Shown here one piece after another: positions 1 through 64,000 of a stretch of DNA of 64,000 nucleotides (position 1 is the stretch's first letter; the number at the start of each line of letters is the position of its first letter). The notes beneath the pieces were generated by a model. That model was not told the origin of the DNA. It did no database searches and saw only the letters and a program-made list of their open reading frames with translations. Location: the NCBI GenBank assembly GCA_002387565.1, contig DGJT01000018.1, positions 17,767 through 81,766 on the forward strand, written 5' to 3'. The position numbers and the translations under genes were made by a program. The DNA comes from Akkermansiaceae bacterium UBA4589 (GTDB lineage Bacteria > Verrucomicrobiota > Verrucomicrobiia > Verrucomicrobiales > Akkermansiaceae).

Positions 1-732
1 CAGCAATTAACGCAGAGGTTTGCAGATCAAGTGATAGAAAATCCAAGCCTTGATTTGGTAAAAGCTGTTTTTAATGAAGATAAATTTGCGCCTCAAATAT
101 TTAATGATATTCTTCGCAGTAATGAGGATGAAAATGCACGCCAAGTCAAAGTAGCTGCAGGTTGGTTCAATACACTTAATGGGTATAAACCAGTGGATAT
201 GCAATCCACACTTATCAATTTAAAAAATACAGATAACCGAGCTTACGCTGCTGATATAGAGAAAAAATTAGTAAGTTTACTATTTGAACCCTATTTAATG
301 GTAGAAAGAGCTCTAGTTTTTGAAGCTTACATCAATTGGATAAAAACAATAGACGCCAAAAGAAAGGTTGTCATCATTAACTATTATCAGCAACAACAAG
401 CTGAAGATCAAGTGGATGATTTTCTCTTGGAAATAGCCTTTGGTTATTTACCAGAAGAAGCATGGGCCTTGGTCAAGGAGCGTTGGTTAAAAGATTTGCG
501 AACTTGGGAGCCAATTCTACGTACCCAACCAGAGGTTGTTGAGCCTCAGTTATTAAAAATATATAATAGTCTCAATTTGAGCCAAAAAAAATCTGCCTTA
601 AAAACTTTAGCAAAAATAGGAAAGGCTCAAAGTCTAAGGTTTATCGAAGAAAGATTAAAAATAAGTGAAATAGAAGAAAGAATTTTCTTGAAATCGGCAG
701 CGTCAACCATTAAGACACGCCTAGCAAATTGA
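1..732 (+). CDS. Hypothetical protein, probably 5'-truncated by the window edge; the C-terminus looks weakly HEAT/ARM-repeat-like
   Basis: The ORF track starts at GTG 31, but the same frame is open back to base 1 with no stop and there is no obvious SD before 31. The C-terminal ALKTLAKIGKAQSLRFIEERL resembles a HEAT repeat. Confidence 0.4.
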   Translation, partial: QQLTQRFADQVIENPSLDLVKAVFNEDKFAPQIFNDILRSNEDENARQVKVAAGWFNTLNGYKPVDMQSTLINLKNTDNRAYAADIEKKLVSLLFEPYLMVERALVFEAYINWIKTIDAKRKVVIINYYQQQQAEDQVDDFLLEIAFGYLPEEAWALVKERWLKDLRTWEPILRTQPEVVEPQLLKIYNSLNLSQKKSALKTLAKIGKAQSLRFIEERLKISEIEERIFLKSAASTIKTRLAN

Positions 733-752
733 TTTTAGGCTTTTTTTGAAAG

Positions 753-836
753 GCCGCCGTGGCGGAACTGGTAGACGCTGTGGATTTAAAATCCATTGTC
801 CGCAAGGACGTGTCGGTTCGATCCCGACCGGTGGTA
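753..836 (+). tRNA. tRNA-Leu(TAA): tRNA-Leu, anticodon TAA, class II with long variable arm
   Basis: Acceptor GCCGCCG/CGGTGGT. D arm is GTGGCGGAACTGGTAGACGC, as in bacterial tRNA-Leu. Anticodon stem GTGGA/TCCAT with loop TTTAAAA. Long variable arm, T arm GTCGG-TTCGATC-CCGAC. No encoded CCA. Confidence 0.9.
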
Positions 837-881
837 CTTCTAGCCTTAAATCAATTGCTTTAATTTTACGTATAAAACAAA

Positions 882-3062
882 TTAAAGCTCCCACGTTTGC
901 TTACTTAAAAAGCAGTGTAATTGATAATGCTCTTTCTGCGCGATGATTTGAATAGCGCCGTGTTGTGATTGCTCAACAATAAGAGTCGATTCTAGGTTTT
1001 TTAACTCAGTGATAAATTCAGGGTGTAGCTTGCTCCAGCTTGAATGCACAATGATGGCTTGCGCTGCAAGACTTTTGAGTTGATCTAGGTGTGAAGAGTG
1101 TAACTCTAGAGATTGATTAATGTTAGCCAAGTATAAAACTTTGATAGGTTGATGTAAGTGCTGGATTTCAACACCCAAAATAGAAGATGCGGAATAAGGC
1201 GTAATTGTGCTTAAATTGTTTTTTGACAGATAATGGCGGTCTCGACTGATGAGACCTGGCATCTGCTCTAAGTAACGAGGGTTTTGATGAGGCGCGAGAT
1301 GAATCGTAGGTGGGTTAGTTGTATCGCTAATCAGTAGTTTCAGAGATAATTTCTGCTCCAATTGTAAGAGACTGTTGAGTGAAGCGCTACTCTGAGGGAA
1401 TAGGTGGAGATGGTCTTTCTCTATACAAATGAGGTGATCATAAAACCCCGTGTTGATGAACCATAAACCAGGTTGAAAGTAGTCAGGATTATTAATACTT
1501 GCAGTAGGTAGCCGTGATTCAAGTTGCTGTGCACATTGGTGCAGTTTTTGCAAATACCACATATGTATTTGGTTAGCTTTAGTTTGTAACTGGTCATTTT
1601 GCAAGGGGACCATCACAAGTAAAAGTAGAGTTATGATAATTTCTCCACTAATAAGAGGAATGAAAAAAGGTGTCAGCAAAATTGACCACCAATAAGCAGC
1701 GCCAAAATAATAGGTCATGAAACCCATAGAAGCGACAAAAGCAAATAGTGAAACCGCAAATGTTTGGCCAACTTTTTGCCCAGTCATGAATTTAAACCTT
1801 TGATAATTTTTCCAAAATTTAACAGGTAAATACGCGTCAGGTCTCGCCCAATTTTTGGCATATTTATTCCATAGACCTCCCATGCCTAAAAGAGCTAGCA
1901 CAATACTAAAAGAGAGCTGAAACCCCATTTGGAATAATTGATAAGGGTTAATACATAGACTCAAAATGAAAGTAGCCGCTAAAGCATTAAGTGGGCGGAA
2001 CGGTAACCTGCCTACTTTGGATAACCCCCAAATAAGCAAGAAAATGCTCGTTCGCATAATCGAAGGCGCCCAGCCCGTAATCAGAGTGTAGTAAAGCAAT
2101 ACTCCAAAAATAATAGCATACCTTAATTGATAAGGCGCTTTAGTTAATAAGGCCAAGCGATTTACCAAGTACAACATCAGCCCTAGATGCAGCCCACTAA
2201 TCGCAAACAAGTGCAACAGCCCCAAATATTTAAAAGGCTCTAAAGCAGCTTGAGTATCAGCATTTTTAATACCTAGCACGAGAGGCAACATGAGTTGATA
2301 AGCCTCAGAGTTTTTATCGATGCCCAAACTTAGGCGTTTTTTGATCCAATTACGGAAATCGTAGAGTTGAGCTTTGAGTTGTAATAATGAAGATGAAGTT
2401 GCCTCAATAAGTGTTATAGGGCTGAGTGCTAGTGCTTGGTGCCTCACACCCTGACCATGAGCATAACGTTTGAAATTAAAATCAAATGGACTAGCGGGAG
2501 GGTTAATATGGCGTACAGAGGCTAAGCAGTTAATTGTGTCTCCTATTTTGAATTCTGGAGAAGTGGCTAAAACAGAGAGGAATATAGACACACCTAGTTC
2601 AGTTTTTTTGCTTAGGTTCTTAGCATGTTCGATTTCTGCAACTGTTTTATTGCGCTGAGGGGAGAGCGTCTGCAAACGAACTTTATAGCGCTTGAGCTTA
2701 GCCTCGGTGGTTGAGGCTAGAGGGTAACTATGCTCAACCAGAGCTTTCACCCACATCAAGTTACCTTGTTCCTCGATGAAGGATCCGACTTCCTTATGTA
2801 TTGCTTGCTCATGATAGTAACGCAGGAGAGGTACTCCCATAAGCATCAATACAGCGATAGCTGCTATCCATGAGAACCGTTTGTAAATAAGATAAGTAGC
2901 AAAGGCACCTAAAATGATAGAAACTATAGTAGAAGCTAAAAATACTAAAGAGAACCAATGACCCTGTTCATACCACTCATAAATACTTATTAACCCACCA
3001 CCTGTAAAAAGTGTGGCTAATAAAAAAGGGGTGAACAAAAACCTAAAAACCAGATTCACCAC
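882..3062 (-). CDS. comEC: ComEC/Rec2-family DNA internalisation channel protein
   Basis: 726 aa polytopic membrane protein. It has an N-terminal DUF4131-like region and the competence-domain signature LGLLHLFAISGLHLGLM. Confidence 0.8.
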   Translation of the reverse strand: MVNLVFRFLFTPFLLATLFTGGGLISIYEWYEQGHWFSLVFLASTIVSIILGAFATYLIYKRFSWIAAIAVLMLMGVPLLRYYHEQAIHKEVGSFIEEQGNLMWVKALVEHSYPLASTTEAKLKRYKVRLQTLSPQRNKTVAEIEHAKNLSKKTELGVSIFLSVLATSPEFKIGDTINCLASVRHINPPASPFDFNFKRYAHGQGVRHQALALSPITLIEATSSSLLQLKAQLYDFRNWIKKRLSLGIDKNSEAYQLMLPLVLGIKNADTQAALEPFKYLGLLHLFAISGLHLGLMLYLVNRLALLTKAPYQLRYAIIFGVLLYYTLITGWAPSIMRTSIFLLIWGLSKVGRLPFRPLNALAATFILSLCINPYQLFQMGFQLSFSIVLALLGMGGLWNKYAKNWARPDAYLPVKFWKNYQRFKFMTGQKVGQTFAVSLFAFVASMGFMTYYFGAAYWWSILLTPFFIPLISGEIIITLLLLVMVPLQNDQLQTKANQIHMWYLQKLHQCAQQLESRLPTASINNPDYFQPGLWFINTGFYDHLICIEKDHLHLFPQSSASLNSLLQLEQKLSLKLLISDTTNPPTIHLAPHQNPRYLEQMPGLISRDRHYLSKNNLSTITPYSASSILGVEIQHLHQPIKVLYLANINQSLELHSSHLDQLKSLAAQAIIVHSSWSKLHPEFITELKNLESTLIVEQSQHGAIQIIAQKEHYQLHCFLSKQTWEL

Positions 3063-3109
3063 ACTAATTTAAAGAAGGTTGAATAAATTTAAAGGTTAAA
3101 TTTAAAAGC

Positions 3110-4621
3110 TTACTCAGCAGGCGTTAGCTCATAGCCATCAGCGGTGTCTTTGATTTGCCAGCCTTGGGCGGTGATTTGGTCACGGAGTTGGTCGCAGGCG
3201 CCCCAGTCTTTGTCTTTTTTGGCTTGGAGACGTTGTTCGGCGAGGGCTTGGATATCAGCAGGTATTTCAGCTGTTGTTTCTGACTCAGGGAGGGTCACAT
3301 CCCAGCCAAATGCGGCAATAATGAGACTGAGCCCATTGAGGTAGTTTTTGGCTTGCTCAGAGCTAAGGCTATGAGACTTGAGTTGTTTGTCGAGTTGCTT
3401 GAGGGTGAGGAAGACCTGTCCTAGAGCTTCTGGCGTGTTAAGATCATTGAGTAATGCCTCCCATGCTGATGCAAATGGGTTGTCAGCGAGTAAGCTTTCG
3501 ATAGGTTGAGCGCAAAGCTCTGTGTAAGTTGGTGCAGAGCTCTGACTTAGATCAATGAGTTGCTGCTGGTATTTGCCGAGTTGTTTGAGGTGGTTCTGTG
3601 CATTTTTGAGTAGGTCAAATTTGAAATTGAGCTTCTTGCGGTAGTGACCAGCGAGTAGAGCGTAACGCACGCTGGCAGGGGCGTAACCCATATCATGGAG
3701 TTGATTGAGGGTGTAGAGATTACCTAAGCTTTTGCTCATTTTTTGGTCTTCGACCATGAGGTGCTCGCTGTGAAACCAGTGTTGTGCGCAGGGCTTACCT
3801 GTAGCGGCTTCACTCTGAGCAATTTCATTGTCATGATGAGGGAAGCATAGGTCAACGCCACCACCATGAAGATCAATGCCATTAGGTAGGTGCTTGAGAC
3901 TCATGGCGCTACACTCGAGATGCCAACCTGGGCGACCTTCTCCCCATGGGCTTTGCCAGAAATGCTCAGCATCTTCATCCTTGCGGTGTTTCCAGAGGAC
4001 AAAATCGCTTATATTGTCCTTGTCATACTCGTCTGCATCTGAGGATGAGGTTGTGGAGGGATTGCTCAGTTGCTCCGATTCAATTTTATCTACACCAGAG
4101 AGTTTGCCATAGTTTGGAAAGGCTGAAATTGAAAAGTAAACGGATTGATCAGAACCGACATAGGCAATTTTTTTATCTATGAGAGTTTGGACTAAATCAA
4201 TTTGCTCAGGGATATGAGCCACAGCACTTGGTTCTACATGAGGGCTGAGTAAATTAAGGCTCTGGCAATCAGCAGCAAACTTTTCTCCCCAAGGTTTAGT
4301 GAATTGGGCTAGCGGTATGGCTTGAGCAATGGCGCCACGAATGGTTTTGTCGTCAACGTCAGTGAGGTTTCTTACATGTTTGACTTGAATACCACTTAGC
4401 TCGAGGACGCGGCGCAGAGTGTCTTGCACTACAAAAGTACGAAAATTGCCAATATGAGCTTCGGCATAGATGGTAGGCCCACAAGCGTAGAAGCCAAACT
4501 CATGTGTCGAAGGTTGAGTGAGAGGCTTTAGAGATTTGCTGAGTGTGTCGTAGAGTTGTGGTGCCGGCATAGATTTGTTTAAGCATAGTTGAGCTACCTT
4601 GGAAAGTAAATTAAGTCCCAT
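3110..4621 (-). CDS. cysS: Cysteine--tRNA ligase
   Basis: HIGH-type motif (AHIGNFRTF), KMSKS motif, Zn/Cys-binding WHLECSAM and CFPHHDNE. The start shares 1 nt with the yidD stop (TAATG). Confidence 0.95.
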   Translation of the reverse strand: MGLNLLSKVAQLCLNKSMPAPQLYDTLSKSLKPLTQPSTHEFGFYACGPTIYAEAHIGNFRTFVVQDTLRRVLELSGIQVKHVRNLTDVDDKTIRGAIAQAIPLAQFTKPWGEKFAADCQSLNLLSPHVEPSAVAHIPEQIDLVQTLIDKKIAYVGSDQSVYFSISAFPNYGKLSGVDKIESEQLSNPSTTSSSDADEYDKDNISDFVLWKHRKDEDAEHFWQSPWGEGRPGWHLECSAMSLKHLPNGIDLHGGGVDLCFPHHDNEIAQSEAATGKPCAQHWFHSEHLMVEDQKMSKSLGNLYTLNQLHDMGYAPASVRYALLAGHYRKKLNFKFDLLKNAQNHLKQLGKYQQQLIDLSQSSAPTYTELCAQPIESLLADNPFASAWEALLNDLNTPEALGQVFLTLKQLDKQLKSHSLSSEQAKNYLNGLSLIIAAFGWDVTLPESETTAEIPADIQALAEQRLQAKKDKDWGACDQLRDQITAQGWQIKDTADGYELTPAE

Positions 4622-4848
4622 TAAGGCAGGGGATCATGCCCATGAGTTTTACTCCATGGGTGGCAACGTAGAATGCGTTTGAAACTTAACCAAATACCTT
4701 TGAAAAAACCATATTTTTCAAAGGCCTGAATAGCGTAATTAGAACAGGTTGGCTCATACCTGCAACAACCATGTTGACCTAAACTCTGCTTAATGGGTAA
4801 GCTGAGATATTGGTAAACTTTGATGAGCTTGATGCAGAATAGTTTCAT
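4621..4848 (-). CDS. yidD: Membrane protein insertion efficiency factor YidD
   Basis: 75 aa with the signature [19 protein letters not shown]. Confidence 0.9.
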
Positions 4849-5092
4849 GATAAAATAAGCATTTTTAGCTTTGATAATACATTGACATAAAATCTCAATA
4901 ATATTACTTTTGAGTTAATTCGTAAGCTTATTTAGCCTGCAAAATCCATTGAATGCAAGCAACTTAAGAGAGTTCGAGCAAGATATAAAAAATTATCAAA
5001 CACTAAGTGATGCAGGTGTAGGTTGCTGGCTCAAGGTGACTTCTGTAGTGGTTGTAAAGTTACTAAAAAGCTAAATTTAAAGAAATAACTTC

Positions 5093-5569
5093 ATGATACA
5101 TATTGTCTTAGTAGAGCCAGAAATTCCCCATAATACAGGTGCAGCTGGAAGGCTTGCTGTAGCGGCTAATGCTTGCTTACATCTCATTGAACCGCTGGGT
5201 TTTGAGATTGATGAAAAACAGGTACGTCGAGCAGGTTTGGATTATTGGAAAGATGTAAAACTTAAAACATGGAGTTCTTGGGCTGAATTTGTCGCCGACC
5301 CTCCAGTGCCGAGTGATCAGTGGTTTTTGATGACTACTAAGGCTACTAAGAATTATTGGCAGGCTGAGTACCCCCAAGACTGCTGCCTCATTTTTGGTGC
5401 AGAAACCCGTGGATTAGCGGACTCTATACTCGAAGCTTACCCAGACAATATGATTAAAATTCCGATGCGAGAGAACAGTACTCGCAGCCTGAATCAATCG
5501 ACGAGTGTAGGTATTGCGATGTATGAAGTGTTGCGCCAACATCCAGAGCTATTAGATGCTGGAAATTAA
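5093..5569 (+). CDS. trmL: SpoU/TrmL-type tRNA 2'-O-methyltransferase
   Basis: 158 aa. Begins IHIVLVEPEIPHNTGAAGRL and ends with SPOUT knot motifs (IFGAETRGL, SLNQSTSVGIAMYE). Confidence 0.85.
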   Translation: MIHIVLVEPEIPHNTGAAGRLAVAANACLHLIEPLGFEIDEKQVRRAGLDYWKDVKLKTWSSWAEFVADPPVPSDQWFLMTTKATKNYWQAEYPQDCCLIFGAETRGLADSILEAYPDNMIKIPMRENSTRSLNQSTSVGIAMYEVLRQHPELLDAGN

Positions 5570-5641
5570 GGGATTTATGCCTTGCTATTTCAAGGCTCTC
5601 TAGTTAACTAATAATCTCTAATTACTTAATAGCACCTAATT

Positions 5642-6688
5642 ATGTCTTCAGTTTCTAATATCAAAATTATTGAAAATCAGCCGTTACCATCGCCGCAAGC
5701 GTTGATGGATCAGATTGCCGCCACACCTGAAGAAGCAGCATTCATAGTCAAGAGCCGTGAGACGATTGTTGATATTTTACAGGGTAAAGATGAAAGATTT
5801 TTACTTATTTTAGGGCCTTGCTCTATTCATGATACAAAGGCTTGTTTAGAGTATGCGCAGCGTTTAGCTGAATTAAATAAGAAAGTGTCTGATCGCATCT
5901 ACCTTGTGATGCGTGTCTACTTTGAAAAGCCAAGAACAACCGTTGGCTGGAAAGGTTTAATCATGGATCCTCGCCTTGATGGTTCATGTAATTTAGAAGA
6001 AGGTTTTATTGCGGCACGCCAATTCCTTAAGCAAGTGGTGGCTTGTGGCCTGCCAACTGCTACGGAGTTACTTGATCCAATCACACCTCAGTATATTGCT
6101 GATTTAGTGAGTTGGGCAGCTATTGGAGCGCGTACGACAGAATCTCAAACACACCGTCAAATGACTTCGGGCTTATCTATGCCTGTCGGTTTTAAGAACA
6201 CTACTTATGGTGGAATTAAGGCGGCTATTAATGCTATTGAAGCAGCGTCTAAACCTCAGGTATTTCTCGGCGTGAGTGATACGGGTGTCGCGTCTGCAGT
6301 GAGCACTAAGGGTAATCAAGATTGTCACCTTATTTTAAGAGGTGGTGATGATGGACCTAATTATGATGAAGCTTCCGTAGAGGAATCATACAATGCATTA
6401 CTCAAAGCAAATCAACCCGAGCGCATTATGATAGATGCTTCGCACGCAAACTGCGGTAAAGATGATACAAAAATGCCTGCTGTGTTTGAAGCTATCATTG
6501 AGCAGAAAGTTAAATACCCAGAGCGTATCTTAGGAGCGATGCTGGAGAGTCATCTCAATGCTGGAGCACAAGCATTTCCTCAACCAGTAGAAGACCTCAA
6601 CTACGGTCAATCTATTACAGATAAGTGTATTAGTTGGGAGACTACAGAAGAGTTGGTATTGGCTGCTTATGATAAACTAGCTAAGTAA
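5642..6688 (+). CDS. aroG: 3-deoxy-7-phosphoheptulonate (DAHP) synthase, class I
   Basis: 348 aa with LILGPCSIHD, RVYFEKPRTTVGWKGL and IDASHANC, typical of AroF/G/H. The isozyme assignment is not determinable. Confidence 0.9.
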   Translation: MSSVSNIKIIENQPLPSPQALMDQIAATPEEAAFIVKSRETIVDILQGKDERFLLILGPCSIHDTKACLEYAQRLAELNKKVSDRIYLVMRVYFEKPRTTVGWKGLIMDPRLDGSCNLEEGFIAARQFLKQVVACGLPTATELLDPITPQYIADLVSWAAIGARTTESQTHRQMTSGLSMPVGFKNTTYGGIKAAINAIEAASKPQVFLGVSDTGVASAVSTKGNQDCHLILRGGDDGPNYDEASVEESYNALLKANQPERIMIDASHANCGKDDTKMPAVFEAIIEQKVKYPERILGAMLESHLNAGAQAFPQPVEDLNYGQSITDKCISWETTEELVLAAYDKLAK

Positions 6689-6714
6689 GTTATCTATTAG
6701 TAACTAATAAAAAA

Positions 6715-6745
6715 GCCGTGCTTGTTTCCAAGCACGGCTTTTTTT
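6715..6745. terminator. Bidirectional intrinsic terminator between convergent aroG and rbfA
   Basis: Perfect 10-bp stem GCCGTGCTTG/CAAGCACGGC with loop TTTC. It is flanked by an A-run upstream and a T-run downstream. Confidence 0.7.
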
Positions 6746-6778
6746 ATTAATGAGTTCTTTGAAATTTATAGAGTTTGT

Positions 6779-7144
6779 TTATAGAGTGTTGTCTTCTTGT
6801 TCAGGAGGGGTTATTTTGTCGACCTCGTCGAGGACATTGAGTACCTGACAACCTTGCTCCATAGAACGGTCGATACGAAAATCAAGAATAGGGGTTTGTC
6901 TAAGAACGACACGTTGCATAAGTTTCTTTTGAATCATGCCACGCTTCTTTTGAATCACTTCTAAAACATCGTAGTCGTTATCTGCTCCCAAGATACTAAG
7001 CCATACTTTGGCCTCTTTAAGGTCTTGGGTAGTGTCGACATCCATGACAGTAACTAAAGCTGGTTGGAACTCAAACTCTTTTGGAAATAGAGTGCTTAGC
7101 TCACGTTTGAGAAGTTCATTAATTTTTTTAAGACGCGGGCTCAT
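6779..7144 (-). CDS. rbfA: Ribosome-binding factor A
   Basis: 121 aa. Begins SPRLKKINELLKRELS and contains VTVMDVDTTQDLKEAKVW, typical RbfA KH-like fold motifs. Confidence 0.85.
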   Translation of the reverse strand: MSPRLKKINELLKRELSTLFPKEFEFQPALVTVMDVDTTQDLKEAKVWLSILGADNDYDVLEVIQKKRGMIQKKLMQRVVLRQTPILDFRIDRSMEQGCQVLNVLDEVDKITPPEQEDNTL

Positions 7145-7200
7145 AATAAGGTGTGGTTGTTGGCTGGTTTGATAACCGAAAAGATAGGTAAAAAACAGAC

Positions 7201-7620
7201 TTATTTGATAGGTATTTTTAAGGTCATACCTATGCGAATAAGATGTGCGTTTTCGATGGCATTAATCGATTTTAATGAATTAATACTAACGTTATATTTT
7301 TTAGAAATTCCATAGAGCGTGTCACCTCTTACCACAGTGTGGGTTTTGTATTTTCCACTATAAGTAGCAACGGGTTTTGGCTTTGGCTTAGGTGGTTCTG
7401 GAGTGATGACAATTCTTGTAGAATTGTTCGTTTTACTAGGTTGATAGTAACGTCTCCATTTGCCGTCAGCCCAACTCGTGACATAATTGCCTTTCTTGTC
7501 AAAAGGTCCAGGGGTATTAGGCACAAAGTTTGGATTATCAACTTTTTTAATATTTGCCATTGCAGTCTGGAAACAGACAGCTGTAGAAATCAAACTAATC
7601 AATAATAAATAACGATTCAT
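7201..7620 (-). CDS. Secreted LysM-domain protein with Pro-Lys linker
   Basis: Signal peptide (LLISLISTAVCFQTAMA), PEPPKPKPKPV spacer and a C-terminal LysM domain (HTVVRGDTLYGISKKYNVSINSLKSINAI...IRIGMTLKIP). Confidence 0.7.
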   Translation of the reverse strand: MNRYLLLISLISTAVCFQTAMANIKKVDNPNFVPNTPGPFDKKGNYVTSWADGKWRRYYQPSKTNNSTRIVITPEPPKPKPKPVATYSGKYKTHTVVRGDTLYGISKKYNVSINSLKSINAIENAHLIRIGMTLKIPIK

Positions 7621-7685
7621 GATAGATAGGATAATTTAAAAAGCGACAACCAATGCACAATATAGGTTAGAAACGGTGTCTGTTC

Positions 7686-8534
7686 TTATTGACGAGGTGC
7701 GTCTGTAGGAACTAAATACTCATTCACATTAAATTCTTTCATTTGTTCATGAGACTTAAGAATTTTTTTAGTTTCAGAGAATAAAGGCATTAGCTCTTGC
7801 TGGTTGTCAATTTTTGCTTCTAAAAGTTTTTGAATACTACTTAGGTGTTGCTCTTGTTCAAAGTTGATATTGGCTAGTTGAGTTTGCACCGATGAATAAG
7901 CGGTTCGGAGTTTTACCTCGGCTTCTTGGTAAGCTTCTTTAGCTCCAAGCTGTTGATGATAGTTTTCTTTTTCTGCTTTATATTTTGAGCTAAACACACG
8001 ACGGAAAAAACCAGTGGTTTCTTTGGGGTCAGTAAGCTCTGCTGAGCCCTTTTGTTCAAAATAACTAATGAGAGCGTCAAATTCACCTAAATTAAGTTGG
8101 TAACTTGATTTGAGTTGAGATACGGCATAAATCATGTCGTTGAGCTGAACGAGCTCATCTTTTTGTAGCTGAATGCCAGCCTTAACTTTTGCTTCAAAAT
8201 TCATGAGGTGTGCCACTGTGTTTTCACTATTATTAAATAATGATTGGTAGAGTTCAGATACTCTTAGGATGCGAGCGTCAGCTTCTTCTTTGGCTTCTTT
8301 AATTGCAGCTAGAGCCTTGGCTTCGGTTTCTGCGAGGGCTTCTTGATAACGTTGCTCGATGAGCTCTTGTTCTTGAGCGATGGTGTCGAGCTGCTGTTTT
8401 TGTTCAATACTTTGTTGTTGAACCTCCATGAATTTATCTTGGTTCTTTTTGCTCATAAGTAGCACATAGCAAATGGCAGCAATAAGGATGGCTATGACAA
8501 ACCATAAAGTGATGAGAATAGGCTTATTTTTCAT
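7686..8534 (-). CDS. Membrane-anchored coiled-coil protein, function unknown
   Basis: One N-terminal TM helix followed by about 250 aa of Q/E/K/A-rich heptad-like sequence. The start overlaps the upstream TPR gene by 11 nt. Confidence 0.5.
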   Translation of the reverse strand: MKNKPILITLWFVIAILIAAICYVLLMSKKNQDKFMEVQQQSIEQKQQLDTIAQEQELIEQRYQEALAETEAKALAAIKEAKEEADARILRVSELYQSLFNNSENTVAHLMNFEAKVKAGIQLQKDELVQLNDMIYAVSQLKSSYQLNLGEFDALISYFEQKGSAELTDPKETTGFFRRVFSSKYKAEKENYHQQLGAKEAYQEAEVKLRTAYSSVQTQLANINFEQEQHLSSIQKLLEAKIDNQQELMPLFSETKKILKSHEQMKEFNVNEYLVPTDAPRQ

Positions 8535-11112
8535 TTGAAGTTTGATTGAGTTGTTTTAGTTGGTTTTGATAGTAAGTTAATTCTTTACTGTCTTTGCTTT
8601 GTTTGAGCAGGTCAACCAAGTCTGTAAGAATTTGCTTCTTCAAATCATAGGAAATTTCAGTATTAAATTCAATGATTAATATAAGGTATTGAATGGCCTT
8701 ATCAGCTTTGTTGAGCTCTTTATAATTTTTGGCAAGTTCATATTGGATATTGGCAAGTAGCGCCCCTTGAGGGTTTTGTTCAATAAGCGACTCGAGTTTG
8801 GTGGCTGCTAACTGATAGTCTTTACTGAGATGCAGAATTTTGGCCTGTAAAAGTTGAGCTTGAACTTGCTCATAACTAGAAATCGTTTTTGTGAGCCACA
8901 GATCAATAGTGGCTTGAGCTGCTTCTAGGTCATTGGTTTTAAATTCCGAAGTTGCTTTATAGCGGTAGAGCAATCGCTCAGACTCTGAAAATGGTTTTGC
9001 TTGATACAATTGCGTGAAAAAGCGTGCTGCTTGTTGATAATCTTGGTTGATATAGTGACGAGTTGAAACCCAAATAAGAATACTTCTAGGTATGGCAACA
9101 GGTTTGTAAGTGATGGATGGCTCAGTAGTTGCGGGTGCTTCAGCGTCAGTTGTCGTTTCGTTGTTGGCAGTAGTTTCCGCTTGAGGAGAGCCGTCCAAGT
9201 TGGCTTTTTCGTCAATTAGACTTTGGTTATAAGTCCAAATTTTCTCAATTAAATCACTGAGTTTAGCAAGGGCTTGTTGAGAAAAATAAATTTCAATAAG
9301 CGCCTGATTGGCTAGGGGGAAGTAGTCCTTAATATCTAGGCTTAAGCATTTTTGATAATATTTTTCTGCAGCAGATAAGTTATTTGTAAGTTGATATAGA
9401 TAGCCTAGTTTAGAATAGATAAAAGCCTGTTGTTTTGCCTCTAATGTCGGTACTTGCTCTATTAAGCTTAGATAGGTATCGATACTACGTTGAGGTAATG
9501 ATTTTTCTGCAAGAATTTCAGCTAACCTATATTTGGCATGAGCAAATAACTGCAGGTTAGAACGGTATTTAAAGACTTGTTCGTAATCAGCTATGGCTAA
9601 ATGATCTTGATTTAAGCTTTCATAGCAAGCGGCACGTTTTATGAGTGACTCCATAGTTTTGGACTCATCTAAAACTGGGTTATTAAGCGTTTGAGTTAAG
9701 ATACTGATAGCTTTTTCATAAGCTTTGGCTTGAATAAAGATATTGGCTAGTTGAGAGCCATACTTGTTTTGGTATTGAGCATTGAGAAACTCAGGACGAA
9801 TAGCCTCATAATAAAAAAGCGCTTGGTTATAGTCCTGCATGGAGAGCAATTGCTCTGCTTTAAGCCAGATCACCATTTGGTAATAGTGATTTTCCATTTG
9901 GTCTTCGTATTCAGAGAGAAATTTATCTATTTTTTTGCTCAGAGAAGCGGCCGTTTTATTTTGAGACTTTTGATACGACAAAAGGAGGTCTTGATAATCA
10001 ATAGCAATTCTATCTAGAGAGGATGATGAATCTAAGTTTTTGAGTTTTTGAATTTTTGCAAAATAATCACTGGCTAAATTAAGCTGGTTCTGACGTTGAG
10101 CAGCATTGGCTCCAATCCAATAGATTTCTTTAGCTAAATCACTAATACCTTGTGTAGATTCTAATTTCTCAAGTGCACTTAATACAATATCATCTTTACC
10201 TTGATCGAAATAAGAAATGAACAACTTCAAGTAGGCTTTTTCATGCCACTCTTTTAGAGCTTCATCTTCTATAATAGTGAGTAGTTGAGCGTGGTATTCA
10301 TCAATGTTATCTGTGTTTTTTTTAAGACCAGCTTGCTGGAAAAGTATGGAAGATTTTTTTTCAGGGGGCAGGTCAAATTGAAGTAGTTGAGTGTAGCAGT
10401 CTTGAGCTTTTTCGAGCAAACTTAATTGATTGTCTGCTGTTGATGAATTTAAAGCACTGTTTTTAGCTTGTAGTGTATAAATTTGACTTAGATTAGTGAG
10501 CGCAAGAATAGAGGCTTGCTGAGCAGGGATACTCGCAATAGTTTCAGCATCCTGTTGTTCAATTTGTTCGAGTAAATCAAGGTAAAAGGTAATGGCTTTT
10601 TCAAGCTCATTTTGCTGTTGGGCATATTGAGCTAATTTAAGTAGCACGAGAGATTTTAATTCTGGGCTAATAGATTTTTTGAGAAGTTGTTCGTACCAAC
10701 CTTGTGCACGCTCAAAGCCAAATAAGGCTTCATCAATTTTAGCAATTTCGTAGATAGCTTGCTCAGACCACTGGTTTTCATCTGCACTTGAACTAATACA
10801 AGCGAGAAAGTATTCCTTAGCGAGTAACGGAGAATCTTCAATAAGGTAGCACTGCGCTAGTTCATATTGGGCTTTACTTAGATCCTCCAATTCAGGCTTG
10901 AGAGCGATAAACTGGACATAACGTTTCCGAGCTAGAGCCGCGGTCTGTTTTGCTGGTTCACTACCAGCTGGAAAGCTCTGGGCTTGCTGATACCATTGTT
11001 GAGCCAAGAGGAGAATACTTTCGCCCTCAAACTCATCATTTATTTCAGTCTGCTCTTGGGCAAAAGTTAAGCTCAAGAAAAATAAAAGTACGCTGTAAAA
11101 ATAAATTTTCAA
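8524..11112 (-). CDS. Large secreted tetratricopeptide (TPR) repeat protein
   Basis: 862 aa with a signal peptide and many A/Y/L-spaced 34-aa-like repeats (for example AQYELAQCYL, AKYRLAEILA, IQYELAKNYK). Confidence 0.7.
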   Translation of the reverse strand: MKIYFYSVLLFFLSLTFAQEQTEINDEFEGESILLLAQQWYQQAQSFPAGSEPAKQTAALARKRYVQFIALKPELEDLSKAQYELAQCYLIEDSPLLAKEYFLACISSSADENQWSEQAIYEIAKIDEALFGFERAQGWYEQLLKKSISPELKSLVLLKLAQYAQQQNELEKAITFYLDLLEQIEQQDAETIASIPAQQASILALTNLSQIYTLQAKNSALNSSTADNQLSLLEKAQDCYTQLLQFDLPPEKKSSILFQQAGLKKNTDNIDEYHAQLLTIIEDEALKEWHEKAYLKLFISYFDQGKDDIVLSALEKLESTQGISDLAKEIYWIGANAAQRQNQLNLASDYFAKIQKLKNLDSSSSLDRIAIDYQDLLLSYQKSQNKTAASLSKKIDKFLSEYEDQMENHYYQMVIWLKAEQLLSMQDYNQALFYYEAIRPEFLNAQYQNKYGSQLANIFIQAKAYEKAISILTQTLNNPVLDESKTMESLIKRAACYESLNQDHLAIADYEQVFKYRSNLQLFAHAKYRLAEILAEKSLPQRSIDTYLSLIEQVPTLEAKQQAFIYSKLGYLYQLTNNLSAAEKYYQKCLSLDIKDYFPLANQALIEIYFSQQALAKLSDLIEKIWTYNQSLIDEKANLDGSPQAETTANNETTTDAEAPATTEPSITYKPVAIPRSILIWVSTRHYINQDYQQAARFFTQLYQAKPFSESERLLYRYKATSEFKTNDLEAAQATIDLWLTKTISSYEQVQAQLLQAKILHLSKDYQLAATKLESLIEQNPQGALLANIQYELAKNYKELNKADKAIQYLILIIEFNTEISYDLKKQILTDLVDLLKQSKDSKELTYYQNQLKQLNQTSNEK

Positions 11113-11126
11113 AAATGAATAAAATG

Positions 11127-11549
11127 TTAATTATTAGCCTCCACAGGTAGAGAAATATTCCATACCTTGGCGCGCACACAGGTCGATATGACATCTGCTA
11201 TATATTGACCTTTGCATTCTTGATCAAATCTGATGCGGACAGCTTGGTCTGGGTAAACGGATACTAAGCGCTCAAGCTTATTGTAAAGAGCTTCATGAGA
11301 TGAGGTTTGCCCATTAATGCTAAATTCACCAGAGGTTTTAAGGTTTATAATAATTTCACCAGCTAGACGTTGTTCACTACTGCCTTCGGATGATGTGGGG
11401 ATACGAATATCCAAATCGAGTTCATCTTTAGAAAATTTCCAACTTAGAAGAAAGAAAATCAGCAGAATAAACACGACGTCAATAAGAGGCGCTAAAGGAA
11501 GCTGCGCTTGAGGCAGTTGAGGTCGTTTAAAGCTGAGCTTATTCATCAT
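11127..11549 (-). CDS. exbD: ExbD/TolR-family biopolymer transport protein
   Basis: 140 aa with LAPLIDVVFILLIFFL (TM helix with the conserved Asp) and a periplasmic ExbD fold. Confidence 0.85.
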   Translation of the reverse strand: MMNKLSFKRPQLPQAQLPLAPLIDVVFILLIFFLLSWKFSKDELDLDIRIPTSSEGSSEQRLAGEIIINLKTSGEFSINGQTSSHEALYNKLERLVSVYPDQAVRIRFDQECKGQYIADVISTCVRAKVWNISLPVEANN

Positions 11550-11578
11550 GAATGAGAGTTGAAGGTACGGAATACGTA

Positions 11579-12304
11579 TTAGTCACTCTTTTTAGTGTCC
11601 ACCAGAGTCATATCATAGCTGGAGAGGAACTCAATAGTAGCCATTTCTAATTGGCTAGCTAATTTTTGAGCGCGTGAGCGTAAACCAGCATAAATAAGCA
11701 TAATAATAATACCTATAATTAAACCAGAAGCTGTGGTGATTAAAGCTTCAGAAACACCACTGGCAAGTTCCATTTGTTTGACACCTTGCATATTTCCCAC
11801 AGAGATTTCAAGGAAGGCTTTGATCATACCTAACACAGTTCCCAATAATCCAATCATGGGTGCCATAGAGCCTAAATCTGAGATGAAAACTAATTTACGA
11901 GCTATTTTTTCAGACTCAAAATTCGCTTGCATAATAGCTACTTCATCTAAGTTTTCTTTACTGCTATTTGCATGATTTTTATTAAATTCTAAGACCTTGA
12001 GTACAATACGACTCAAAGAACTCGAATCGCTCGATGTAAATGCAATCAAACCATGATAATCACGATTAGAAATATAAGCTTTGATAGAGGCCAGTGTATT
12101 AGCAGGTGCAATCAAATTAGCTCTCATGGAAAAAAGTGAAAGCAAGCTTAAGAAAATAGAAATGATAGAAACCGCAAGCAGCGCATACATCATAATGCCT
12201 CCCTTTTCAAATAGGCCGCCTAAATTAACTGTGCCTGCTTCGTCTTGCGCTCCCAAGGCCAAAGAGCTTAGTGAGATTAGACTGAGTGTAATGAGCTTTT
12301 TCAT
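11579..12304 (-). CDS. exbB: MotA/TolQ/ExbB-family proton channel
   Basis: 241 aa, 3 TM helices, with the C-terminal signature MAPMIGLLGTVLGMIKAF...ALITTASGLIIGI. Confidence 0.85.
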   Translation of the reverse strand: MKKLITLSLISLSSLALGAQDEAGTVNLGGLFEKGGIMMYALLAVSIISIFLSLLSLFSMRANLIAPANTLASIKAYISNRDYHGLIAFTSSDSSSLSRIVLKVLEFNKNHANSSKENLDEVAIMQANFESEKIARKLVFISDLGSMAPMIGLLGTVLGMIKAFLEISVGNMQGVKQMELASGVSEALITTASGLIIGIIIMLIYAGLRSRAQKLASQLEMATIEFLSSYDMTLVDTKKSD

Positions 12305-12348
12305 GAATTTAAAATAGAATTATTTACTAATAAATCAAGCTTAGTTAT

Positions 12349-12924
12349 TTATTGTGTTTCTGATTCATGTTTTAAAGCGCCAGCATTGATACAATAACGC
12401 AAATCAGTGGGGTTACCAAAGCCTTCACCTTCAAACACATGTCCGAGGTGTCCATCACAGCGAGCACACCTAACTTCCATGCGCTTCATGCCTAATGAAA
12501 GATCTTCTATGACTTTAACATTCTGATCTTGAGCAGGTTTCCAAAATGAAGGCCACCCTGAGCGTGAATCAAAACTGGTCTTAGCTTCAAACAAAAGTAA
12601 ATCACAGCCTGCACAATGAAAGCCTCCATCCGAAATCTTTTTAAATTTTTTATAGTCAGGGCCAAATGGGCGTTCAGTGCCATGCTCACGTAAAATATGA
12701 TAAGCTTTAGGCGACAGCACTTCTTTCCATTCTTCGTTGGTTTTCATAATAGTTTGTATGTTAGATGGTTGCGCTTCCGTAGTTAGTGAAGCAGGTTCAG
12801 GTGTACTATTTGTTGTTTTTAAAGCAAATTGTGAGCTCTGGGGGTTACATGAAATAAGTGAGCAAGCCATCAGTGCATTTAGGCCAATAATGATAGGCAA
12901 GGGAGGTGTTTTGAAAAAAGACAT
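12349..12924 (-). CDS. msrB: Peptide-methionine (R)-S-oxide reductase MsrB, probable lipoprotein
   Basis: Two CxxC Zn motifs (CAGCD, CARCD), GWPSF and catalytic RYCIN. The start was moved to the internal Met (MSFFKT...) because the longer ORF overlaps the sulP 3' end. There is a lipobox-like LISC. Confidence 0.8.
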   Translation of the reverse strand: MSFFKTPPLPIIIGLNALMACSLISCNPQSSQFALKTTNSTPEPASLTTEAQPSNIQTIMKTNEEWKEVLSPKAYHILREHGTERPFGPDYKKFKKISDGGFHCAGCDLLLFEAKTSFDSRSGWPSFWKPAQDQNVKVIEDLSLGMKRMEVRCARCDGHLGHVFEGEGFGNPTDLRYCINAGALKHESETQ

Positions 12925-12952
12925 GAATGAAGGGTAATTTATAATAATAAAA

Positions 12953-14743
12953 TTAAGGGTTATTTTCTGAAATGATGGGGTTAAAAATTTGAATTTCTGC
13001 TTCTGTGTCGCCAATAATTTGTTGAGCTCGTTTCAGAGCGTCTCGAGTAGAAATATTAGGGTTATCTGGGTGACTAAAAAAGAGGTTCGTTTCCGCTTCG
13101 TTTTTATTACAGTTTTGCTGTAAAATCTTAAGCACGCCTGAATTTTTAAGGACTCGATGAATCTCTCTATTAGCGCCACTGATAAGGAGGAATTTGTTAT
13201 TTTTTTGTGTTTGTTCAATTAAGTCTTTAAAGGCAATCATCGCGCTAGCATCAAAATCCCGAGCATTACGTAAGCGCAAGATGAGGACTTTTAAGTGTTC
13301 ATCTTTGAGCATTTTTTGTAAGTGAGCACGCAGTAAATCAGCGGTAGCAAAAAAGAGAGACCCTTCTAATTGAATAATCGCAATAGCAGGGTCAGGTCTA
13401 TTATCTCTGAGTCTAATTTCTTTGAGCTGCTCATCTTCAATCGTGTACTCTTTGAGGGTAGGGGTTTTGACTTTTTGTAAGTAAAAAATGAGCGACAAAC
13501 CACAACCAATAAAGATAGAATAATGCAATGGTAAAAATAAAGCTGTAATAGCCGTGGTGATAAGAACAACGGCATCACCTTTAGTGGTACGCAGACAAAT
13601 CTTAATCGTTTTAAAGTTGAGCAATGATAGTGCAATCATAATAATTAAGACGGCTAATGCTGATTTAGGTATGTTTGAAACCAGTGGAAAGAATGTGAGA
13701 GCGACAAGACCTATCAAACAAAAAACTCCAGAGTAAAGAGAGGCAAACCGAGTCTTAGCCCCTGAGTTAAAGTTAAGAGATGAGCGCGTCAGTGAACCAG
13801 AGGCCGGCATAGGACCTAAGAAAGCACAGCAGATATTAGCCATACCCACGGCTAGCATATCTTTATTGGCGTTAGGATTCTCTCCTGTTTTTATAGCCAA
13901 GCTTTTGGCCATGCTGTTGTTTTCAAGAATGGAAAGAAAAGCAATACCAAAACTAATACCTATCACTTGGGCAATAGTTGATTGCCAAGATATTTGCTGC
14001 CAAATATCCCAATTAGGCATCATCTCGGCACTATTAAACGAAGCAAAACAAGCGATTTCATCTAGATGTAATTGGGGTAGCCATGCTTTACACGCAGCTA
14101 AAATTAAGCTCACAATCACCAAGGCTAAAGTAAAGCTAGGCAATTTAGGTAATTTTTTTTCAAAAGTTAAATAAATAATCAGAGTGATTACGGAAACAAT
14201 GAGTGTTGGCCAGTGTGTGTGAACGAGCCCTGTAGTTAATGAAGCGACACCTTGAAAAAAGTTAGCATCCTCAACATAAGCATCAATACCTAAGGTATGT
14301 TTGATTTGCTTGCTCATAATGAGGATGGCTGCAATGGAAATATAACCAGTGAGAACACTACGACTGATAAACTGGCTAAGCTCACCTGTTTTAAGTAAAG
14401 CTCCTGCAATGCAAAAAATCCCAGATAGCAAAACAATCACAGGCACAAAAATAATTTTCTGCTCAGGGCTCAAATGCTCCAAAGCAAAAAAACTAGCCAA
14501 CATAAATGCGGTAGCATTAGTTGGTCCTAAGATGGTAAATTGTGAGCTCGCAAAAAAAGGAGCCACGATAGAAGCAATCACTGAGCCAATGAGCCCATAA
14601 TAAATAGGTACTTCCGCAATGGCTGCGTAGGCAATACTCTGAGGTAGTGAGAGTAGAGCTACATTAAGAGCCGCTTTAATATCATAGTTAAACTTAGCTG
14701 AACTATAGCTAAGAATATCTTGAAAAAAAAGAGGAGCTTTCAT
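12953..14743 (-). CDS. SulP-family anion (sulfate/bicarbonate) permease with C-terminal STAS domain
   Basis: 596 aa polytopic N-terminal domain (SLPQSIAYAAIA, GPTNATAF) plus a C-terminal STAS fold (IIQLEGSLFFATAD...). Confidence 0.85.
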   Translation of the reverse strand: MKAPLFFQDILSYSSAKFNYDIKAALNVALLSLPQSIAYAAIAEVPIYYGLIGSVIASIVAPFFASSQFTILGPTNATAFMLASFFALEHLSPEQKIIFVPVIVLLSGIFCIAGALLKTGELSQFISRSVLTGYISIAAILIMSKQIKHTLGIDAYVEDANFFQGVASLTTGLVHTHWPTLIVSVITLIIYLTFEKKLPKLPSFTLALVIVSLILAACKAWLPQLHLDEIACFASFNSAEMMPNWDIWQQISWQSTIAQVIGISFGIAFLSILENNSMAKSLAIKTGENPNANKDMLAVGMANICCAFLGPMPASGSLTRSSLNFNSGAKTRFASLYSGVFCLIGLVALTFFPLVSNIPKSALAVLIIMIALSLLNFKTIKICLRTTKGDAVVLITTAITALFLPLHYSIFIGCGLSLIFYLQKVKTPTLKEYTIEDEQLKEIRLRDNRPDPAIAIIQLEGSLFFATADLLRAHLQKMLKDEHLKVLILRLRNARDFDASAMIAFKDLIEQTQKNNKFLLISGANREIHRVLKNSGVLKILQQNCNKNEAETNLFFSHPDNPNISTRDALKRAQQIIGDTEAEIQIFNPIISENNP

Positions 14744-14744
14744 G

Positions 14745-15887
14745 TTATTGACAATGCCTGATCTGACGATAAAATTGGTAGGAAACTAAACTTAATCCTA
14801 AAATATTAGGCAGCCAAAGCAAGATAAGTTTTAAGTTAAGGCTTGATGGGTCGAGCTCTTTGGCAAAGGTAAAGAGTAATAGATACCCTCCAGCCATGGA
14901 AAGCCCAATGATAAATCGACTTTGCTTTTCTTCTCTGGGTTTAGTGAGTCCTAAATTAAAACCTATAATGCCAAGAATCAGGCAGGCTAAGCTCAACGAG
15001 CTGCGTTGATGCCATTCAATAGTAATATTCCTTTTGAGTAAAGATTGTTGAGGTTTATCAAGTTGCCTTTGTTTAGTGATTAGCTCGGCTGAACCTGTTT
15101 CTTTAATCGGCTTTACTTTGCTGCGCTCTTTTTTAAGGTCAAATAACACTGGTTGAGCAGAATCAATTTGAATCAGTTCAGTTTGTGAATTTAGCTCAAT
15201 TTTTTCTAAATAAGCTTGATTGAGTGAGAGGTAAACTTTCTCGTCTTCACTTCTATAGTCTACCGTAGCGGTTTCGCTGTAGAGGTACTGTTTTTGTTTT
15301 GCTTGATCTGTTTTTTCTGTCGAGGGTAATAAAATATGCCAACCTTGGAGTTGGTCTTGATAGCTGTCTGTGACAAAAAATTGAGCGTTGGATTGGCTTT
15401 TAATAGCCTGATTCTTGATGAGGTATTCAGGGTTGGTTTGAATACTGTTGTAAAGAATTTGTTTGCTCTGATAAGAGGCAAAAGGCGAGAGTTGATGGTT
15501 AATGTACCAACAAAAAGCAGTCAGTAAAATAGCAATGATAATAGTTGGCAAGGCAATCCTAGGGTAGCTCAATCCCGCCATACGTAAGTTGTTGAGCTCA
15601 TTATCTTGCGAAAGCCTAAAGGTCGTGGAAAGCGTAGCAACTAAAAAAGCACAAGGCAGACTATAAGATAAAAAATAAGGAATTTTACTCAATATAAAAA
15701 ATAACAAGACCTTTAGGCTGGCTTGTTCATCTACAAGAATGGCCTGAGATTTCTGAGCAAATGTCCCAATAACTAGGACAGCGGTTAAAGTGATAATAAA
15801 TTGACTAGTGCTACGTAAAATTTGCGCAATAATATATCTATCATATAACGGCAATAAAATTCTTCTATTTAGAAGATGATGTAGCAT
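14745..15887 (-). CDS. LptF/LptG (YjgP/YjgQ) family LPS export permease
   Basis: 380 aa with 3 N-terminal TM helices, a periplasmic beta-jellyroll-sized insert and 3 C-terminal TM helices. Begins LYDRYIIAQILRS. Confidence 0.7.
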   Translation of the reverse strand: MLHHLLNRRILLPLYDRYIIAQILRSTSQFIITLTAVLVIGTFAQKSQAILVDEQASLKVLLFFILSKIPYFLSYSLPCAFLVATLSTTFRLSQDNELNNLRMAGLSYPRIALPTIIIAILLTAFCWYINHQLSPFASYQSKQILYNSIQTNPEYLIKNQAIKSQSNAQFFVTDSYQDQLQGWHILLPSTEKTDQAKQKQYLYSETATVDYRSEDEKVYLSLNQAYLEKIELNSQTELIQIDSAQPVLFDLKKERSKVKPIKETGSAELITKQRQLDKPQQSLLKRNITIEWHQRSSLSLACLILGIIGFNLGLTKPREEKQSRFIIGLSMAGGYLLLFTFAKELDPSSLNLKLILLWLPNILGLSLVSYQFYRQIRHCQ

Positions 15888-15915
15888 GTAAATTATATAT
15901 GAGGTGTCTGGTTGA

Positions 15916-16365
15916 TTAAGCCTTGATTAGCTTATCAACACTATAGCGACCAGATCCAGCGATGAAGAGAACCAAAGCAACAAATAAATAAACTAAAGCT
16001 AACTCTTTAGAAGGTCCAGCTTTGGCAAAAATAGGGTCAGCTTGATGAGTTAAAAATGCAGCTCCTCCCATCACAGCAATCCAGCTTAATGAAGCGAGTC
16101 GAGTTCCTAACCCTAAGATAATAAGTAAAGCGCCAAAAAATTCAGCTAAAATAGCGATGACTAATATAGCAGTTGGAGATAAAAAACTAAGAGATGCAGG
16201 AACTGGGAAACTGCCGCTTTCACTAATAGCACTAAAATTTTGGAGCTTGCCCAAGCCATGACCAAATAACATCATTAATCCAAAAGAAACTCTTAAAATG
16301 AGCAAGCCAAGTGAAGTAGATGTAGAATTGGCTTTACCGTAACATAGTAAATGTGTGATTTTCAT
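15916..16365 (-). CDS. DoxX-family membrane protein
   Basis: 149 aa, 4 TM helices. GLLILRVSFGLMMLFGHGLGKL and a C-terminal GSGRYSVD are typical of DoxX. Confidence 0.75.
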   Translation of the reverse strand: MKITHLLCYGKANSTSTSLGLLILRVSFGLMMLFGHGLGKLQNFSAISESGSFPVPASLSFLSPTAILVIAILAEFFGALLIILGLGTRLASLSWIAVMGGAAFLTHQADPIFAKAGPSKELALVYLFVALVLFIAGSGRYSVDKLIKA

Positions 16366-16486
16366 AGTGTTTTTTTAGGGAAATTAAGCCTTAAAGTCAA
16401 CGTAAAAGACCTTGGCGTTAAGGCTTAATAAATGGCTAGGTCATTTATCAGTTGTTATTTAGCCGCCACTTACTTAAAGTGGTGCC

Positions 16487-17578
16487 ATGTTAACAAGCTT
16501 AGATTTACGCGGCGTATTGAACTACGTTGAGCAATTTAATAAGAAAAATTTCCTATTCATCTTAGAAGAGTCGTGTTTAGAAGAAGCATGGTTGTCTGGT
16601 TTTTTATTAGATGTAGATAAGCTCATAGGTGTCGGTGTGGGTTGCTTGGTCTGTCTTAATAGCCATGACGAAGCTATTTTAGAAAAAGTTGAAGAATTAC
16701 TATTGGAGAGTTCAGTAGCTTTTGATTTTTTTCAAGAAGTGGGATCTTCTAAGGCTCAATGGGAGGCGGCTCTAACTCGAGGGCAAATTCTTGTAACTAA
16801 AGGGTTGATAGAGGACAAAACACAGGTACAAAAAATATTTACTAAACTTATTTGGATTGATGAGTCTGGTTTTGCGCAATTAGCTGACTCACAGCTCAAT
16901 ACACAATTACTCGACAGGCGGGCTATATTTTTGGATCAAAGTGAGCCGATAAATTTAGAGAATCAGGATGAAAGACTTATGGTGGCTAAAGATTGGTGCG
17001 CTCAAGCTAGGATTCCACGTGTGCACTTTTTGACGACAGCAGAAGAGCATTCTTTGTTAGAAGAATTATTTTCTGCAGAAGGTGTCGGCGTGATGGTCTA
17101 CACTAATCCTTATGAGGAAATTCGCCCCTTAGAAAAGTCAGAGATTGTAGAGCTGCTAGCTCTCATGGGGCCTGTGATTTCACGTCAGGCATTGTTGCCG
17201 CGTAGTTATGCTGAAATTGAAAACCAAATTGAAGATTATTTGGCACTGGTAGTTGATCAACACGTTTTGGGATGTGTAGCTATTCATTATCACTCCTGCG
17301 GTGAAAACAAAGAAGATCAACTAGCAGAAATAGCCTGCTTATTTATCAAGCCTACGCACCAAAACCAAGGGTACGCTAAAAAATTAGTCAAAGCAGCTGA
17401 GGCTCAAGCAATTTCAAAAGGAGCGCATCAGTTAGTAGCCCTTACCAAAACTGCAGGAAAATTATTTATAGAGCTTGGTTACACATTAGAAAATCAAGAC
17501 CTTTTACCTGATATGATAAAAGATAGGGGGGCGCCTGATAAAGAGTTCTACGTAAAAAGCATCTATATTGCAGAGTAG
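16487..17578 (+). CDS. ArgA-like protein: divergent amino-acid-kinase-like N-domain plus C-terminal GNAT acetyltransferase
   Basis: The C-terminus has a GNAT acetyl-CoA motif (IKPTHQNQGYAKKLV). The N-terminus resembles the AAK domain of N-acetylglutamate synthase only loosely. Confidence 0.5.
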   Translation: MLTSLDLRGVLNYVEQFNKKNFLFILEESCLEEAWLSGFLLDVDKLIGVGVGCLVCLNSHDEAILEKVEELLLESSVAFDFFQEVGSSKAQWEAALTRGQILVTKGLIEDKTQVQKIFTKLIWIDESGFAQLADSQLNTQLLDRRAIFLDQSEPINLENQDERLMVAKDWCAQARIPRVHFLTTAEEHSLLEELFSAEGVGVMVYTNPYEEIRPLEKSEIVELLALMGPVISRQALLPRSYAEIENQIEDYLALVVDQHVLGCVAIHYHSCGENKEDQLAEIACLFIKPTHQNQGYAKKLVKAAEAQAISKGAHQLVALTKTAGKLFIELGYTLENQDLLPDMIKDRGAPDKEFYVKSIYIAE

Positions 17579-17781
17579 ATTTTAAAATATATCACTTAAA
17601 AAGCATTTTTTTGTTTGTCAAATAGGTGTTTTTGAGTTATTTGCTCTTTCCCCACGTGATTTAGCATGCTTGATTAGCTAATAACTATTAAGCCCTAAAT
17701 AACCAAGTTGTAGGTCCTAAAAACAAGGTTTTTGCTTTGTTTTTGTGGGAGTAGGGTAACCCAACTTAATCCATTATAATT

Positions 17782-18897
17782 ATGTCAAAAAACACAAAAG
17801 AAACTGTTGAAGAGTCACAAGACTCATTGGTCTTGAATCGCTTTGAATTGCCAAATCGTTTAACTAAAAACGAAGACACGGCTACTGATACTTACACTCA
17901 ATTCGTGGCTGAGCCATTTGAGCGCGGATTTGGTCACACACTAGGCAACTCATTACGCCGAGTACTCCTTTCATCTATCGAAGGTGCAGCTGTTACTTCT
18001 GTTCGTATCGCTGGAGCTCAACATGAGTTTTCAACTTTACCAGGTGTTGTTGAAGATGTGACAGATATTATTCTGAACATCAAAAAAATTGGATTTAAAC
18101 ATGCGACAAAAGAAGCCTCAATTCTCAACATCAATGTTGAGAAAAAAGGTGTAGTTACCGCAGGCGACATCGAAGAAGCTAATGGCTTTGAAGTCGTGAA
18201 CAAAGATCAAGTAATTTGTACACTTGATAAAAAAGTAAAATTTGAATGTGAGCTCCAAGTTCAAGTCGGACGCGGTTTCGCCACAAGTGAAGAAAACAAA
18301 GTAGCAGACGCTCCAATCGGTGTTATCGCTGTTGAAACTGTGTTCTCACCTGTTTCTCGTGTAAAGTACAGTGTTGAAGCTACCCGTGTAGGTCAAATCA
18401 CTAACTATGATAAGCTTATCTTAGACATCTGGACTGACGGTCGTATTGAGCCTAATGACGCTTTACTACAGGCTTCAGCTATCATGCGTCACCACTTAGA
18501 CGTATTCGTTAACTATGACGATGACGCCATCGCTTTCCAAGAAGCTCAAGAAATGAAGAACGAAGAAGATTCTAAATTGAAGAGACTTCTTAACATGAGC
18601 GTTAATGAGATTGAGCTCTCTGTACGTGCAGCTAACTGCTTGAATAATGCTAACATTATCACTGTAGGTCAGCTCGCTACTAAGACAGAAGCAGACATGC
18701 TCAAGTACAGAAACTTTGGTAAAAAATCACTCAATGAGATTAAAGACAAACTTGTTGAGCTTGGTTTAGGATTGGGAATGAGTATTGACCCTGAGCTTAT
18801 CACTAGCTCAATTACCACTACTACAAATCAGTTTGTCGAAGAGGAGGAGTCTCCAGTTGGCTTAAGTGATTTGATTGCTCAGAATATTGAAGACTAA
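17782..18897 (+). CDS. rpoA: DNA-directed RNA polymerase subunit alpha
   Basis: N-terminal domain (EPFERGFGHTLGNSLRRVLLSS) and C-terminal domain (ELSVRAANCLNNANIITVGQL...NFGKKSLNEIK). Confidence 0.95.
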   Translation: MSKNTKETVEESQDSLVLNRFELPNRLTKNEDTATDTYTQFVAEPFERGFGHTLGNSLRRVLLSSIEGAAVTSVRIAGAQHEFSTLPGVVEDVTDIILNIKKIGFKHATKEASILNINVEKKGVVTAGDIEEANGFEVVNKDQVICTLDKKVKFECELQVQVGRGFATSEENKVADAPIGVIAVETVFSPVSRVKYSVEATRVGQITNYDKLILDIWTDGRIEPNDALLQASAIMRHHLDVFVNYDDDAIAFQEAQEMKNEEDSKLKRLLNMSVNEIELSVRAANCLNNANIITVGQLATKTEADMLKYRNFGKKSLNEIKDKLVELGLGLGMSIDPELITSSITTTTNQFVEEEESPVGLSDLIAQNIED

Positions 18898-18920
18898 GAA
18901 TATTAATCAATTTAAAGATA

Positions 18921-19517
18921 ATGAAACACGGAAAGAAAATTCACAAACTTAAGCGTAATGCTTCACAAAGAAAAGCTCTGCTTTCTAATTTAGCAGGACA
19001 ACTTATTGAGCATGGTCGCATTAGAACCACATTGGCCAAGGCTAAAGCACTTCGCCCAGTAGCTGAGAAGCTAGTCACACTTGCTAAGCGTGATGATGTA
19101 CACACACGTCGCCAAGCAGTTTCTTACTTGCGCCAAAAAGACATCGTGCAAAAGCTTTTTACGGAAATCGCTCCAGCAGCAAAAGACCGCCAAGGTGGTT
19201 ATTGCCGTATTATCAAGCTTGGTTTTAGAACTTCAGATGCAGCGCCTATGGCTCTCATCGAATGGGTAGATCGCCCAGAAATCGAAAACGAGACCATCGT
19301 TGACGAGGTAGAAGTCGCGGAAGCAACTGAAGTAGCAGTAGAAGCTACAGAAGAGGCAGCAGCAGTTCAAGAAGAAGCCAAGGTTGAGGAGAAAGCAGAA
19401 GCAAAAGAAGAAGTCAAAGAAGCTCCAGCTAAAAAAGCCACAGCTAAAAAGACAACTAAAAAAGCGGCAGCCAAAAAAACTACTGCTAAAAAAGCTCCTA
19501 AAAAGAAAGAAGATTAA
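18921..19517 (+). CDS. rplQ: 50S ribosomal protein L17 with ~80-aa C-terminal acidic/basic extension
   Basis: The core (residues 1 to ~117) is canonical (RKALLSNLAGQLIEHGRIRTTLAKAKALRP...GGY.RI.KLG.R.SD.APMALIE). The tail is E/A/V-rich and then runs as KKATAKKTTKKAAAKKTTAKKAPKKK. Confidence 0.9.
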   Translation: MKHGKKIHKLKRNASQRKALLSNLAGQLIEHGRIRTTLAKAKALRPVAEKLVTLAKRDDVHTRRQAVSYLRQKDIVQKLFTEIAPAAKDRQGGYCRIIKLGFRTSDAAPMALIEWVDRPEIENETIVDEVEVAEATEVAVEATEEAAAVQEEAKVEEKAEAKEEVKEAPAKKATAKKTTKKAAAKKTTAKKAPKKKED

Positions 19518-19544
19518 TTACCTTACTTACAACTAATCTAAAAC

Positions 19545-19584
19545 AAAGAGGTTTTGAGCTTGGCTTAAAACCTCTTTTGTTTTA
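19545..19584 (+). terminator. Intrinsic terminator after rplQ
   Basis: 11-bp stem AAAGAGGTTTT/AAAACCTCTTT followed by a TTGTTTT tract. Confidence 0.7.
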
Positions 19585-19626
19585 TCAAATCAACAACTCC
19601 GTGGAGTTTGAATCACCCTTACTACT

Positions 19627-20709
19627 ATGACACTTGATGAAATTAGGCAGAGAATCGATGAATTAGATACCAATCTCATTCATTTATTAGGCGAACGAGC
19701 CAAGCTTGTGCACATGGTGGGCGATTTCAAAAAAGAGCACAATTTGCCTATCTACGCCCCCGAGCGAGAGTACGCACTCATTGAAAAACTCTTAGCCAAG
19801 AACAAAGAGGCCAAGTCACAAATTACCGACGAATCACTCAAGGCGATTTACCGAGAAATCATGTCGTCAGCGCTGAGTTTAGAGGACGATTTTAGAGTGG
19901 CCTACCTAGGGCCTGAAGGCACATGGACACATCAGGCCGCTATTAAGAAGTTTGGTCACTCTGTAGATTACCTTCCCAAGTCTAATTTTGCAGATGTGTT
20001 TGACGCTGTCGAATCTAAGCAGGTCAATTACGGAGTAGTGCCAATTGAAAACTCTACAGAGGGCGCAGTCACGCACACCCTAGATTTATTTGTAGAGTCG
20101 CATTTAAAAATTTGTGCGCAAATTGAGCTGTCTATACAAAATGCCTTGTTAGCTAAAATTGACAAAGAAGCTATTAAGACCATCTACTCGCACCCACAAG
20201 TTTTTGGTCAATGCCGAGGCTGGTTGTTGCAGAATTTCCCTAAAGCTGATTTGGTAGAGGTGTCTTCCACTACTAAAGCCGCGCAAATGGTCGCCGAGTC
20301 AGATGATGCTAAGGGTGTCGCTGCTCTAGCGGGCACATTATCAGCAGAATTTCATGGTCTGAATATCTTGGAAACCAATATCCAAGATAAACAGCATAAC
20401 ACCACCAGGTTTTTGGTCATCACGCATAAGGATTGCCCAGCAACAGGTGATGACAAGACTTCGCTACTATTTTCGGTGAAAGACCAGCCAGGCTCCTTAG
20501 TCAACGCCTTGAACGTGTTTAACAGTCATGGCATCAATTTAGCAAAAATTGAGTCTAGACCATCCAAACAAGGTGACTGGAAATACATCTTCTATGTCGA
20601 TGCTCAAGGGCACGCCGCAGACAGCCCTCTCAAAGAGGCTCTGCTAGAACTAGAATCATCTTGCGCCTTGGTCAAGGTGCTGGGTTCATATGCTAGCAAA
20701 AGTTTGTAA
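19627..20709 (+). CDS. pheA: Bifunctional chorismate mutase / prephenate dehydratase (P-protein)
   Basis: N-terminal CM_2 domain (LDEIRQRIDELDTNLIHLLGERAKL), PDT domain (VAYLGPEGTWTHQAA, TRF) and C-terminal ACT domain (ESRPS). Confidence 0.9.
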   Translation: MTLDEIRQRIDELDTNLIHLLGERAKLVHMVGDFKKEHNLPIYAPEREYALIEKLLAKNKEAKSQITDESLKAIYREIMSSALSLEDDFRVAYLGPEGTWTHQAAIKKFGHSVDYLPKSNFADVFDAVESKQVNYGVVPIENSTEGAVTHTLDLFVESHLKICAQIELSIQNALLAKIDKEAIKTIYSHPQVFGQCRGWLLQNFPKADLVEVSSTTKAAQMVAESDDAKGVAALAGTLSAEFHGLNILETNIQDKQHNTTRFLVITHKDCPATGDDKTSLLFSVKDQPGSLVNALNVFNSHGINLAKIESRPSKQGDWKYIFYVDAQGHAADSPLKEALLELESSCALVKVLGSYASKSL

Positions 20710-20730
20710 TCTAGTGACGCTAGTACCTGC

Positions 20731-21411
20731 ATGAATAGAGTGAAATGGCGTATGAGGTGCTTGCAAGTCATGGCGGGCATATTGATTCTCGGGTTGAGCA
20801 GTTGCGCGAGTTTAAATCCGTTGGAGTGGATTTTTGGGCGTAAGATTCATTGGGATTGGCGCAAGGAAAACCCAACTTTTTATTTTATAGCCGATGATCT
20901 GATGTCTATTCACGGGCAAGAGTTGTTAGAGATTGTTCCAAGAGATATTGATAATTATTGCCCAGCGTACAGGAATTTAAATGCTGAGGGTAGGCAGTTG
21001 TTTTGGGTGATGCTGCTATCGGCTATAGCTAGACATGAGAGCAGTCATAATCCTGCTTGCTTTTATCAGGAACAAATCAAAAACAAATATGGAGAGAAGG
21101 TCATCAGTCGAGGTCTCTTGCAGATTTCCTACCTGAGCTCTAAACGTTATCTGCCAACTATTAGTTCAGATGACGATCTGCATGTGGCGCACACGAACTT
21201 ATTATGTGGAATTGAAATTTTAAAAACATGGGTGCTAACGGACAAGGTCATCTCCTCTAGAGTGAATCGCAAGTGGTACGGAGCCGCTAGATACTGGAGC
21301 GTCTTAAGGGCTAATGCCAAGCATCAAGAAATTCAAGGCTGGCTCCAATCATTAGAGTATACAGAACAGCAAAAAAACAAAGCTGGCTCAAACGCTACTC
21401 AAGATTTTTAG
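20731..21411 (+). CDS. Lipoprotein with SLT-like lytic transglycosylase domain
   Basis: Lipobox LGLSSC. Catalytic-type motif ARHESSHNP followed by SRGLLQISY, which resembles the SLT E-S...GLMQ signature. Confidence 0.55.
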   Translation: MNRVKWRMRCLQVMAGILILGLSSCASLNPLEWIFGRKIHWDWRKENPTFYFIADDLMSIHGQELLEIVPRDIDNYCPAYRNLNAEGRQLFWVMLLSAIARHESSHNPACFYQEQIKNKYGEKVISRGLLQISYLSSKRYLPTISSDDDLHVAHTNLLCGIEILKTWVLTDKVISSRVNRKWYGAARYWSVLRANAKHQEIQGWLQSLEYTEQQKNKAGSNATQDF

Positions 21412-21439
21412 GGTGAGGTAAGCGAGATTATTTTTTGAG

Positions 21440-21468
21440 TTGACAAAAATGTCAGGTGTAGATAGATT
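21440..21468 (+). promoter_or_regulatory. Candidate sigma70-type promoter for tRNA-Gly
   Basis: TTGACA (21440-21445), 17-nt spacer, TAGATT (21463-21468), located 25 nt upstream of the tRNA 5' end. Confidence 0.4.
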
Positions 21469-21493
21469 AAAAATAAGTTTAAATACCTTGTAT

Positions 21494-21564
21494 GCGGGTA
21501 TAGCTTAGTGGTAAAGCTCCAGCCTTCCAAGCTGATTATGCGGGTTCGATTCCCGCTACCCGCT
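21494..21564 (+). tRNA. tRNA-Gly(TCC): tRNA-Gly, anticodon TCC
   Basis: Acceptor GCGGGTA/TACCCGC. The anticodon arm CAGC-CTTCCAA-GCTG is identical to that of E. coli glyT. T arm GCGGG-TTCGATT-CCCGC. Confidence 0.9.
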
Positions 21565-21599
21565 TTTGACATTTAAACTCAAAACTTAAAACTAAGATT

Positions 21600-22034
21600 A
21601 TGAAATTAAAAAAAATATGTACCCTAATAGCTAGTGTTGTTTGCATAGGATTTATACAAGCTCAATCCGTAGATGTGCAAACTGCAATTACTAATGAAAG
21701 CCCAGTTGCTCTAAGTGACGCAATATTAGCGGAAGTTGGTCGAATGACTACAGTAGAGGAATTTGATAGCTTTGCTCAGTCAATCTTAAGTTTGCTTACT
21801 AGTGATGATGTGCTTAATGTTGTACTTGCTCAAGCTGTTGTTTCAGCATTTGATCAAATCTATGCGGATGAAAATAACGTATACGAACCAGTTATTAAAG
21901 CTCGCATACCTGCTACGAAGCCTTCTTTTGTGCCAGTGCAAGCGCCAGATGCAGGTGAGTCACCTGAAGAAGTTGAGCTTGAAGTCGAGTCTGAGGAAGA
22001 AGCTGTTACTCCTACCCCTCCTGTTACTCCTTAA
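21600..22034 (+). CDS. Small secreted acidic protein, function unknown
   Basis: Signal peptide and an E/P/V-rich C-terminus. It is the first gene of the export cluster. Confidence 0.4.
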   Translation: MKLKKICTLIASVVCIGFIQAQSVDVQTAITNESPVALSDAILAEVGRMTTVEEFDSFAQSILSLLTSDDVLNVVLAQAVVSAFDQIYADENNVYEPVIKARIPATKPSFVPVQAPDAGESPEEVELEVESEEEAVTPTPPVTP

Positions 22035-22057
22035 TTAAATAATTAAATAATTAAATA

Positions 22058-23242
22058 ATGAAAAAATATACTTATATTGCAGCTTTAATGTCTGCAGGTT
22101 CACTCACTTTTGCTGGTGATTTTGGTGCGGCTTCTCAAGATATTGAAAGCTCTGCATCAACTAGTCTTCTGCATAACTTAGATGTAGCTGGTTTTTACGA
22201 CGATAATCTACATGCGGGTACTGCGACTCGTGATCAAGAATCATTTGTGATTCAGTCTGCTTTAAATTCTATCTTCTCTAGTAGAACTGCTGCTTCTGTC
22301 TTAGACTTGGGTACGAGAATCGGTGGGCGTTATAACGAGGACGCTGCCAACGGTTTTGATGATTTCGAATGGGACTTGGGTGCTAATGCCAATTACTATA
22401 GAATTCTTAACGCAAGAAACGTTCTTACTAGTCTAGGTAGCGTTGCCTATCGATTAGACGATGACGGGGCTTATGGTAACACTAACACGAGAGGTGGTGA
22501 AGAATACCTTGCATATAGCTTGGCTAACTCAGTAACTACTCAGCTTAATGATACTCTACAGTCAACTTTAGGGTTTACTCTCTCAGGCACAGATTTTGAT
22601 GCGTCTAGTGTTAATGATAGGACTAATGTTCAAGTGAGTGCCAAACTTAGTGAGCGTTTAACTAAATTACTCAGAGGTTATGTAGCTTATTCGTACAGAA
22701 TGGTGAATGCTGATGACACTGATAGTGATATTCATAAATTAGTTTTAGGTGGTGATTATGATTTAACAGCTACTGAGAAGCTTAATGCGGAACTTGGTAT
22801 CCAGTCACGTGAAATTGATAATGGCGGAGACAGTCAAAACTTCTTTGCTTCTTTAAATTTTGCTCGTGCAATTAATAGTACTCTTACGGCTAAATTAGGT
22901 ACTGTTTATGGGGCTGATGAGCAAGGCAACATCCTCGGTGGTGTGCGTTATGAGGAAAAAACTTCATGGAGAACTAATGCTGGATTGGCTTATCAAGCTT
23001 CTAAGCAGCTTAGCTTAACTACTGATATTGACTATTTATTAGGTCAGTATGAAGGTGCTCAAACTGCAGCTACTGAAGGAGACGAGAATAAAATCACTTG
23101 GAGCACTGGTGTAAAATACGCTTATTCTCCACAAGTGACTTTGAGCGCTTCTTATGCATTCACTGATTCTGATTCTGATGTGTTAGTTAATAATGACTAC
23201 GACAGAAATCGTTTCTCTGTAGGTGCAAATATTGCATTCTAA
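22058..23242 (+). CDS. Outer-membrane beta-barrel protein (putative polysaccharide translocon barrel)
   Basis: Signal peptide, alternating hydrophobic/polar strands rich in Y/G/S/T/N/D and a C-terminal aromatic residue (SVGANIAF). Confidence 0.6.
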   Translation: MKKYTYIAALMSAGSLTFAGDFGAASQDIESSASTSLLHNLDVAGFYDDNLHAGTATRDQESFVIQSALNSIFSSRTAASVLDLGTRIGGRYNEDAANGFDDFEWDLGANANYYRILNARNVLTSLGSVAYRLDDDGAYGNTNTRGGEEYLAYSLANSVTTQLNDTLQSTLGFTLSGTDFDASSVNDRTNVQVSAKLSERLTKLLRGYVAYSYRMVNADDTDSDIHKLVLGGDYDLTATEKLNAELGIQSREIDNGGDSQNFFASLNFARAINSTLTAKLGTVYGADEQGNILGGVRYEEKTSWRTNAGLAYQASKQLSLTTDIDYLLGQYEGAQTAATEGDENKITWSTGVKYAYSPQVTLSASYAFTDSDSDVLVNNDYDRNRFSVGANIAF

Positions 23243-23261
23243 TCAAAAATCTAGTTTTAAA

Positions 23262-23297
23262 ATGCCTCTCAGCTAAGGCTGAGAGGCATTTTTTTTC
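23262..23297 (+). terminator. Intrinsic terminator (possibly an attenuator) after the barrel gene
   Basis: 12-bp perfect stem ATGCCTCTCAGC/GCTGAGAGGCAT with loop TAAG, followed by a T8 run. Confidence 0.75.
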
Positions 23298-23317
23298 ACC
23301 TTTTATTATATTTATTT

Positions 23318-25465
23318 ATGAGCCAAAACTTTAATGTAGCTAATCATTTAGATGATGAAGATGCTGTTGATTTTTCTAGTGTTGTTAGAGAGCATTATCT
23401 AATTATTATATCCATTGCGTTAGGTTCATTTCTTTTGTCTTTGGCGGTGACGCTGCTCATGGACAAAAAATACACCAGTTTTGCGGAAGTGGAGCCGGTG
23501 AGTATAGGTTCAGGGTTGACGATTGATGGCCAAAATAATGCTGAAGCGAGTCGAGACAATGTAGATCGTAACTTTGTGTTCACGCAAGCAGGGGTTTTGT
23601 CCTCTAATACGGTCCTCAAAAGAGTGGTTGAGGAATTAAACCTAACAGATCTTTGGGAAGTTTCCGAAAGTATAGCTCTCATTAAATTATCTAATTTAAT
23701 AGATGTTGAGCCAGTTTATGGTACAAACCTCATCTCTATGAAGGCTTCGTCTGCAGATGCGGCTCTCTCTGTTGATTTGCTCAATCAAGTGATTGCCTCG
23801 TACAAAGAGCAACGAGTTAGTTCAGTAAGAGAAAATGCTGAAAATCAATTATTGGCACTCAAGGCACAGATGGAGAGTCAAGAAATGATCAAGATTGAAT
23901 CAAGAATTGCCCTAAATGATATCATGAGTAAGAAGGGTATTATTTATAGTGAGGGTGGTAGCTCCTCAGATAATATCATTGAAACAGGTAGCCATCAGCA
24001 ATCTGTATCAGCTTATTTTGAGTTGCAAAAAGAACTCGATGCCAAGAAATCAGAGTTAACCGCTTTAGAATCAGCTGGTTTAGAAGGTGAAGAGCTCTTG
24101 GGTATCGCTGCAGGCGTTAGCTCTACGGGTAATTTAGTGGCACGTCAATATCCAGAATATTTGGACTTGAAAAAGAGTTACGATTCAGCCCTCGCTTCTG
24201 GTTTAGGCAAGAAGCATCCAGATATTTTAGCTCTTGCTAAACAAATTGAAAGTTCACAAACTCAGCTATACCAAGCTGTTGAAGGTTTAAAAGGTATTCT
24301 GCAAAATGAATACGAAGTTTTGCAGAAACGCTTAGTGGCGATGGAATCACTCAAGGATGAAACAAGAACCACTGCTGTTGATCGCTCTATTGATCTCAAT
24401 GATTATCATACAGCTAGGCAGGATTATGAAGAAGCTCGTGAGATGTTTAATGATATTAAACAAAAATATATTAGAGAGAGTAGTCAGCTAGCTATTCCTC
24501 AAGAGGTAATCAAGGTACACAATGCGCCTGAGCAAGCACTCAGACATAGCAGTCCTAAGGAAATTCTTAATTTAGGTATCGGTATCGTTTTAGGATTGGT
24601 TCTTGGTTTTATGGCGGCATTTCTCATTGAGAAACTTGATCAAACGATTAAGACCATTGATGATGTGGAGCGTTATCTCAAAGCTAAAGTATTGGCCGTT
24701 ATTCCTAAAAATGTGAATATTGACTTAAATGTAGGTGAGGCCGATATGAATGATTTAGAGGCCTACAGAATTCTAAGAACCAATATAGATCTTAAAAAGA
24801 CTACCGATCAACATGTATTCTCTGTTTGTTCTGCTGGTCCAGCTGAGGGTAAGAGTACCACAATTGCCAATTTGGCGAATGCTTATGCCAACAGCGGTTA
24901 TTTAACTGTTTTGGTAGATGCGGATATGCGTAGACCATCGGCACACAAGAAGTTTCAAGAATTACGCTCGCCTGGTTTATCTGATTATTTTACGGGTTCC
25001 CCACTTGATAATGTGGTGCGCAAGATAGACAGTATCGAAAATCTTTATTTATTGCCTGCAGGTAATAAGGTGTCTGATCCGATGCATTTGCTCAGCTCTG
25101 ACACCATGAAAGAGTTGGTTGAAGATTTGCGTAGTAGGTTTGATGTAGTGCTCATTGATTCGCCGCCTATTTTAGGTTTAGGTGATGCGTCATTGATTGC
25201 TAATTTAGTGGATGAGACATTTTTAGTGATTCAGTACGGTAAGTTACCAAGGAAATTACTCAAGCATGTGAGTTTAGCTCTACAAGAGTCAGGCGGTAGC
25301 CTAATGGGTGTAGTGCTTAATCAGGTGGATGCTAAAAAAGATGCTTACTATGAGTATTATACGAATTACTATAATTACTACTCTTTAGACGATGACAAGG
25401 ATGAGAAGCCAGCTCCAAGAAAGCCGGTAACTCAAGCGACTCAACTTAATGATGATATTGTATAA
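23318..25465 (+). CDS. Polysaccharide co-polymerase / bacterial tyrosine autokinase (Wzc/GumC-like, PCP-2a)
   Basis: Two TM helices flank a coiled-coil periplasmic domain. Walker A SAGPAEGKST, Walker B VVLIDSPP and a C-terminal tyrosine cluster YYEYYTNYYNYY. Confidence 0.85.
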   Translation: MSQNFNVANHLDDEDAVDFSSVVREHYLIIISIALGSFLLSLAVTLLMDKKYTSFAEVEPVSIGSGLTIDGQNNAEASRDNVDRNFVFTQAGVLSSNTVLKRVVEELNLTDLWEVSESIALIKLSNLIDVEPVYGTNLISMKASSADAALSVDLLNQVIASYKEQRVSSVRENAENQLLALKAQMESQEMIKIESRIALNDIMSKKGIIYSEGGSSSDNIIETGSHQQSVSAYFELQKELDAKKSELTALESAGLEGEELLGIAAGVSSTGNLVARQYPEYLDLKKSYDSALASGLGKKHPDILALAKQIESSQTQLYQAVEGLKGILQNEYEVLQKRLVAMESLKDETRTTAVDRSIDLNDYHTARQDYEEAREMFNDIKQKYIRESSQLAIPQEVIKVHNAPEQALRHSSPKEILNLGIGIVLGLVLGFMAAFLIEKLDQTIKTIDDVERYLKAKVLAVIPKNVNIDLNVGEADMNDLEAYRILRTNIDLKKTTDQHVFSVCSAGPAEGKSTTIANLANAYANSGYLTVLVDADMRRPSAHKKFQELRSPGLSDYFTGSPLDNVVRKIDSIENLYLLPAGNKVSDPMHLLSSDTMKELVEDLRSRFDVVLIDSPPILGLGDASLIANLVDETFLVIQYGKLPRKLLKHVSLALQESGGSLMGVVLNQVDAKKDAYYEYYTNYYNYYSLDDDKDEKPAPRKPVTQATQLNDDIV

Positions 25466-25466
25466 T

Positions 25467-26066
25467 ATGAAAATTTTAATCTGCTTAATAACACTTCTTA
25501 GTTTTAATTATTTAATAGCTCAGGGCAGTGGCTCGACTGTGGCGTATCACCAAGTAAAAATTGGTGAGAATCTCACCATTGAAATTAGAGGTGTGCCTCA
25601 AGAAGAGCAGGCTAAAATTGCAGCTAGTTATCCTGTGACTAAGAATGGAACTATTGCATTGCCATTTTTAGAGAAGCCTATTTATGTCAAGGGTTTAACT
25701 ATGGACACTATAGCCACTAAAATTCAAAAAGCTTATTTTGAACAAGAGATTTACACCAGCCCTGTGATTATTGTAAGTTCTGCAGGAAGCTTGGCTGAGG
25801 ATAAATCTAGATCTGAGCAAATTGTTACTGTAGGTGGGGAGGTTAAATCTCCTGCTCAAATACCTTACCGTCAAGACATGACACTTTATCAGGCAGTTCA
25901 AGCTGCGGGTGGGTTGACACCATTTGGATCTCTCAAGCGTGTGAAGTTGATTCGTCGAGGTGCTGAGGATCAAGTTTATGACCTCAGAACTTCTGAAGGT
26001 AAGGCCGTCTTAGTGAGACCTTCAGACACGATTGAGGTGGATGAAAGAGGCTTATTAGGGGGCTAG
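25467..26066 (+). CDS. Short periplasmic OPX (Wza-like) polysaccharide export protein: Poly_export plus SLBB only
   Basis: Signal peptide, then Poly_export/SLBB-like sequence (VTVGGEVKSPAQIPY...TLYQAVQAAGGLTPFG...VKLIR). The start was moved to ATG 25467, 1 nt after the wzc stop. At about 200 aa it has no Wza-type C-terminal helix. Confidence 0.75.
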   Translation: MKILICLITLLSFNYLIAQGSGSTVAYHQVKIGENLTIEIRGVPQEEQAKIAASYPVTKNGTIALPFLEKPIYVKGLTMDTIATKIQKAYFEQEIYTSPVIIVSSAGSLAEDKSRSEQIVTVGGEVKSPAQIPYRQDMTLYQAVQAAGGLTPFGSLKRVKLIRRGAEDQVYDLRTSEGKAVLVRPSDTIEVDERGLLGG

Positions 26067-26114
26067 TATCATGAGGCGAGCAAAGCTGCATGAGGCTTTT
26101 AAAAACCTTATAAG

Positions 26115-26166
26115 ATTAGCTTTATTTAATGAGAACAAATCTCAATAAATAAAGCTAATTTTTTTG
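26115..26166 (+). terminator. AT-rich hairpin terminator after the export genes
   Basis: Perfect 14-bp stem ATTAGCTTTATTTA/TAAATAAAGCTAAT, 17-nt loop, then a T-run. Confidence 0.5.
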
Positions 26167-26178
26167 CTTATTTTAGCT

Positions 26179-26206
26179 TTGCTGATATGGCAATCTGTGC
26201 TATTTT
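26179..26206 (+). promoter_or_regulatory. Candidate promoter of the respiratory cluster
   Basis: TTGCTG, 16-nt spacer, TATTTT, ending 22 nt before the actA ATG. Weak call made by eye. Confidence 0.25.
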
Positions 26207-26227
26207 TCGCCACGCTTTTTTAAATCT

Positions 26228-26926
26228 ATGGCAAATATTTTTCCACGTTCTTTTAACTTGTCACCTTTCAAGGTTCTTTTCTGTTTAGGTGTTGTCGGGA
26301 TCACTATTATTTTAGGCTTGTGGTACTATGCCACTCCTAAGACTTTGCGTGTGGGCTATCAGCCTGCTCAGCCTATCCCTTTTGATCATAGTATTCATGT
26401 TGGTCAAGTCGGTTTAGATTGTCGTTACTGTCATAGCTTTGTAGATGAGTCATCTCATTCTAATATTCCATCAGCAAACACCTGTTGGAATTGTCACTCT
26501 CACATCAAAAAAGAGTCACCTAAGTTAGAGCCGTTGCGTAGAGCTATGGATAAAGACTACGAATTTTATGATGGCAAGGCTATTGAATGGGTGAGAGTTC
26601 ACAAGTCTCCTGATTATGTTTACTTTAATCATAGTGCGCACGTGAATAGAGGTGTATCTTGTAAATCTTGTCATGGTAATGTGGATGAGATGGATGTTGT
26701 CTATCAGGCGGAGACGCACAGTATGTCATTCTGTCTTGATTGTCATCGCAACCCAGAAGACCACTTACGTCCTTTAGAAGAGGTTTATAATTTAGATTAT
26801 GACGCTGCAGAGTTTATTAAGAATAACCCACAATTGGGTGTGAGTACTCAGCAGGAGTTAGGTGAGTTTTTGAAAAAAAAATGGTCCATTCATCCAAAAG
26901 AGAGTTGTTCAACCTGTCACAGATAA
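26228..26926 (+). CDS. actA: Alternative Complex III subunit ActA, pentahaem cytochrome c
   Basis: N-terminal TM helix and five CxxCH motifs (CRYCH, CWNCH, CKSCH, CLDCH, CSTCH). Confidence 0.85.
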   Translation: MANIFPRSFNLSPFKVLFCLGVVGITIILGLWYYATPKTLRVGYQPAQPIPFDHSIHVGQVGLDCRYCHSFVDESSHSNIPSANTCWNCHSHIKKESPKLEPLRRAMDKDYEFYDGKAIEWVRVHKSPDYVYFNHSAHVNRGVSCKSCHGNVDEMDVVYQAETHSMSFCLDCHRNPEDHLRPLEEVYNLDYDAAEFIKNNPQLGVSTQQELGEFLKKKWSIHPKESCSTCHR

Positions 26927-26942
26927 TTAACTGACTAATTTT

Positions 26943-29900
26943 ATGAGTAAACGTCAATGGTTTCATCCAGAATTAAAAGAAGATAAGCAAGTCAAGTCTA
27001 CGCAGGCTTGGAGATCTTCAGCAGAGCTAGCTTCAGAGCCAAGCTTTGTGAATAAGTTTGATATAGAATTTCCTGAGGGAGACACCTTAACAGAAGAAGA
27101 AGCGGAATTATCAAGACGCTCATTTGTTAAGTTGATGGGTGCATCTACAGCGCTTGCAGGCATGGGTATGGTGGCTTGTCGTCGCCCAGAAAAATATATC
27201 ATGCCTTATAAGCAGGCTCCCGAGTGGGTGATTCCTGGTAAAGCTGTTTATTATGCTACTGCCATGCCTACAGCAAAAGGTGGTGTGCCATTATTGGCGA
27301 GTAGTCATGAGGGGCGCCCTACTAAGTTAGAGTCTAATACCTTGGCTAACAAGCGTGGTGGCACGGACGCTTTTGCTCAAGCTTCAATCCTTAATTTGTA
27401 CAGCCCAGATCGCTCTAAAGAGTTTTTATTTCAAGGGCAGGTTTCTTCGCAAGCAGACTTCCAAAATGCTTTGCCAAGCATTGCCGCTAAATTGAGTGAT
27501 GCTAACAGTGCTTTCGTGGTGGCTAAAGATGACTCGCCAAGTCGTGAGCGAGCGCTCAAGCAACTCAAGCAAACTTATCCTAAGGCTAAGTTTTATGCTT
27601 ACGAAGCATTAGAAGCTGACTCTGCTATCTCTCAAAAGGTCGTTATTAATTTATCTAAGGCGCAGCGTATTTTGTCATTAGATGCGGACTTTTTAGGTTT
27701 AGATAAGCAAGCTGATGTGGCTGGTTTTTATGCGAACCGTTTTGTTGAGGGTGCTGATTACGATCAAAAAGTTGATAAAAATAAGATTAACCGCCTTTAT
27801 GTAGTTGAGCCTAACTTTAGTGAGACTGGTGGTTTGGCTGATCATAGAATGCGTTTGGCTCCTTCACAAGTAGCTAAGCTTACTGTTGCTCTAGGTCAAT
27901 TTATTGCTGAAGCGACAGGTGACGCAACTTTAGGAAGCATCACTAAGGGTAGTGGTGTTAAGAGTTCGCTTACAGATAAGGATTTAATATGGGCCAAAGA
28001 AGCTGCTAAGGATTTGGTAACTAAAAAAGGCAAGAGCTTGGTCTTGATAGGTTCAGGTTACGATGACGCATTAAAAGCTTTAGTATTAGCGATGAATGTG
28101 GCTTTAGGAGCTACTAGTAACATTATCAAAGCATTGCCTAATACAGATTCAGTTGAATTAGGTTCATTGGCTGATTTAAAAAATGATTTAGCAGCTAAGA
28201 AAGTGAAGACATTGGTTTGGTTGAGCCCAGCTAACCCTTTCTATGATGCTCCTAGTGATTATAAGTTTGAAGAGCTTACTCAGTCTGTAGAGGCATTTAT
28301 TCATTTTGGAGAGCGTGCTACTCCAGTTGCCAAGGCAGCTACATGGCATATTCCTGCGGCTCATTATTTAGAGAGTTGGGGTGATGTGAAGGATGTTAAT
28401 GGCAAGGTCTTGCTCATTCAGCCACTTATTTTGCCGCTTTATGAAGGGATTTCAGAGCTTGAGTTGCTCTTAGCATTCAATACACAAGTGTTAGCTACAG
28501 CGAATGAGACAGGTTCAGTAGCTTCTCCTGCTTATGATTTTGTAAAACAAACTTCTGCATTGACTGAGGCTAAGTGGCGTAATGCGCTTAAGCGTGGCTT
28601 CATTGCTGATAAGGTTTCGTTAGTTCCATTTACAGTGAATGGTTCTGAGTTAGTCTCGATAGCTAAAAAAGGGTTGTCAGCATTAGTAAAACAAGCTGCG
28701 CCTACAGGGCAAGCTGTTGAAGTCGTCTTTAAGGCGGATAGCTCAGTTTGGGACGGCCGTTACATCAATAATGCTTGGTTGCAAGAAGCTCCAGATCCAA
28801 TTGTTAAGTTGACTTGGGATAATGCGGCTTGGATTTCTCCAAAAACAGCAGAAGCACTAGGTGTGTACGATAAAGAAATTGGTTTGATTGGTATGAATCC
28901 AATCTTTAAAAAACCTAACTCAGCTATCTCAGATGCTAAAGATAAGGAGGGCCCTAATCGTACAGCTCCTGTCATTAAGCTTAAGGTTAATGGTGCAGAA
29001 TTAGAAATCCCAGTGATTATTGCCTTTGGTCAAGCTGAGAATGTGCTCACGCTTCCTGTTGGTTATGGTCAGTTTTTTGATAAGCATCGTAAGTCTGATT
29101 TCAAAAAAGGTTTTGATGCTCAAAAGCATGCGCAAGGCTCATCAGAAAGAGAGAGCTATGTGGGTGTAAACGCAGGTTTCAACGTCTACAGCTTACGTAC
29201 TTCTGCGAATCTTTACTATGCAACAGGCGCTACTGTAGCAACGACTAAAGTTCGTTACAAATTAGCCATGACTCAAGAGCACCATAATATGTATGGACGA
29301 GCTCTAGCTAGAGAGGTTTCTACTCAAGGTGATTTTAAGGCTAATCTTCATAGTGTTAAGAAGCATGGTGTAGATTCGCATGCTCCAGAAAACATTTCTT
29401 TATACAAATCAAAAGGCTCAAAAGTATGGCATGGTGATGGCGTATCAGCACCTAATCTCCTCTCTGATAAGATTCATCAGTGGGGTATGGCTATTGATTT
29501 GAATGTATGTACTGGCTGTAATGCTTGTTTAGTGGCTTGTCAGGCTGAAAACAATATCCCTGTTGTAGGTAAAGAGCAGGTGGCCATGGGTCGTGAGATG
29601 CACTGGATTCGTATGGATCGCTACTACGCAGTGGTTGATGGTGCCGACGAAGATAATCCAGAGATGATTCCTCAGCCTGTAGCCTGTGCTCAGTGTGAGA
29701 GCGCTCCTTGTGAAACTGTCTGCCCAGTTAATGCAACAGTACACACAGAAGAGGGTCTTAATGCTATGGCTTATAACCGCTGTATCGGTACACGTTATTG
29801 TGCTAATAACTGCCCATATAAAGCACGTCGTTTCAATTTCTTTGATTATAACAAGCGCAACCCGCTTATTGAGAAAAATCTTTATAAAGGAGCTGCAGGT

Positions 29901-30347
29901 AAGAAGCAGGAGGGTGATAGCACTCATTTACAACGTAACCCAAATGTTTCAGTGCGTATGCGTGGGGTTATGGAGAAGTGTACATACTGTGTGCAACGTC
30001 TTGAAGCTGCTAAAATTGATCAGAAGCAAGCGCTTAGATCCAAGGTTATGGCTTCAGGAGCTCTGTCTCATAATGTTGAGCTCAAGCCTGAAGAGCTTAG
30101 AATTAAGCATGATGGTGTTAAGGTAGCGTGTCAAACAGCCTGTCCTTCGGATGCGATTAGCTTTGGTAACCTTCTGGATAAAGAGGCTTCACGTATGGTG
30201 AGGGCCAAAGGTTCAGAGCGTAATTACGATTTGCTTAACTATATTGGAACACTTCCAAGAACTAGCTACCTTGCTAGAGTTAAAAATCCAAACCCAGCAA
30301 TGCCAGGTGCAGAGTTTGTAGGTCAAGCGACAATTAACATGCATTAA
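26943..30347 (+). CDS. actB: Alternative Complex III subunit ActB (molybdopterin-oxidoreductase-like domain fused to a 4Fe-4S ferredoxin domain)
   Basis: Tat signal SRRSFVKLMGAS. It has a large MopB-like N-domain and C-terminal Fe-S clusters (CTGCNACLVAC, CAQCESAPCETVCP, CIGTRYCANNCP, CTYC, CQTACP). Confidence 0.9.
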   Translation: MSKRQWFHPELKEDKQVKSTQAWRSSAELASEPSFVNKFDIEFPEGDTLTEEEAELSRRSFVKLMGASTALAGMGMVACRRPEKYIMPYKQAPEWVIPGKAVYYATAMPTAKGGVPLLASSHEGRPTKLESNTLANKRGGTDAFAQASILNLYSPDRSKEFLFQGQVSSQADFQNALPSIAAKLSDANSAFVVAKDDSPSRERALKQLKQTYPKAKFYAYEALEADSAISQKVVINLSKAQRILSLDADFLGLDKQADVAGFYANRFVEGADYDQKVDKNKINRLYVVEPNFSETGGLADHRMRLAPSQVAKLTVALGQFIAEATGDATLGSITKGSGVKSSLTDKDLIWAKEAAKDLVTKKGKSLVLIGSGYDDALKALVLAMNVALGATSNIIKALPNTDSVELGSLADLKNDLAAKKVKTLVWLSPANPFYDAPSDYKFEELTQSVEAFIHFGERATPVAKAATWHIPAAHYLESWGDVKDVNGKVLLIQPLILPLYEGISELELLLAFNTQVLATANETGSVASPAYDFVKQTSALTEAKWRNALKRGFIADKVSLVPFTVNGSELVSIAKKGLSALVKQAAPTGQAVEVVFKADSSVWDGRYINNAWLQEAPDPIVKLTWDNAAWISPKTAEALGVYDKEIGLIGMNPIFKKPNSAISDAKDKEGPNRTAPVIKLKVNGAELEIPVIIAFGQAENVLTLPVGYGQFFDKHRKSDFKKGFDAQKHAQGSSERESYVGVNAGFNVYSLRTSANLYYATGATVATTKVRYKLAMTQEHHNMYGRALAREVSTQGDFKANLHSVKKHGVDSHAPENISLYKSKGSKVWHGDGVSAPNLLSDKIHQWGMAIDLNVCTGCNACLVACQAENNIPVVGKEQVAMGREMHWIRMDRYYAVVDGADEDNPEMIPQPVACAQCESAPCETVCPVNATVHTEEGLNAMAYNRCIGTRYCANNCPYKARRFNFFDYNKRNPLIEKNLYKGAAGKKQEGDSTHLQRNPNVSVRMRGVMEKCTYCVQRLEAAKIDQKQALRSKVMASGALSHNVELKPEELRIKHDGVKVACQTACPSDAISFGNLLDKEASRMVRAKGSERNYDLLNYIGTLPRTSYLARVKNPNPAMPGAEFVGQATINMH

Positions 30348-30366
30348 TTAGGAATATTTATTTACT

Positions 30367-31824
30367 ATGTCTACACAATCTACATCAAATGTTTCTTCTC
30401 AAGGTAAAGTAGTGATACCTGTACTTGAGCGTGAAAAGTTGATTCTCAATAATCGTTCGCTTTCTTGGATTAGTAACAAAGTTTGCGGTATTATTGAAAA
30501 CAAGCAGCCTGCGTTATGGTGGGCACTATTTATTCCTTGTGCGCTTATGGCTCTTATTGGGGTTGTAGGCGGTCTTGCTTACCAGGTTTACTCTGGTGTC
30601 GGTGTTTGGGGCAACAGTAACCGCGTTATGTGGGGTTGGCCGATTGTTAACTTTGTTTTCTGGATTGGTATTGGCCACGCGGGGACTTTGATTTCTGCAG
30701 TCCTGTTCCTCACTCGTCAGAACTGGAGAACTTCTATTAACCGCGCCGCTGAGGCGATGACTATTTTTGCGGTGATGTGTGCAGGAATTTACCCTGTATT
30801 CCACGTGGGTCGTGTGTGGATGGTGTGGTTCTTAGCTCCAGTACCTAACTCAAATGCTATCTGGCAAAACTTTAAATCACCACTTCTATGGGATGTGTTT
30901 GCGATTTCTACTTATTTCACAGTATCACTTATTTTCTGGTATTTAGGCATGGTTCCTGATTTGGCTACGATTCGTGATCGTGCAACAACTAAGATTAGAC
31001 AGGTTCTTTATGGTGTCTTTTCTCTTGGTTGGAGAGGGGGTAATCGTCAGTGGTCTCACTATGAAATGGCTTACCTTATCTTGGCAGGTATTTCTACACC
31101 ATTGGTGCTTTCTGTGCACTCAATCGTTTCATTTGACTTTGCGACTTCAGTAGTTCCTGGTTGGCATACGACGATTTTCCCTCCTTACTTTGTGGCGGGT
31201 GCTATTTTTGGTGGATTTGCCATGGTATTAACCATTATGATTCCTGCTCGCTATATCTACGGGCTGCAGGATTTAATCACCATGAAGCACATTGATAACA
31301 TGGCTAAGATTATTTTGCTCACAGGTACTATCGTGGGTTACGCTTACCTCATGGAGCTTTTCATTGCTTTCTACTCAGGTGCTAAGTATGAGATGGATGC
31401 GTTTACCTTTAGGATTACAGGCCCTTATGCATGGGCTTATATTGCGATGATGGCTCTTAACGTTATTTCTCCACAGATTTTCTGGTCACGTAAAATGCGT
31501 GAGAACCTCTGGGTGATTATGGCGGTGGCTGGCTGTGTGAACGCAGGTATGTGGTTTGAGCGTTTCGTTATTATTGATACAACTCTAGCAAGAATGTTCT
31601 TACCTGGTGATTGGAAATACTTTAGTCCTAGTGCTATTGATGTGCTTACTTTCTTAGGCACCATGGGAATGTTCCTTACCTTGTTCCTTCTATTCTTGAG
31701 ATTTTTACCTTGTATCAACATTGCAGAAGTTAAGTGGACTCTTCCAGAGGCTGACCCTCATTATGGTGAGGACGCTAATGACAAAGTGGAGCGTGTTGCA
31801 GCTTATCAAAAAGAACTTTCATAA
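30367..31824 (+). CDS. actC: Alternative Complex III subunit ActC (NrfD/PsrC-like quinol-interacting membrane subunit)
   Basis: 485 aa polytopic NrfD-family protein, positioned directly after actB. Confidence 0.85.
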
Positions 31825-31835
31825 GAATTATTTAT

Positions 31836-32420
31836 ATGAGTAAAGAAGCTAAAATTTACGGTTACCTTGCTGAGTTTGCTAATGCTCAGGAGCTCTATCA
31901 CGCCGCTGAAAAAATTAGAGATGCCAAATACAGCCGTTGGGATTGTTATTCAGCATTTCCTATTCATGGTCTTGATGCTGCAATGGGCTTAAAGCGCTCT
32001 AAGTTGCCTATCTTTGTTTTATGTGGTGCGACCTTAGGTTTCCTAACAGCCATCTCTCTAGCTTATATTACTCAAGTGGTGCTTTATCCAACTGTAGTGC
32101 AAGCAAAACCAGCGAACTTATTCACGATTCCGGCTTTCTTCCCTATTATGTTTGAGCTGACGATTTTATTTTCAGGTTTCACTGTTTTATTTGGGGTTTT
32201 AGGTTTAATGAAGCTGCCATGTTTCCATCACCCACTTTTTAATAGCAAGCAGTTTTCTAGAGTGACTGATGATGGGTTCTTTATCGCTATCGAAGCCACA
32301 GATCAACAGTTTTCTGCTGAAGCCACACGTGAGCTTCTTGAGTCTATTGGAGGCACTAACTTAGAGGTCGTTTATGACGAGGTTGTTGAAGAGCTTGAGG
32401 AGGTCGAAGGCAAAGCCTAA
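31836..32420 (+). CDS. actD: Alternative Complex III subunit ActD (DUF3341-like)
   Basis: 194 aa. Begins YGYLAEFANAQELYHAAEKIRDAKY, has two central TM helices and sits in the syntenic position. Confidence 0.8.
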   Translation: MSKEAKIYGYLAEFANAQELYHAAEKIRDAKYSRWDCYSAFPIHGLDAAMGLKRSKLPIFVLCGATLGFLTAISLAYITQVVLYPTVVQAKPANLFTIPAFFPIMFELTILFSGFTVLFGVLGLMKLPCFHHPLFNSKQFSRVTDDGFFIAIEATDQQFSAEATRELLESIGGTNLEVVYDEVVEELEEVEGKA

Positions 32421-32441
32421 AGAATTAGAATTTTACATATT

Positions 32442-33116
32442 ATGCGTTACTTTTTTATAGGTTATTTAGTAGTGGTGACTCTGGTTATCGGAGCCTTAGG
32501 CTTTCGTGGTGACAAATTTAGTAAGCCACCGATTCGTTTATTCCCCGATATGGATGAAATGGACAAGGTGAGAAGCCAAGAAAAAACTGTATTCTTTACA
32601 GATACTATGGGATCACGTTTGCCATTAGCTGGAACTCAGCCTTTTGGTTACGATGCCAATGCGCAGGACGTAGCTGAACAAAATCAAGTTACTTTTTCTG
32701 GTTTAGAAGGCTATTACAACACAGGACATATTGGTGATTACTATGGGTCAGGTATGCCTACAGAATTAGCAGGTAGTGGTATTGAGCTGCTCAAGCGCGG
32801 TGAAGAAAGATATAATATTTACTGTGCTATTTGTCATGGTAAAAATGGTAACGGTCAATCTAGTGTGCCAAGTCAATATGGCATACCTGGAGTAGCTAAT
32901 CTTCATCAATTTTTAGAGGCAGACTACCCTAATGGACGTTTGTTTGAAGTTATTTCACATGGTAAAGGAAATATGGGTGGTTATGCCTATCAATTACCAA
33001 TCAAAGATCGTTGGGCTATCATAGCCTACGTGAGGGCGTTACAAGTTGCTAAGCAAGCGCCGATTAATCAACCAGCCGTTAAACAAGCAGTGGAAGAAGC
33101 TGCTTCTGTAAAATAA
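32442..33116 (+). CDS. actE: Alternative Complex III subunit ActE, monohaem cytochrome c
   Basis: N-terminal anchor, a single CAICH motif and a downstream GNMGGY candidate Met ligand. Confidence 0.8.
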   Translation: MRYFFIGYLVVVTLVIGALGFRGDKFSKPPIRLFPDMDEMDKVRSQEKTVFFTDTMGSRLPLAGTQPFGYDANAQDVAEQNQVTFSGLEGYYNTGHIGDYYGSGMPTELAGSGIELLKRGEERYNIYCAICHGKNGNGQSSVPSQYGIPGVANLHQFLEADYPNGRLFEVISHGKGNMGGYAYQLPIKDRWAIIAYVRALQVAKQAPINQPAVKQAVEEAASVK

Positions 33117-33138
33117 TAAGTTTTAGTTTTAGAAAATC

Positions 33139-34497
33139 ATGGGACACTTGATCACATCAGAACAAATCGCTATTGATGGCGAACAGTTGACATCAGCACC
33201 TTTTAAGCGTGCTAAACAAATACTTGGTATCATTGCTATAGTAGGAACGCTTATTAGCTTTGGTATTTTGTTTTTTGCACCTGACTCTTTGAAAGGTACC
33301 TTTTCTTATTCTTGGTTATTTGCTTTAGCTTATGCCTTAACTATCGCTATTGGTGGTTGTTTTTGGGTGCTTCTGCATAACTTATCTAATTCAGGTTGGG
33401 GTGTGTCTGTACGTCGCATTATGGAGAACTTAGGTTTTGTATTTCCTTTCTTAGGTGTTCTTTGTATCCCGTTTCTTTTCCCTGATGTACAACAGTACCT
33501 TTGGGAATGGATGACTAAGCACCGCGCTACAGGTGTGGATATGTTTAGTTCTAACCCAAGTCGCTTATTTGGCTTCTGGGGCGGGCAAGACCTCATTGAT
33601 GCCTTGTATTACAAGCACGAAGCTCTGCTTGCTAGTAAGGCTTGGTACTTAAATATTTTCTCTTGGTACACACGCTTTTTCTTCTATTTTATTGCCTTAG
33701 GTTGGGTGATTTGGAAATTACGTAAGATTTCTGTAGCTCAGGATACTGATCCAAAACCAGGTGTCGCACGCCTCTTTCAAGCTAGAGCTTTCTCAGCAGG
33801 AGGTTTGCCTATCTTAGGTATCACAGCTACTTTCCTTGCGATTGATTGGTTTATGACTTTGAACTACACATGGTTCTCTACGATGTGGGGTGTTTATATT
33901 TTTGCCGGTTGTGCCTTGCATTCCATGGTGGTGATTATTTTGACTGCTATCGTATTGCAAAAAAATGGCTACCTTAAAAATGTAGTATCCCCAGAGCATT
34001 TCCACATTATGGGTAAGCTCACGCATGTGTTTGTCATTTTCTGGGCTTACATTACTTTCTCTCAATTCTTCCTTATTTGGTATTCAAATATTGCAGAAGA
34101 AACCATGTACTTTACCCTTCGTAATACAGCAGGTTGGTACTGGGTAAGTTTGAGCTTAGTCTTTGGTCACTTTGCTTTGCCATTTATCTTGCTTCTACCA
34201 CACTGGATGAAGAAGAATGTGAAGTATATTAAATGGGTTTGTGTGTACCTTTTAGTATTACACGCTGTGGACATGTATCATGTGATTATTCCTCAGAGAG
34301 GGCCTTCATTAGGTTTGGTTTTAGGTCATGAGCCAGTACTTTGGTTCGGTGGTATTCAAGCGGTATTTTTAGATATCTTTGCCTTGGTAGTTGTTATTGC
34401 GGGCTTTGGTTATTTCTACTTGAGAAATTTAGGTAGCGTGAATACTTACCCTAACCGTGATCCACGTATCATAGAATCAGCTAACCTTAGTAACTAA
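33139..34497 (+). CDS. actF: Alternative Complex III subunit ActF (second NrfD-like membrane subunit)
   Basis: 452 aa polytopic protein in the syntenic position after actE. Confidence 0.8.
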   Translation: MGHLITSEQIAIDGEQLTSAPFKRAKQILGIIAIVGTLISFGILFFAPDSLKGTFSYSWLFALAYALTIAIGGCFWVLLHNLSNSGWGVSVRRIMENLGFVFPFLGVLCIPFLFPDVQQYLWEWMTKHRATGVDMFSSNPSRLFGFWGGQDLIDALYYKHEALLASKAWYLNIFSWYTRFFFYFIALGWVIWKLRKISVAQDTDPKPGVARLFQARAFSAGGLPILGITATFLAIDWFMTLNYTWFSTMWGVYIFAGCALHSMVVIILTAIVLQKNGYLKNVVSPEHFHIMGKLTHVFVIFWAYITFSQFFLIWYSNIAEETMYFTLRNTAGWYWVSLSLVFGHFALPFILLLPHWMKKNVKYIKWVCVYLLVLHAVDMYHVIIPQRGPSLGLVLGHEPVLWFGGIQAVFLDIFALVVVIAGFGYFYLRNLGSVNTYPNRDPRIIESANLSN

Positions 34498-34514
34498 TTT
34501 ATCTCTTTTTTATT

Positions 34515-34907
34515 ATGTCTTGTTGTTCAACAGAAAACCAACCTACTAGCTGCAAAATTAAAGCATCTATTCTTACTATTCTTTTGCTTTTAGTAGCAGT
34601 AATTTTAGTATCTAACTTGAAAAGCCAAGTAGCCAAAGCTAATGCTTCGATTGTGGATTTAGATGAAGAAGCTCGTTTAGAAGTCAAATTGCGCACCGAG
34701 CAGGAAGTCACAGAATCTTTCACCGTGGTAAGCAATGGCGAAACAGCACAAGTGCCGCCCGCTGTTATTTTTGCACAGCAAGCTAAACAAAACTTTTCAA
34801 ACCCTAAACCTGTGGCTGTGAAGATAGAAGCACAGAAGACCACTGCTGCTAAACTTCGCGAAGCCGAAGAAGCTAAGCAAAATACAAGTAACCCATTTAG
34901 TCTTTAA
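34515..34907 (+). CDS. Single-pass membrane protein with Cys-rich N-terminus, function unknown
   Basis: Begins MSCCSTENQPTSC, followed by a TM helix and then a charged, low-complexity tail. It sits between actF and the CcoN-like gene with gaps of 17 and 3 nt. Confidence 0.45.
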   Translation: MSCCSTENQPTSCKIKASILTILLLLVAVILVSNLKSQVAKANASIVDLDEEARLEVKLRTEQEVTESFTVVSNGETAQVPPAVIFAQQAKQNFSNPKPVAVKIEAQKTTAAKLREAEEAKQNTSNPFSL

Positions 34908-34910
34908 TTT

Positions 34911-36350
34911 ATGAGCGAAACTGAAATTAATTCTGCAGAGCGCAGTCACGCGATCAAGTTGACTTATTTAGATAAGTCAGTCCAAGCGCCTGTGATGTTT
35001 TTATGGATGTCTTCTATTGTTTGGTTAATAGGAGGCATACTTCTTGGCTTGGTTTATTCTATTAAGCTTTATAGTCCTGACTTTTTAACTAGCAGTTTTC
35101 CTGCCTTAGTGACAGGTAGAGTATTTACAGCGCATATCAATGTGCTTGTCTATGGTTTTGCACTACAAGCTCTTCTTGGTGTAGCTCTCTGGGTAGGTGT
35201 GCGCCTTAGCCAAGCTAAGCTCACGCAATCAGGCATGGTAGTGTTCGCCACCTTATTATGGAACTTGGTTTTAACTGGCGGAATCAAAGCTATTTTAGAA
35301 GGTAACGGCAAGGGGGTGCTACTCCTTGATATTCCACAAGGTTATTCAGTAGCTCTTTTAGCTCTCTATATTGTTTTCGTTTTTGGCATTATTGTACGCT
35401 TACTTAGTAGTAAAGCGGCGCAAGGTTCAATTGCTTCGCACTTCTTGGCTTATGGACTCATAGCTTTTCCTTGGATTGCTATTATTGCCTATAATTTAGT
35501 CTTTAGTATACCAGGTGCGCACCCACTTATGACAACTGCGGTTGCTGAGTGGTTCCAGTCAGCCTTAATTTATATGTTTATTGTGCCAGTAGTAGCGGCA
35601 GGTTTACTTTATGTGGCGCCTAGATCTGTCCAGGGTGTGGCTTCAAATAATTTGCTCATTAAATTGAGTTTCTATGGATTGATTATCTTGGCTCCTTGCT
35701 CAGGTTTTGAGCAACTTTTAGGTAGTCCTGTTCCTTATTTCTTGCCAGCTTTGAGTGCGGCTTGTGGTGTTTTGCTCATTGCGGCTTTGGTAGGAATTTT
35801 CTTTGAAGTGTTTGGCACATTGAGTCAGAGCGCTAAAGAGCTAGCTAATAGACCTTCAGCTCGCTTCCTTTGGTTAGGTGCTGTCTCTGTGCTTGTTTTA
35901 GCAGGATTAAAACTCATGCAAACACTGCCATTAACCGCTGACCTCTTTCAATTTTCTGGTCTTGACTACTTTGTATGGGTATGGGTGGCATTAGCTGTAG
36001 TCGGCATGTCTGTTGCAGGGATTTCTTACTTTGCTGTACCTAGACTTACAGGTAGAGAATGGGTATCTAAACGAGTCGTTCGTTCTCATTTCTGGACAGG
36101 AGCTTATGCCTTAGGAACTTTCTTAATGCTGGGTTTGCTTATGGCTTATTTCTATGCTATTGCACAACAAAATTGGGAGGTGAAGTGGACTGTCGTTAAC
36201 CAACAATTCACTCCAGTAGCAATGGTCATTACTACTGGTTGGTTCTTTGGATTGTTGTCAACAGTAGCTTATGCCCTTCATTTGTTCATCATGTGGGTTC
36301 GTTTAGGTAGATTAGATGAGGAAGGTTTATCTCTTGAGCAAGCACATTAG
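34911..36350 (+). CDS. CcoN-like (cbb3-type oxidase subunit I homologue) lacking canonical CuB/haem b3 ligand motifs
   Basis: 479 aa, about 12 TM helices. It is colinear with CcoN: TGRVFTAHINVLVYGF versus FGRLRPLHTNAVIF, and YFAVPRLTGRE...RSHFW versus HLVPKVFGRE...THFW. The WWYGHN, GPHH and GHVH positions instead read AEWFQS, APCSGFEQ and VWVW. Confidence 0.7.
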   Translation: MSETEINSAERSHAIKLTYLDKSVQAPVMFLWMSSIVWLIGGILLGLVYSIKLYSPDFLTSSFPALVTGRVFTAHINVLVYGFALQALLGVALWVGVRLSQAKLTQSGMVVFATLLWNLVLTGGIKAILEGNGKGVLLLDIPQGYSVALLALYIVFVFGIIVRLLSSKAAQGSIASHFLAYGLIAFPWIAIIAYNLVFSIPGAHPLMTTAVAEWFQSALIYMFIVPVVAAGLLYVAPRSVQGVASNNLLIKLSFYGLIILAPCSGFEQLLGSPVPYFLPALSAACGVLLIAALVGIFFEVFGTLSQSAKELANRPSARFLWLGAVSVLVLAGLKLMQTLPLTADLFQFSGLDYFVWVWVALAVVGMSVAGISYFAVPRLTGREWVSKRVVRSHFWTGAYALGTFLMLGLLMAYFYAIAQQNWEVKWTVVNQQFTPVAMVITTGWFFGLLSTVAYALHLFIMWVRLGRLDEEGLSLEQAH

Positions 36351-36361
36351 TTTTATTCATT

Positions 36362-37039
36362 ATGAAAGTTAGTACTAATATTATTATTTCAGCACTTGTA
36401 TTCCTTGTTGTTTTTGCAGCAATGATCGCCATCCCTTATAAATCGATGTCTAGTGCGGCATTACCTAATTTTGACGAAGATGCAGATGAGCGTTCAGATG
36501 TTTATAACCCTCTTCGTAGTGGAAGAATTACCGATGGTGCTTTAGTTTATGAAGCTAACGGTTGTGCTACTTGTCACACTCAAGTGATTCGTCCAACCAA
36601 CGCGGGTGCCGATATGTGGCGTAGCGATTGGGCCGGCTTGGTGAATGATGAAGACCGTGGCGATACTCGTCGTGAGACACATTCATTCGATTACTTAGGT
36701 CAAGAAAGAGCTAATATTGGTTTTATGAGAGTAGGTCCTGATTTAAGTAATGTGGCTCTACGTGTGATTGATTACATTAAAGACACTGACTTAACTCCTG
36801 AAATGTACTTGTACTTACAGCTTTATAACGCAAGAGCTAAAGTAGGAGCAGAGGAGTCAAATTGCCCAACGAATCCTTACCTGTTTGACAAAGTGAAGCG
36901 TTACGGAGCTGTGCCGCAAAATGCCTTGCCTATTGAGGATGAAGAATTTATTTTTGTGCCTAACGAAAAAGCTCAAGCACTAGTTTCTTATTTATTATCA
37001 CTTAAAAAAGATGATGTAGCTCCAGCAGCTGTTCAATAA
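36362..37039 (+). CDS. CcoO-like monohaem cytochrome c (cbb3 subunit II homologue)
   Basis: N-terminal TM anchor, GCATCHTQVIRP (compare CcoO GC..CHSQ.IRP) and RVGPDLSNVALR (compare RTGPDLARVG). Confidence 0.7.
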   Translation: MKVSTNIIISALVFLVVFAAMIAIPYKSMSSAALPNFDEDADERSDVYNPLRSGRITDGALVYEANGCATCHTQVIRPTNAGADMWRSDWAGLVNDEDRGDTRRETHSFDYLGQERANIGFMRVGPDLSNVALRVIDYIKDTDLTPEMYLYLQLYNARAKVGAEESNCPTNPYLFDKVKRYGAVPQNALPIEDEEFIFVPNEKAQALVSYLLSLKKDDVAPAAVQ

Positions 37040-37050
37040 TTTTATTTATC

Positions 37051-37776
37051 ATGAGTTCTTCAAAACAAACATCAGAAACACCTAAGCATCAAGTGACGCT
37101 AGCTGCATTGCGTGAAGTTGAGGCATCAGCAGAGCCGCAACCAGTGAGAAGCTATCAAGTACTTATTTTAATGATTATTGCTATTCTTGCAGGTGTAACC
37201 TTGGCTTCAGTTAAAGGTTTATTTAACTACAATCTCAAGGCAGATCCTGCTTATGTGCGTGCTGTAGCTCCAGGAGCTGTAGATCAAGGAGTTCAAACCA
37301 TAGATGCTTTAGCAGGTTATATGAAGCATGGTGCTAAGATTTATTCTGCCAAGTGTGGTGGTTGTCACCAGGCTAACGGATTAGGTGATGGAGCCAATTA
37401 CCCACCACTAGCTAATTCAGAGTGGGTGATAGGTGAGCCACGCCTAACTGCAATGATTATCCTTAATGGTGTTAAAGGCCCTATTGAGGTGGACGGTAAA
37501 CTTTGGAATGGTCAAATGCCAGCTCAAGCCGCAGGCTTAAGTGATAAAGATTTAGCTGGTTTGATGACTTATCTGAGAAATAGTTTTGGTAATGAGACAG
37601 GAGATGTTATCAGCATCGCTATGGCTAATGACGCCAAGACGATTTCTGAGGGTAGAGTGAATATCGGTCAACAATTAACCCAAGAAGAATTGCTCGCAGA
37701 GCACAATATACCGTTACAAGGAGAGCCTTTACCTGCAGACCTTGAAGTAGAGAAAAAATCTTTATTACCCCTTTAA
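37051..37776 (+). CDS. Membrane-anchored class I monohaem cytochrome c
   Basis: TM anchor, CGGCHQANG, PPLANSEW and a GQMPAQ candidate Met ligand. Confidence 0.75.
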   Translation: MSSSKQTSETPKHQVTLAALREVEASAEPQPVRSYQVLILMIIAILAGVTLASVKGLFNYNLKADPAYVRAVAPGAVDQGVQTIDALAGYMKHGAKIYSAKCGGCHQANGLGDGANYPPLANSEWVIGEPRLTAMIILNGVKGPIEVDGKLWNGQMPAQAAGLSDKDLAGLMTYLRNSFGNETGDVISIAMANDAKTISEGRVNIGQQLTQEELLAEHNIPLQGEPLPADLEVEKKSLLPL

Positions 37777-37800
37777 TTTTTTAATTTTAAATTTATATTT

Positions 37801-39648
37801 ATGAGTGACCATAGCGATCATCACGAGGAAAGTTTCATCAGAAAGTATATATTTTCTGTAGACCATAAAACCATCGGTATTCAGTACGCCCTTGGAGCAA
37901 TGATATTTTTGCTCTTTGGATTCTATTTAATGATGGTTATGCGTTGGAGTATAGCCTACCCACAAGAGCCACTTCCAGAATGGATGACTTGGATTTTTGG
38001 TGGTGCTGACTGGAGAGCTTCTTGGTTGCAAGCAGGTAAGCTTACTGGGGAGACTTACAATATGTTTGGTGCTATGCACGGAACGATCATGGTTTTCTTG
38101 GGTGTGGTTCCTCTTGGATTTGGTGCCTTTGGTAACTATGTAACACCTTTACAAATTGGTGCTCCTGATATGGCTTTTCCTCGTTTGAATATGGCGAGTT
38201 TTTGGTTGTACCTTGCTGGTGGTTTAGTCATGTGTTTAGGTTTCTTCGAGTGGTTTTCAGACACAGGTGTAGCTAAGTCTGGTTGGACGAATTACCCTCC
38301 TTTAGCTAACTTTGCTGATCTAGAAGCAGCTAACCAATGGCGTTCAGGTCAGACACAATGGCTTTTAGGTCTTGTGCTCTTGATTACATCATCTCTTTTA
38401 GGCTCAGTAAACGTGATCACGACTGTGGTCAATTTACGTGCCAAAGGCTTAACTTGGATGAAACTTCCATTTTTAGTATGGGCTATGCTCGTAACTGCTT
38501 TCTTATTACTGCTTGCTTTCCCTCCATTGGAAGTGGCAGGCATTATGCAACTTGTAGATAGAACAACAGGTTCATCTCTCTTTAGCCCATCAGGTTTATA
38601 CACTAAAACATTAGGTTTAGTAGATGTTGCGGGTGGTGGTAGTCCATTACTCTTCCAACACTTGTTCTGGTTCTTAGGTCACCCAGAAGTGTACGTACTT
38701 CTTTTGCCAGCTATTGCTTGTGTTGCTGAGATTATTCCAGCTAATACACAAAAGCCTCTCTGGGGTTATAGATCAATGGTAGGTGCTGTTATTGTATTAG
38801 GTTTTCTTTCATTCATTGTATGGGCTCACCACATGTACTTAACAGGTATGGGGCCAGCTGTGTCAGCTTTCTTCCAAACGACAACGGTACTTATTTCGAT
38901 TCCGTCCGTGATTTTAATATCGGCACTTCTCATATCATTATGGGGTGGTTCTATTAGATTTACACCACCGATGATGTGGGCAACAGCCTTCTTACCGATG
39001 TTTGGTATTGGTGGTTTGACAGGTTTGCCATTGGCTTTCAACTTTGCTGATTTACAACTTCATGATACTTACTATGTGATTGGTCACTTCCACTATGTGG
39101 TGGCTCCTGGTATTCTTTTTGGTCTGTTTGGTGGTATTCATCATTGGTATCCAAAGATTACAGGACGTTACATGAGCAAGTTCTTGAACCATTTACACTT
39201 TTGGCCATCACTCATCTTTATTAACTGTTTATTCTTCCCTATGTTAATTCAAGGTTTAGCTGGTTTCCACCGTCGTTGGTATAATGGTGGTGAGGCTTAT
39301 TTGCCTACCTCTGATGATAGTGAGAATGTTTTTGCTAACTTAGTTGCTAACTTTATTGAGCTTAATGAGTTCATGTCAATTTCAGCTTGGTTATTAGGGA
39401 TTGCTCAAATTCCATTTATCATCAATGTATTTCTCTCTATCTGGAAGGGCAAGAAAGTTGAAAATGATAACCCATGGGATTGTACCACACTTGAATGGGC
39501 AACACCAACGCCTCCAGGGCATGGTAACTTTACCTTTGAGCCTACTATTTATCGTGAGCCTTATCAGTATGAACCTACTGACGAGGGGAATATTGCACTC
39601 GTTCAATGGGAAAAAGACGAAGAAACTCCCGAAGATTCAAAAGCTTAA
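37801..39648 (+). CDS. ctaD: Cytochrome c oxidase subunit I, A-type
   Basis: All ligand motifs are intact: FGAMHGTIMVF, FWFLGHPEVYVLLLP (His, the A1-type Glu, cross-link Tyr), WAHHMY and HDTYYVIGHFHYV. Confidence 0.95.
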   Translation: MSDHSDHHEESFIRKYIFSVDHKTIGIQYALGAMIFLLFGFYLMMVMRWSIAYPQEPLPEWMTWIFGGADWRASWLQAGKLTGETYNMFGAMHGTIMVFLGVVPLGFGAFGNYVTPLQIGAPDMAFPRLNMASFWLYLAGGLVMCLGFFEWFSDTGVAKSGWTNYPPLANFADLEAANQWRSGQTQWLLGLVLLITSSLLGSVNVITTVVNLRAKGLTWMKLPFLVWAMLVTAFLLLLAFPPLEVAGIMQLVDRTTGSSLFSPSGLYTKTLGLVDVAGGGSPLLFQHLFWFLGHPEVYVLLLPAIACVAEIIPANTQKPLWGYRSMVGAVIVLGFLSFIVWAHHMYLTGMGPAVSAFFQTTTVLISIPSVILISALLISLWGGSIRFTPPMMWATAFLPMFGIGGLTGLPLAFNFADLQLHDTYYVIGHFHYVVAPGILFGLFGGIHHWYPKITGRYMSKFLNHLHFWPSLIFINCLFFPMLIQGLAGFHRRWYNGGEAYLPTSDDSENVFANLVANFIELNEFMSISAWLLGIAQIPFIINVFLSIWKGKKVENDNPWDCTTLEWATPTPPGHGNFTFEPTIYREPYQYEPTDEGNIALVQWEKDEETPEDSKA

Positions 39649-39682
39649 GCCTGATTTAACCACTTTGTATTAAAAGATTATT

Positions 39683-41293
39683 ATGGAAATACCTTATTTA
39701 GTCGAAGCACGTAAAGATACGGGCTTGTTCAACTCTAAAATTGCTATCTGGCTCTTTTTAGCCTCAGAGGTGATGCTCTTTGGTGGCTTATTCTCTAGTT
39801 ATATTTTCTTGAGAATTTATGCCGACTACCCATGGCCAGAACGTTCATTACCTATTCTTCCAGGTTACATTAACACTTTTGTACTTATTGGGTCATCGAT
39901 TACAGTCGTATTTGCTTGGGCAGCCTTAAAACTACGCAAGTATGGTTGGTTCCAATTATGGATTGGTATTACTATTGCTTGTGCAGCTCTATTTATGGCT
40001 CTCAAAGGTATAGAGTATAATGTGAAATTTAATCACCAAGCTGCGCAACATTTAGATGGTACTATCGTAGAAGGTCACTTGAGCTATGCTAAGCTCAAGG
40101 ATGGCATTGTGAAGTACCCTGAGCACAAGAAAGCCAAAGCAGGGCATGGGGATAGTCATGACAGCCATGATAAGGCTAAAGACTCTCATGCGGCTCCTAG
40201 TGGCTACGAAAAAATCCCAGCTAATGTGATTAACTTTTCTACGAATGAGCTTAGTATTAACCTTAAAACTTACGTAGAGAACAAAAAGAGAATTAAATTC
40301 CTCAATGATCAAGCAGCAGAACAGAAGCAAGAATTAGTTTCTGTTGAAACAGGTGAGCCGCTCACGCTTGAGTTATTGGATAAAGCAAGAAAAGACTACC
40401 GTGCTAATTTTGCTCATAATGAAGATTTGCAAGCTAAGTGGTTGCGCGAGGCATGGGACAAAGCACGCGAGAAAGATAGCGAAAGCCCTAATTGGAAATT
40501 AGCTAGAACTCTCAAAGTAGAGCCAAATCCAGCTGACCCTGAGCTAAAAACTGTAGTCAACACCCTCAAGTTCAAAACTAAAAGTGGTGATCCAGTAGTC
40601 TTTCGCTTTAAGCCTACAGAGGTCAGAGAATACCCAGAGTCAGCTATCCTTAAGGGTGGTGTCGCTCTTAGTGGTAAGCTACTTAGAAGTCCGCTCATCC
40701 TTCATGTTGATGGTTTAGACTTTAGAGCACTTGCTACTGCTGCTGAGGCACTAGGCAAAGAGCCAATGGAAGAAATTGAGAAAAGCTGGATTATTCAAAA
40801 TAACCCAGATATTGCCAAAATCTGGCATGCTCACCTCAAAGACATCGAGAAGCTTACCAAGCATTTAGAAGAGAGAGGCCAAGAGCCTAACGAGGTTGAT
40901 TTATACCGCCTCAACTGGAAAGAAATCGTGGCTTACCTCGAGGGAACTTCCCCTAATGATATTAAAGACAGCCTTGTAGAAAAATTCAAAGGCCCAGATT
41001 ATTACAAGCGTCATTTCCCAGAAGTCACACTCGAGCGTAATCAGATTCATTTTGAGTCTAAATTCACTCCACGTTGGAATAACTTCTATGCGATTTATTT
41101 CATCATTACAGGTTTACATGGCTTGCACGTGATTGGTGGCGCGATTGTACTCTTCTATTTTGGCTTTAGAAGTAGAAAAATGTACGAATCGAATCCAACA
41201 TGGCTGACAAACCGTGTAGAGGTGGCTGGTTTATTCTGGCACTTTGTTGATTTGGTCTGGATTTTCTTATTCCCAGTACTTTACCTCATGTAA
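39683..41293 (+). CDS. ctaE: Cytochrome c oxidase subunit III with ~350-aa hydrophilic insertion
   Basis: The N-terminal part ([33 protein letters not shown]) and the C-terminal part ([37 protein letters not shown]) are canonical. They are separated by residues ~115-465. Confidence 0.85.
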
Positions 41294-41335
41294 TTTTTTT
41301 TTAACTTTTCTATTCACACTTAAATTTTATTTATT

Positions 41336-41677
41336 ATGGCAGGAGATTCTCCACAAGAAATCATGAAAGCAGTTAAGTTTTACTGCATTATTGGAGCATG
41401 TTTATTTGGCTGTACAGTATTAACTGTATCAGTAGCAACGGTTGAGTTTTTTGATAGAGGTGCCCGTGGTTTTGATACCTTTGATATGGTATTAGGTCTA
41501 CTGATTGCGACTTGCAAAGCAACGTTAGTAGCCGCTATCTTTATGCACCTTAATCACGAGAAAAAAATGATTCATTGGATCTTTTTTGGCTCGCTCGTGA
41601 TGGCTCTTATCGGCTTTCTTATTTTCTATCTCGCTTTCTGGGACCCTATTAGTTTCGAAGGTTTTTACCTTGGTTAA
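41336..41677 (+). CDS. ctaF: Prokaryotic cytochrome oxidase subunit IV family protein
   Basis: 113 aa, 3 TM helices, with the COX4_pro-like motif LVAAIFMHLNHEKK. Confidence 0.7.
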   Translation: MAGDSPQEIMKAVKFYCIIGACLFGCTVLTVSVATVEFFDRGARGFDTFDMVLGLLIATCKATLVAAIFMHLNHEKKMIHWIFFGSLVMALIGFLIFYLAFWDPISFEGFYLG

Positions 41678-41694
41678 TTTCACTTATAAACATC

Positions 41695-41886
41695 ATGTCG
41701 CTCAAAGAATTTCATCTTATTTTTATCAGTATCGTTAGTTTGCTTTTTTTAGGGCTGACTATTTATGCTGTCTTCAATGAATTTCACATAGTAGCGACAG
41801 CTTTCTTTGCGCTTTTAACGTTAGTCACACCATACTACGGCTGGAAATTCCGTAGTAAAATTCAAAAAATTGAATCACAATTCTAA
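41695..41886 (+). CDS. Small two-TM membrane protein, function unknown
   Basis: 63 aa, hydrophobic, tightly packed within the oxidase operon. Confidence 0.4.
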   Translation: MSLKEFHLIFISIVSLLFLGLTIYAVFNEFHIVATAFFALLTLVTPYYGWKFRSKIQKIESQF

Positions 41887-41890
41887 AATT

Positions 41891-42070
41891 ATGTTATCAT
41901 CATTAATAGCTTGTAGTGTCTGTATTGGAAGAGGTCCTGATCAACAGGATTCTATTGCTATGGGTTGGGCAATTTTGTTTATGATTGTGCTCACCTTACC
42001 TCTTTTAAGCTCCATTGTTTTCTTCATGGTGCGCATGGCTCGTAATGCCAAATTACATGAGCAAAACTAA
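41891..42070 (+). CDS. Small membrane protein with N-terminal CxxC, function unknown
   Basis: Start chosen at ATG 41891, just after the previous stop. The sequence reads MLSSLIACSVCIGRG followed by one TM helix. Confidence 0.35.
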   Translation: MLSSLIACSVCIGRGPDQQDSIAMGWAILFMIVLTLPLLSSIVFFMVRMARNAKLHEQN

Positions 42071-42100
42071 TTTTATTACACCACTCTTTTTTCATCAATT

Positions 42101-42832
42101 ATGAACATCAAAGAACTCTTTACTTTCTCTGAAAACTACTCTGAACATGGTTTCCAACTAGACCAGTTTATCAACTTTGTTCAGTATTTCATGATCGCTC
42201 TTTTTATAGGTTGGTCAATTTTCTTCTTTGTCTGTCTCTTTAGATTCTGGCACAAGAAAAACCCTAAATCTAACAAAGGTGTTCAAGGCCATGCTTCTTA
42301 CCATGTTGAAATTGGTGTGATTATTATTGAGGCGATTCTCTTACTTGCGTTTGCGTTCCCTCTTTGGAAAGAGCGCTCAGACAGCTTTGAAAAAGTGATG
42401 CTCAGCAAACCAGAACGTGTACGTGTGGTAGGTTGGCAGTTTGGTTGGACTTATCACTACCCTGGTAAAGACGGACTCTTTGGTCGTATTGATGCTCGCC
42501 AAATCAGTGGTTCTAATGAACTAGGTATCGACAAGAACGATCCGAATGGTGCTGATGATTTTACTGCAGCAATCCTTAAAATCCCAGTAGGTATCCCAGC
42601 TATTTTACAAGTCACCTCTAAAGACGTGATTCATAACTACGCCATCATCCCAATGCGTATCCAACAAGACGCCCTCCCAGGCAAAGACATTCCCATGTGG
42701 TTCACACCTATTAAAACCATGGAAACCTACGTCGTTTGTGGTCAGCTCTGTGGTGAAGGTCATGCGAACATGGTGGGGACTATGGAGGTGATAGAAGAAG
42801 AGGAGTATCGTGAATGGTACGCCGCTCAGTAA
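42101..42832 (+). CDS. ctaC: Cytochrome c oxidase subunit II (CuA only, no fused cytochrome c domain)
   Basis: Two TM helices and a cupredoxin domain with VIHNY...CGQLCGEGHANM as the CuA motif. Confidence 0.85.
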   Translation: MNIKELFTFSENYSEHGFQLDQFINFVQYFMIALFIGWSIFFFVCLFRFWHKKNPKSNKGVQGHASYHVEIGVIIIEAILLLAFAFPLWKERSDSFEKVMLSKPERVRVVGWQFGWTYHYPGKDGLFGRIDARQISGSNELGIDKNDPNGADDFTAAILKIPVGIPAILQVTSKDVIHNYAIIPMRIQQDALPGKDIPMWFTPIKTMETYVVCGQLCGEGHANMVGTMEVIEEEEYREWYAAQ

Positions 42833-42840
42833 TTAGAAGG

Positions 42841-42946
42841 CTCTTTTGGCGATTAAGCGATTTGTCTCAGTCTGTCGCAGTGCTCGAGTAACTCTATTTA
42901 CACTGTGCTCTGCGGTTCTTCAACAAACCGCTTACTCATCCAAAAC
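42841..42946. repeat. Palindromic intergenic element, copy A (type 1)
   Basis: About 106 nt, begins 9 nt after the ctaC stop, with termini CTCTTTTGGCGAT...CTCATCCAAAAC. It is highly similar to copy C. Confidence 0.8.
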
Positions 42947-42947
42947 C

Positions 42948-42975
42948 GTCAATCAATGAAGATTCATTGATTGAC
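42948..42975. repeat. Perfect 13-bp inverted repeat hairpin
   Basis: GTCAATCAATGAA-GA-TTCATTGATTGAC, immediately after repeat copy A. Confidence 0.7.
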
Positions 42976-43006
42976 TTAGCACTTCTAATAAAAGTGATAG
43001 TTTTTG

Positions 43007-43054
43007 CTACACTGCGCAGCATGTTTTCATTCAGCGGCTATTCTCATCAAAAAT
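43007..43054. repeat. Half copy (right arm, type 2) of the palindromic element
   Basis: CTACACTGCGCAGCATGTTTTCATTCAGCGGCTATTCTCATCAAAAAT closely matches the right arm of copy B (45160-45207). A further orphan terminus TCATCCAAAAT lies at 43085-43095. Confidence 0.65.
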
Positions 43055-43253
43055 CCCACGCTTAATTTACGATTTTAAGCTTAGTCATCCAAAATATGGA
43101 ATGATTTGTGTGGGGAAATATAAAGACCAAGCTTAATAAGTTTTACTCCTTTGCGGCTTGGCGTGAGCTTTAATTGGGGTGGTGCTGACCTAAAATATAA
43201 AAAGCCTTGGATTTCTGGGGATTCGTGGCTAATGTCTTGGCTCTGCAAATTTC

Positions 43254-45095
43254 ATGAGAAATGAAGCAGAAGTAGGGGTGCTTATGATGTTTAAACAAGA
43301 GATTAAGTCAGCTGGTTCGCTCGCTAACTTTTTGCGAGTTCGTTTTACCGATAGTCAGCGCTTTATGTTACTCTGCTTGATTGTAGGGCTGAGCTGTGGT
43401 TTGGCTGCGGTGGCGTTTCATTGGGTGATTCATTCGCTATTTGATGTGGTATGGCATACCGCTATTCAATCGTCTAAGCCGTTGTTTGTGCTCATCATGT
43501 TAGGAGCTCCCACCTTGGCAGGTTTATTAGTCGGTGTTGTGGTGCAAAAATGGGCACCTGATGCGGCAGGCAGTGGTATTCCTCAAACCAAGATTGCCTA
43601 CTATAATAAGGGTGGCAAAATCTCTATTTTTACAGGGCTGTGGCGTTTTATGCTCGGTGCGGTTTATGTGGGCTTAGGAAACAGTCTAGGTAGAGAAGGG
43701 CCTACAGTACATTTCTCTGCGGCTATTGCCTCACGTTTAGGGCGTTGGGCATTTCGTGATGCGTCACGTGTGCAATCCATGTTGCCTGTGGGTATGGCTG
43801 CAGGTATTGCGGCTGCCTTTAATGCCCCTATATCTGCGCTGACGTTCGTTTTTGAAGAATTGCTAGACAACTTCTCTATGAAGGCGTTGGGAGGCATGGT
43901 GGTTGCAGTAGTGATTGCAGCTGCTGCCTCACGTACTTTGTTAGGTGAAGACCCTGTGCTTAATACTCATCTCATCGGTGATTATACCACTTCAGGCTGG
44001 ATGTTTGTGGCTCTGCCATTAGGTTTATTAGCAGGTATCATTGGCTACGGGTTTACGAGATCTGTATTAGGCCTACGCCTTAAGTTCAAAGAATGGAAAT
44101 GCCCTAAATGGCTGAACCCTGCCATTGGTGGCTTAAGTTGTGGTTTGATAGGCTTATTGGCGTGGCAATTAACTGGTTATGTGGGCGAAGCGCAAAATTC
44201 AGTGTTTTCGATTGGCTATGAGAGCTTAGAACTCGCCTTCCAAAACAAACTCACCCTAACAGCGATTACTGTACTTTTAATCCTCAAAATGTTTGCGGTT
44301 GTGGTGACCTATGCGAGTGGGGGTTCAGGGGGCTTGTTTTCACCAACGCTCTATTTAGGAGGGATGTTGGGGGCTTTGGCTGGCTTGGTGCTGACTCAAG
44401 TACATCAGTTTTCTCCTTGGATTCCTAACTTCCCTGATACCGCTCAAGTGGTAGGAGGCTGCGTCTTATTGGGTATGGGAGCTATGTTCGCCTCAGTGGT
44501 TCGTTGCCCCTTTACTTCGTTAATTATTATTTTTGAACTTACGGGGAACTACTCACTCATTCTACCTCTTATGGCAGGTAATATGCTCGCTTACGGACTC
44601 TCACGTAGGCTGCAGCCTGTGAGTATGTATAATGCCTTGATTATGCAGGATGGTGTTAATTTGCGTAGCTTACCTGCCTATCAAGGAGTGCAGGATTATC
44701 GTAAGTTGCCGATTCAAGCCATTATGACTTATCAGCCTTATACCTTATTTGTCAAAGCGACGACAGGTGAGTCGCTCAAGATGATTAGAGAGACTAACCA
44801 TAGCTATCACGCTTACCCAGTGGTCGATGCTGATGATAAACTCTGTGGGGTTATTACCTTGCATGAGCTCAGAGAAAACTCAACAGAAACCACCATAGAA
44901 TCACTCATTCAAAATCAAGATCTCCTCGTCATTAATCAAAACAGCTCCATACACCAAGCCGCCAGAGCCATGGTCAGCAGGGATTACCAACAAGCCCCCA
45001 TAGTAGCTCCCAACGATGAACAAAAGCTTATTGGCTGGGTGACGATGAATGATATTGTACGTCAGCAAAACACTTTAGAGGCTGATGAGGCGTGA
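43254..45095 (+). CDS. ClC-family chloride channel/antiporter with C-terminal CBS pair
   Basis: Selectivity motifs GSGIPQ, GREGP and GGLFSP. The C-terminus carries two CBS-like domains. The true start is uncertain (alternative Met at 43287). Confidence 0.85.
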   Translation: MRNEAEVGVLMMFKQEIKSAGSLANFLRVRFTDSQRFMLLCLIVGLSCGLAAVAFHWVIHSLFDVVWHTAIQSSKPLFVLIMLGAPTLAGLLVGVVVQKWAPDAAGSGIPQTKIAYYNKGGKISIFTGLWRFMLGAVYVGLGNSLGREGPTVHFSAAIASRLGRWAFRDASRVQSMLPVGMAAGIAAAFNAPISALTFVFEELLDNFSMKALGGMVVAVVIAAAASRTLLGEDPVLNTHLIGDYTTSGWMFVALPLGLLAGIIGYGFTRSVLGLRLKFKEWKCPKWLNPAIGGLSCGLIGLLAWQLTGYVGEAQNSVFSIGYESLELAFQNKLTLTAITVLLILKMFAVVVTYASGGSGGLFSPTLYLGGMLGALAGLVLTQVHQFSPWIPNFPDTAQVVGGCVLLGMGAMFASVVRCPFTSLIIIFELTGNYSLILPLMAGNMLAYGLSRRLQPVSMYNALIMQDGVNLRSLPAYQGVQDYRKLPIQAIMTYQPYTLFVKATTGESLKMIRETNHSYHAYPVVDADDKLCGVITLHELRENSTETTIESLIQNQDLLVINQNSSIHQAARAMVSRDYQQAPIVAPNDEQKLIGWVTMNDIVRQQNTLEADEA

Positions 45096-45103
45096 TTAGG
45101 TTG

Positions 45104-45207
45104 CTCTTTTGGCGATAATAACCACTTCCTAAAACTGCCGTGGTGCTCATGAATCTTTTATTCACTGCGCGCCACGTTTTTATTCAGCGGCTATTCTCAT
45201 CCAAAAT
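45104..45207. repeat. Palindromic intergenic element, copy B (type 2)
   Basis: Begins 9 nt after the ClC stop and has the same termini as copies A and C. The arm sequences differ from A/C but stay mutually complementary. Confidence 0.8.
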
Positions 45208-45288
45208 AACTAACCTAGGTTATAAGTAGTATATAGTATATTCGGGCAGAGTTTCTATTACTTCATCTGCTTTATTCAGAGGATAAAT

Positions 45289-46587
45289 CTACTTTTCGCT
45301 GCCGAGGCTGATGTTGTAGTGCGGGGTGTCGGCAAAGAGGGTTTGGCTGAGGGTGTGGATTTGCTCTAAGCTGACATTGTTGATTCTGGTTTGGTATTGC
45401 TCTGGTGAGATGAGTTTGCCTTTGTGGAGGAGATGTTGGCTGAGCCAGTTGAGGTGAGCATGGCTGGACTCAAGCGATTTTAAGACCTGCCCTAAGTGGA
45501 AGTCTTTGGCTCTCTGCAGCTCATCCGCTGTGATAGGCTGATTAATCATACTATCAAAAACGTGTTGTAGGCTGGCTTTAGATTGATTCACTTTGCTGAG
45601 GTCGCAACCCATGGTGACTTCGAGTGCGCCGACATCTTGGTAGAGGGATAAATGCGAAGCGATATGGTAACAGAGACCTTGTTTTTCTCGTAGTTCGACA
45701 AACAGGCGTGAGGACATGGATGAACCTAATATCAGATTGAGTAAGGTGAGAGTGGCAGTGTCCTCACTGCGGTAGCTCATGGTTGGAATACCAATTCCAA
45801 TATGAGTTTGCTCTAGGTTGGGCTTGTGTTGGTGAGAGGTGATGGTCTCTACGCTACGAAAGCCTTCAAATGGAGAGGTGTTGATATGCCCTGTAAAATT
45901 GAGCTCGAGTTGAGCTAATTGTTGACTGACTATTTGGCAGACTTGTTCATGGCTGTAGGGCGAGCTAATAATAATCAGATTGTCCTCACTAAAATAATGC
46001 TGTTTCCAAAAACTCATCAGAGTTTCACGGTCTAAACCATTCACTGATTCAGGACTGCCGGCAATACTGCGACCTAGTGCGTGTGGTTGCCAGAGAGACT
46101 CGGCGAGGAGTTCGTCGAGGTAGTCGCTAGGGTTTTCTTGGCCTAGGGTTATTTCCTCTAGGATGACCTCGCGTTCCTTGTCAATTTCATCAGCGGGGAA
46201 TAGTGAGCACCACGCCATCTGCATGAGGGTGTTGAGGAGTGGCTCTAGGTGGTCATGCGGTCCAAAAGTCTCTAGTCCTGTGTATTCTTGAGTGGTGTAA
46301 GCCTCGATGTCAGCACCTAGTTGTTCACTAAATTTAAGGAGGTCGATAGCGGAATACTCAGGTGTGCCTTTGAACAAGAGGTGCTCTATAAAATGAGCAG
46401 CGCCATTGAGTGAGGCTGTTTCGTGTCGACTACCCACAGGGATGTAAATACCAATAGCCGCACCCTTAAAATAGGGTTGAGTGGCTGTCGCTACACGTAT
46501 GCCTTGTGGGTTCGTGCCGCAAGCTAATGTGGATAACTCAAAAACATCAGTTTGGACAGTGGTTGCTGTGGAAGGATTGGCAATCAT
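45289..46587 (-). CDS. M16 (pitrilysin) family zinc peptidase
   Basis: Inverted zincin motif HFIEHLLFKG, at the typical M16 length of 432 aa. Confidence 0.85.
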   Translation of the reverse strand: MIANPSTATTVQTDVFELSTLACGTNPQGIRVATATQPYFKGAAIGIYIPVGSRHETASLNGAAHFIEHLLFKGTPEYSAIDLLKFSEQLGADIEAYTTQEYTGLETFGPHDHLEPLLNTLMQMAWCSLFPADEIDKEREVILEEITLGQENPSDYLDELLAESLWQPHALGRSIAGSPESVNGLDRETLMSFWKQHYFSEDNLIIISSPYSHEQVCQIVSQQLAQLELNFTGHINTSPFEGFRSVETITSHQHKPNLEQTHIGIGIPTMSYRSEDTATLTLLNLILGSSMSSRLFVELREKQGLCYHIASHLSLYQDVGALEVTMGCDLSKVNQSKASLQHVFDSMINQPITADELQRAKDFHLGQVLKSLESSHAHLNWLSQHLLHKGKLISPEQYQTRINNVSLEQIHTLSQTLFADTPHYNISLGSEK

Positions 46588-47276
46588 GAAGATGGGTCGG
46601 ATGTATTAAGCCACGCTTGAGCCAGTTGAAAATCTTGTGGGTTAGTGAGCTTGAGATTGAGGCTGCTAGGCTCGATAAAATGGACAGGTTGCTTGAGGTT
46701 TTCAATCGCTGAAATTTCGTCAGTGAGTTTGAGCTCTCCTTCCTGTGCTACTTGATAAGCACGCATCAGGAGTTCTGTCTGGAAAATTTGAGGGGTCTGC
46801 ATCGCCCAAAGTGAGTCTCTATCTATGGATTGAGTGATGCCTGAGTTGCTCTGTTGCTTAATGGTGTCAGTCACTCGAGTGGCTAGAGCCATGGCTGCTA
46901 TTGATGGAGTCTCAACTGAGGCTGTAATCAGCTTATCTAAATCCTCGTAACTCAGCAAGGGGCGAGCCCCATCGTGGATAAGGATACGACTAGGAAGAGT
47001 GTCTAAAGTTTGGATGAAATCTAAGGCAGATTCTACAGAGGCTTGGCGACTCTCTCCACCATCGATACGTGTGACACGTTGTAGTTGAGAATCCTTAAAC
47101 TCTAGTTGCTCAAAGCGGGCTTGCGGGGTCACCACAAGCAGATGCTCAATGGAAGCATGAGCTAATAGAGCATCGATAGTACGTTGGAGGACAGTTTTGC
47201 CAGCAAGCGGCTGCATGAGCTTATCAAAACCCATACGTCTGCTCTTTCCATAGGCAACGATGACTCCGATAACCAT
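46584..47276 (-). CDS. ispD: 2-C-methyl-D-erythritol 4-phosphate cytidylyltransferase
   Basis: 230 aa with N-terminal VIVAYGKSRRMG...DKL and internal HDGARP and TDT.K motifs. It overlaps the downstream peptidase gene by 4 nt. Confidence 0.8.
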   Translation of the reverse strand: MVIGVIVAYGKSRRMGFDKLMQPLAGKTVLQRTIDALLAHASIEHLLVVTPQARFEQLEFKDSQLQRVTRIDGGESRQASVESALDFIQTLDTLPSRILIHDGARPLLSYEDLDKLITASVETPSIAAMALATRVTDTIKQQSNSGITQSIDRDSLWAMQTPQIFQTELLMRAYQVAQEGELKLTDEISAIENLKQPVHFIEPSSLNLKLTNPQDFQLAQAWLNTSDPSS

Positions 47277-47288
47277 TAAACTTTTGCT

Positions 47289-47735
47289 TTAGAGGTTGTT
47301 GAGAGCTTCTTTGACTTTAGTCGCGAGAGTTTTGCCATCGGCTCTGCCATCAGTTTTTGCTTTGAGCCATTGAATGAGCTTGCCCATATCTTTTGGACTA
47401 GAGGCTCCTGTTTCGGTAAGACCTTGTTGGATGAAACTATCTAGCTCTTCATCACTAAGAGCAGCAGGTAAATAGACGTTGAGGAGCTCTATTTCAGCAA
47501 GCTCTTTATCTGCTAACTCTTGGCGCTCGGCTTTGAGGTATTGCTCGGTCGCATCTTGGCGTTGTTTGATTTGCTTGCGAATGATGGTGATAATCTCAGC
47601 TGAGCCTACTTCGATTTTTTGGTCAATTTCGACATTTTTAATCGCAGTTTTAAGGGCGCGTAGCGTGTTGAGTTTGACGCTGTCTTTGGCGCGCATAGCG
47701 GTTTTGATTTCTTCGAGAAGTTCTGCTTGAGTCAT
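47289..47735 (-). CDS. GatB/YqeY domain protein
   Basis: 148 aa. Begins LLEEIKTAMRAKDSVKLNTLRALKTAIKN and ends KDMGKLIQWLKAKTDGRADGK. Confidence 0.8.
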   Translation of the reverse strand: MTQAELLEEIKTAMRAKDSVKLNTLRALKTAIKNVEIDQKIEVGSAEIITIIRKQIKQRQDATEQYLKAERQELADKELAEIELLNVYLPAALSDEELDSFIQQGLTETGASSPKDMGKLIQWLKAKTDGRADGKTLATKVKEALNNL

Positions 47736-47809
47736 AATGTAAGGGTTGAATTATTCTAAGATGATTTATTGGTTAAAATGACCTATTGAGCAAGCTTTTA
47801 AACCCCACC

Positions 47810-48868
47810 TTAAAAGTTTTCGCTCACTAATTCTACATATCTAACTCCTGAAGGGGTTAGGTAGGGTTTATTATGCATTTTGATAATGCGGTCTCGTGAG
47901 CGGTATTGAGGAGGTAACCAGCTATTGGTGATCCAGTGGATTTGTGGCTTGGATACACGTGTCCAAGAAGGTTCAAATTTAAGAGGAATTCCTGAAGAGC
48001 TAAATGAGATAATCCAGCTAGGTGAGGAAGCCGGTTTATCGGGGCCAGTGAGCCACGGATAATGCTTGAGGACACTAGGCATATGGTTGCTGGATTTTCT
48101 GGTGCAGAGTACTTGGTAATAAATCTTAAGGTTGCGCTGTGTCCAATCGGCAATATTAATCAGTTCTTTTTGTGAGGATTTAATCAGGCTGTTGATAGGT
48201 AAGCCTGCAAAATTAATACCGTTATAAATACCGTGGTTATTGGAATCATTAAAATGTTTGTCATGCCATTTCTTAAATTTGCTAGAGAGAATGAGCCCAA
48301 ACTCTAGGTGCAAGTGAGAGCGTGTCTTGTTAATACCTCGACCTGTATAGCCCAAGGTACCAAGTTTGCTGGTGGCATTGAGAAATTGCCCAGGTTTGAC
48401 ATGGATTTCATTGAGATGAGCGTAGAGACTGTAATACACACCAGAAGGTAAATCGTGAGTTAGCACTACATATTTACCGTAAGAGCTATGACCTGCATCA
48501 TAATTGCAGTACATGACTTTACCAGGGAAAACAGGTTTGACCTGATCGAGTGGTCTGCCACTGGCGTCACGTTTGATAGGAGCTATGTCGATGCCCTCGT
48601 GGAATTTGGTAGCGATAATACTATTATTATAACGAATGAGGTTACGCACATAACCATACTGGCCACCTTGCCAAGGTTTTGAAGATTTGCCCTCAAAAGT
48701 ACGATTGGTGTACATGTAGAATTTATGAGGTTCCTCGTCTAGGTAATGATTTTGGGTAGGAAATTGTAGGTAGATGAGTTTGCTGACTGTGTTGGCTTGA
48801 GCGATAGATTGCAGCACAAAGCTAAAGACAACGGCGAGTATCAATGAAGCCAATGAATAGAAAGACAT
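47810..48868 (-). CDS. M23-family metallopeptidase
   Basis: Signal peptide, HEGIDIA, YAHL and SHLHLEF motifs. Confidence 0.8.
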   Translation of the reverse strand: MSFYSLASLILAVVFSFVLQSIAQANTVSKLIYLQFPTQNHYLDEEPHKFYMYTNRTFEGKSSKPWQGGQYGYVRNLIRYNNSIIATKFHEGIDIAPIKRDASGRPLDQVKPVFPGKVMYCNYDAGHSSYGKYVVLTHDLPSGVYYSLYAHLNEIHVKPGQFLNATSKLGTLGYTGRGINKTRSHLHLEFGLILSSKFKKWHDKHFNDSNNHGIYNGINFAGLPINSLIKSSQKELINIADWTQRNLKIYYQVLCTRKSSNHMPSVLKHYPWLTGPDKPASSPSWIISFSSSGIPLKFEPSWTRVSKPQIHWITNSWLPPQYRSRDRIIKMHNKPYLTPSGVRYVELVSENF

Positions 48869-48897
48869 AAATTTATGTGTTGTTTTGAGTGTGGTTA

Positions 48898-49737
48898 TTA
48901 ATCTTGAAGTACCATGCGAACATCACCAATGAAGACCTTACTACGAACCTCCACAGCGATGCGGCGCTCATCGTCAGTGAGCCAGATAAAGGCACTTTTG
49001 AGTTTTTTATGCGAATGGATTTCACCAGTTTTAGGGTTAATACGTTCAATAAAAGTGCGTAACTTGATGCAGTTTTTGCCACGGTGTTTCTCGCGTCCTT
49101 CGACACGCACACTAAGCACGCAAGGTTTGTAACCCATCATGATGACAGAGTAATCTTCGCCATTTTTGAGTGGGAGGCTGCCGATATGTAGTAGTGTGGT
49201 GAAAGCGTCATAAGTGTTAGGATAAGGGAAATTAACTTTTTCGGTGCTTAAGTGTTTTTTGGTCTCCGCATCTTTGGTCACTTCGATGGCGCGGACTTCT
49301 TCATTTAAGAAGCTCATGTTGATGATGCGCTCATCTCCTTTTTCGTACTCGTAACAATAGACAAAATCGGGAGTGAGATCAGGCTTATTGAGGTAAGCCG
49401 TATAGTTAAAGTGGTAAGGATAGAGCGCACTGGCGAGACCTGTACTACGCCCCCAAGCTTTGCCAGTATAAAATTGAGGTTTATCTGAATCTTTGGCATT
49501 AAAAACGAGGGTGCACTCTCCTGCTTTGAGCAATCCATTCCAACTCATTTTGTAATTGAGGGTATGATGTTGTTTGGAGCGAGGCGTGAAGCTCTGTTTA
49601 GCTGCTATGGCTTGCCATTCTTGATTTTTATTAATTGGCTGGACTTGGTCATTGTCAAGTTCCTCAGCTGATAAAAAGGCTAATTTAGTGCATACAATGG
49701 CGAGCCAGACGAATCGAGGTTTTATAAAAGCTATCAT
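48898..49737 (-). CDS. DUF3108-like secreted protein
   Basis: Signal peptide, beta-rich sequence and an early YKMSWNGLLKAGECTL motif resembling DUF3108. Confidence 0.5.
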   Translation of the reverse strand: MIAFIKPRFVWLAIVCTKLAFLSAEELDNDQVQPINKNQEWQAIAAKQSFTPRSKQHHTLNYKMSWNGLLKAGECTLVFNAKDSDKPQFYTGKAWGRSTGLASALYPYHFNYTAYLNKPDLTPDFVYCYEYEKGDERIINMSFLNEEVRAIEVTKDAETKKHLSTEKVNFPYPNTYDAFTTLLHIGSLPLKNGEDYSVIMMGYKPCVLSVRVEGREKHRGKNCIKLRTFIERINPKTGEIHSHKKLKSAFIWLTDDERRIAVEVRSKVFIGDVRMVLQD

Positions 49738-49752
49738 GATTTAATGAGGTTG

Positions 49753-50313
49753 TTAGTTCCAATCTATTTCAACCGTTTGTTCTATGCCATTTTTATCTAA
49801 ATAAAGTAAGTGCTTATTTTTGACGGCATACTCATAAACCTCTTTGGTGACTTTGACATCGAAGCAACAGTACTTGGCAATTTTCATGAGGGGCTCTGAA
49901 TCCTGCGTTTTTTTGTATTCTTGCCACCAGCGTAGGGCATCGAGGCCATTGCCAGTTTTGCCAGCACCGAGTGATGCTGAGCCTAGGGCGTCCAGCTTAA
50001 GTCTAAAACCAATGATTTTTTCTAGCTCTAGCATCATATCTAGGTTGTTGGTTTGGCCTGTAAGCTCAAGTAGGCAATAACCCTCGAGCACACCATAATC
50101 AAATTGGATATGGTTGTAGCCGACAACAAGGTCGGCATTTTTTAATTCTTCGATAAGATCTTGGACAGTATCTTCGGTATAAATTTTGTAATCACCACGT
50201 ACTGTGCTGTAGGTCACACCAATAGATACGAGCATTTGAGATTTGTTAGCCCAACCACCAACATCATTAAAACTTTTTTGTGTTTCTAAATCAAAGTAAA
50301 CGATATTTTTCAT
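49753..50313 (-). CDS. RNase H-like fold 3'-5' exonuclease-family protein
   Basis: DEDD-type motifs YFDLET, GYNHIQFDYGVL and YCCFDVKVTKEVY. Confidence 0.5.
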   Translation of the reverse strand: MKNIVYFDLETQKSFNDVGGWANKSQMLVSIGVTYSTVRGDYKIYTEDTVQDLIEELKNADLVVGYNHIQFDYGVLEGYCLLELTGQTNNLDMMLELEKIIGFRLKLDALGSASLGAGKTGNGLDALRWWQEYKKTQDSEPLMKIAKYCCFDVKVTKEVYEYAVKNKHLLYLDKNGIEQTVEIDWN

Positions 50314-50334
50314 AGTGAGAAGGGTGCTCGTGAA

Positions 50335-51171
50335 TTAATCGATAGTGAGCTGGTAGCGTTGGCGTTTTTCAAAACGTGAAGTGTGGGTAAAGCCAGCCTG
50401 TTTGAGTAATGATAAACCAAGATCAAAATGACGCCCTATTTCGCTAGGCGCGTGAGCATCAGAGGATAGAATGATGGGTAGTTGAGCTTTGGCTGCCATA
50501 TCAATAAAGTTAGCTTGAGGGTACTGCTCTTTGCAAGGCTTGCTGAAGCCCGCCATATTAATTTCAAAGCAAGTGTTCGTATCTTTGAGAGCTTCAATCA
50601 CAGGCTTAAAATAATAGCTGGTATCGCGTTGTGGTAGGTAGCCAAATTTTTTAACCAAATCTGGGTGTGCACAGATATCAAAGCCACCGTGCTCAATCAT
50701 ATCAATATAAGTCGCAAAATAAAGCTCCCAGAGTTGGTCAGCGTCTAGGTTTTTCCAGTCATTTTGCCATTTAGGATTGTCAAAGTCCCACAGAGCTTTG
50801 CTTTGAACGCTGACTAATTCTTGAGGGGTTTGCATGTAATGCACTGAGCCAATGAGGTAATCCCAGTCGGTCAGCTGATTGAGTTCATCAATCCAAAGTT
50901 TACCATCTAAAAACCAGTCGCATTCCAGACCCTTGCGAATCGTAATTTGATCACCTGCATAATCTTGGGCTCGTTTGATCCATTTGAAGTACTCTGGCAT
51001 GTCTTTTTGTACCATACGCCATTCATCAAAGGGTTCAACTTCTGTTGGGGCGTGGTCAGAGATGCCGTACTCTGATAATTTTGCATCAATCGCTGCTTGG
51101 ACATACTCCTCAGGTTCTCCAGTGGCATGATGACAAAGAGGAGTGTGAGTGTGATAATCAACGAATGGCAT
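50335..51171 (-). CDS. PHP-family histidinol-phosphatase (HisJ/HisK type)
   Basis: VDYHTHTPLCHHA at the N-terminus, plus downstream SDHAP, GSVH and SSDAH metal motifs. Confidence 0.75.
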   Translation of the reverse strand: MPFVDYHTHTPLCHHATGEPEEYVQAAIDAKLSEYGISDHAPTEVEPFDEWRMVQKDMPEYFKWIKRAQDYAGDQITIRKGLECDWFLDGKLWIDELNQLTDWDYLIGSVHYMQTPQELVSVQSKALWDFDNPKWQNDWKNLDADQLWELYFATYIDMIEHGGFDICAHPDLVKKFGYLPQRDTSYYFKPVIEALKDTNTCFEINMAGFSKPCKEQYPQANFIDMAAKAQLPIILSSDAHAPSEIGRHFDLGLSLLKQAGFTHTSRFEKRQRYQLTID

Positions 51172-51247
51172 ATTACCTAGTTTCTGTAGTAGAGATTATA
51201 GCGCTAAGCATAAAGATATCCATGCGCATGGATAAAAAAATTGAAAG

Positions 51248-51730
51248 TTACTCGGCTGCTAGATCTTCTTCTGGGATTTCTATCATTTTATCTAAATCGG
51301 CAGCTTCGATATTTTTCCAGACCACTATTTGTCCATCGGTAATTTGTCTATCGATATAAATAAAATCAACTGGCTTGCCGTTGACAATGCATACGAGCCA
51401 GCTGCTTACATTTTGAGTGCTGATACGCTCTAACTTGCGGCGACCATTAGGATTAAGAAAGCAAGTCATGCCTAAAGTATCTTTGTCGACAGACTTAAAG
51501 ACCTTAATCATTTGAATGTCTTCATTAGAGAAAACAGGGTTTTTAGAAAAGTAGTGCAAGTTATTAGCAATACTCATCGTAAATGAGCCTTCTTCACTAA
51601 TCTTGGCTGTTTGCTCTAAATGAAAACTAATAGGCATCACTGAGCTCTTAGTATCTCCAGCTAAGGCCAGATACATAAAGCTAGCAAAACTAGCAATAAT
51701 AGATGCTAAGAATAAACGCAGTGAAGCCAT
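51248..51730 (-). CDS. Hypothetical secreted or membrane-anchored protein
   Basis: N-terminal hydrophobic segment. No motif recognised. Confidence 0.35.
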   Translation of the reverse strand: MASLRLFLASIIASFASFMYLALAGDTKSSVMPISFHLEQTAKISEEGSFTMSIANNLHYFSKNPVFSNEDIQMIKVFKSVDKDTLGMTCFLNPNGRRKLERISTQNVSSWLVCIVNGKPVDFIYIDRQITDGQIVVWKNIEAADLDKMIEIPEEDLAAE

Positions 51731-51740
51731 GTTTTTTTTA

Positions 51741-52694
51741 TTAAATTTTGTCTGCTACCAGCTTTTCAAGTTTTACTATATCAATAGCAAACTTGCGAAT
51801 ACCTTCAGCTGTTTTTTCAACGGCCATTGGATCTTCGTTATGGAGGAATCTAAATCCAGCTTCATCAAGAGAGATTTGTTCTAAATCAGCATCTTGAGCA
51901 GAAGCTTCGCTGAGTTTTTCTGTAAGAGGAGCTGATTCAGCTTGTAATTCAGCTAAGAGATTAGGGCTAATGGTGAGTAAATCACAGCCAGCAAGAGACG
52001 TGATTTGACCACTATTTCTAAATGAAGCACCCATGACTTCGGTCTTGTATCCAAACTTTTTGTAGTAGTTGTAAATCTTTTGTACAGATTGCACACCAGG
52101 ATCATCTTCGCCTACATAATCAATACCGGTATCTTTTTTGTACCAATCATAAATACGTCCTACAAATGGTGAAATAAGCTGTACTTTGGCTTCGGCACAA
52201 GCAACTGCCTGAGCAAAAGAGAACAGAAGAGTCAAATTACAATGGATGCCTTCTTTTTCAAGTTCTTCTGCGGCTTTGATACCTTCCCAAGTAGAGGCCA
52301 TTTTAATGAGGATGCGGTCACGACTAATGCCCTCGGCTTCATAAGCAGCGATAAGCTCCTTGGCTTTGGCGATAGTGCCGGCAGTATCAAATGAGAGACG
52401 AGCATCTACTTCTGTAGAAACACGACCTGGAACAATTTTAAGAATTTCTAAGCCAAAAATAATAAGAATTCTATCAAGGATAGCTTCTATTTTAGCACTA
52501 CCTGTAAGGCTGCTGTCTTTGAACTCATCAACAGCTTGTTGGATGAGATGCTCATAAGCAGGCAGAGTAGCTGCTTGTAAGATAAGAGAAGGATTGGTGG
52601 TTGCATCCTGAGGAAGGTAATCTTGCATAGCTGCAAAATCACCAGTATCTGCCACGACTGTGGTATATTGTTTTAACGCGTCTAATTGATTCAT
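51741..52694 (-). CDS. tal: Transaldolase (TalB type)
   Basis: Begins [20 protein letters not shown] and contains TTNPSL, the Schiff-base region [11 protein letters not shown] and SPFVGRI. Confidence 0.9.
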
Positions 52695-52841
52695 AAATGT
52701 AAATTAAATTACAAACAAAAACTAGAGCGCATCAGCCCAACTTACAAGCTAAATTTAAGACACTTTTAGTATAAGAATAGCGAGTTATTTAAGATGAAGC
52801 TTTGGGCTTGATGTTTGGGGTAGGGCTTTGTAGAAATAAGG

Positions 52842-53672
52842 ATGCATTTTCTAGAAGTAAAGAATCTACGCAAATCATTTATTAAATCTGCAGCTACTAC
52901 TGGGTTTGCCAAGTGGGGGCAAGCTAAGCGTAAGATTGAAGTGCTCAAAGATGTTAACTTTGAAATCAAGCAAGGTGAGACTTTGGGTTTGGTGGGTGAG
53001 TCAGGCTCGGGTAAATCTACTATTTCGCGTTTGATTATGCATCTAATGGACTATGAGGGTGAGATCGTATTTGAAGGAGTGAATCTGGCTGAGCTGAAAA
53101 AGCAAGAACCAGCAGAATTTAGAAAAAAACGCTGTGATATTCAGATGATTTTTCAGGATCCGTACGCATCATTAAATCCGACTATGACAATTTATGAGAC
53201 GATTGCTGAGGCCGTCGTCGCCCGTCGTGGCAAAGAGTTTGCTAAACAAGAGGGAGGAGAGTCACTCAAAAATAGAGTTAAACAATTGATGTCTCAAGTC
53301 AGTCTCAAGGAGGACTGGGCATCGCGTTACCCACATGAATTTTCAGGGGGACAGCGCCAGCGTATTGCCATTGCAAGAGCGATTGCCGCTGAACCTAAAT
53401 TACTGATTGCGGATGAAGCGGTATCAGCCTTGGATGTTTCAGTACAGGCGCAAGTACTTAATTTATTACAAGAGCTTAAGGAGGATTTGAATTTAACCTT
53501 ACTATTTATCTCTCATGATTTGGAAGTGGTGCGCTATGTTTCAGATAGAGTTATGGTGATTGATAAGGGTAATATTGTGGAAGTGGCAGACTCCAAAACT
53601 TTGTTTGAAAGCCCACAACATGATTATACAAAGAAATTGCTTGCGGCAAGGCGCAGTGTCACTTTAGCTTGA
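52842..53672 (+). CDS. ABC transporter ATP-binding protein, OppF/DppF-like
   Basis: Walker A GESGSGKST, signature FSGGQRQR, Walker B LLIADEAVSALD and H-loop ISHD. Confidence 0.8.
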   Translation: MHFLEVKNLRKSFIKSAATTGFAKWGQAKRKIEVLKDVNFEIKQGETLGLVGESGSGKSTISRLIMHLMDYEGEIVFEGVNLAELKKQEPAEFRKKRCDIQMIFQDPYASLNPTMTIYETIAEAVVARRGKEFAKQEGGESLKNRVKQLMSQVSLKEDWASRYPHEFSGGQRQRIAIARAIAAEPKLLIADEAVSALDVSVQAQVLNLLQELKEDLNLTLLFISHDLEVVRYVSDRVMVIDKGNIVEVADSKTLFESPQHDYTKKLLAARRSVTLA

Positions 53673-53677
53673 TGTAG

Positions 53678-54151
53678 ATGTTTATGTTGAGATTAATTTC
53701 TGTAGGAGCTTTCTTGGTGCTTGTTTCGTGCTCTCAGTCTCTACCTGTATTAAAGGTTAAACAGGATAGAATTAGCCAAGAGCATACCAAAAGTGAGGAC
53801 AAGATGGTGGCCTTTGCCTCCGATAATGAGCTCAAAAAACACTTACACCCTCGAGATAGAAGCTCTGCAGAAGGCGAATACTTTACTTTTATCTGGGATA
53901 ATCTAGAGCAAGAATTAGAGGGTCAATCGAGCTCAGACTTGCAATTAGTTTTTTATTACAGAGCGACTAAGACTCGATCCAAAGTATTAAAGGAGGTTTG
54001 GAATATCCAAGGACTCAAGCAATTAGAATTTGCTTATACCCAGAAATGGATAGAGGACAAAGGAGAGTTACTCTCGTGGAAGGCTCAAATTAAAAGTGGC
54101 AAACAGACGCTCGCTGAACAGCAGTCCTATTTGTGGAAAGATAGTTACTAA
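53678..54151 (+). CDS. Hypothetical lipoprotein
   Basis: Lipobox LVSC after a signal peptide. No other motif recognised. Confidence 0.4.
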   Translation: MFMLRLISVGAFLVLVSCSQSLPVLKVKQDRISQEHTKSEDKMVAFASDNELKKHLHPRDRSSAEGEYFTFIWDNLEQELEGQSSSDLQLVFYYRATKTRSKVLKEVWNIQGLKQLEFAYTQKWIEDKGELLSWKAQIKSGKQTLAEQQSYLWKDSY

Positions 54152-54171
54152 ACTAAGGCTAGGCTTTTTTC

Positions 54172-55041
54172 ATGAAAGTATTAAAAGAGTCAGAGTGGCG
54201 AAACCGCGCTCAGGCATACTATGCAGAAATACATAGTTATACGAAGCCTGCTCGTGAACGTAAATCACGCCATGAAAAGCATCCTGTTTTAGATTTCTTA
54301 CATAGTTATTACACTTATTCTCTGGGGAGCTTAGAAAAGTGGCATCCTGGTTTAGAGCATGCTTTGGAGATAGATGGATTGTTGCCTGATTATTATATGA
54401 GTCAGCATTATAGCTTAGGTAGTCGAGTCAGTTTAGATACTACTAAAATAACAACTCAGCAAAGAGATTATTTTATCTATATTCATAATTTATTAGCGTT
54501 AACTCAAACTAGGTCACCACATTTTCGTTGTTATGGCTTGCATGAATGGGCAATGTTGTACCGAGCGAACTCTCAAGAGGTGCGGCATCAGGAGCAAGCG
54601 CCATTGAGGTTATCGATAAAAGAAATAGCGGATGCAGTTGAGAGTAGAGAGATTAATTGTACTCATTTTGATGCTTACCGTTTTTTTACTAAGGCGGCTA
54701 TTCCTCTTAATAAGGTTCAGCCAACTTTAGCTCAGCGCCCAGACTATGAACAGCCAGCCTGTATACATGCCAACATGGATTTATATAAATGGGCGTACAA
54801 GTGCATGCCTTGGATTGGTTCAGATTTGCTTAAACAGACCTTTTTGTTTGCGCTCGAGGCAAGAGAGATTGATATGCGGGCTTCCCCCTATAATTTGAGT
54901 GCTTTTGGTTATGAGGCTATCCCTGTAGAAACGGCAGAAGGCAGGGCTCAATATGTCCAACTACAAAAACAGCTAACTCAAAAAGGCTTAGCTCTTAGGG
55001 AAACTTTGTTAGCAACGATTGATAAAATATTAAAAAACTAA
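54172..55041 (+). CDS. Conserved hypothetical protein; I recall this family being annotated in databases as 3-methyladenine DNA glycosylase-like
   Basis: Motifs HPVLDFLHSYY, GLHEWAMLYR, CTHFDAYRFFT, MDLYKWAYK and DMRASPY. The functional label comes from memory of annotations, not from any experiment I can cite. Confidence 0.35.
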   Translation: MKVLKESEWRNRAQAYYAEIHSYTKPARERKSRHEKHPVLDFLHSYYTYSLGSLEKWHPGLEHALEIDGLLPDYYMSQHYSLGSRVSLDTTKITTQQRDYFIYIHNLLALTQTRSPHFRCYGLHEWAMLYRANSQEVRHQEQAPLRLSIKEIADAVESREINCTHFDAYRFFTKAAIPLNKVQPTLAQRPDYEQPACIHANMDLYKWAYKCMPWIGSDLLKQTFLFALEAREIDMRASPYNLSAFGYEAIPVETAEGRAQYVQLQKQLTQKGLALRETLLATIDKILKN

Positions 55042-55131
55042 GCTTTTTCTTGTTTGGTGTGATTTTTCACCAAATAGGATTGTGCATTGTAGTTTTTTTG
55101 CTAGAATAAACTATTCTTACTTAATAAATAG

Positions 55132-55611
55132 GTGACACCACAACTTCTATTAGCACAAGATGGCCAAATTGCCTGGCTACAATACAAAGGAAAAGGTTCT
55201 TTCTTACAGAGTTCAGACTTAAAATCTAACTTGCTTGAAGCGGCTCAGTCTTCTAAGCAGGTATTTTTGGATTTAGGCTTGTGCGAAGGAATGGATTCTA
55301 CATTTATGGGCATACTGGTTTCTGTTGCAAAAAGTTTAACTGATGATGTCCAATTAGAGCTCATCTATGTGAACAATAGTTTACAAGAGTTAATGGAAGG
55401 CTTAGGGTTACAATACTTTCTTACGATTAAAAATGATGCAGGTAGAGCTATAGATATTGAAGCCAGTTTGAAACCAAAATTAGAGCCAGTGGAAACTGGC
55501 GCTGTCATTAACCAAGATAATATATACACAGCACATCAAACTCTTAGTGATATGAATCCTGAGAATGCTAATAAGTTCAAAGATGTGCTCGATGCTTTTG
55601 ACGATGAGTGA
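55132..55611 (+). CDS. STAS-domain protein (anti-sigma-factor-antagonist-like)
   Basis: GTG start. The STAS-like core contains MDSTFMGILV, matching the conserved phosphorylatable DS-s-G region. Confidence 0.55.
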   Translation: MTPQLLLAQDGQIAWLQYKGKGSFLQSSDLKSNLLEAAQSSKQVFLDLGLCEGMDSTFMGILVSVAKSLTDDVQLELIYVNNSLQELMEGLGLQYFLTIKNDAGRAIDIEASLKPKLEPVETGAVINQDNIYTAHQTLSDMNPENANKFKDVLDAFDDE

Positions 55612-57076
55612 TCTGGCTGACTTAGTGAGTAGTTTAAATCTAGATATCACTCAATATGGGTGGATAGCTGCCGGTGTTATAGTGCTTACTTCTATAGGAT
55701 TTAATATCCATTATATCCGCTTAAAAAAGCAAATTAAACTCAAGCAGGAGGAGCTGAGCTGTATGGAAAATGAAGAGTACAGACTCTTTAGACTTTTTCA
55801 CGAGTTAACTGAGGCTGTTGAGCGTGATACGAGTATTGCTCAACTATACAGAGTTATCACTCATGGTGCTATGGATGTCTTTGAGGGGGCTAAGGGTGCA
55901 GGCGTCTATTTGCTAGATAGGCAGACAAAAAGTGTACTTACACCTAAATATCTGTCAGAAGATTTAACCCCATTAGTTAAAATAAAAGGAATGGATTTTA
56001 CCGAATTAGTGAGTAGGCAAAGAAGTATAAATGTTCCTTACAAGCAATCAGAAATTTTCACAGAGGTCATCCAAGGTCGTTCAGTATTAAATCTAGCAGG
56101 CGCTGATTTAAAAAGTTGGTTTAAAACTGATTATCCAGATTTGCCATCAGATCTTAAAATCATGGTTGGTCCCCTAATCCTTAATAGTTCAGTATTAGGT
56201 ATTTTAGTATTAACAGGTGAGGGAAATAGTGCTTACTCACGTAATGATCAAGCTGTATTTGAAGCGCTGTGTGAGCAGGGAGCTCACACGTTGGGTAATG
56301 CTATTTTACATAGAGATGTGGCGGACAAGCGCCGTTTAGATCAGGAATTATTCTTAGCTACTGAGGTACAAAAAATATTGCTACCAAGAACAGATCCTGA
56401 ATTCAACGGTTATCAAATCCATGGGATCAATAGACCTGCACGTATGATTAGTGGTGATTATTTTGATTATGTGCGTTTTTCTCAAGATGAGTTAGGCATT
56501 GTGATAGGAGATGTCACGGGCAAGGGGGTCTCGGCAGGCTTACTAATGTCCATGTGTCGTAGTACTATTCGAAGTCTTGCGACCAGAGAAGGGATAAATA
56601 TAGAAAGCTTACTGCCTAAAGCTAACCGATTATTGTTTAGCGATATGCGTGAAGATATGTTTATCACGGTTGGCATGGCGTTGATTAATCGCGAAACTGA
56701 CCAAGTAGCTATTGCTCGAGCAGGTCATGAGAGCGTGCTTTGGTATCATGCCAAAACAAATGAGGTGAGTCTTATTAACCCTAAAGGTATTGCTCTAGGC
56801 TTAGATGAAGGCCCTGTATTTGAGCGTATGTTAGAAGTTCAAAATATTACCCTGGAAGCAGGAGATATTATTTTGTTAACCACAGACGGTATTCGAGAAG
56901 CTGAGAATTTAGAAGGAAAACAATTCGGACTTACTATATTAGAGGAAATTATATGCATTTATGGTAAAGACGGCGTAGGTAATTTAGTAGCAAAAATTGA
57001 AGAAGCTGTAGCTGATTTTAGTCAGAGTAAAAATCAACTTGACGATATAACAGTTGTCGCTATACAGAAGTCATAG
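55604..57076 (+). CDS. GAF-domain PP2C (SpoIIE/RsbU-type) serine phosphatase
   Basis: One TM helix, a GAF-like middle region and PP2C motifs SGDYFDY, GDVTGKGVSAG, TDGIREA and DDITVVAI. The start was set at ATG 55604, which overlaps the STAS stop by 8 nt. Confidence 0.8.
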   Translation: MSDLADLVSSLNLDITQYGWIAAGVIVLTSIGFNIHYIRLKKQIKLKQEELSCMENEEYRLFRLFHELTEAVERDTSIAQLYRVITHGAMDVFEGAKGAGVYLLDRQTKSVLTPKYLSEDLTPLVKIKGMDFTELVSRQRSINVPYKQSEIFTEVIQGRSVLNLAGADLKSWFKTDYPDLPSDLKIMVGPLILNSSVLGILVLTGEGNSAYSRNDQAVFEALCEQGAHTLGNAILHRDVADKRRLDQELFLATEVQKILLPRTDPEFNGYQIHGINRPARMISGDYFDYVRFSQDELGIVIGDVTGKGVSAGLLMSMCRSTIRSLATREGINIESLLPKANRLLFSDMREDMFITVGMALINRETDQVAIARAGHESVLWYHAKTNEVSLINPKGIALGLDEGPVFERMLEVQNITLEAGDIILLTTDGIREAENLEGKQFGLTILEEIICIYGKDGVGNLVAKIEEAVADFSQSKNQLDDITVVAIQKS

Positions 57077-57156
57077 CAAAAAGGGCTCATCGTTATACTA
57101 AAATTTAACTGAGCCCCCTACCTTATCTCTCATCTATTTAAATAATTATTATCAAT

Positions 57157-57723
57157 ATGAATAAAAAAGCTACCTCTAAGAAAAAGGAAGATAATCCTAG
57201 TGCAGAAGAGCCTTTAGAAAAAGAGACTACGGCTAATACAGAAGTAGTTGAAGAATCTCCAACAGAAGCTGAAGCTTCTGAAGACACATTAGAGTTCTGG
57301 AAGGAGCAAGCCATGCGCCAAGCTGCAGAATTAGAGAACTTTCGTAAGCGCATGACTAAGGAAAAATCTGAGGCTATTATTTATGCAAACCAGCGCTTGA
57401 TCGAATCATTGTTACCTGTTTTAGATAATTTTGAAATGGGTATGCAGGCAGCGCAAGGAGATGAATCCTCGATGATTTATCAAGGCATGCTTATGGTGCA
57501 AAAACAGTTAGCCACCTTTTTAGAAGATTTAGGTGTAGTGACCATTGAGACTAAAGTTGGTGATATTTTTGATCCAGCTATTCATGAAGCTATGTCACAA
57601 GAAGAATCTACAGAGATTAAACCTGAACACATTATCAGAGTTTACCGCAAAGGTTATCAGCTCAGTGGACGTTTATTGCGCCCTGCCTCAGTGATTGTAT
57701 CTAAGGTTGAAGATGCTGAATAA
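57157..57723 (+). CDS. grpE: Nucleotide exchange factor GrpE
   Basis: Acidic N-terminus, then AELENFRKR, LLPVLDNFE and a C-terminal GY.L.GRLLRPA.V motif. Confidence 0.9.
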   Translation: MNKKATSKKKEDNPSAEEPLEKETTANTEVVEESPTEAEASEDTLEFWKEQAMRQAAELENFRKRMTKEKSEAIIYANQRLIESLLPVLDNFEMGMQAAQGDESSMIYQGMLMVQKQLATFLEDLGVVTIETKVGDIFDPAIHEAMSQEESTEIKPEHIIRVYRKGYQLSGRLLRPASVIVSKVEDAE

Positions 57724-57821
57724 TCATTAAATAAAGTTGACATTAATCAAAAATTAAAAGAGAAAGGCAGGTCAAAAATTCTCTTTTTCAGAGGAATGAC
57801 ATTTCCTATAAATATAATAAT

Positions 57822-60569
57822 ATGAGCAATTCCGTCTCTTCTCGTCTTAACATAGAGTTGTTAGAGCAACAGTATGCCCAATGGCAGGCCGATTCGACCA
57901 GTGTAGATGAACAATGGCAGTCTTTTTTCCAAGGTTTTGAACTTGGCTCCGTAAAAGCGGAGGAAGAAGAGGCACAGGGCGCCTCTTTAGGAGTTAACGC
58001 TATTGATGAAGTTTTTTACAGTAAAGTAGTTAGTGCTATTTATAATTACCGTACTTTAGGTCATTTTAAGGCTGATATCAATCCGATACAAGAGCCTAAA
58101 AATATAGATCGTTTAAGTTTAGAATCTTTGGGTTTTAGTTCTCAAGATTTAGAAAAAACCGCTTCTTCTATTTTCTTTAAAAATGCTAAAAATCTCAAAA
58201 TCAAGGATTTAATAACCGAGTTAGAAGCTGTCTATTGTGATAAAATTGGTTTTGAGTTCATGCATATCCATGAAACAGAAATTCGCCATTGGATTCGTAA
58301 TCAAATTGAAGCAAGAGTCAAGTTGACCCCAACAAAAGAAGACAAGACTAAATGGTTAGAGTGGTTGCTTACTGCAGAAATGTTTGAGTCTTTCTTGGGT
58401 AAAAAATTTCTTGGTGAAAAACGCTTTTCTCTAGAGGGTGGTGAAGGTGCCATGGTCATTCTCAATGCCTTACTTGAATCATGCCCAGGTCAGGGTGTTA
58501 AGGAAATCGAGATGGGTATGTCACATCGCGGTCGTCTTAATGTACTTGCTAATTTTGTTGGCAAGTCATTACCAACTTTGCTGCATGAGTTCACTCCTAA
58601 CTATAAGCCTGATTTGGCTGCTGGTGATGGTGATGTGAAATACCATCTAGGTTTTGAAAGTGTGCGCAAACTCTCAGATGGCGAAGTGAGAGTAAGCTTA
58701 GCAGCTAATCCAAGTCACTTGGAGGCAGTTAATGCTGTTGTGGAAGGTAAGGCAAGAGCTCGTCAACGTATCTTAGGTGACAGTGTGGAGCGTAAACAAG
58801 TATTACCAATACTCATTCACGGAGACGCTGCTTTTGCGGGACAAGGTCCTGTAGCCGAGGTGCTTAATATGTCTCAGCTTCCTGGTTATCGTACAGGTGG
58901 TACGATTCATTTAATTATTAATAACCAAATTGGCTTTACCACATCTCCAGAAGATGCTCGCTCATCTCCTTATGCGACTGATGTAGCTAAGATGATTGAC
59001 GCTCCTATACTTCATGTTAATGGAGAAGACCCAGAAGCCTTAGTGTGGTCAGCTCAATTTGCTCTTGAATTTAGGCAGAAGTTTAATCGTGATATCGTCC
59101 TTGATATGTATTGTTACCGTAGACAAGGTCACAATGAGACAGATCAGGCGGCCTTTACTCAACCTACCAAATCCAAAATTATTGCTTCTAAAAAACCAGT
59201 AGGTCAAATGTACAAAACAGCACTTGAATCTGGTCAAGATTTGAGTAGTGATGAAACACAAGAGGTGGTTGATAAAATTTCAGCGCGTCTTAACGAAGGT
59301 TTTGATAAGATGCTTGAAGCTCAAGAAAAAGGTGATAAAGACACCTTCTATGGCTCTACAGCTGAGTTACAGGCTCCATTTAATTTTGATGTTGTTCAAA
59401 CAGGTGTAGACAAGAAACTCCTTAACAAAGTAGGTAAAGCTCTGATTAATATACCTAAGGATTTTAAATTGAATACCACACTTGCTAAACGCTTTTTCCC
59501 GCGTCGTGAAGAAGCTGTAAAAACCGGTGAAAAAATTGATTGGGCATTAGCTGAAGCTCTTGCTTTTGGTACTTTGGTTGAACAAGGTTACCCAATTCGC
59601 CTCTCTGGTCAGGATTGTCGCCGTGGTACTTTTTCCCATCGTCACGCTGTTTTGTATGACGCAGAGACTCGTGAGCGTTATACACCATTACAAAATATTT
59701 CCAAAAAACAAGAGACTTTCTGTGTTTACAATAGTCTCCTTTCTGAAGCAGGTGTATTAGGTTTCGATTATGGATATTCATTAAGCCTACCTAAGATGCT
59801 CATCATGTGGGAAGCTCAATTTGGTGACTTTGCTAATGGAGCACAAGTCATGATTGATCAGTTCATCAGTTCTGCTGAATCAAAATGGCAGACACCAAGT
59901 AGCTTAGTCATGTTGCTGCCTCACGGCTACGAAGGGATGGGGCCTGAGCACTCAAGTGCTAGACTTGAGCGTTTCTTGCAACTCTGCGCAGAGAAAAATA
60001 TGCGTGTGGTTAATTTGACAACTCCAGCACAGTATTTCCATGCGTTGCGTCGTCAAAAACTCTGTGAATTTCAAAAGCCTCTTATCGTCATGACGCCTAA
60101 GAGTTTGCTTTCTAAAGCAGAGGCAGTCTCATCTATAGAAGATTTCACTGAAGACAGTCATTTCTTAGAAATTATTACTGATGATTTGGCAACAGCTCAA
60201 TCCAAGAAAGTAGATAGAGTTATCTTCTGTTCTGGTAAGGTCTACTACGACCTTATTGATTACCGTGATGAGCAAGAAGGAGATAAAATCACCACTGCCA
60301 TTATAAGAATGGAGCAGCTTTATCCTTTCCACGAAGATGCCATTGTCGAAGCCTTAGCCCCATTCCAAGGTGCTAAGAGTTTTGTATGGTGTCAGGAAGA
60401 GCCATTAAATATGGGAGGCTGGACGCTTGTAGGCCCAGGATTGAATCAACTCATCGATGGTAGATTTAAATTTGCAGGTCGTAAGGCTTCTGCAAGTCCT
60501 GCCGTGGGCTCTAAAGCAGCGCACAAACAAGAACAAGCTGACCTTGTTCAAAAAGCATTTACTATCTAA
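57822..60569 (+). CDS. sucA: 2-oxoglutarate dehydrogenase E1 component
   Basis: 915 aa with typical SucA motifs: GMSHRGRLNVL, HGDAAFAGQGPV, QFGDFANGAQ and LPHGYEGMGPEHSS. Confidence 0.95.
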   Translation: MSNSVSSRLNIELLEQQYAQWQADSTSVDEQWQSFFQGFELGSVKAEEEEAQGASLGVNAIDEVFYSKVVSAIYNYRTLGHFKADINPIQEPKNIDRLSLESLGFSSQDLEKTASSIFFKNAKNLKIKDLITELEAVYCDKIGFEFMHIHETEIRHWIRNQIEARVKLTPTKEDKTKWLEWLLTAEMFESFLGKKFLGEKRFSLEGGEGAMVILNALLESCPGQGVKEIEMGMSHRGRLNVLANFVGKSLPTLLHEFTPNYKPDLAAGDGDVKYHLGFESVRKLSDGEVRVSLAANPSHLEAVNAVVEGKARARQRILGDSVERKQVLPILIHGDAAFAGQGPVAEVLNMSQLPGYRTGGTIHLIINNQIGFTTSPEDARSSPYATDVAKMIDAPILHVNGEDPEALVWSAQFALEFRQKFNRDIVLDMYCYRRQGHNETDQAAFTQPTKSKIIASKKPVGQMYKTALESGQDLSSDETQEVVDKISARLNEGFDKMLEAQEKGDKDTFYGSTAELQAPFNFDVVQTGVDKKLLNKVGKALINIPKDFKLNTTLAKRFFPRREEAVKTGEKIDWALAEALAFGTLVEQGYPIRLSGQDCRRGTFSHRHAVLYDAETRERYTPLQNISKKQETFCVYNSLLSEAGVLGFDYGYSLSLPKMLIMWEAQFGDFANGAQVMIDQFISSAESKWQTPSSLVMLLPHGYEGMGPEHSSARLERFLQLCAEKNMRVVNLTTPAQYFHALRRQKLCEFQKPLIVMTPKSLLSKAEAVSSIEDFTEDSHFLEIITDDLATAQSKKVDRVIFCSGKVYYDLIDYRDEQEGDKITTAIIRMEQLYPFHEDAIVEALAPFQGAKSFVWCQEEPLNMGGWTLVGPGLNQLIDGRFKFAGRKASASPAVGSKAAHKQEQADLVQKAFTI

Positions 60570-60600
60570 TATAAATTAAACACTTAAATACCCCACTATT

Positions 60601-61704
60601 ATGGCAATTGATATTATCGTTCCAGCAGCTGGTGAATCTGTCACTTCTGCTAATATCGCCCAATGGCATATCGCCACAGGTGATTTAGTAAAAAAAGGCG
60701 ACACCCTAGTAACTTTAGACACAGACAAAGTCTCAACTGAACTCGAAGCAGAGGTTTCAGGTGAAGTCACAATCACTATCCAAGAAGGCGAAGAAGTCGA
60801 CATCGGCGCTGTGATTGGCAGTATCGAAGAAAAAGAAGTTGCGGACACTCAAGAACCTGCACCAGCCACAGAAGCTCCAGCTCCAGCTCCAGCGGAGAAA
60901 AAGGAAGAAGCTAAGCCTGAGCCAGAGGCAGCTCCTGCACCAGCGCCTAAGCCTGCTCCTACTGTAGCTCCAGTTGATAACACTCCATCAACAGCAGAAG
61001 GCAGAACTAGCCGTAAGAAAATGACGCCATTGCGTAAAAAAATTGCGACTCACTTAGTCAATGCTCAGCGTAACGCAGCACTTTTAACGACTTTCAACGA
61101 AGTAGACATGGCTCCTATCATGGAATTGCGTAAGGAGGTGCAAGATCAGTTCGTGGCTAAGCATGGTACGAAACTTGGCTTCATGTCATTCTTCACTAAA
61201 GCAGTTGTGGAAGCACTCAAAACAGTACCAGCCATCAATGCTCAAATCGAAGGTGATGAAGTAGTGCAAAACCACTTCTTTGATATTGGTGTTGCGGTAG
61301 GCACAGAAAAAGGCCTCGTAGTTCCAGTAATTCGTGATTGTGAAAAGAAAAGTTTTGCTGAAATCGAGCTATCCATTCTTGATTATGCACAAAAAGCTCG
61401 TGATGGGAAAATCGGTATTCAAGATTTACAAGGCGGTGTGTTTACTATCTCTAACGGAGGTGTGTACGGTTCACTCCTAAGTACACCGATTGTCAATCCA
61501 CCACAAAGCGCGATTCTAGGCATGCATACTATCCAGCAACGTCCAGTAGCCAAAGATGGTAGAGTTGAAATAGCGCCGATGATGTACTTAGCACTTAGCT
61601 ATGATCACAGACTCGTCGATGGCAAAGAAGCGGTAACGTTCCTTATCAAGATTAAAGAATGCTTAGAAAATCCAGCATTACTTATGTGGAAAGACTCACA
61701 ATAA
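60601..61704 (+). CDS. sucB: Dihydrolipoyllysine-residue succinyltransferase (E2o)
   Basis: Lipoyl domain ([12 protein letters not shown]), P/A-rich linker and a catalytic domain with the DHRLVDG motif. Confidence 0.95.
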
Positions 61705-61728
61705 TCAGCCTTTAAGGTTTTCAAAAAA

Positions 61729-61765
61729 GCACAAGTCGAAATTCGGCTTGTGCGTTTTTTGTTTT
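61729..61765 (+). terminator. Intrinsic terminator after sucB
   Basis: Stem GCACAAGTCG/CGGCTTGTGC (one G-T wobble), 5-nt loop, then GTTTTTTGTTTT. Confidence 0.75.
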
Positions 61766-61786
61766 AGGGTTATAGCCTAGAGCTGT

Positions 61787-62602
61787 ATGGGTAGTGACTT
61801 TCAATTTTCTGTTTTAGGTAGTGGTAGCAAGGGTAATGCTATTTTGATTAAAGCAGGTAATGATACAGTATTACTTGACCCAGGTTTAAGCACTAAACAG
61901 TTGGAGCTACGCATGCGTGCAGTCGATTGCGAACCTAGTGATATCAAGCATATTTGCATCACGCATGAGCACAGTGACCATGTCCAAGGGCTCAAGGTAT
62001 TTGGTAAACGCTATCCTAGTAAAATTTATATTACCCATAACAATTACCGCTGGTGTCTAAGCAAAAATGAAGAGGTGTACAAAGCAGCAGGTTTTCAGAG
62101 TAAATTTTGCATTATTGAGCCCAAGCAAACCTTCAAGGTAGGTGAGCTAAAAATCACCGCTTTTAGAGTCAATCATGATGCGGTTGAGCCTGTGGTCTAC
62201 CGCTTTGACTATAAAGGCAAGAGTTTTGGAGTCCTTACAGATCTAGGCGAATTTTCATCAGAATTACTAACAGCATTTGCTCAGGTTGATGCCTTGATTT
62301 TAGAAACCAACTATGATGACGACCTGCTCACTAGCGATACTAAACGCCCTTTTGCACTTAAGCAGCGCATTGCCTCCGCCTATGGCCATTTATCTAATAG
62401 TGAAGCAGCGAAAGTACTCTCAACTATTATTAAGCATAATCAAGGACGTTTAGAAAACCTCATCCTAGCCCACCTAAGTTCAGACTGTAATACGCCAGAT
62501 TTAGCCAGAGAAGCCGTCAGTCATATTTTACAAAAAGCACCACAGGAGATTAAATGTCAAGTGGCAAGTCCTATCACCCCCATCGACTGGATCAACGTAT
62601 AA
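61787..62602 (+). CDS. MBL-fold metallo-hydrolase (YycJ/PhnP-like)
   Basis: HEHSDH motif, with downstream NHD and AHLS metal-binding positions. Confidence 0.75.
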   Translation: MGSDFQFSVLGSGSKGNAILIKAGNDTVLLDPGLSTKQLELRMRAVDCEPSDIKHICITHEHSDHVQGLKVFGKRYPSKIYITHNNYRWCLSKNEEVYKAAGFQSKFCIIEPKQTFKVGELKITAFRVNHDAVEPVVYRFDYKGKSFGVLTDLGEFSSELLTAFAQVDALILETNYDDDLLTSDTKRPFALKQRIASAYGHLSNSEAAKVLSTIIKHNQGRLENLILAHLSSDCNTPDLAREAVSHILQKAPQEIKCQVASPITPIDWINV

Positions 62603-62605
62603 ATA

Positions 62606-62714
62606 CTCCGCTTTTGGCGATTAAGCGGTTTTTCTCAGACTGTCGTAGTGCTCATGAATGTTTTAATTCACTGCGCTCTACGGTTCTTCGGCAAACCGCT
62701 TTCTCATCCAAAAC
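62606..62714. repeat. Palindromic intergenic element, copy C (type 1)
   Basis: Begins 4 nt after the MBL-hydrolase stop and is the best-folding copy, with three stems: AAGCGGTTT/AAACCGCTT, CGTAG/CTACG and TGAAT/ATTCA. Confidence 0.8.
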
Positions 62715-62735
62715 TAGAGCATTTATATAAACCTC

Positions 62736-62906
62736 TCACTTATTACCCTCTAACTTCGCTCGAGGTTCTATGGAATGAATACCTAAGTCATTAGGAAGTG
62801 TAGCAGTTAAAATTAGAGTATTTTGATGAGCTCGTTTTGGATATATAAATTTTAATTTAGATGCGCTTTTCTTGACGGGGCTAGGCTCAATCTTTAATAT
62901 TTTCAT
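62736..62906 (-). CDS. Possible 56-aa ORF, below the ORF-track length cutoff and of unknown function
   Basis: My own translation is MKILKIEPSPVKKSASKLKFIYPKRAHQNTLILTATLPNDLGIHSIEPRAKLEGNK. It is divergent from the 62927 ORF. No motif support. Confidence 0.15.
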   Translation of the reverse strand: MKILKIEPSPVKKSASKLKFIYPKRAHQNTLILTATLPNDLGIHSIEPRAKLEGNK

Positions 62907-62926
62907 ATTAGAATCAATAATCAGTT

Positions 62927-63247
62927 ATGAAAATGAAAAATATATTAAAATATCTTTGGAGAATTTGCTCAATTATCGCAACAGTTTGGCTATTTTTCAC
63001 TTTATTTAGTATAACTGTATGGAATAAAAGTGATAAGACTAAGGTCTATGGAGAAGTTATAAAAATCCATACACACGAATGGAATGGTATTAAAGAAACT
63101 AATGCTTTAGTTGAAACAGAAGATGGCAAAGGCGTCGTCCAAGTCAGAGTTTATAGTGCAGGCCTCAACGTTGGAGATAGAGTGTCCGTTGACATAAATA
63201 CAGGTAGAAACTTAGCTAATTATATGCATGCTTCTATTTCTAGGTGA
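62927..63247 (+). CDS. Hypothetical small membrane-anchored protein
   Basis: 106 aa with one TM helix, in an AT-rich context. Confidence 0.35.
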   Translation: MKMKNILKYLWRICSIIATVWLFFTLFSITVWNKSDKTKVYGEVIKIHTHEWNGIKETNALVETEDGKGVVQVRVYSAGLNVGDRVSVDINTGRNLANYMHASISR

Positions 63248-63291
63248 TAAGCGGCAGCTTACTTTTTTATATAACTTAAAATAAATAGATA

Positions 63292-63633
63292 GTGATGAAA
63301 ATTAGTAGTTTTTTGATAGTGATTTTATGTAGTTTTTGTATTCAAGCAAATGATATACTGAATGAATGGAGGTTATGGACAAGTGCTGTAGGCAGCGAGA
63401 TTGAGGCGAAGCTCATTAATATGAATGATGAATTTGTACAATTAGAGATTAAATCTACAGGCAATAAAATAGCTCTAAAAATTAATGATTTATCCATTCA
63501 AGATAGAATATTGCTGAGCGAAATGACTCAACCAGAAGAAAAAGGAGATGCCCAAGTTGAAGGGCTTGATGCTACGCCTGGTAAAATAAGCCCAGTTATT
63601 AAATGTTTAAGTCCCCAAGATCAACAATGGTAA
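63292..63633 (+). CDS. Secreted protein with SHD1-like (SLA1 homology) domain
   Basis: Signal peptide, then WRLWTSAVGSEIEAKLINMNDEFVQLEIKSTGNKIALKINDLSIQDR, which matches the bacterial SHD1 pattern. Confidence 0.5.
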   Translation: MMKISSFLIVILCSFCIQANDILNEWRLWTSAVGSEIEAKLINMNDEFVQLEIKSTGNKIALKINDLSIQDRILLSEMTQPEEKGDAQVEGLDATPGKISPVIKCLSPQDQQW

Positions 63634-63839
63634 GTATCAACTATGAGAGGTTTGGAAAATGTCAAAGCTTGTGTAACAAGCGGTTTTGGACGTAATGACT
63701 AACCTAAGTACTCTCCAAGTAAGGGGAGTTTGATTCAGCTACAAGGCTTGCCGTGCTAGGCTGTAGAAAAGTAGGGCTACTGCCTTGGCGCGGCGTAACG
63801 CAGTAGATGAATTGAAATCTGCTTACTCACCTAATAAAA

Positions 63840-64000
63840 TCAGGCTTTTGGGGGGTATGCATAACACTTCTGCCAAAAATCCACTAAATATTTAATACGT
63901 GTAGGGCAGTTAGATAGAGGTTCTTCTAACTCCCAAAATGAGAACCATTTGACAGCGTAAATACCTTCTTCAATTTGAGGCTTTACGATATCTGGGTCAC
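63840..64000 (-). CDS. 3' end of a gene that continues beyond the window (C-terminal 52 aa), function unknown
   Basis: My own translation of the minus strand is ...DPDIVKPQIEEGIYAVKWFSFWELEEPLSNCPTRIKYLVDFWQKCYAYPPKA, with the stop at 63840-63842. The frame is open to the window edge. Confidence 0.3.
   Translation of the reverse strand, partial: DPDIVKPQIEEGIYAVKWFSFWELEEPLSNCPTRIKYLVDFWQKCYAYPPKA

Follow-up and report, generated by a model that had tools for sequence, protein, structure and literature searches.

A CcoN homologue devoid of CuB and haem b3 ligands encoded between ACIII and aa3 oxidase genes in an Akkermansiaceae genome

The window analysed here, a stretch of 64,000 nucleotides from contig DGJT01000018.1 of Akkermansiaceae bacterium UBA4589, encodes a full-length protein of the CcoN fold from which nearly all metal-binding residues have disappeared. 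This protein, which we call N', is conserved, under purifying selection and not decaying. Its sequence predicts no binuclear centre, and both O2 reduction and proton pumping would have been lost. On balance, we lean towards a catalytically dead CcoN whose role would be to anchor in the membrane a c-haem relay that is joined to ACIII and usually feeds an aa3 oxidase.

Table 1. Genes of the window running from the ACIII cluster through N' to the aa3 oxidase (aa, amino acids; TM, transmembrane)
Feature	Coordinates	Strand	Evidence and remarks
ActA, pentahaem cytochrome c of ACIII	26228..26926	+	5 CxxCH; QrcA-like NCBIfam E 1.5e-26; dN/dS 0.017
ActB, Fe-S/molybdopterin-like ACIII subunit	26943..30347	+	position, size; Fer4 Pfam on orthologues; dN/dS 0.087
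ActC, NrfD-type quinol-interacting membrane subunit	30367..31824	+	DsrP-like NCBIfam E 1e-13; PF03916 on orthologues; dN/dS 0.027
ActD	31836..32420	+	PF11821 on identical protein in L004 and on orthologues; dN/dS 0.042
ActE, monohaem cytochrome c	32442..33116	+	one CxxCH; PF13442 on orthologues; dN/dS 0.065
ActF, second NrfD-like membrane subunit	33139..34497	+	after ActE in all loci; dN/dS 0.048
Small single-TM protein, ActG-like by position	34515..34907	+	slot from ActF to N'; diverged in this lineage
N', ligand-less CcoN homologue, 12-TM haem-copper subunit I fold	34911..36350	+	479 aa; dN/dS 0.070
O', CcoO-like membrane-anchored monohaem cytochrome c	36362..37039	+	CxxCH = C68, C71, H72; dN/dS 0.086
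Membrane-anchored monohaem class I cytochrome c	37051..37776	+	equivalent to half of CcoP; PF00034 E 7.7e-13; dN/dS 0.112
CoxI, A-type (aa3), ligands intact	37801..39648	+	PF00115 E 7.4e-126
CoxIII with ~340-aa insertion between N-terminal helices and C-terminal COX3 domain	39683..41293	+	PF00510, best stretch 457-535
CoxIV, prokaryotic subunit IV	41336..41677	+	PF03626 E 9.8e-11
Conserved 63-aa two-helix membrane ORF	41695..41886	+	34-37 % identity to same-position ORFs in L092, L093
Conserved 66-aa membrane ORF with ACxxC motif	41870..42070	+	34-43 % identity to same-position ORFs in L092, L093
CoxII, CuA site, no fused cytochrome c domain	42101..42832	+	PF00116 E 6.5e-11

The fold and the ligand positions of N'

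The gene of N' is tightly packed within its cluster, with 3 nt separating it from the end of the upstream ORF (34907) and 11 nt from the next start (36362). Both this packing and the intact frame of 479 residues, pointed out in the first-pass annotation, were reproduced. The superfamily profile PF00115 matches the protein with an E-value of 9.3e-14 and 51.6 bits, above the gathering score of 34.8, and the match spans almost the whole model (residues 29-444 against positions 4-434 of 436). The CcoN equivalog TIGR00780 reaches 36.1 bits, far below its cut-off of 583.15. Among PDB sequences, the matches of N' are cbb3 CcoN chains, with which it is colinear, and BLASTP against a ligand-intact ACIII-linked CcoN (P0069) gives an E-value of 2e-40 at 26 % identity. 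The AlphaFold2 model (pLDDT 88.4, pTM 0.90) has the twelve-helix architecture of a subunit I. Its best Foldseek matches are the cbb3 CcoN structures 8smr_E, 3mk7, 9g83 and 9g6b (TM 0.84-0.89), ahead of cNOR NorB (0.76-0.84) and of A- and B-type subunits I (about 0.7). The colinearity with CcoN claimed from the letters alone is thereby upheld by profile, PDB sequences and structure, and the fold of N' is that of CcoN.

The ligand columns were defined in alignments anchored on close ligand-intact relatives and are given in the Pseudomonas stutzeri CcoN numbering, which we take to be H60, H207, Y251, H257, H258, H345 and H347. The TM2 histidine H60 corresponds to H75 of N', the sole ligand histidine retained. 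Elsewhere H207 is replaced by S217, H257 by E267, H258 by Q268, H345 by V355 (a leucine in the BLAST alignment) and H347 by V357, while the cross-linking tyrosine of TM7, Y251, is A261. Five of the six histidines that characterise the superfamily are therefore substituted, and N' lacks the three CuB histidines, the cross-linked tyrosine, the haem b3 histidine and the second haem b histidine. The ligand set of cNOR NorB and qNOR (three histidines and a glutamate for FeB, and the haem b and b3 histidines) was also searched for, and the same ligand columns are empty.

A count independent of any alignment leads to the same result. The seven histidines of N' stand at positions 13, 75, 177, 204, 393, 457 and 479, and the listing of the whole protein places none in TM6, TM7 or TM10. 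The earlier statements that every CuB and haem b3 ligand is gone, and that only the first haem b histidine survives among seven in total, thus hold in several alignments and without one; histidines at the CuB and haem b3 positions, which would have overturned them, were looked for and none was found at the ligand positions. H457, in the motif HLxxMWxRLGR, is the only histidine specific to the subclade of the window. We considered it as a second axial ligand to H75 and rejected it on topology only, as it lies near the cytoplasmic end of TM12 and H75 on the periplasmic side of TM2.

Conservation of the ligand-less clade

Homologues of N' number roughly 3000. The ligand-less clade comprises more than 140 clusters at 50 % identity, mostly from Verrucomicrobiota; among cluster representatives at that identity level, the best 150 each exceed 335 bits against the family profile. 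In an NJ tree, 169 of 170 ligand-less sequences form one clade, the sister of which consists of 55 intact ACIII-linked CcoN. No histidine is present at any of the seven ligand columns in 86 of 155 aligned sequences, and the column of the cross-linking tyrosine holds Gly or Ala in 148 of 170 ligand-less proteins, whereas all 56 intact sisters have Tyr. Whether the ligand-less form makes up a conserved clade accompanied by act genes had been raised at the outset, and the survey of homologues answers in the affirmative: the clade is large and conserved, with act genes ahead of it.

Such a protein might be a non-functional relic yet to be purged, a reading suggested by the loss of all catalytic residues and by the long branch of the window lineage, which departs from the ligand-less consensus at many positions. 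Against the 86 %-identical orthologue of the L007 operon, however, the dN/dS of N' is 0.070 at a dS of about 1.3, which denotes purifying selection and is comparable to the range of ActA to ActF (0.017-0.087). Reading frames of the ligand-less form are intact in hundreds of genomes across several phyla, the AlphaFold model is confident, and structural residues are conserved (W38, G69, G82, W94, R98, W117, N118, G131, P142, W214, Y234, P237, F254, P273, P275 and P377). Decay was looked for with the selection test and in the orthologous L007 operon and left no sign; the relic reading is already largely refuted and we hold it to be extremely improbable.

The loss of ligands is uneven across the clade, and N' could still bind a redox cofactor through unconventional ligands, for example a single haem b held by the TM2 histidine and a non-histidine partner. 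H75 is invariant in 7 of 7 members of the window's subclade, which share only 25-34 % identity, and this invariance may mark a residual haem site. Partial ligand sets found elsewhere (HHAQYHH in P0033, HHSQHHH in L084) further suggest that ligands were lost step by step, some cofactors possibly persisting. Over the whole clade, however, Ala fills most of the H60 column (87 of 170) and no substitute ligand is conserved at any position, TM10 of N' offers no His, Met, Lys or Cys aligned to the second haem b ligand, and neither maturation gene, ccoS or ccoI, is present. A persisting cofactor in N' therefore seems quite unlikely.

Some 60 positions that reach 90 % conservation or more among intact proteins are no longer so constrained in the ligand-less clade, including residues of the cofactor pocket and of polar channels. 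Positions conserved in the ligand-less clade alone are almost non-existent, and the alignments point to no new active site. At four sites, a glycine invariant in the intact clade has given way to bulkier residues, from 60 A3 to 114-142 A3 on average. These patterns also bear on an earlier suggestion, a proton or ion function. N' would in that case conduct protons or ions for ACIII, or couple their movement to it, in the manner of the antiporter-like subunits of complex I. The haem-copper fold does contain proton pathways, and proton pumping by ACIII is still debated (PMC8498564). This function is nevertheless disfavoured by the relaxation, in the ligand-less clade, of polar residues that are conserved along the channels of the intact sisters: in TM6-TM8, polar residues conserved at 90 % or more in the intact clade fall to 0.2-0.68 (in window numbering N212, Y233, S246, Y247, S250, S286, H300, H301, Y327, T328 and S331), and no new charged or polar intramembrane position has become conserved. 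We consider a proton or ion role very unlikely.

Operon context and proposed role

The complete ACIII cluster, actABCDEF, lies co-directionally upstream of N' (26228-34497), as first announced and now read from the translations, from NCBIfam and from Pfam domains on orthologues. ActA of the window is devoid of the extra N-terminal domain that carries a sixth haem, and its gene occupies the same position in L001, L007, L009 and L010. Between ActF and CcoN, a small ORF with one TM helix is found in intact and ligand-less operons alike. The 115-aa version of Horticoccus has homologues in more than 50 loci, while the only sequence resembling the window version is its L007 orthologue (73 % identity, dN/dS 0.158). 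The assignment of this 130-aa ORF to FixS/CcoS or to the conserved small TM family was rejected for want of significant similarity (best E 0.0045).

Downstream, the intact aa3 oxidase of the first-pass annotation is confirmed by the readable haem and CuB motifs of CoxI (GHPEVY, WAHHMY and HDTYYVIGHFHY) and by the CuA ligands of CoxII (H...CxxxC..H.M), a protein without any CxxCH. The nearest named relatives of CoxI belong to the Verrucomicrobiales, and Rubritalea and Persicirhabdus share the long form of CoxIII (553 and 541 aa, respectively). A scan for promoters and terminators inside the cluster returned nothing above shuffled expectation.

Gene order was compared in 80 loci or genomes retrieved with an alignment (A5) based on the motif L[IV]GGP[VL]PAW, a sample biased towards sequences that carry this motif and towards relatives of P0004. 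Intact CcoN loci occupy the same place after actABCDEF, with ccoS directly upstream in 40 of 49; further downstream, the Cu-ATPase gene ccoI was found in 12 of 37 and aa3 genes in 2 of 37. Ligand-less loci contain neither ccoS (0 of 26) nor ccoI (0 of 15), and in the cluster of the window no ccoS/fixS, ccoI/fixI or ccoG gene adjoins N'. ActF precedes the ligand-less gene, by phmmer, in all 24 loci whose upstream sequence sufficed, and each further operon examined also has act genes ahead of it. Where enough downstream sequence was available, CoxII or CoxI follows within 5 kb in 15 of 15 loci, which are largely related Chthoniobacterales and Terrimicrobiaceae genomes and do not amount to 15 independent events. 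The layout of the window is repeated in Rubritalea marina and Persicirhabdus sediminis, including the aa3 genes directly after the module. Ligand-less operons without adjoining aa3 genes also occur (Horticoccus L009, L001-L003 and the P0006 contig). The placement of N' between ACIII and aa3, proposed from this window, is thus accurate here and, as regards ACIII, constant in the ligand-less operons examined, while the adjacency to aa3 is common and not universal.

The two genes that follow N' encode its likely partners. O' begins 11 nt downstream, in the position of a TM-anchored monohaem CcoO. It matches the NCBIfam cbb3 subunit II profile (E 5e-7) and, below the cut-off, PF02433 (E 1.2e-4); by BLASTP it is 32 % identical (E 1e-21) to CcoO from an intact ACIII-cbb3 operon. 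The cytochrome c of the third gene gives a weak match to the ccoP model TIGR00782 (27.8 bits), and its equivalents are monohaem in 27 of 27 ligand-less and 44 of 45 intact operons. CxxCH is kept in all 26 CcoO-like proteins of ligand-less operons, and both partners appear to stay haem-competent. They had been described as intact-looking, which is true of their haem c motifs; at the distal-ligand position of O', however, Met is replaced by Cys168. A cysteine stands there in the four species of the window's own lineage (4 of 4), and among the CcoO-like proteins of ligand-less operons this column reads Met in 23, Cys in two and His in one.

Sequence comparison indicates that the ancestor of N' was a subunit of a genuine ACIII-linked cbb3 oxidase. 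Its operon would have been ordered actABCDEF, small TM gene, ccoS, ccoN, ccoO and monohaem cytochrome c, often then ccoI, and the all-ligand form persists in many Verrucomicrobiota, Planctomycetota and Acidobacteriota. In one large lineage the CuB site and those of both haems, b and b3, would have disappeared, and with them ccoS and ccoI, which serve maturation. The twelve-helix N' and its two haem c partners were retained under purifying selection. N' could then serve as a membrane platform that places the CcoO-like and CcoP-like c-haems beside ACIII, and electrons from ActA and ActE would pass through these tethered cytochromes to CuA of the aa3 oxidase encoded directly downstream. Physical association with ACIII and aa3, the absence of cofactors from N', and the path and direction of the electrons are all deduced from sequence, gene content and gene order. 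The docking of c-type cytochromes between ACIII and aa3, already put forward in the first-pass annotation, is the reading that comparative genomics supports best, given the loss of ccoS and ccoI, partners that still carry their haem c motifs, and aa3 genes downstream in all 15 sampled loci.

In Flavobacterium johnsoniae the link between ACIII and aa3 is thought to be the sixth haem of ActA, and in Rhodothermus marinus the c domain of caa3 provides it (PMC8552683). Since ActA of the window has five haems and CoxII no c domain, additional c-haems would be needed here. That the characterised ACIII-aa3 supercomplexes need no module of the N' type counts against the proposal.

The same platform might serve other partners. 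In that case the two c-type cytochromes, anchored by N', would let electrons leave or enter ACIII, the periplasmic acceptors or donors being distinct from the adjoining aa3; soluble cytochromes, sulfur compounds and reductases of nitrite or N-oxides are candidates. The operons without adjoining aa3 genes would fit this arrangement, as would the Met, His or Cys at the distal position of the CcoO-like protein, a variation that suggests lineage-specific redox tuning; for ActE of F. johnsoniae, too, a second acceptor of unidentified nature has been suggested (PMC8552683). However, the module is directly followed by aa3 genes in Rubritalea and Persicirhabdus as well as in the window, and aa3 genes follow throughout the 15 sampled loci, and no alternative reductase gene is conserved beside it. 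We regard partners other than aa3 as unlikely, and return to the relay towards aa3.

C-haems with His/Cys ligation are expected to have a very low potential. If Cys168 ligates the haem of O', such a potential would be awkward for a simple relay to CuA. A bolder and more tentative version of the relay, which we judge possible though rather doubtful, includes this residue. A widespread and hitherto unrecognised ACIII - pseudo-cbb3 - aa3 supercomplex would have a cofactor-less CcoN shell as adaptor and two tethered c-haems as the wire to CuA, with the His/Cys haem of the CcoO-like protein acting as a redox or ligand switch in the Verrucomicrobiales branch, and many calls of a 'cbb3 oxidase', from which microaerobic respiration is inferred for Verrucomicrobiota and further phyla on the basis of genomes and MAGs, would be false. 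Both NCBI and JGI label the ligand-less proteins 'cbb3-type cytochrome c oxidase subunit I', and high-affinity microaerobic respiration is therefore likely overstated in Verrucomicrobiota and the other carriers. The existence of cultured carriers, Rubritalea marina (DSM strain, GCA_000378105.1) and Persicirhabdus sediminis (GCA_016595495.1), makes the hypothesis directly testable.

Relation to known systems

The tree of Muntyan et al. (2015) reportedly contains an 'unknown group'. A literature search for a ligand-less CcoN found no description, prior mention being possible in Muntyan et al. 2015, Refojo 2010 and Ducluzeau 2008.

With the cbb3 oxidases CcoNOP (P. stutzeri 3MK7, and the bc1-cbb3 supercomplexes of P. 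aeruginosa and R. capsulatus), N' shares the CcoN fold and the gene order of a subunit N, a TM-anchored monohaem cytochrome of the CcoO type and a cytochrome c related to CcoP. It differs by the absence of the CuB ligands, the haem b3 ligand and the cross-linking tyrosine, and by keeping one of the two haem b ligands. The third subunit is here monohaem and not dihaem, ccoS, ccoI and ccoG do not adjoin, and the distal ligand of the CcoO-like protein is Cys in the window lineage instead of Met.

Another counterpart is the intact ACIII-linked cbb3 oxidase of the sister clade; a passage in PMC8498564, which cites Refojo 2010, notes such operons in Opitutaceae and in methanotrophic Verrucomicrobiota. 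The two forms have the same operon position, the same small TM gene upstream and the same CcoO and monohaem c partners. Unlike the ligand-less form, the sister keeps all seven ligand positions (HHYHHHH), has ccoS directly upstream and often ccoI downstream, and is rarely followed by aa3 genes (2 of 37).

The core proteins of the mitochondrial bc1 complex are peptidase-like, catalytically dead and kept as structural subunits. They embody the same concept, an enzyme fold selected within a respiratory assembly after the loss of catalysis, in a different fold and a different complex, N' being a putative subunit of its own assembly.

Other haem-copper proteins, gNOR, eNOR, sNOR, nNOR and NOD, also have altered active sites and are not O2 reductases. 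The gNOR family is described as the first in the superfamily in which even one active-site histidine is replaced (Murali et al. 2024, PMC11214002). In these variants one or a few residues are changed and the hemes and metal site are kept, whereas N' has lost five of six histidines and the tyrosine with no conserved replacement. For a superfamily defined by its ligands, a large clade under purifying selection without these residues extends the known roles of the fold.

As in the window, ACIII genes are followed by those of an A-type oxidase in the ACIII-aa3 system of F. johnsoniae and the ACIII-caa3 system of R. marinus, and tethered c-haems are likewise thought to carry electrons from ActA and ActE to CuA. 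These supercomplexes contain no CcoN- or CcoO-like protein and use a sixth ActA haem or an oxidase-fused c domain instead. The module described here would represent a new way to wire ACIII to a terminal oxidase, a prediction that bears on how electrons exit ACIII.

Fold and missing ligands of the CcoN-like protein

The CcoN-like protein matches PF00115 over nearly the whole model (E 9.3e-14; 51.6 bits, cut-off 34.8), its only sequence relatives in the PDB are cbb3 CcoN chains, colinear from residue 33 to about 420, and its AlphaFold2 model (36 homologues as input; pLDDT 88.4, pTM 0.90) lies closest to cbb3 CcoN (8smr_E, 3mk7, 9g83 and 9g6b; TM 0.84-0.89), followed by NorB and then by A/B-type subunit I. 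On this evidence the assignment to the CcoN fold is secure, and the colinearity proposed in the first-pass annotation stands, as does the tight packing of the gene, 3 nt from the preceding 130-aa ORF and 11 nt from the next gene. The CcoN equivalog TIGR00780 scores 36 bits (cut-off 583).

Ligand columns were read from an alignment anchored on close relatives with every ligand, such as P0069 (BLASTP E 2e-40, 26 % identity across 409 residues). We take the ligands to be H60, H207, Y251, H257, H258, H345 and H347 in P. stutzeri numbering (HHYHHHH). The intact motifs NWWFAHNVLGLW, LFYSWAGMHHLIGGPIPAW and HFTHYTVGHAHLG align with AEWFQSALIYMF, ILAPCSGFEQLLGSPVPYF and QFSGLDYFVWVWV in the window, where H207 is replaced by S217, Y251 by A261, H257 by E267, H258 by Q268, H345 by V355 and H347 by V357; H60 alone survives, as H75. 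Read without any alignment, the histidines lie at positions 13, 75, 177, 204, 393, 457 and 479, with none in TM6, TM7 or TM10. Both readings bear out the earlier claim that the CuB, haem b3 and second haem b histidines are gone and that the first haem b histidine is kept among only seven. At 25-34 % identity, 7/7 members of the window's subclade keep this TM2 residue unchanged, which may reflect a residual haem site or a structural role; elsewhere in the ligand-less clade the column is mostly Ala.

Features of the window and of compared loci (own coordinates), with dN/dS against L007, whose orthologous operon shares 86 % amino-acid identity; ratios are approximate because dS, about 1-1.3, is near saturation
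Sequence	Positions	Feature	Length (aa)	dN/dS
Window	22058-26066	Three genes directly upstream of actA
Window		ActA-F		0.017-0.087
Window	34515-34907	Single-TM protein after ActF	130	0.158
Window	34911-36350 (+)	CcoN-like	479	0.070
Window	36362-37039	CcoO-like		0.086
Window		Cytochrome c after CcoO-like	241	0.112
Window	39683-41293	CoxIII	536
Window	41695-41886	Small hydrophobic ORF	63
Window	41870-42070	Small hydrophobic ORF	66
L001	9239-9985	TM-cytochrome c fusion	248
L008	10001-11740	Haem-copper subunit I (P0224)	579
L084 (JBBQUU010000004.1)	10001-11353	Partly decayed CcoN
L092	8360-9124	CcoO-like
L093	8191-8931	CcoO-like

A ligand-less clade within ACIII operons

Eight ligand-less sequences were combined into a profile, which returned 3080 matches at E <= 1e-3 from 1.84 billion cluster representatives; the best 150 each exceed 335 bits, and only four of these have the full HHYHHHH set. 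Of 155 aligned sequences, 86 lack His in all seven ligand columns, and most others have one scattered His. In an NJ tree computed with the ligand columns removed, one clade contains 169 of 170 ligand-less sequences; intact P0137 and a handful of partial sequences nest within it, and its sister consists of 55 intact ACIII-linked sequences. Two members of the intact clade are partly decayed, L013 (HHSHHHH) and L084 from an Opitutales MAG (HHSQHHH, without ccoS upstream); they may be independent, recent restarts of the same ligand decay. Fitch parsimony gives five changes for ligand loss, a number made uncertain by the weakness of the NJ method.

Every ligand-less neighbourhood examined has actABCDEF and a small single-TM gene upstream, and a FixO-like gene followed by a monohaem cytochrome c downstream. 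The same context occurs in freshwater Verrucomicrobiota MAGs (L001-3, 25 % identity), in the complete genome of Horticoccus (Opitutaceae), on the P0006 contig, at L011, and in two cultured species, Rubritalea marina and Persicirhabdus sediminis. Both of these species share the full gene layout of the window, down to the long CoxIII and the pair of small ORFs that precede CoxII. Similarity of the window CoxI places its organism in Verrucomicrobiales. The operon of intact P0069 reads actA, B, CD, E, F, small gene, fixS/ccoS, ccoN, ccoO, cytochrome c and P-type ATPase. Scanning species-representative genomes for L[IV]GGP[VL]PAW yielded 476 genomes, and the best 80 loci provided 52 intact and 26 ligand-less CcoN for comparison. 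ActF lies upstream of both forms (intact 39/43, ligand-less 24/24), whereas ccoS directly upstream (40/49 against 0/26) and ccoI downstream (12/37 against 0/15) accompany only intact CcoN. Genes for aa3 lie within 5 kb downstream in 2/37 intact and 15/15 ligand-less loci, the latter figure being phylogenetically clustered and the adjacency not universal. The ligand-less form is thus a conserved clade alongside act genes.

Reviews (PMC8498564, PMC6688271) place 'cbb3-type' oxidase genes next to those for ACIII in verrucomicrobial methanotrophs and Opitutaceae, and this slot contains both intact and ligand-less versions. Murali et al. (PMC11214002) present gNOR as the first haem-copper family in which even one His of the active site is replaced. 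Full-text literature searching, with several key older papers outside its reach, turned up no account of a CcoN that lacks its ligands. For these reasons we rate the protein as a pseudo-enzyme derivative of the C-family oxidases, embedded in ACIII operons. The consequence for annotation is immediate: genomes of Verrucomicrobiota and Opitutaceae label ligand-less homologues either as 'cbb3-type cytochrome c oxidase subunit I' or as 'hypothetical'.

Other genes deserve mention. The slot after ActF elsewhere encodes a conserved small TM protein (G-x-V-x-LP-x-x-RAMEL); the window's version, whose N-terminus is rich in Cys (MSCCSTENQPTSC), is so divergent as to be unrecognisable and shows the operon's highest dN/dS. 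In the freshwater MAGs the small TM protein carries a fused class I cytochrome c domain, which adds one more tethered haem to the module. Upstream of actA, a predicted outer-membrane beta-barrel-like protein, a 715-aa protein resembling, by eye, a polysaccharide co-polymerase/tyrosine kinase, and a Poly_export/SLBB protein are unrelated to the respiratory cluster. The more distant, ligand-intact P0224 may represent a distinct C-branch family; its neighbours (Rrf2 regulator, FixO-cytochrome c fusion, hemerythrin/ScdA, globin and protoglobin) resemble those of a response to NO or O2 stress.

Selection, retained residues and partner cytochromes

The approximate dN/dS of the CcoN-like gene falls within the range of ActA-F. 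Purifying selection on the operon is clear all the same, and pseudogene status can in practice be ruled out.

A comparison of 155 ligand-less with 56 intact sequences picks out about 60 positions where conservation of at least 90 % in the intact clade gives way to relaxation in the ligand-less one; the ligands, neighbouring Asn/Trp/Gly and polar residues of TM6-TM8 are among them. Relaxation of these polar channel residues disfavours the proton or ion function that had been offered as one option. Structural Trp, Gly, Pro and Arg positions are conserved in both clades, and almost none solely in the ligand-less clade. Invariant Gly of the intact clade gives way, on average, to larger residues, as expected if the pockets have become partly filled.

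The impression that the following cytochrome genes are intact extends to all ligand-less operons compared: CxxCH is kept in 26/26 CcoO-like proteins, their distal-ligand column holds Met (23), Cys (2) or His (1) and nothing else, and the third gene is monohaem in 27/27. The partner cytochromes remain haem-competent, the distal column containing solely residues able to ligate haem. Met is found in intact CcoO and most ligand-less operons, His in Horticoccus, and Cys (S-x-C-P-[ST]; Cys168 in the window) in 4/4 available Verrucomicrobiales species (window, L007, L092 and L093). A His/Cys c-haem is expected to have a very low redox potential and would be unusual in a CcoO homologue; this haem could conceivably serve a role other than relay.

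The aa3 oxidase and a proposed route from ACIII

The window CoxIII carries a soluble-looking insertion of ~340 residues before its C-terminal COX3 domain; this long form is conserved, at 553 aa in Rubritalea marina and 541 aa in Persicirhabdus sediminis. Since subunit III makes the ACIII-oxidase contact in F. johnsoniae, the insertion may matter for supercomplex formation. The small ORFs between CoxIV and CoxII, the longer with an ACxxC motif, occupy the same position in both genera (34-43 % identity) and probably encode real small subunits or assembly factors.

Synteny, the conserved clade and selection support, at the level of comparative genomics, the repurposed scaffold suggested initially. 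The simplest account fitting these facts would be that an ACIII-linked cbb3 oxidase shed its binuclear centre and low-spin haem, together with their maturation genes, and retained the protein shell and two tethered c-type cytochromes for a structural and electron-relay role beside ACIII. Cultured Rubritalea and Persicirhabdus make a direct test of it feasible. We infer association, cofactor content and electron flow; the CcoO-like and 241-aa cytochromes are plausible carriers to CuA because ActA of the window has only five haems and its CoxII lacks a cytochrome c domain. In F. johnsoniae, by contrast, a sixth ActA haem is credited with the ACIII-to-aa3 step, and in R. marinus the c domain of caa3 is given the step to the oxidase (PMC8552683).
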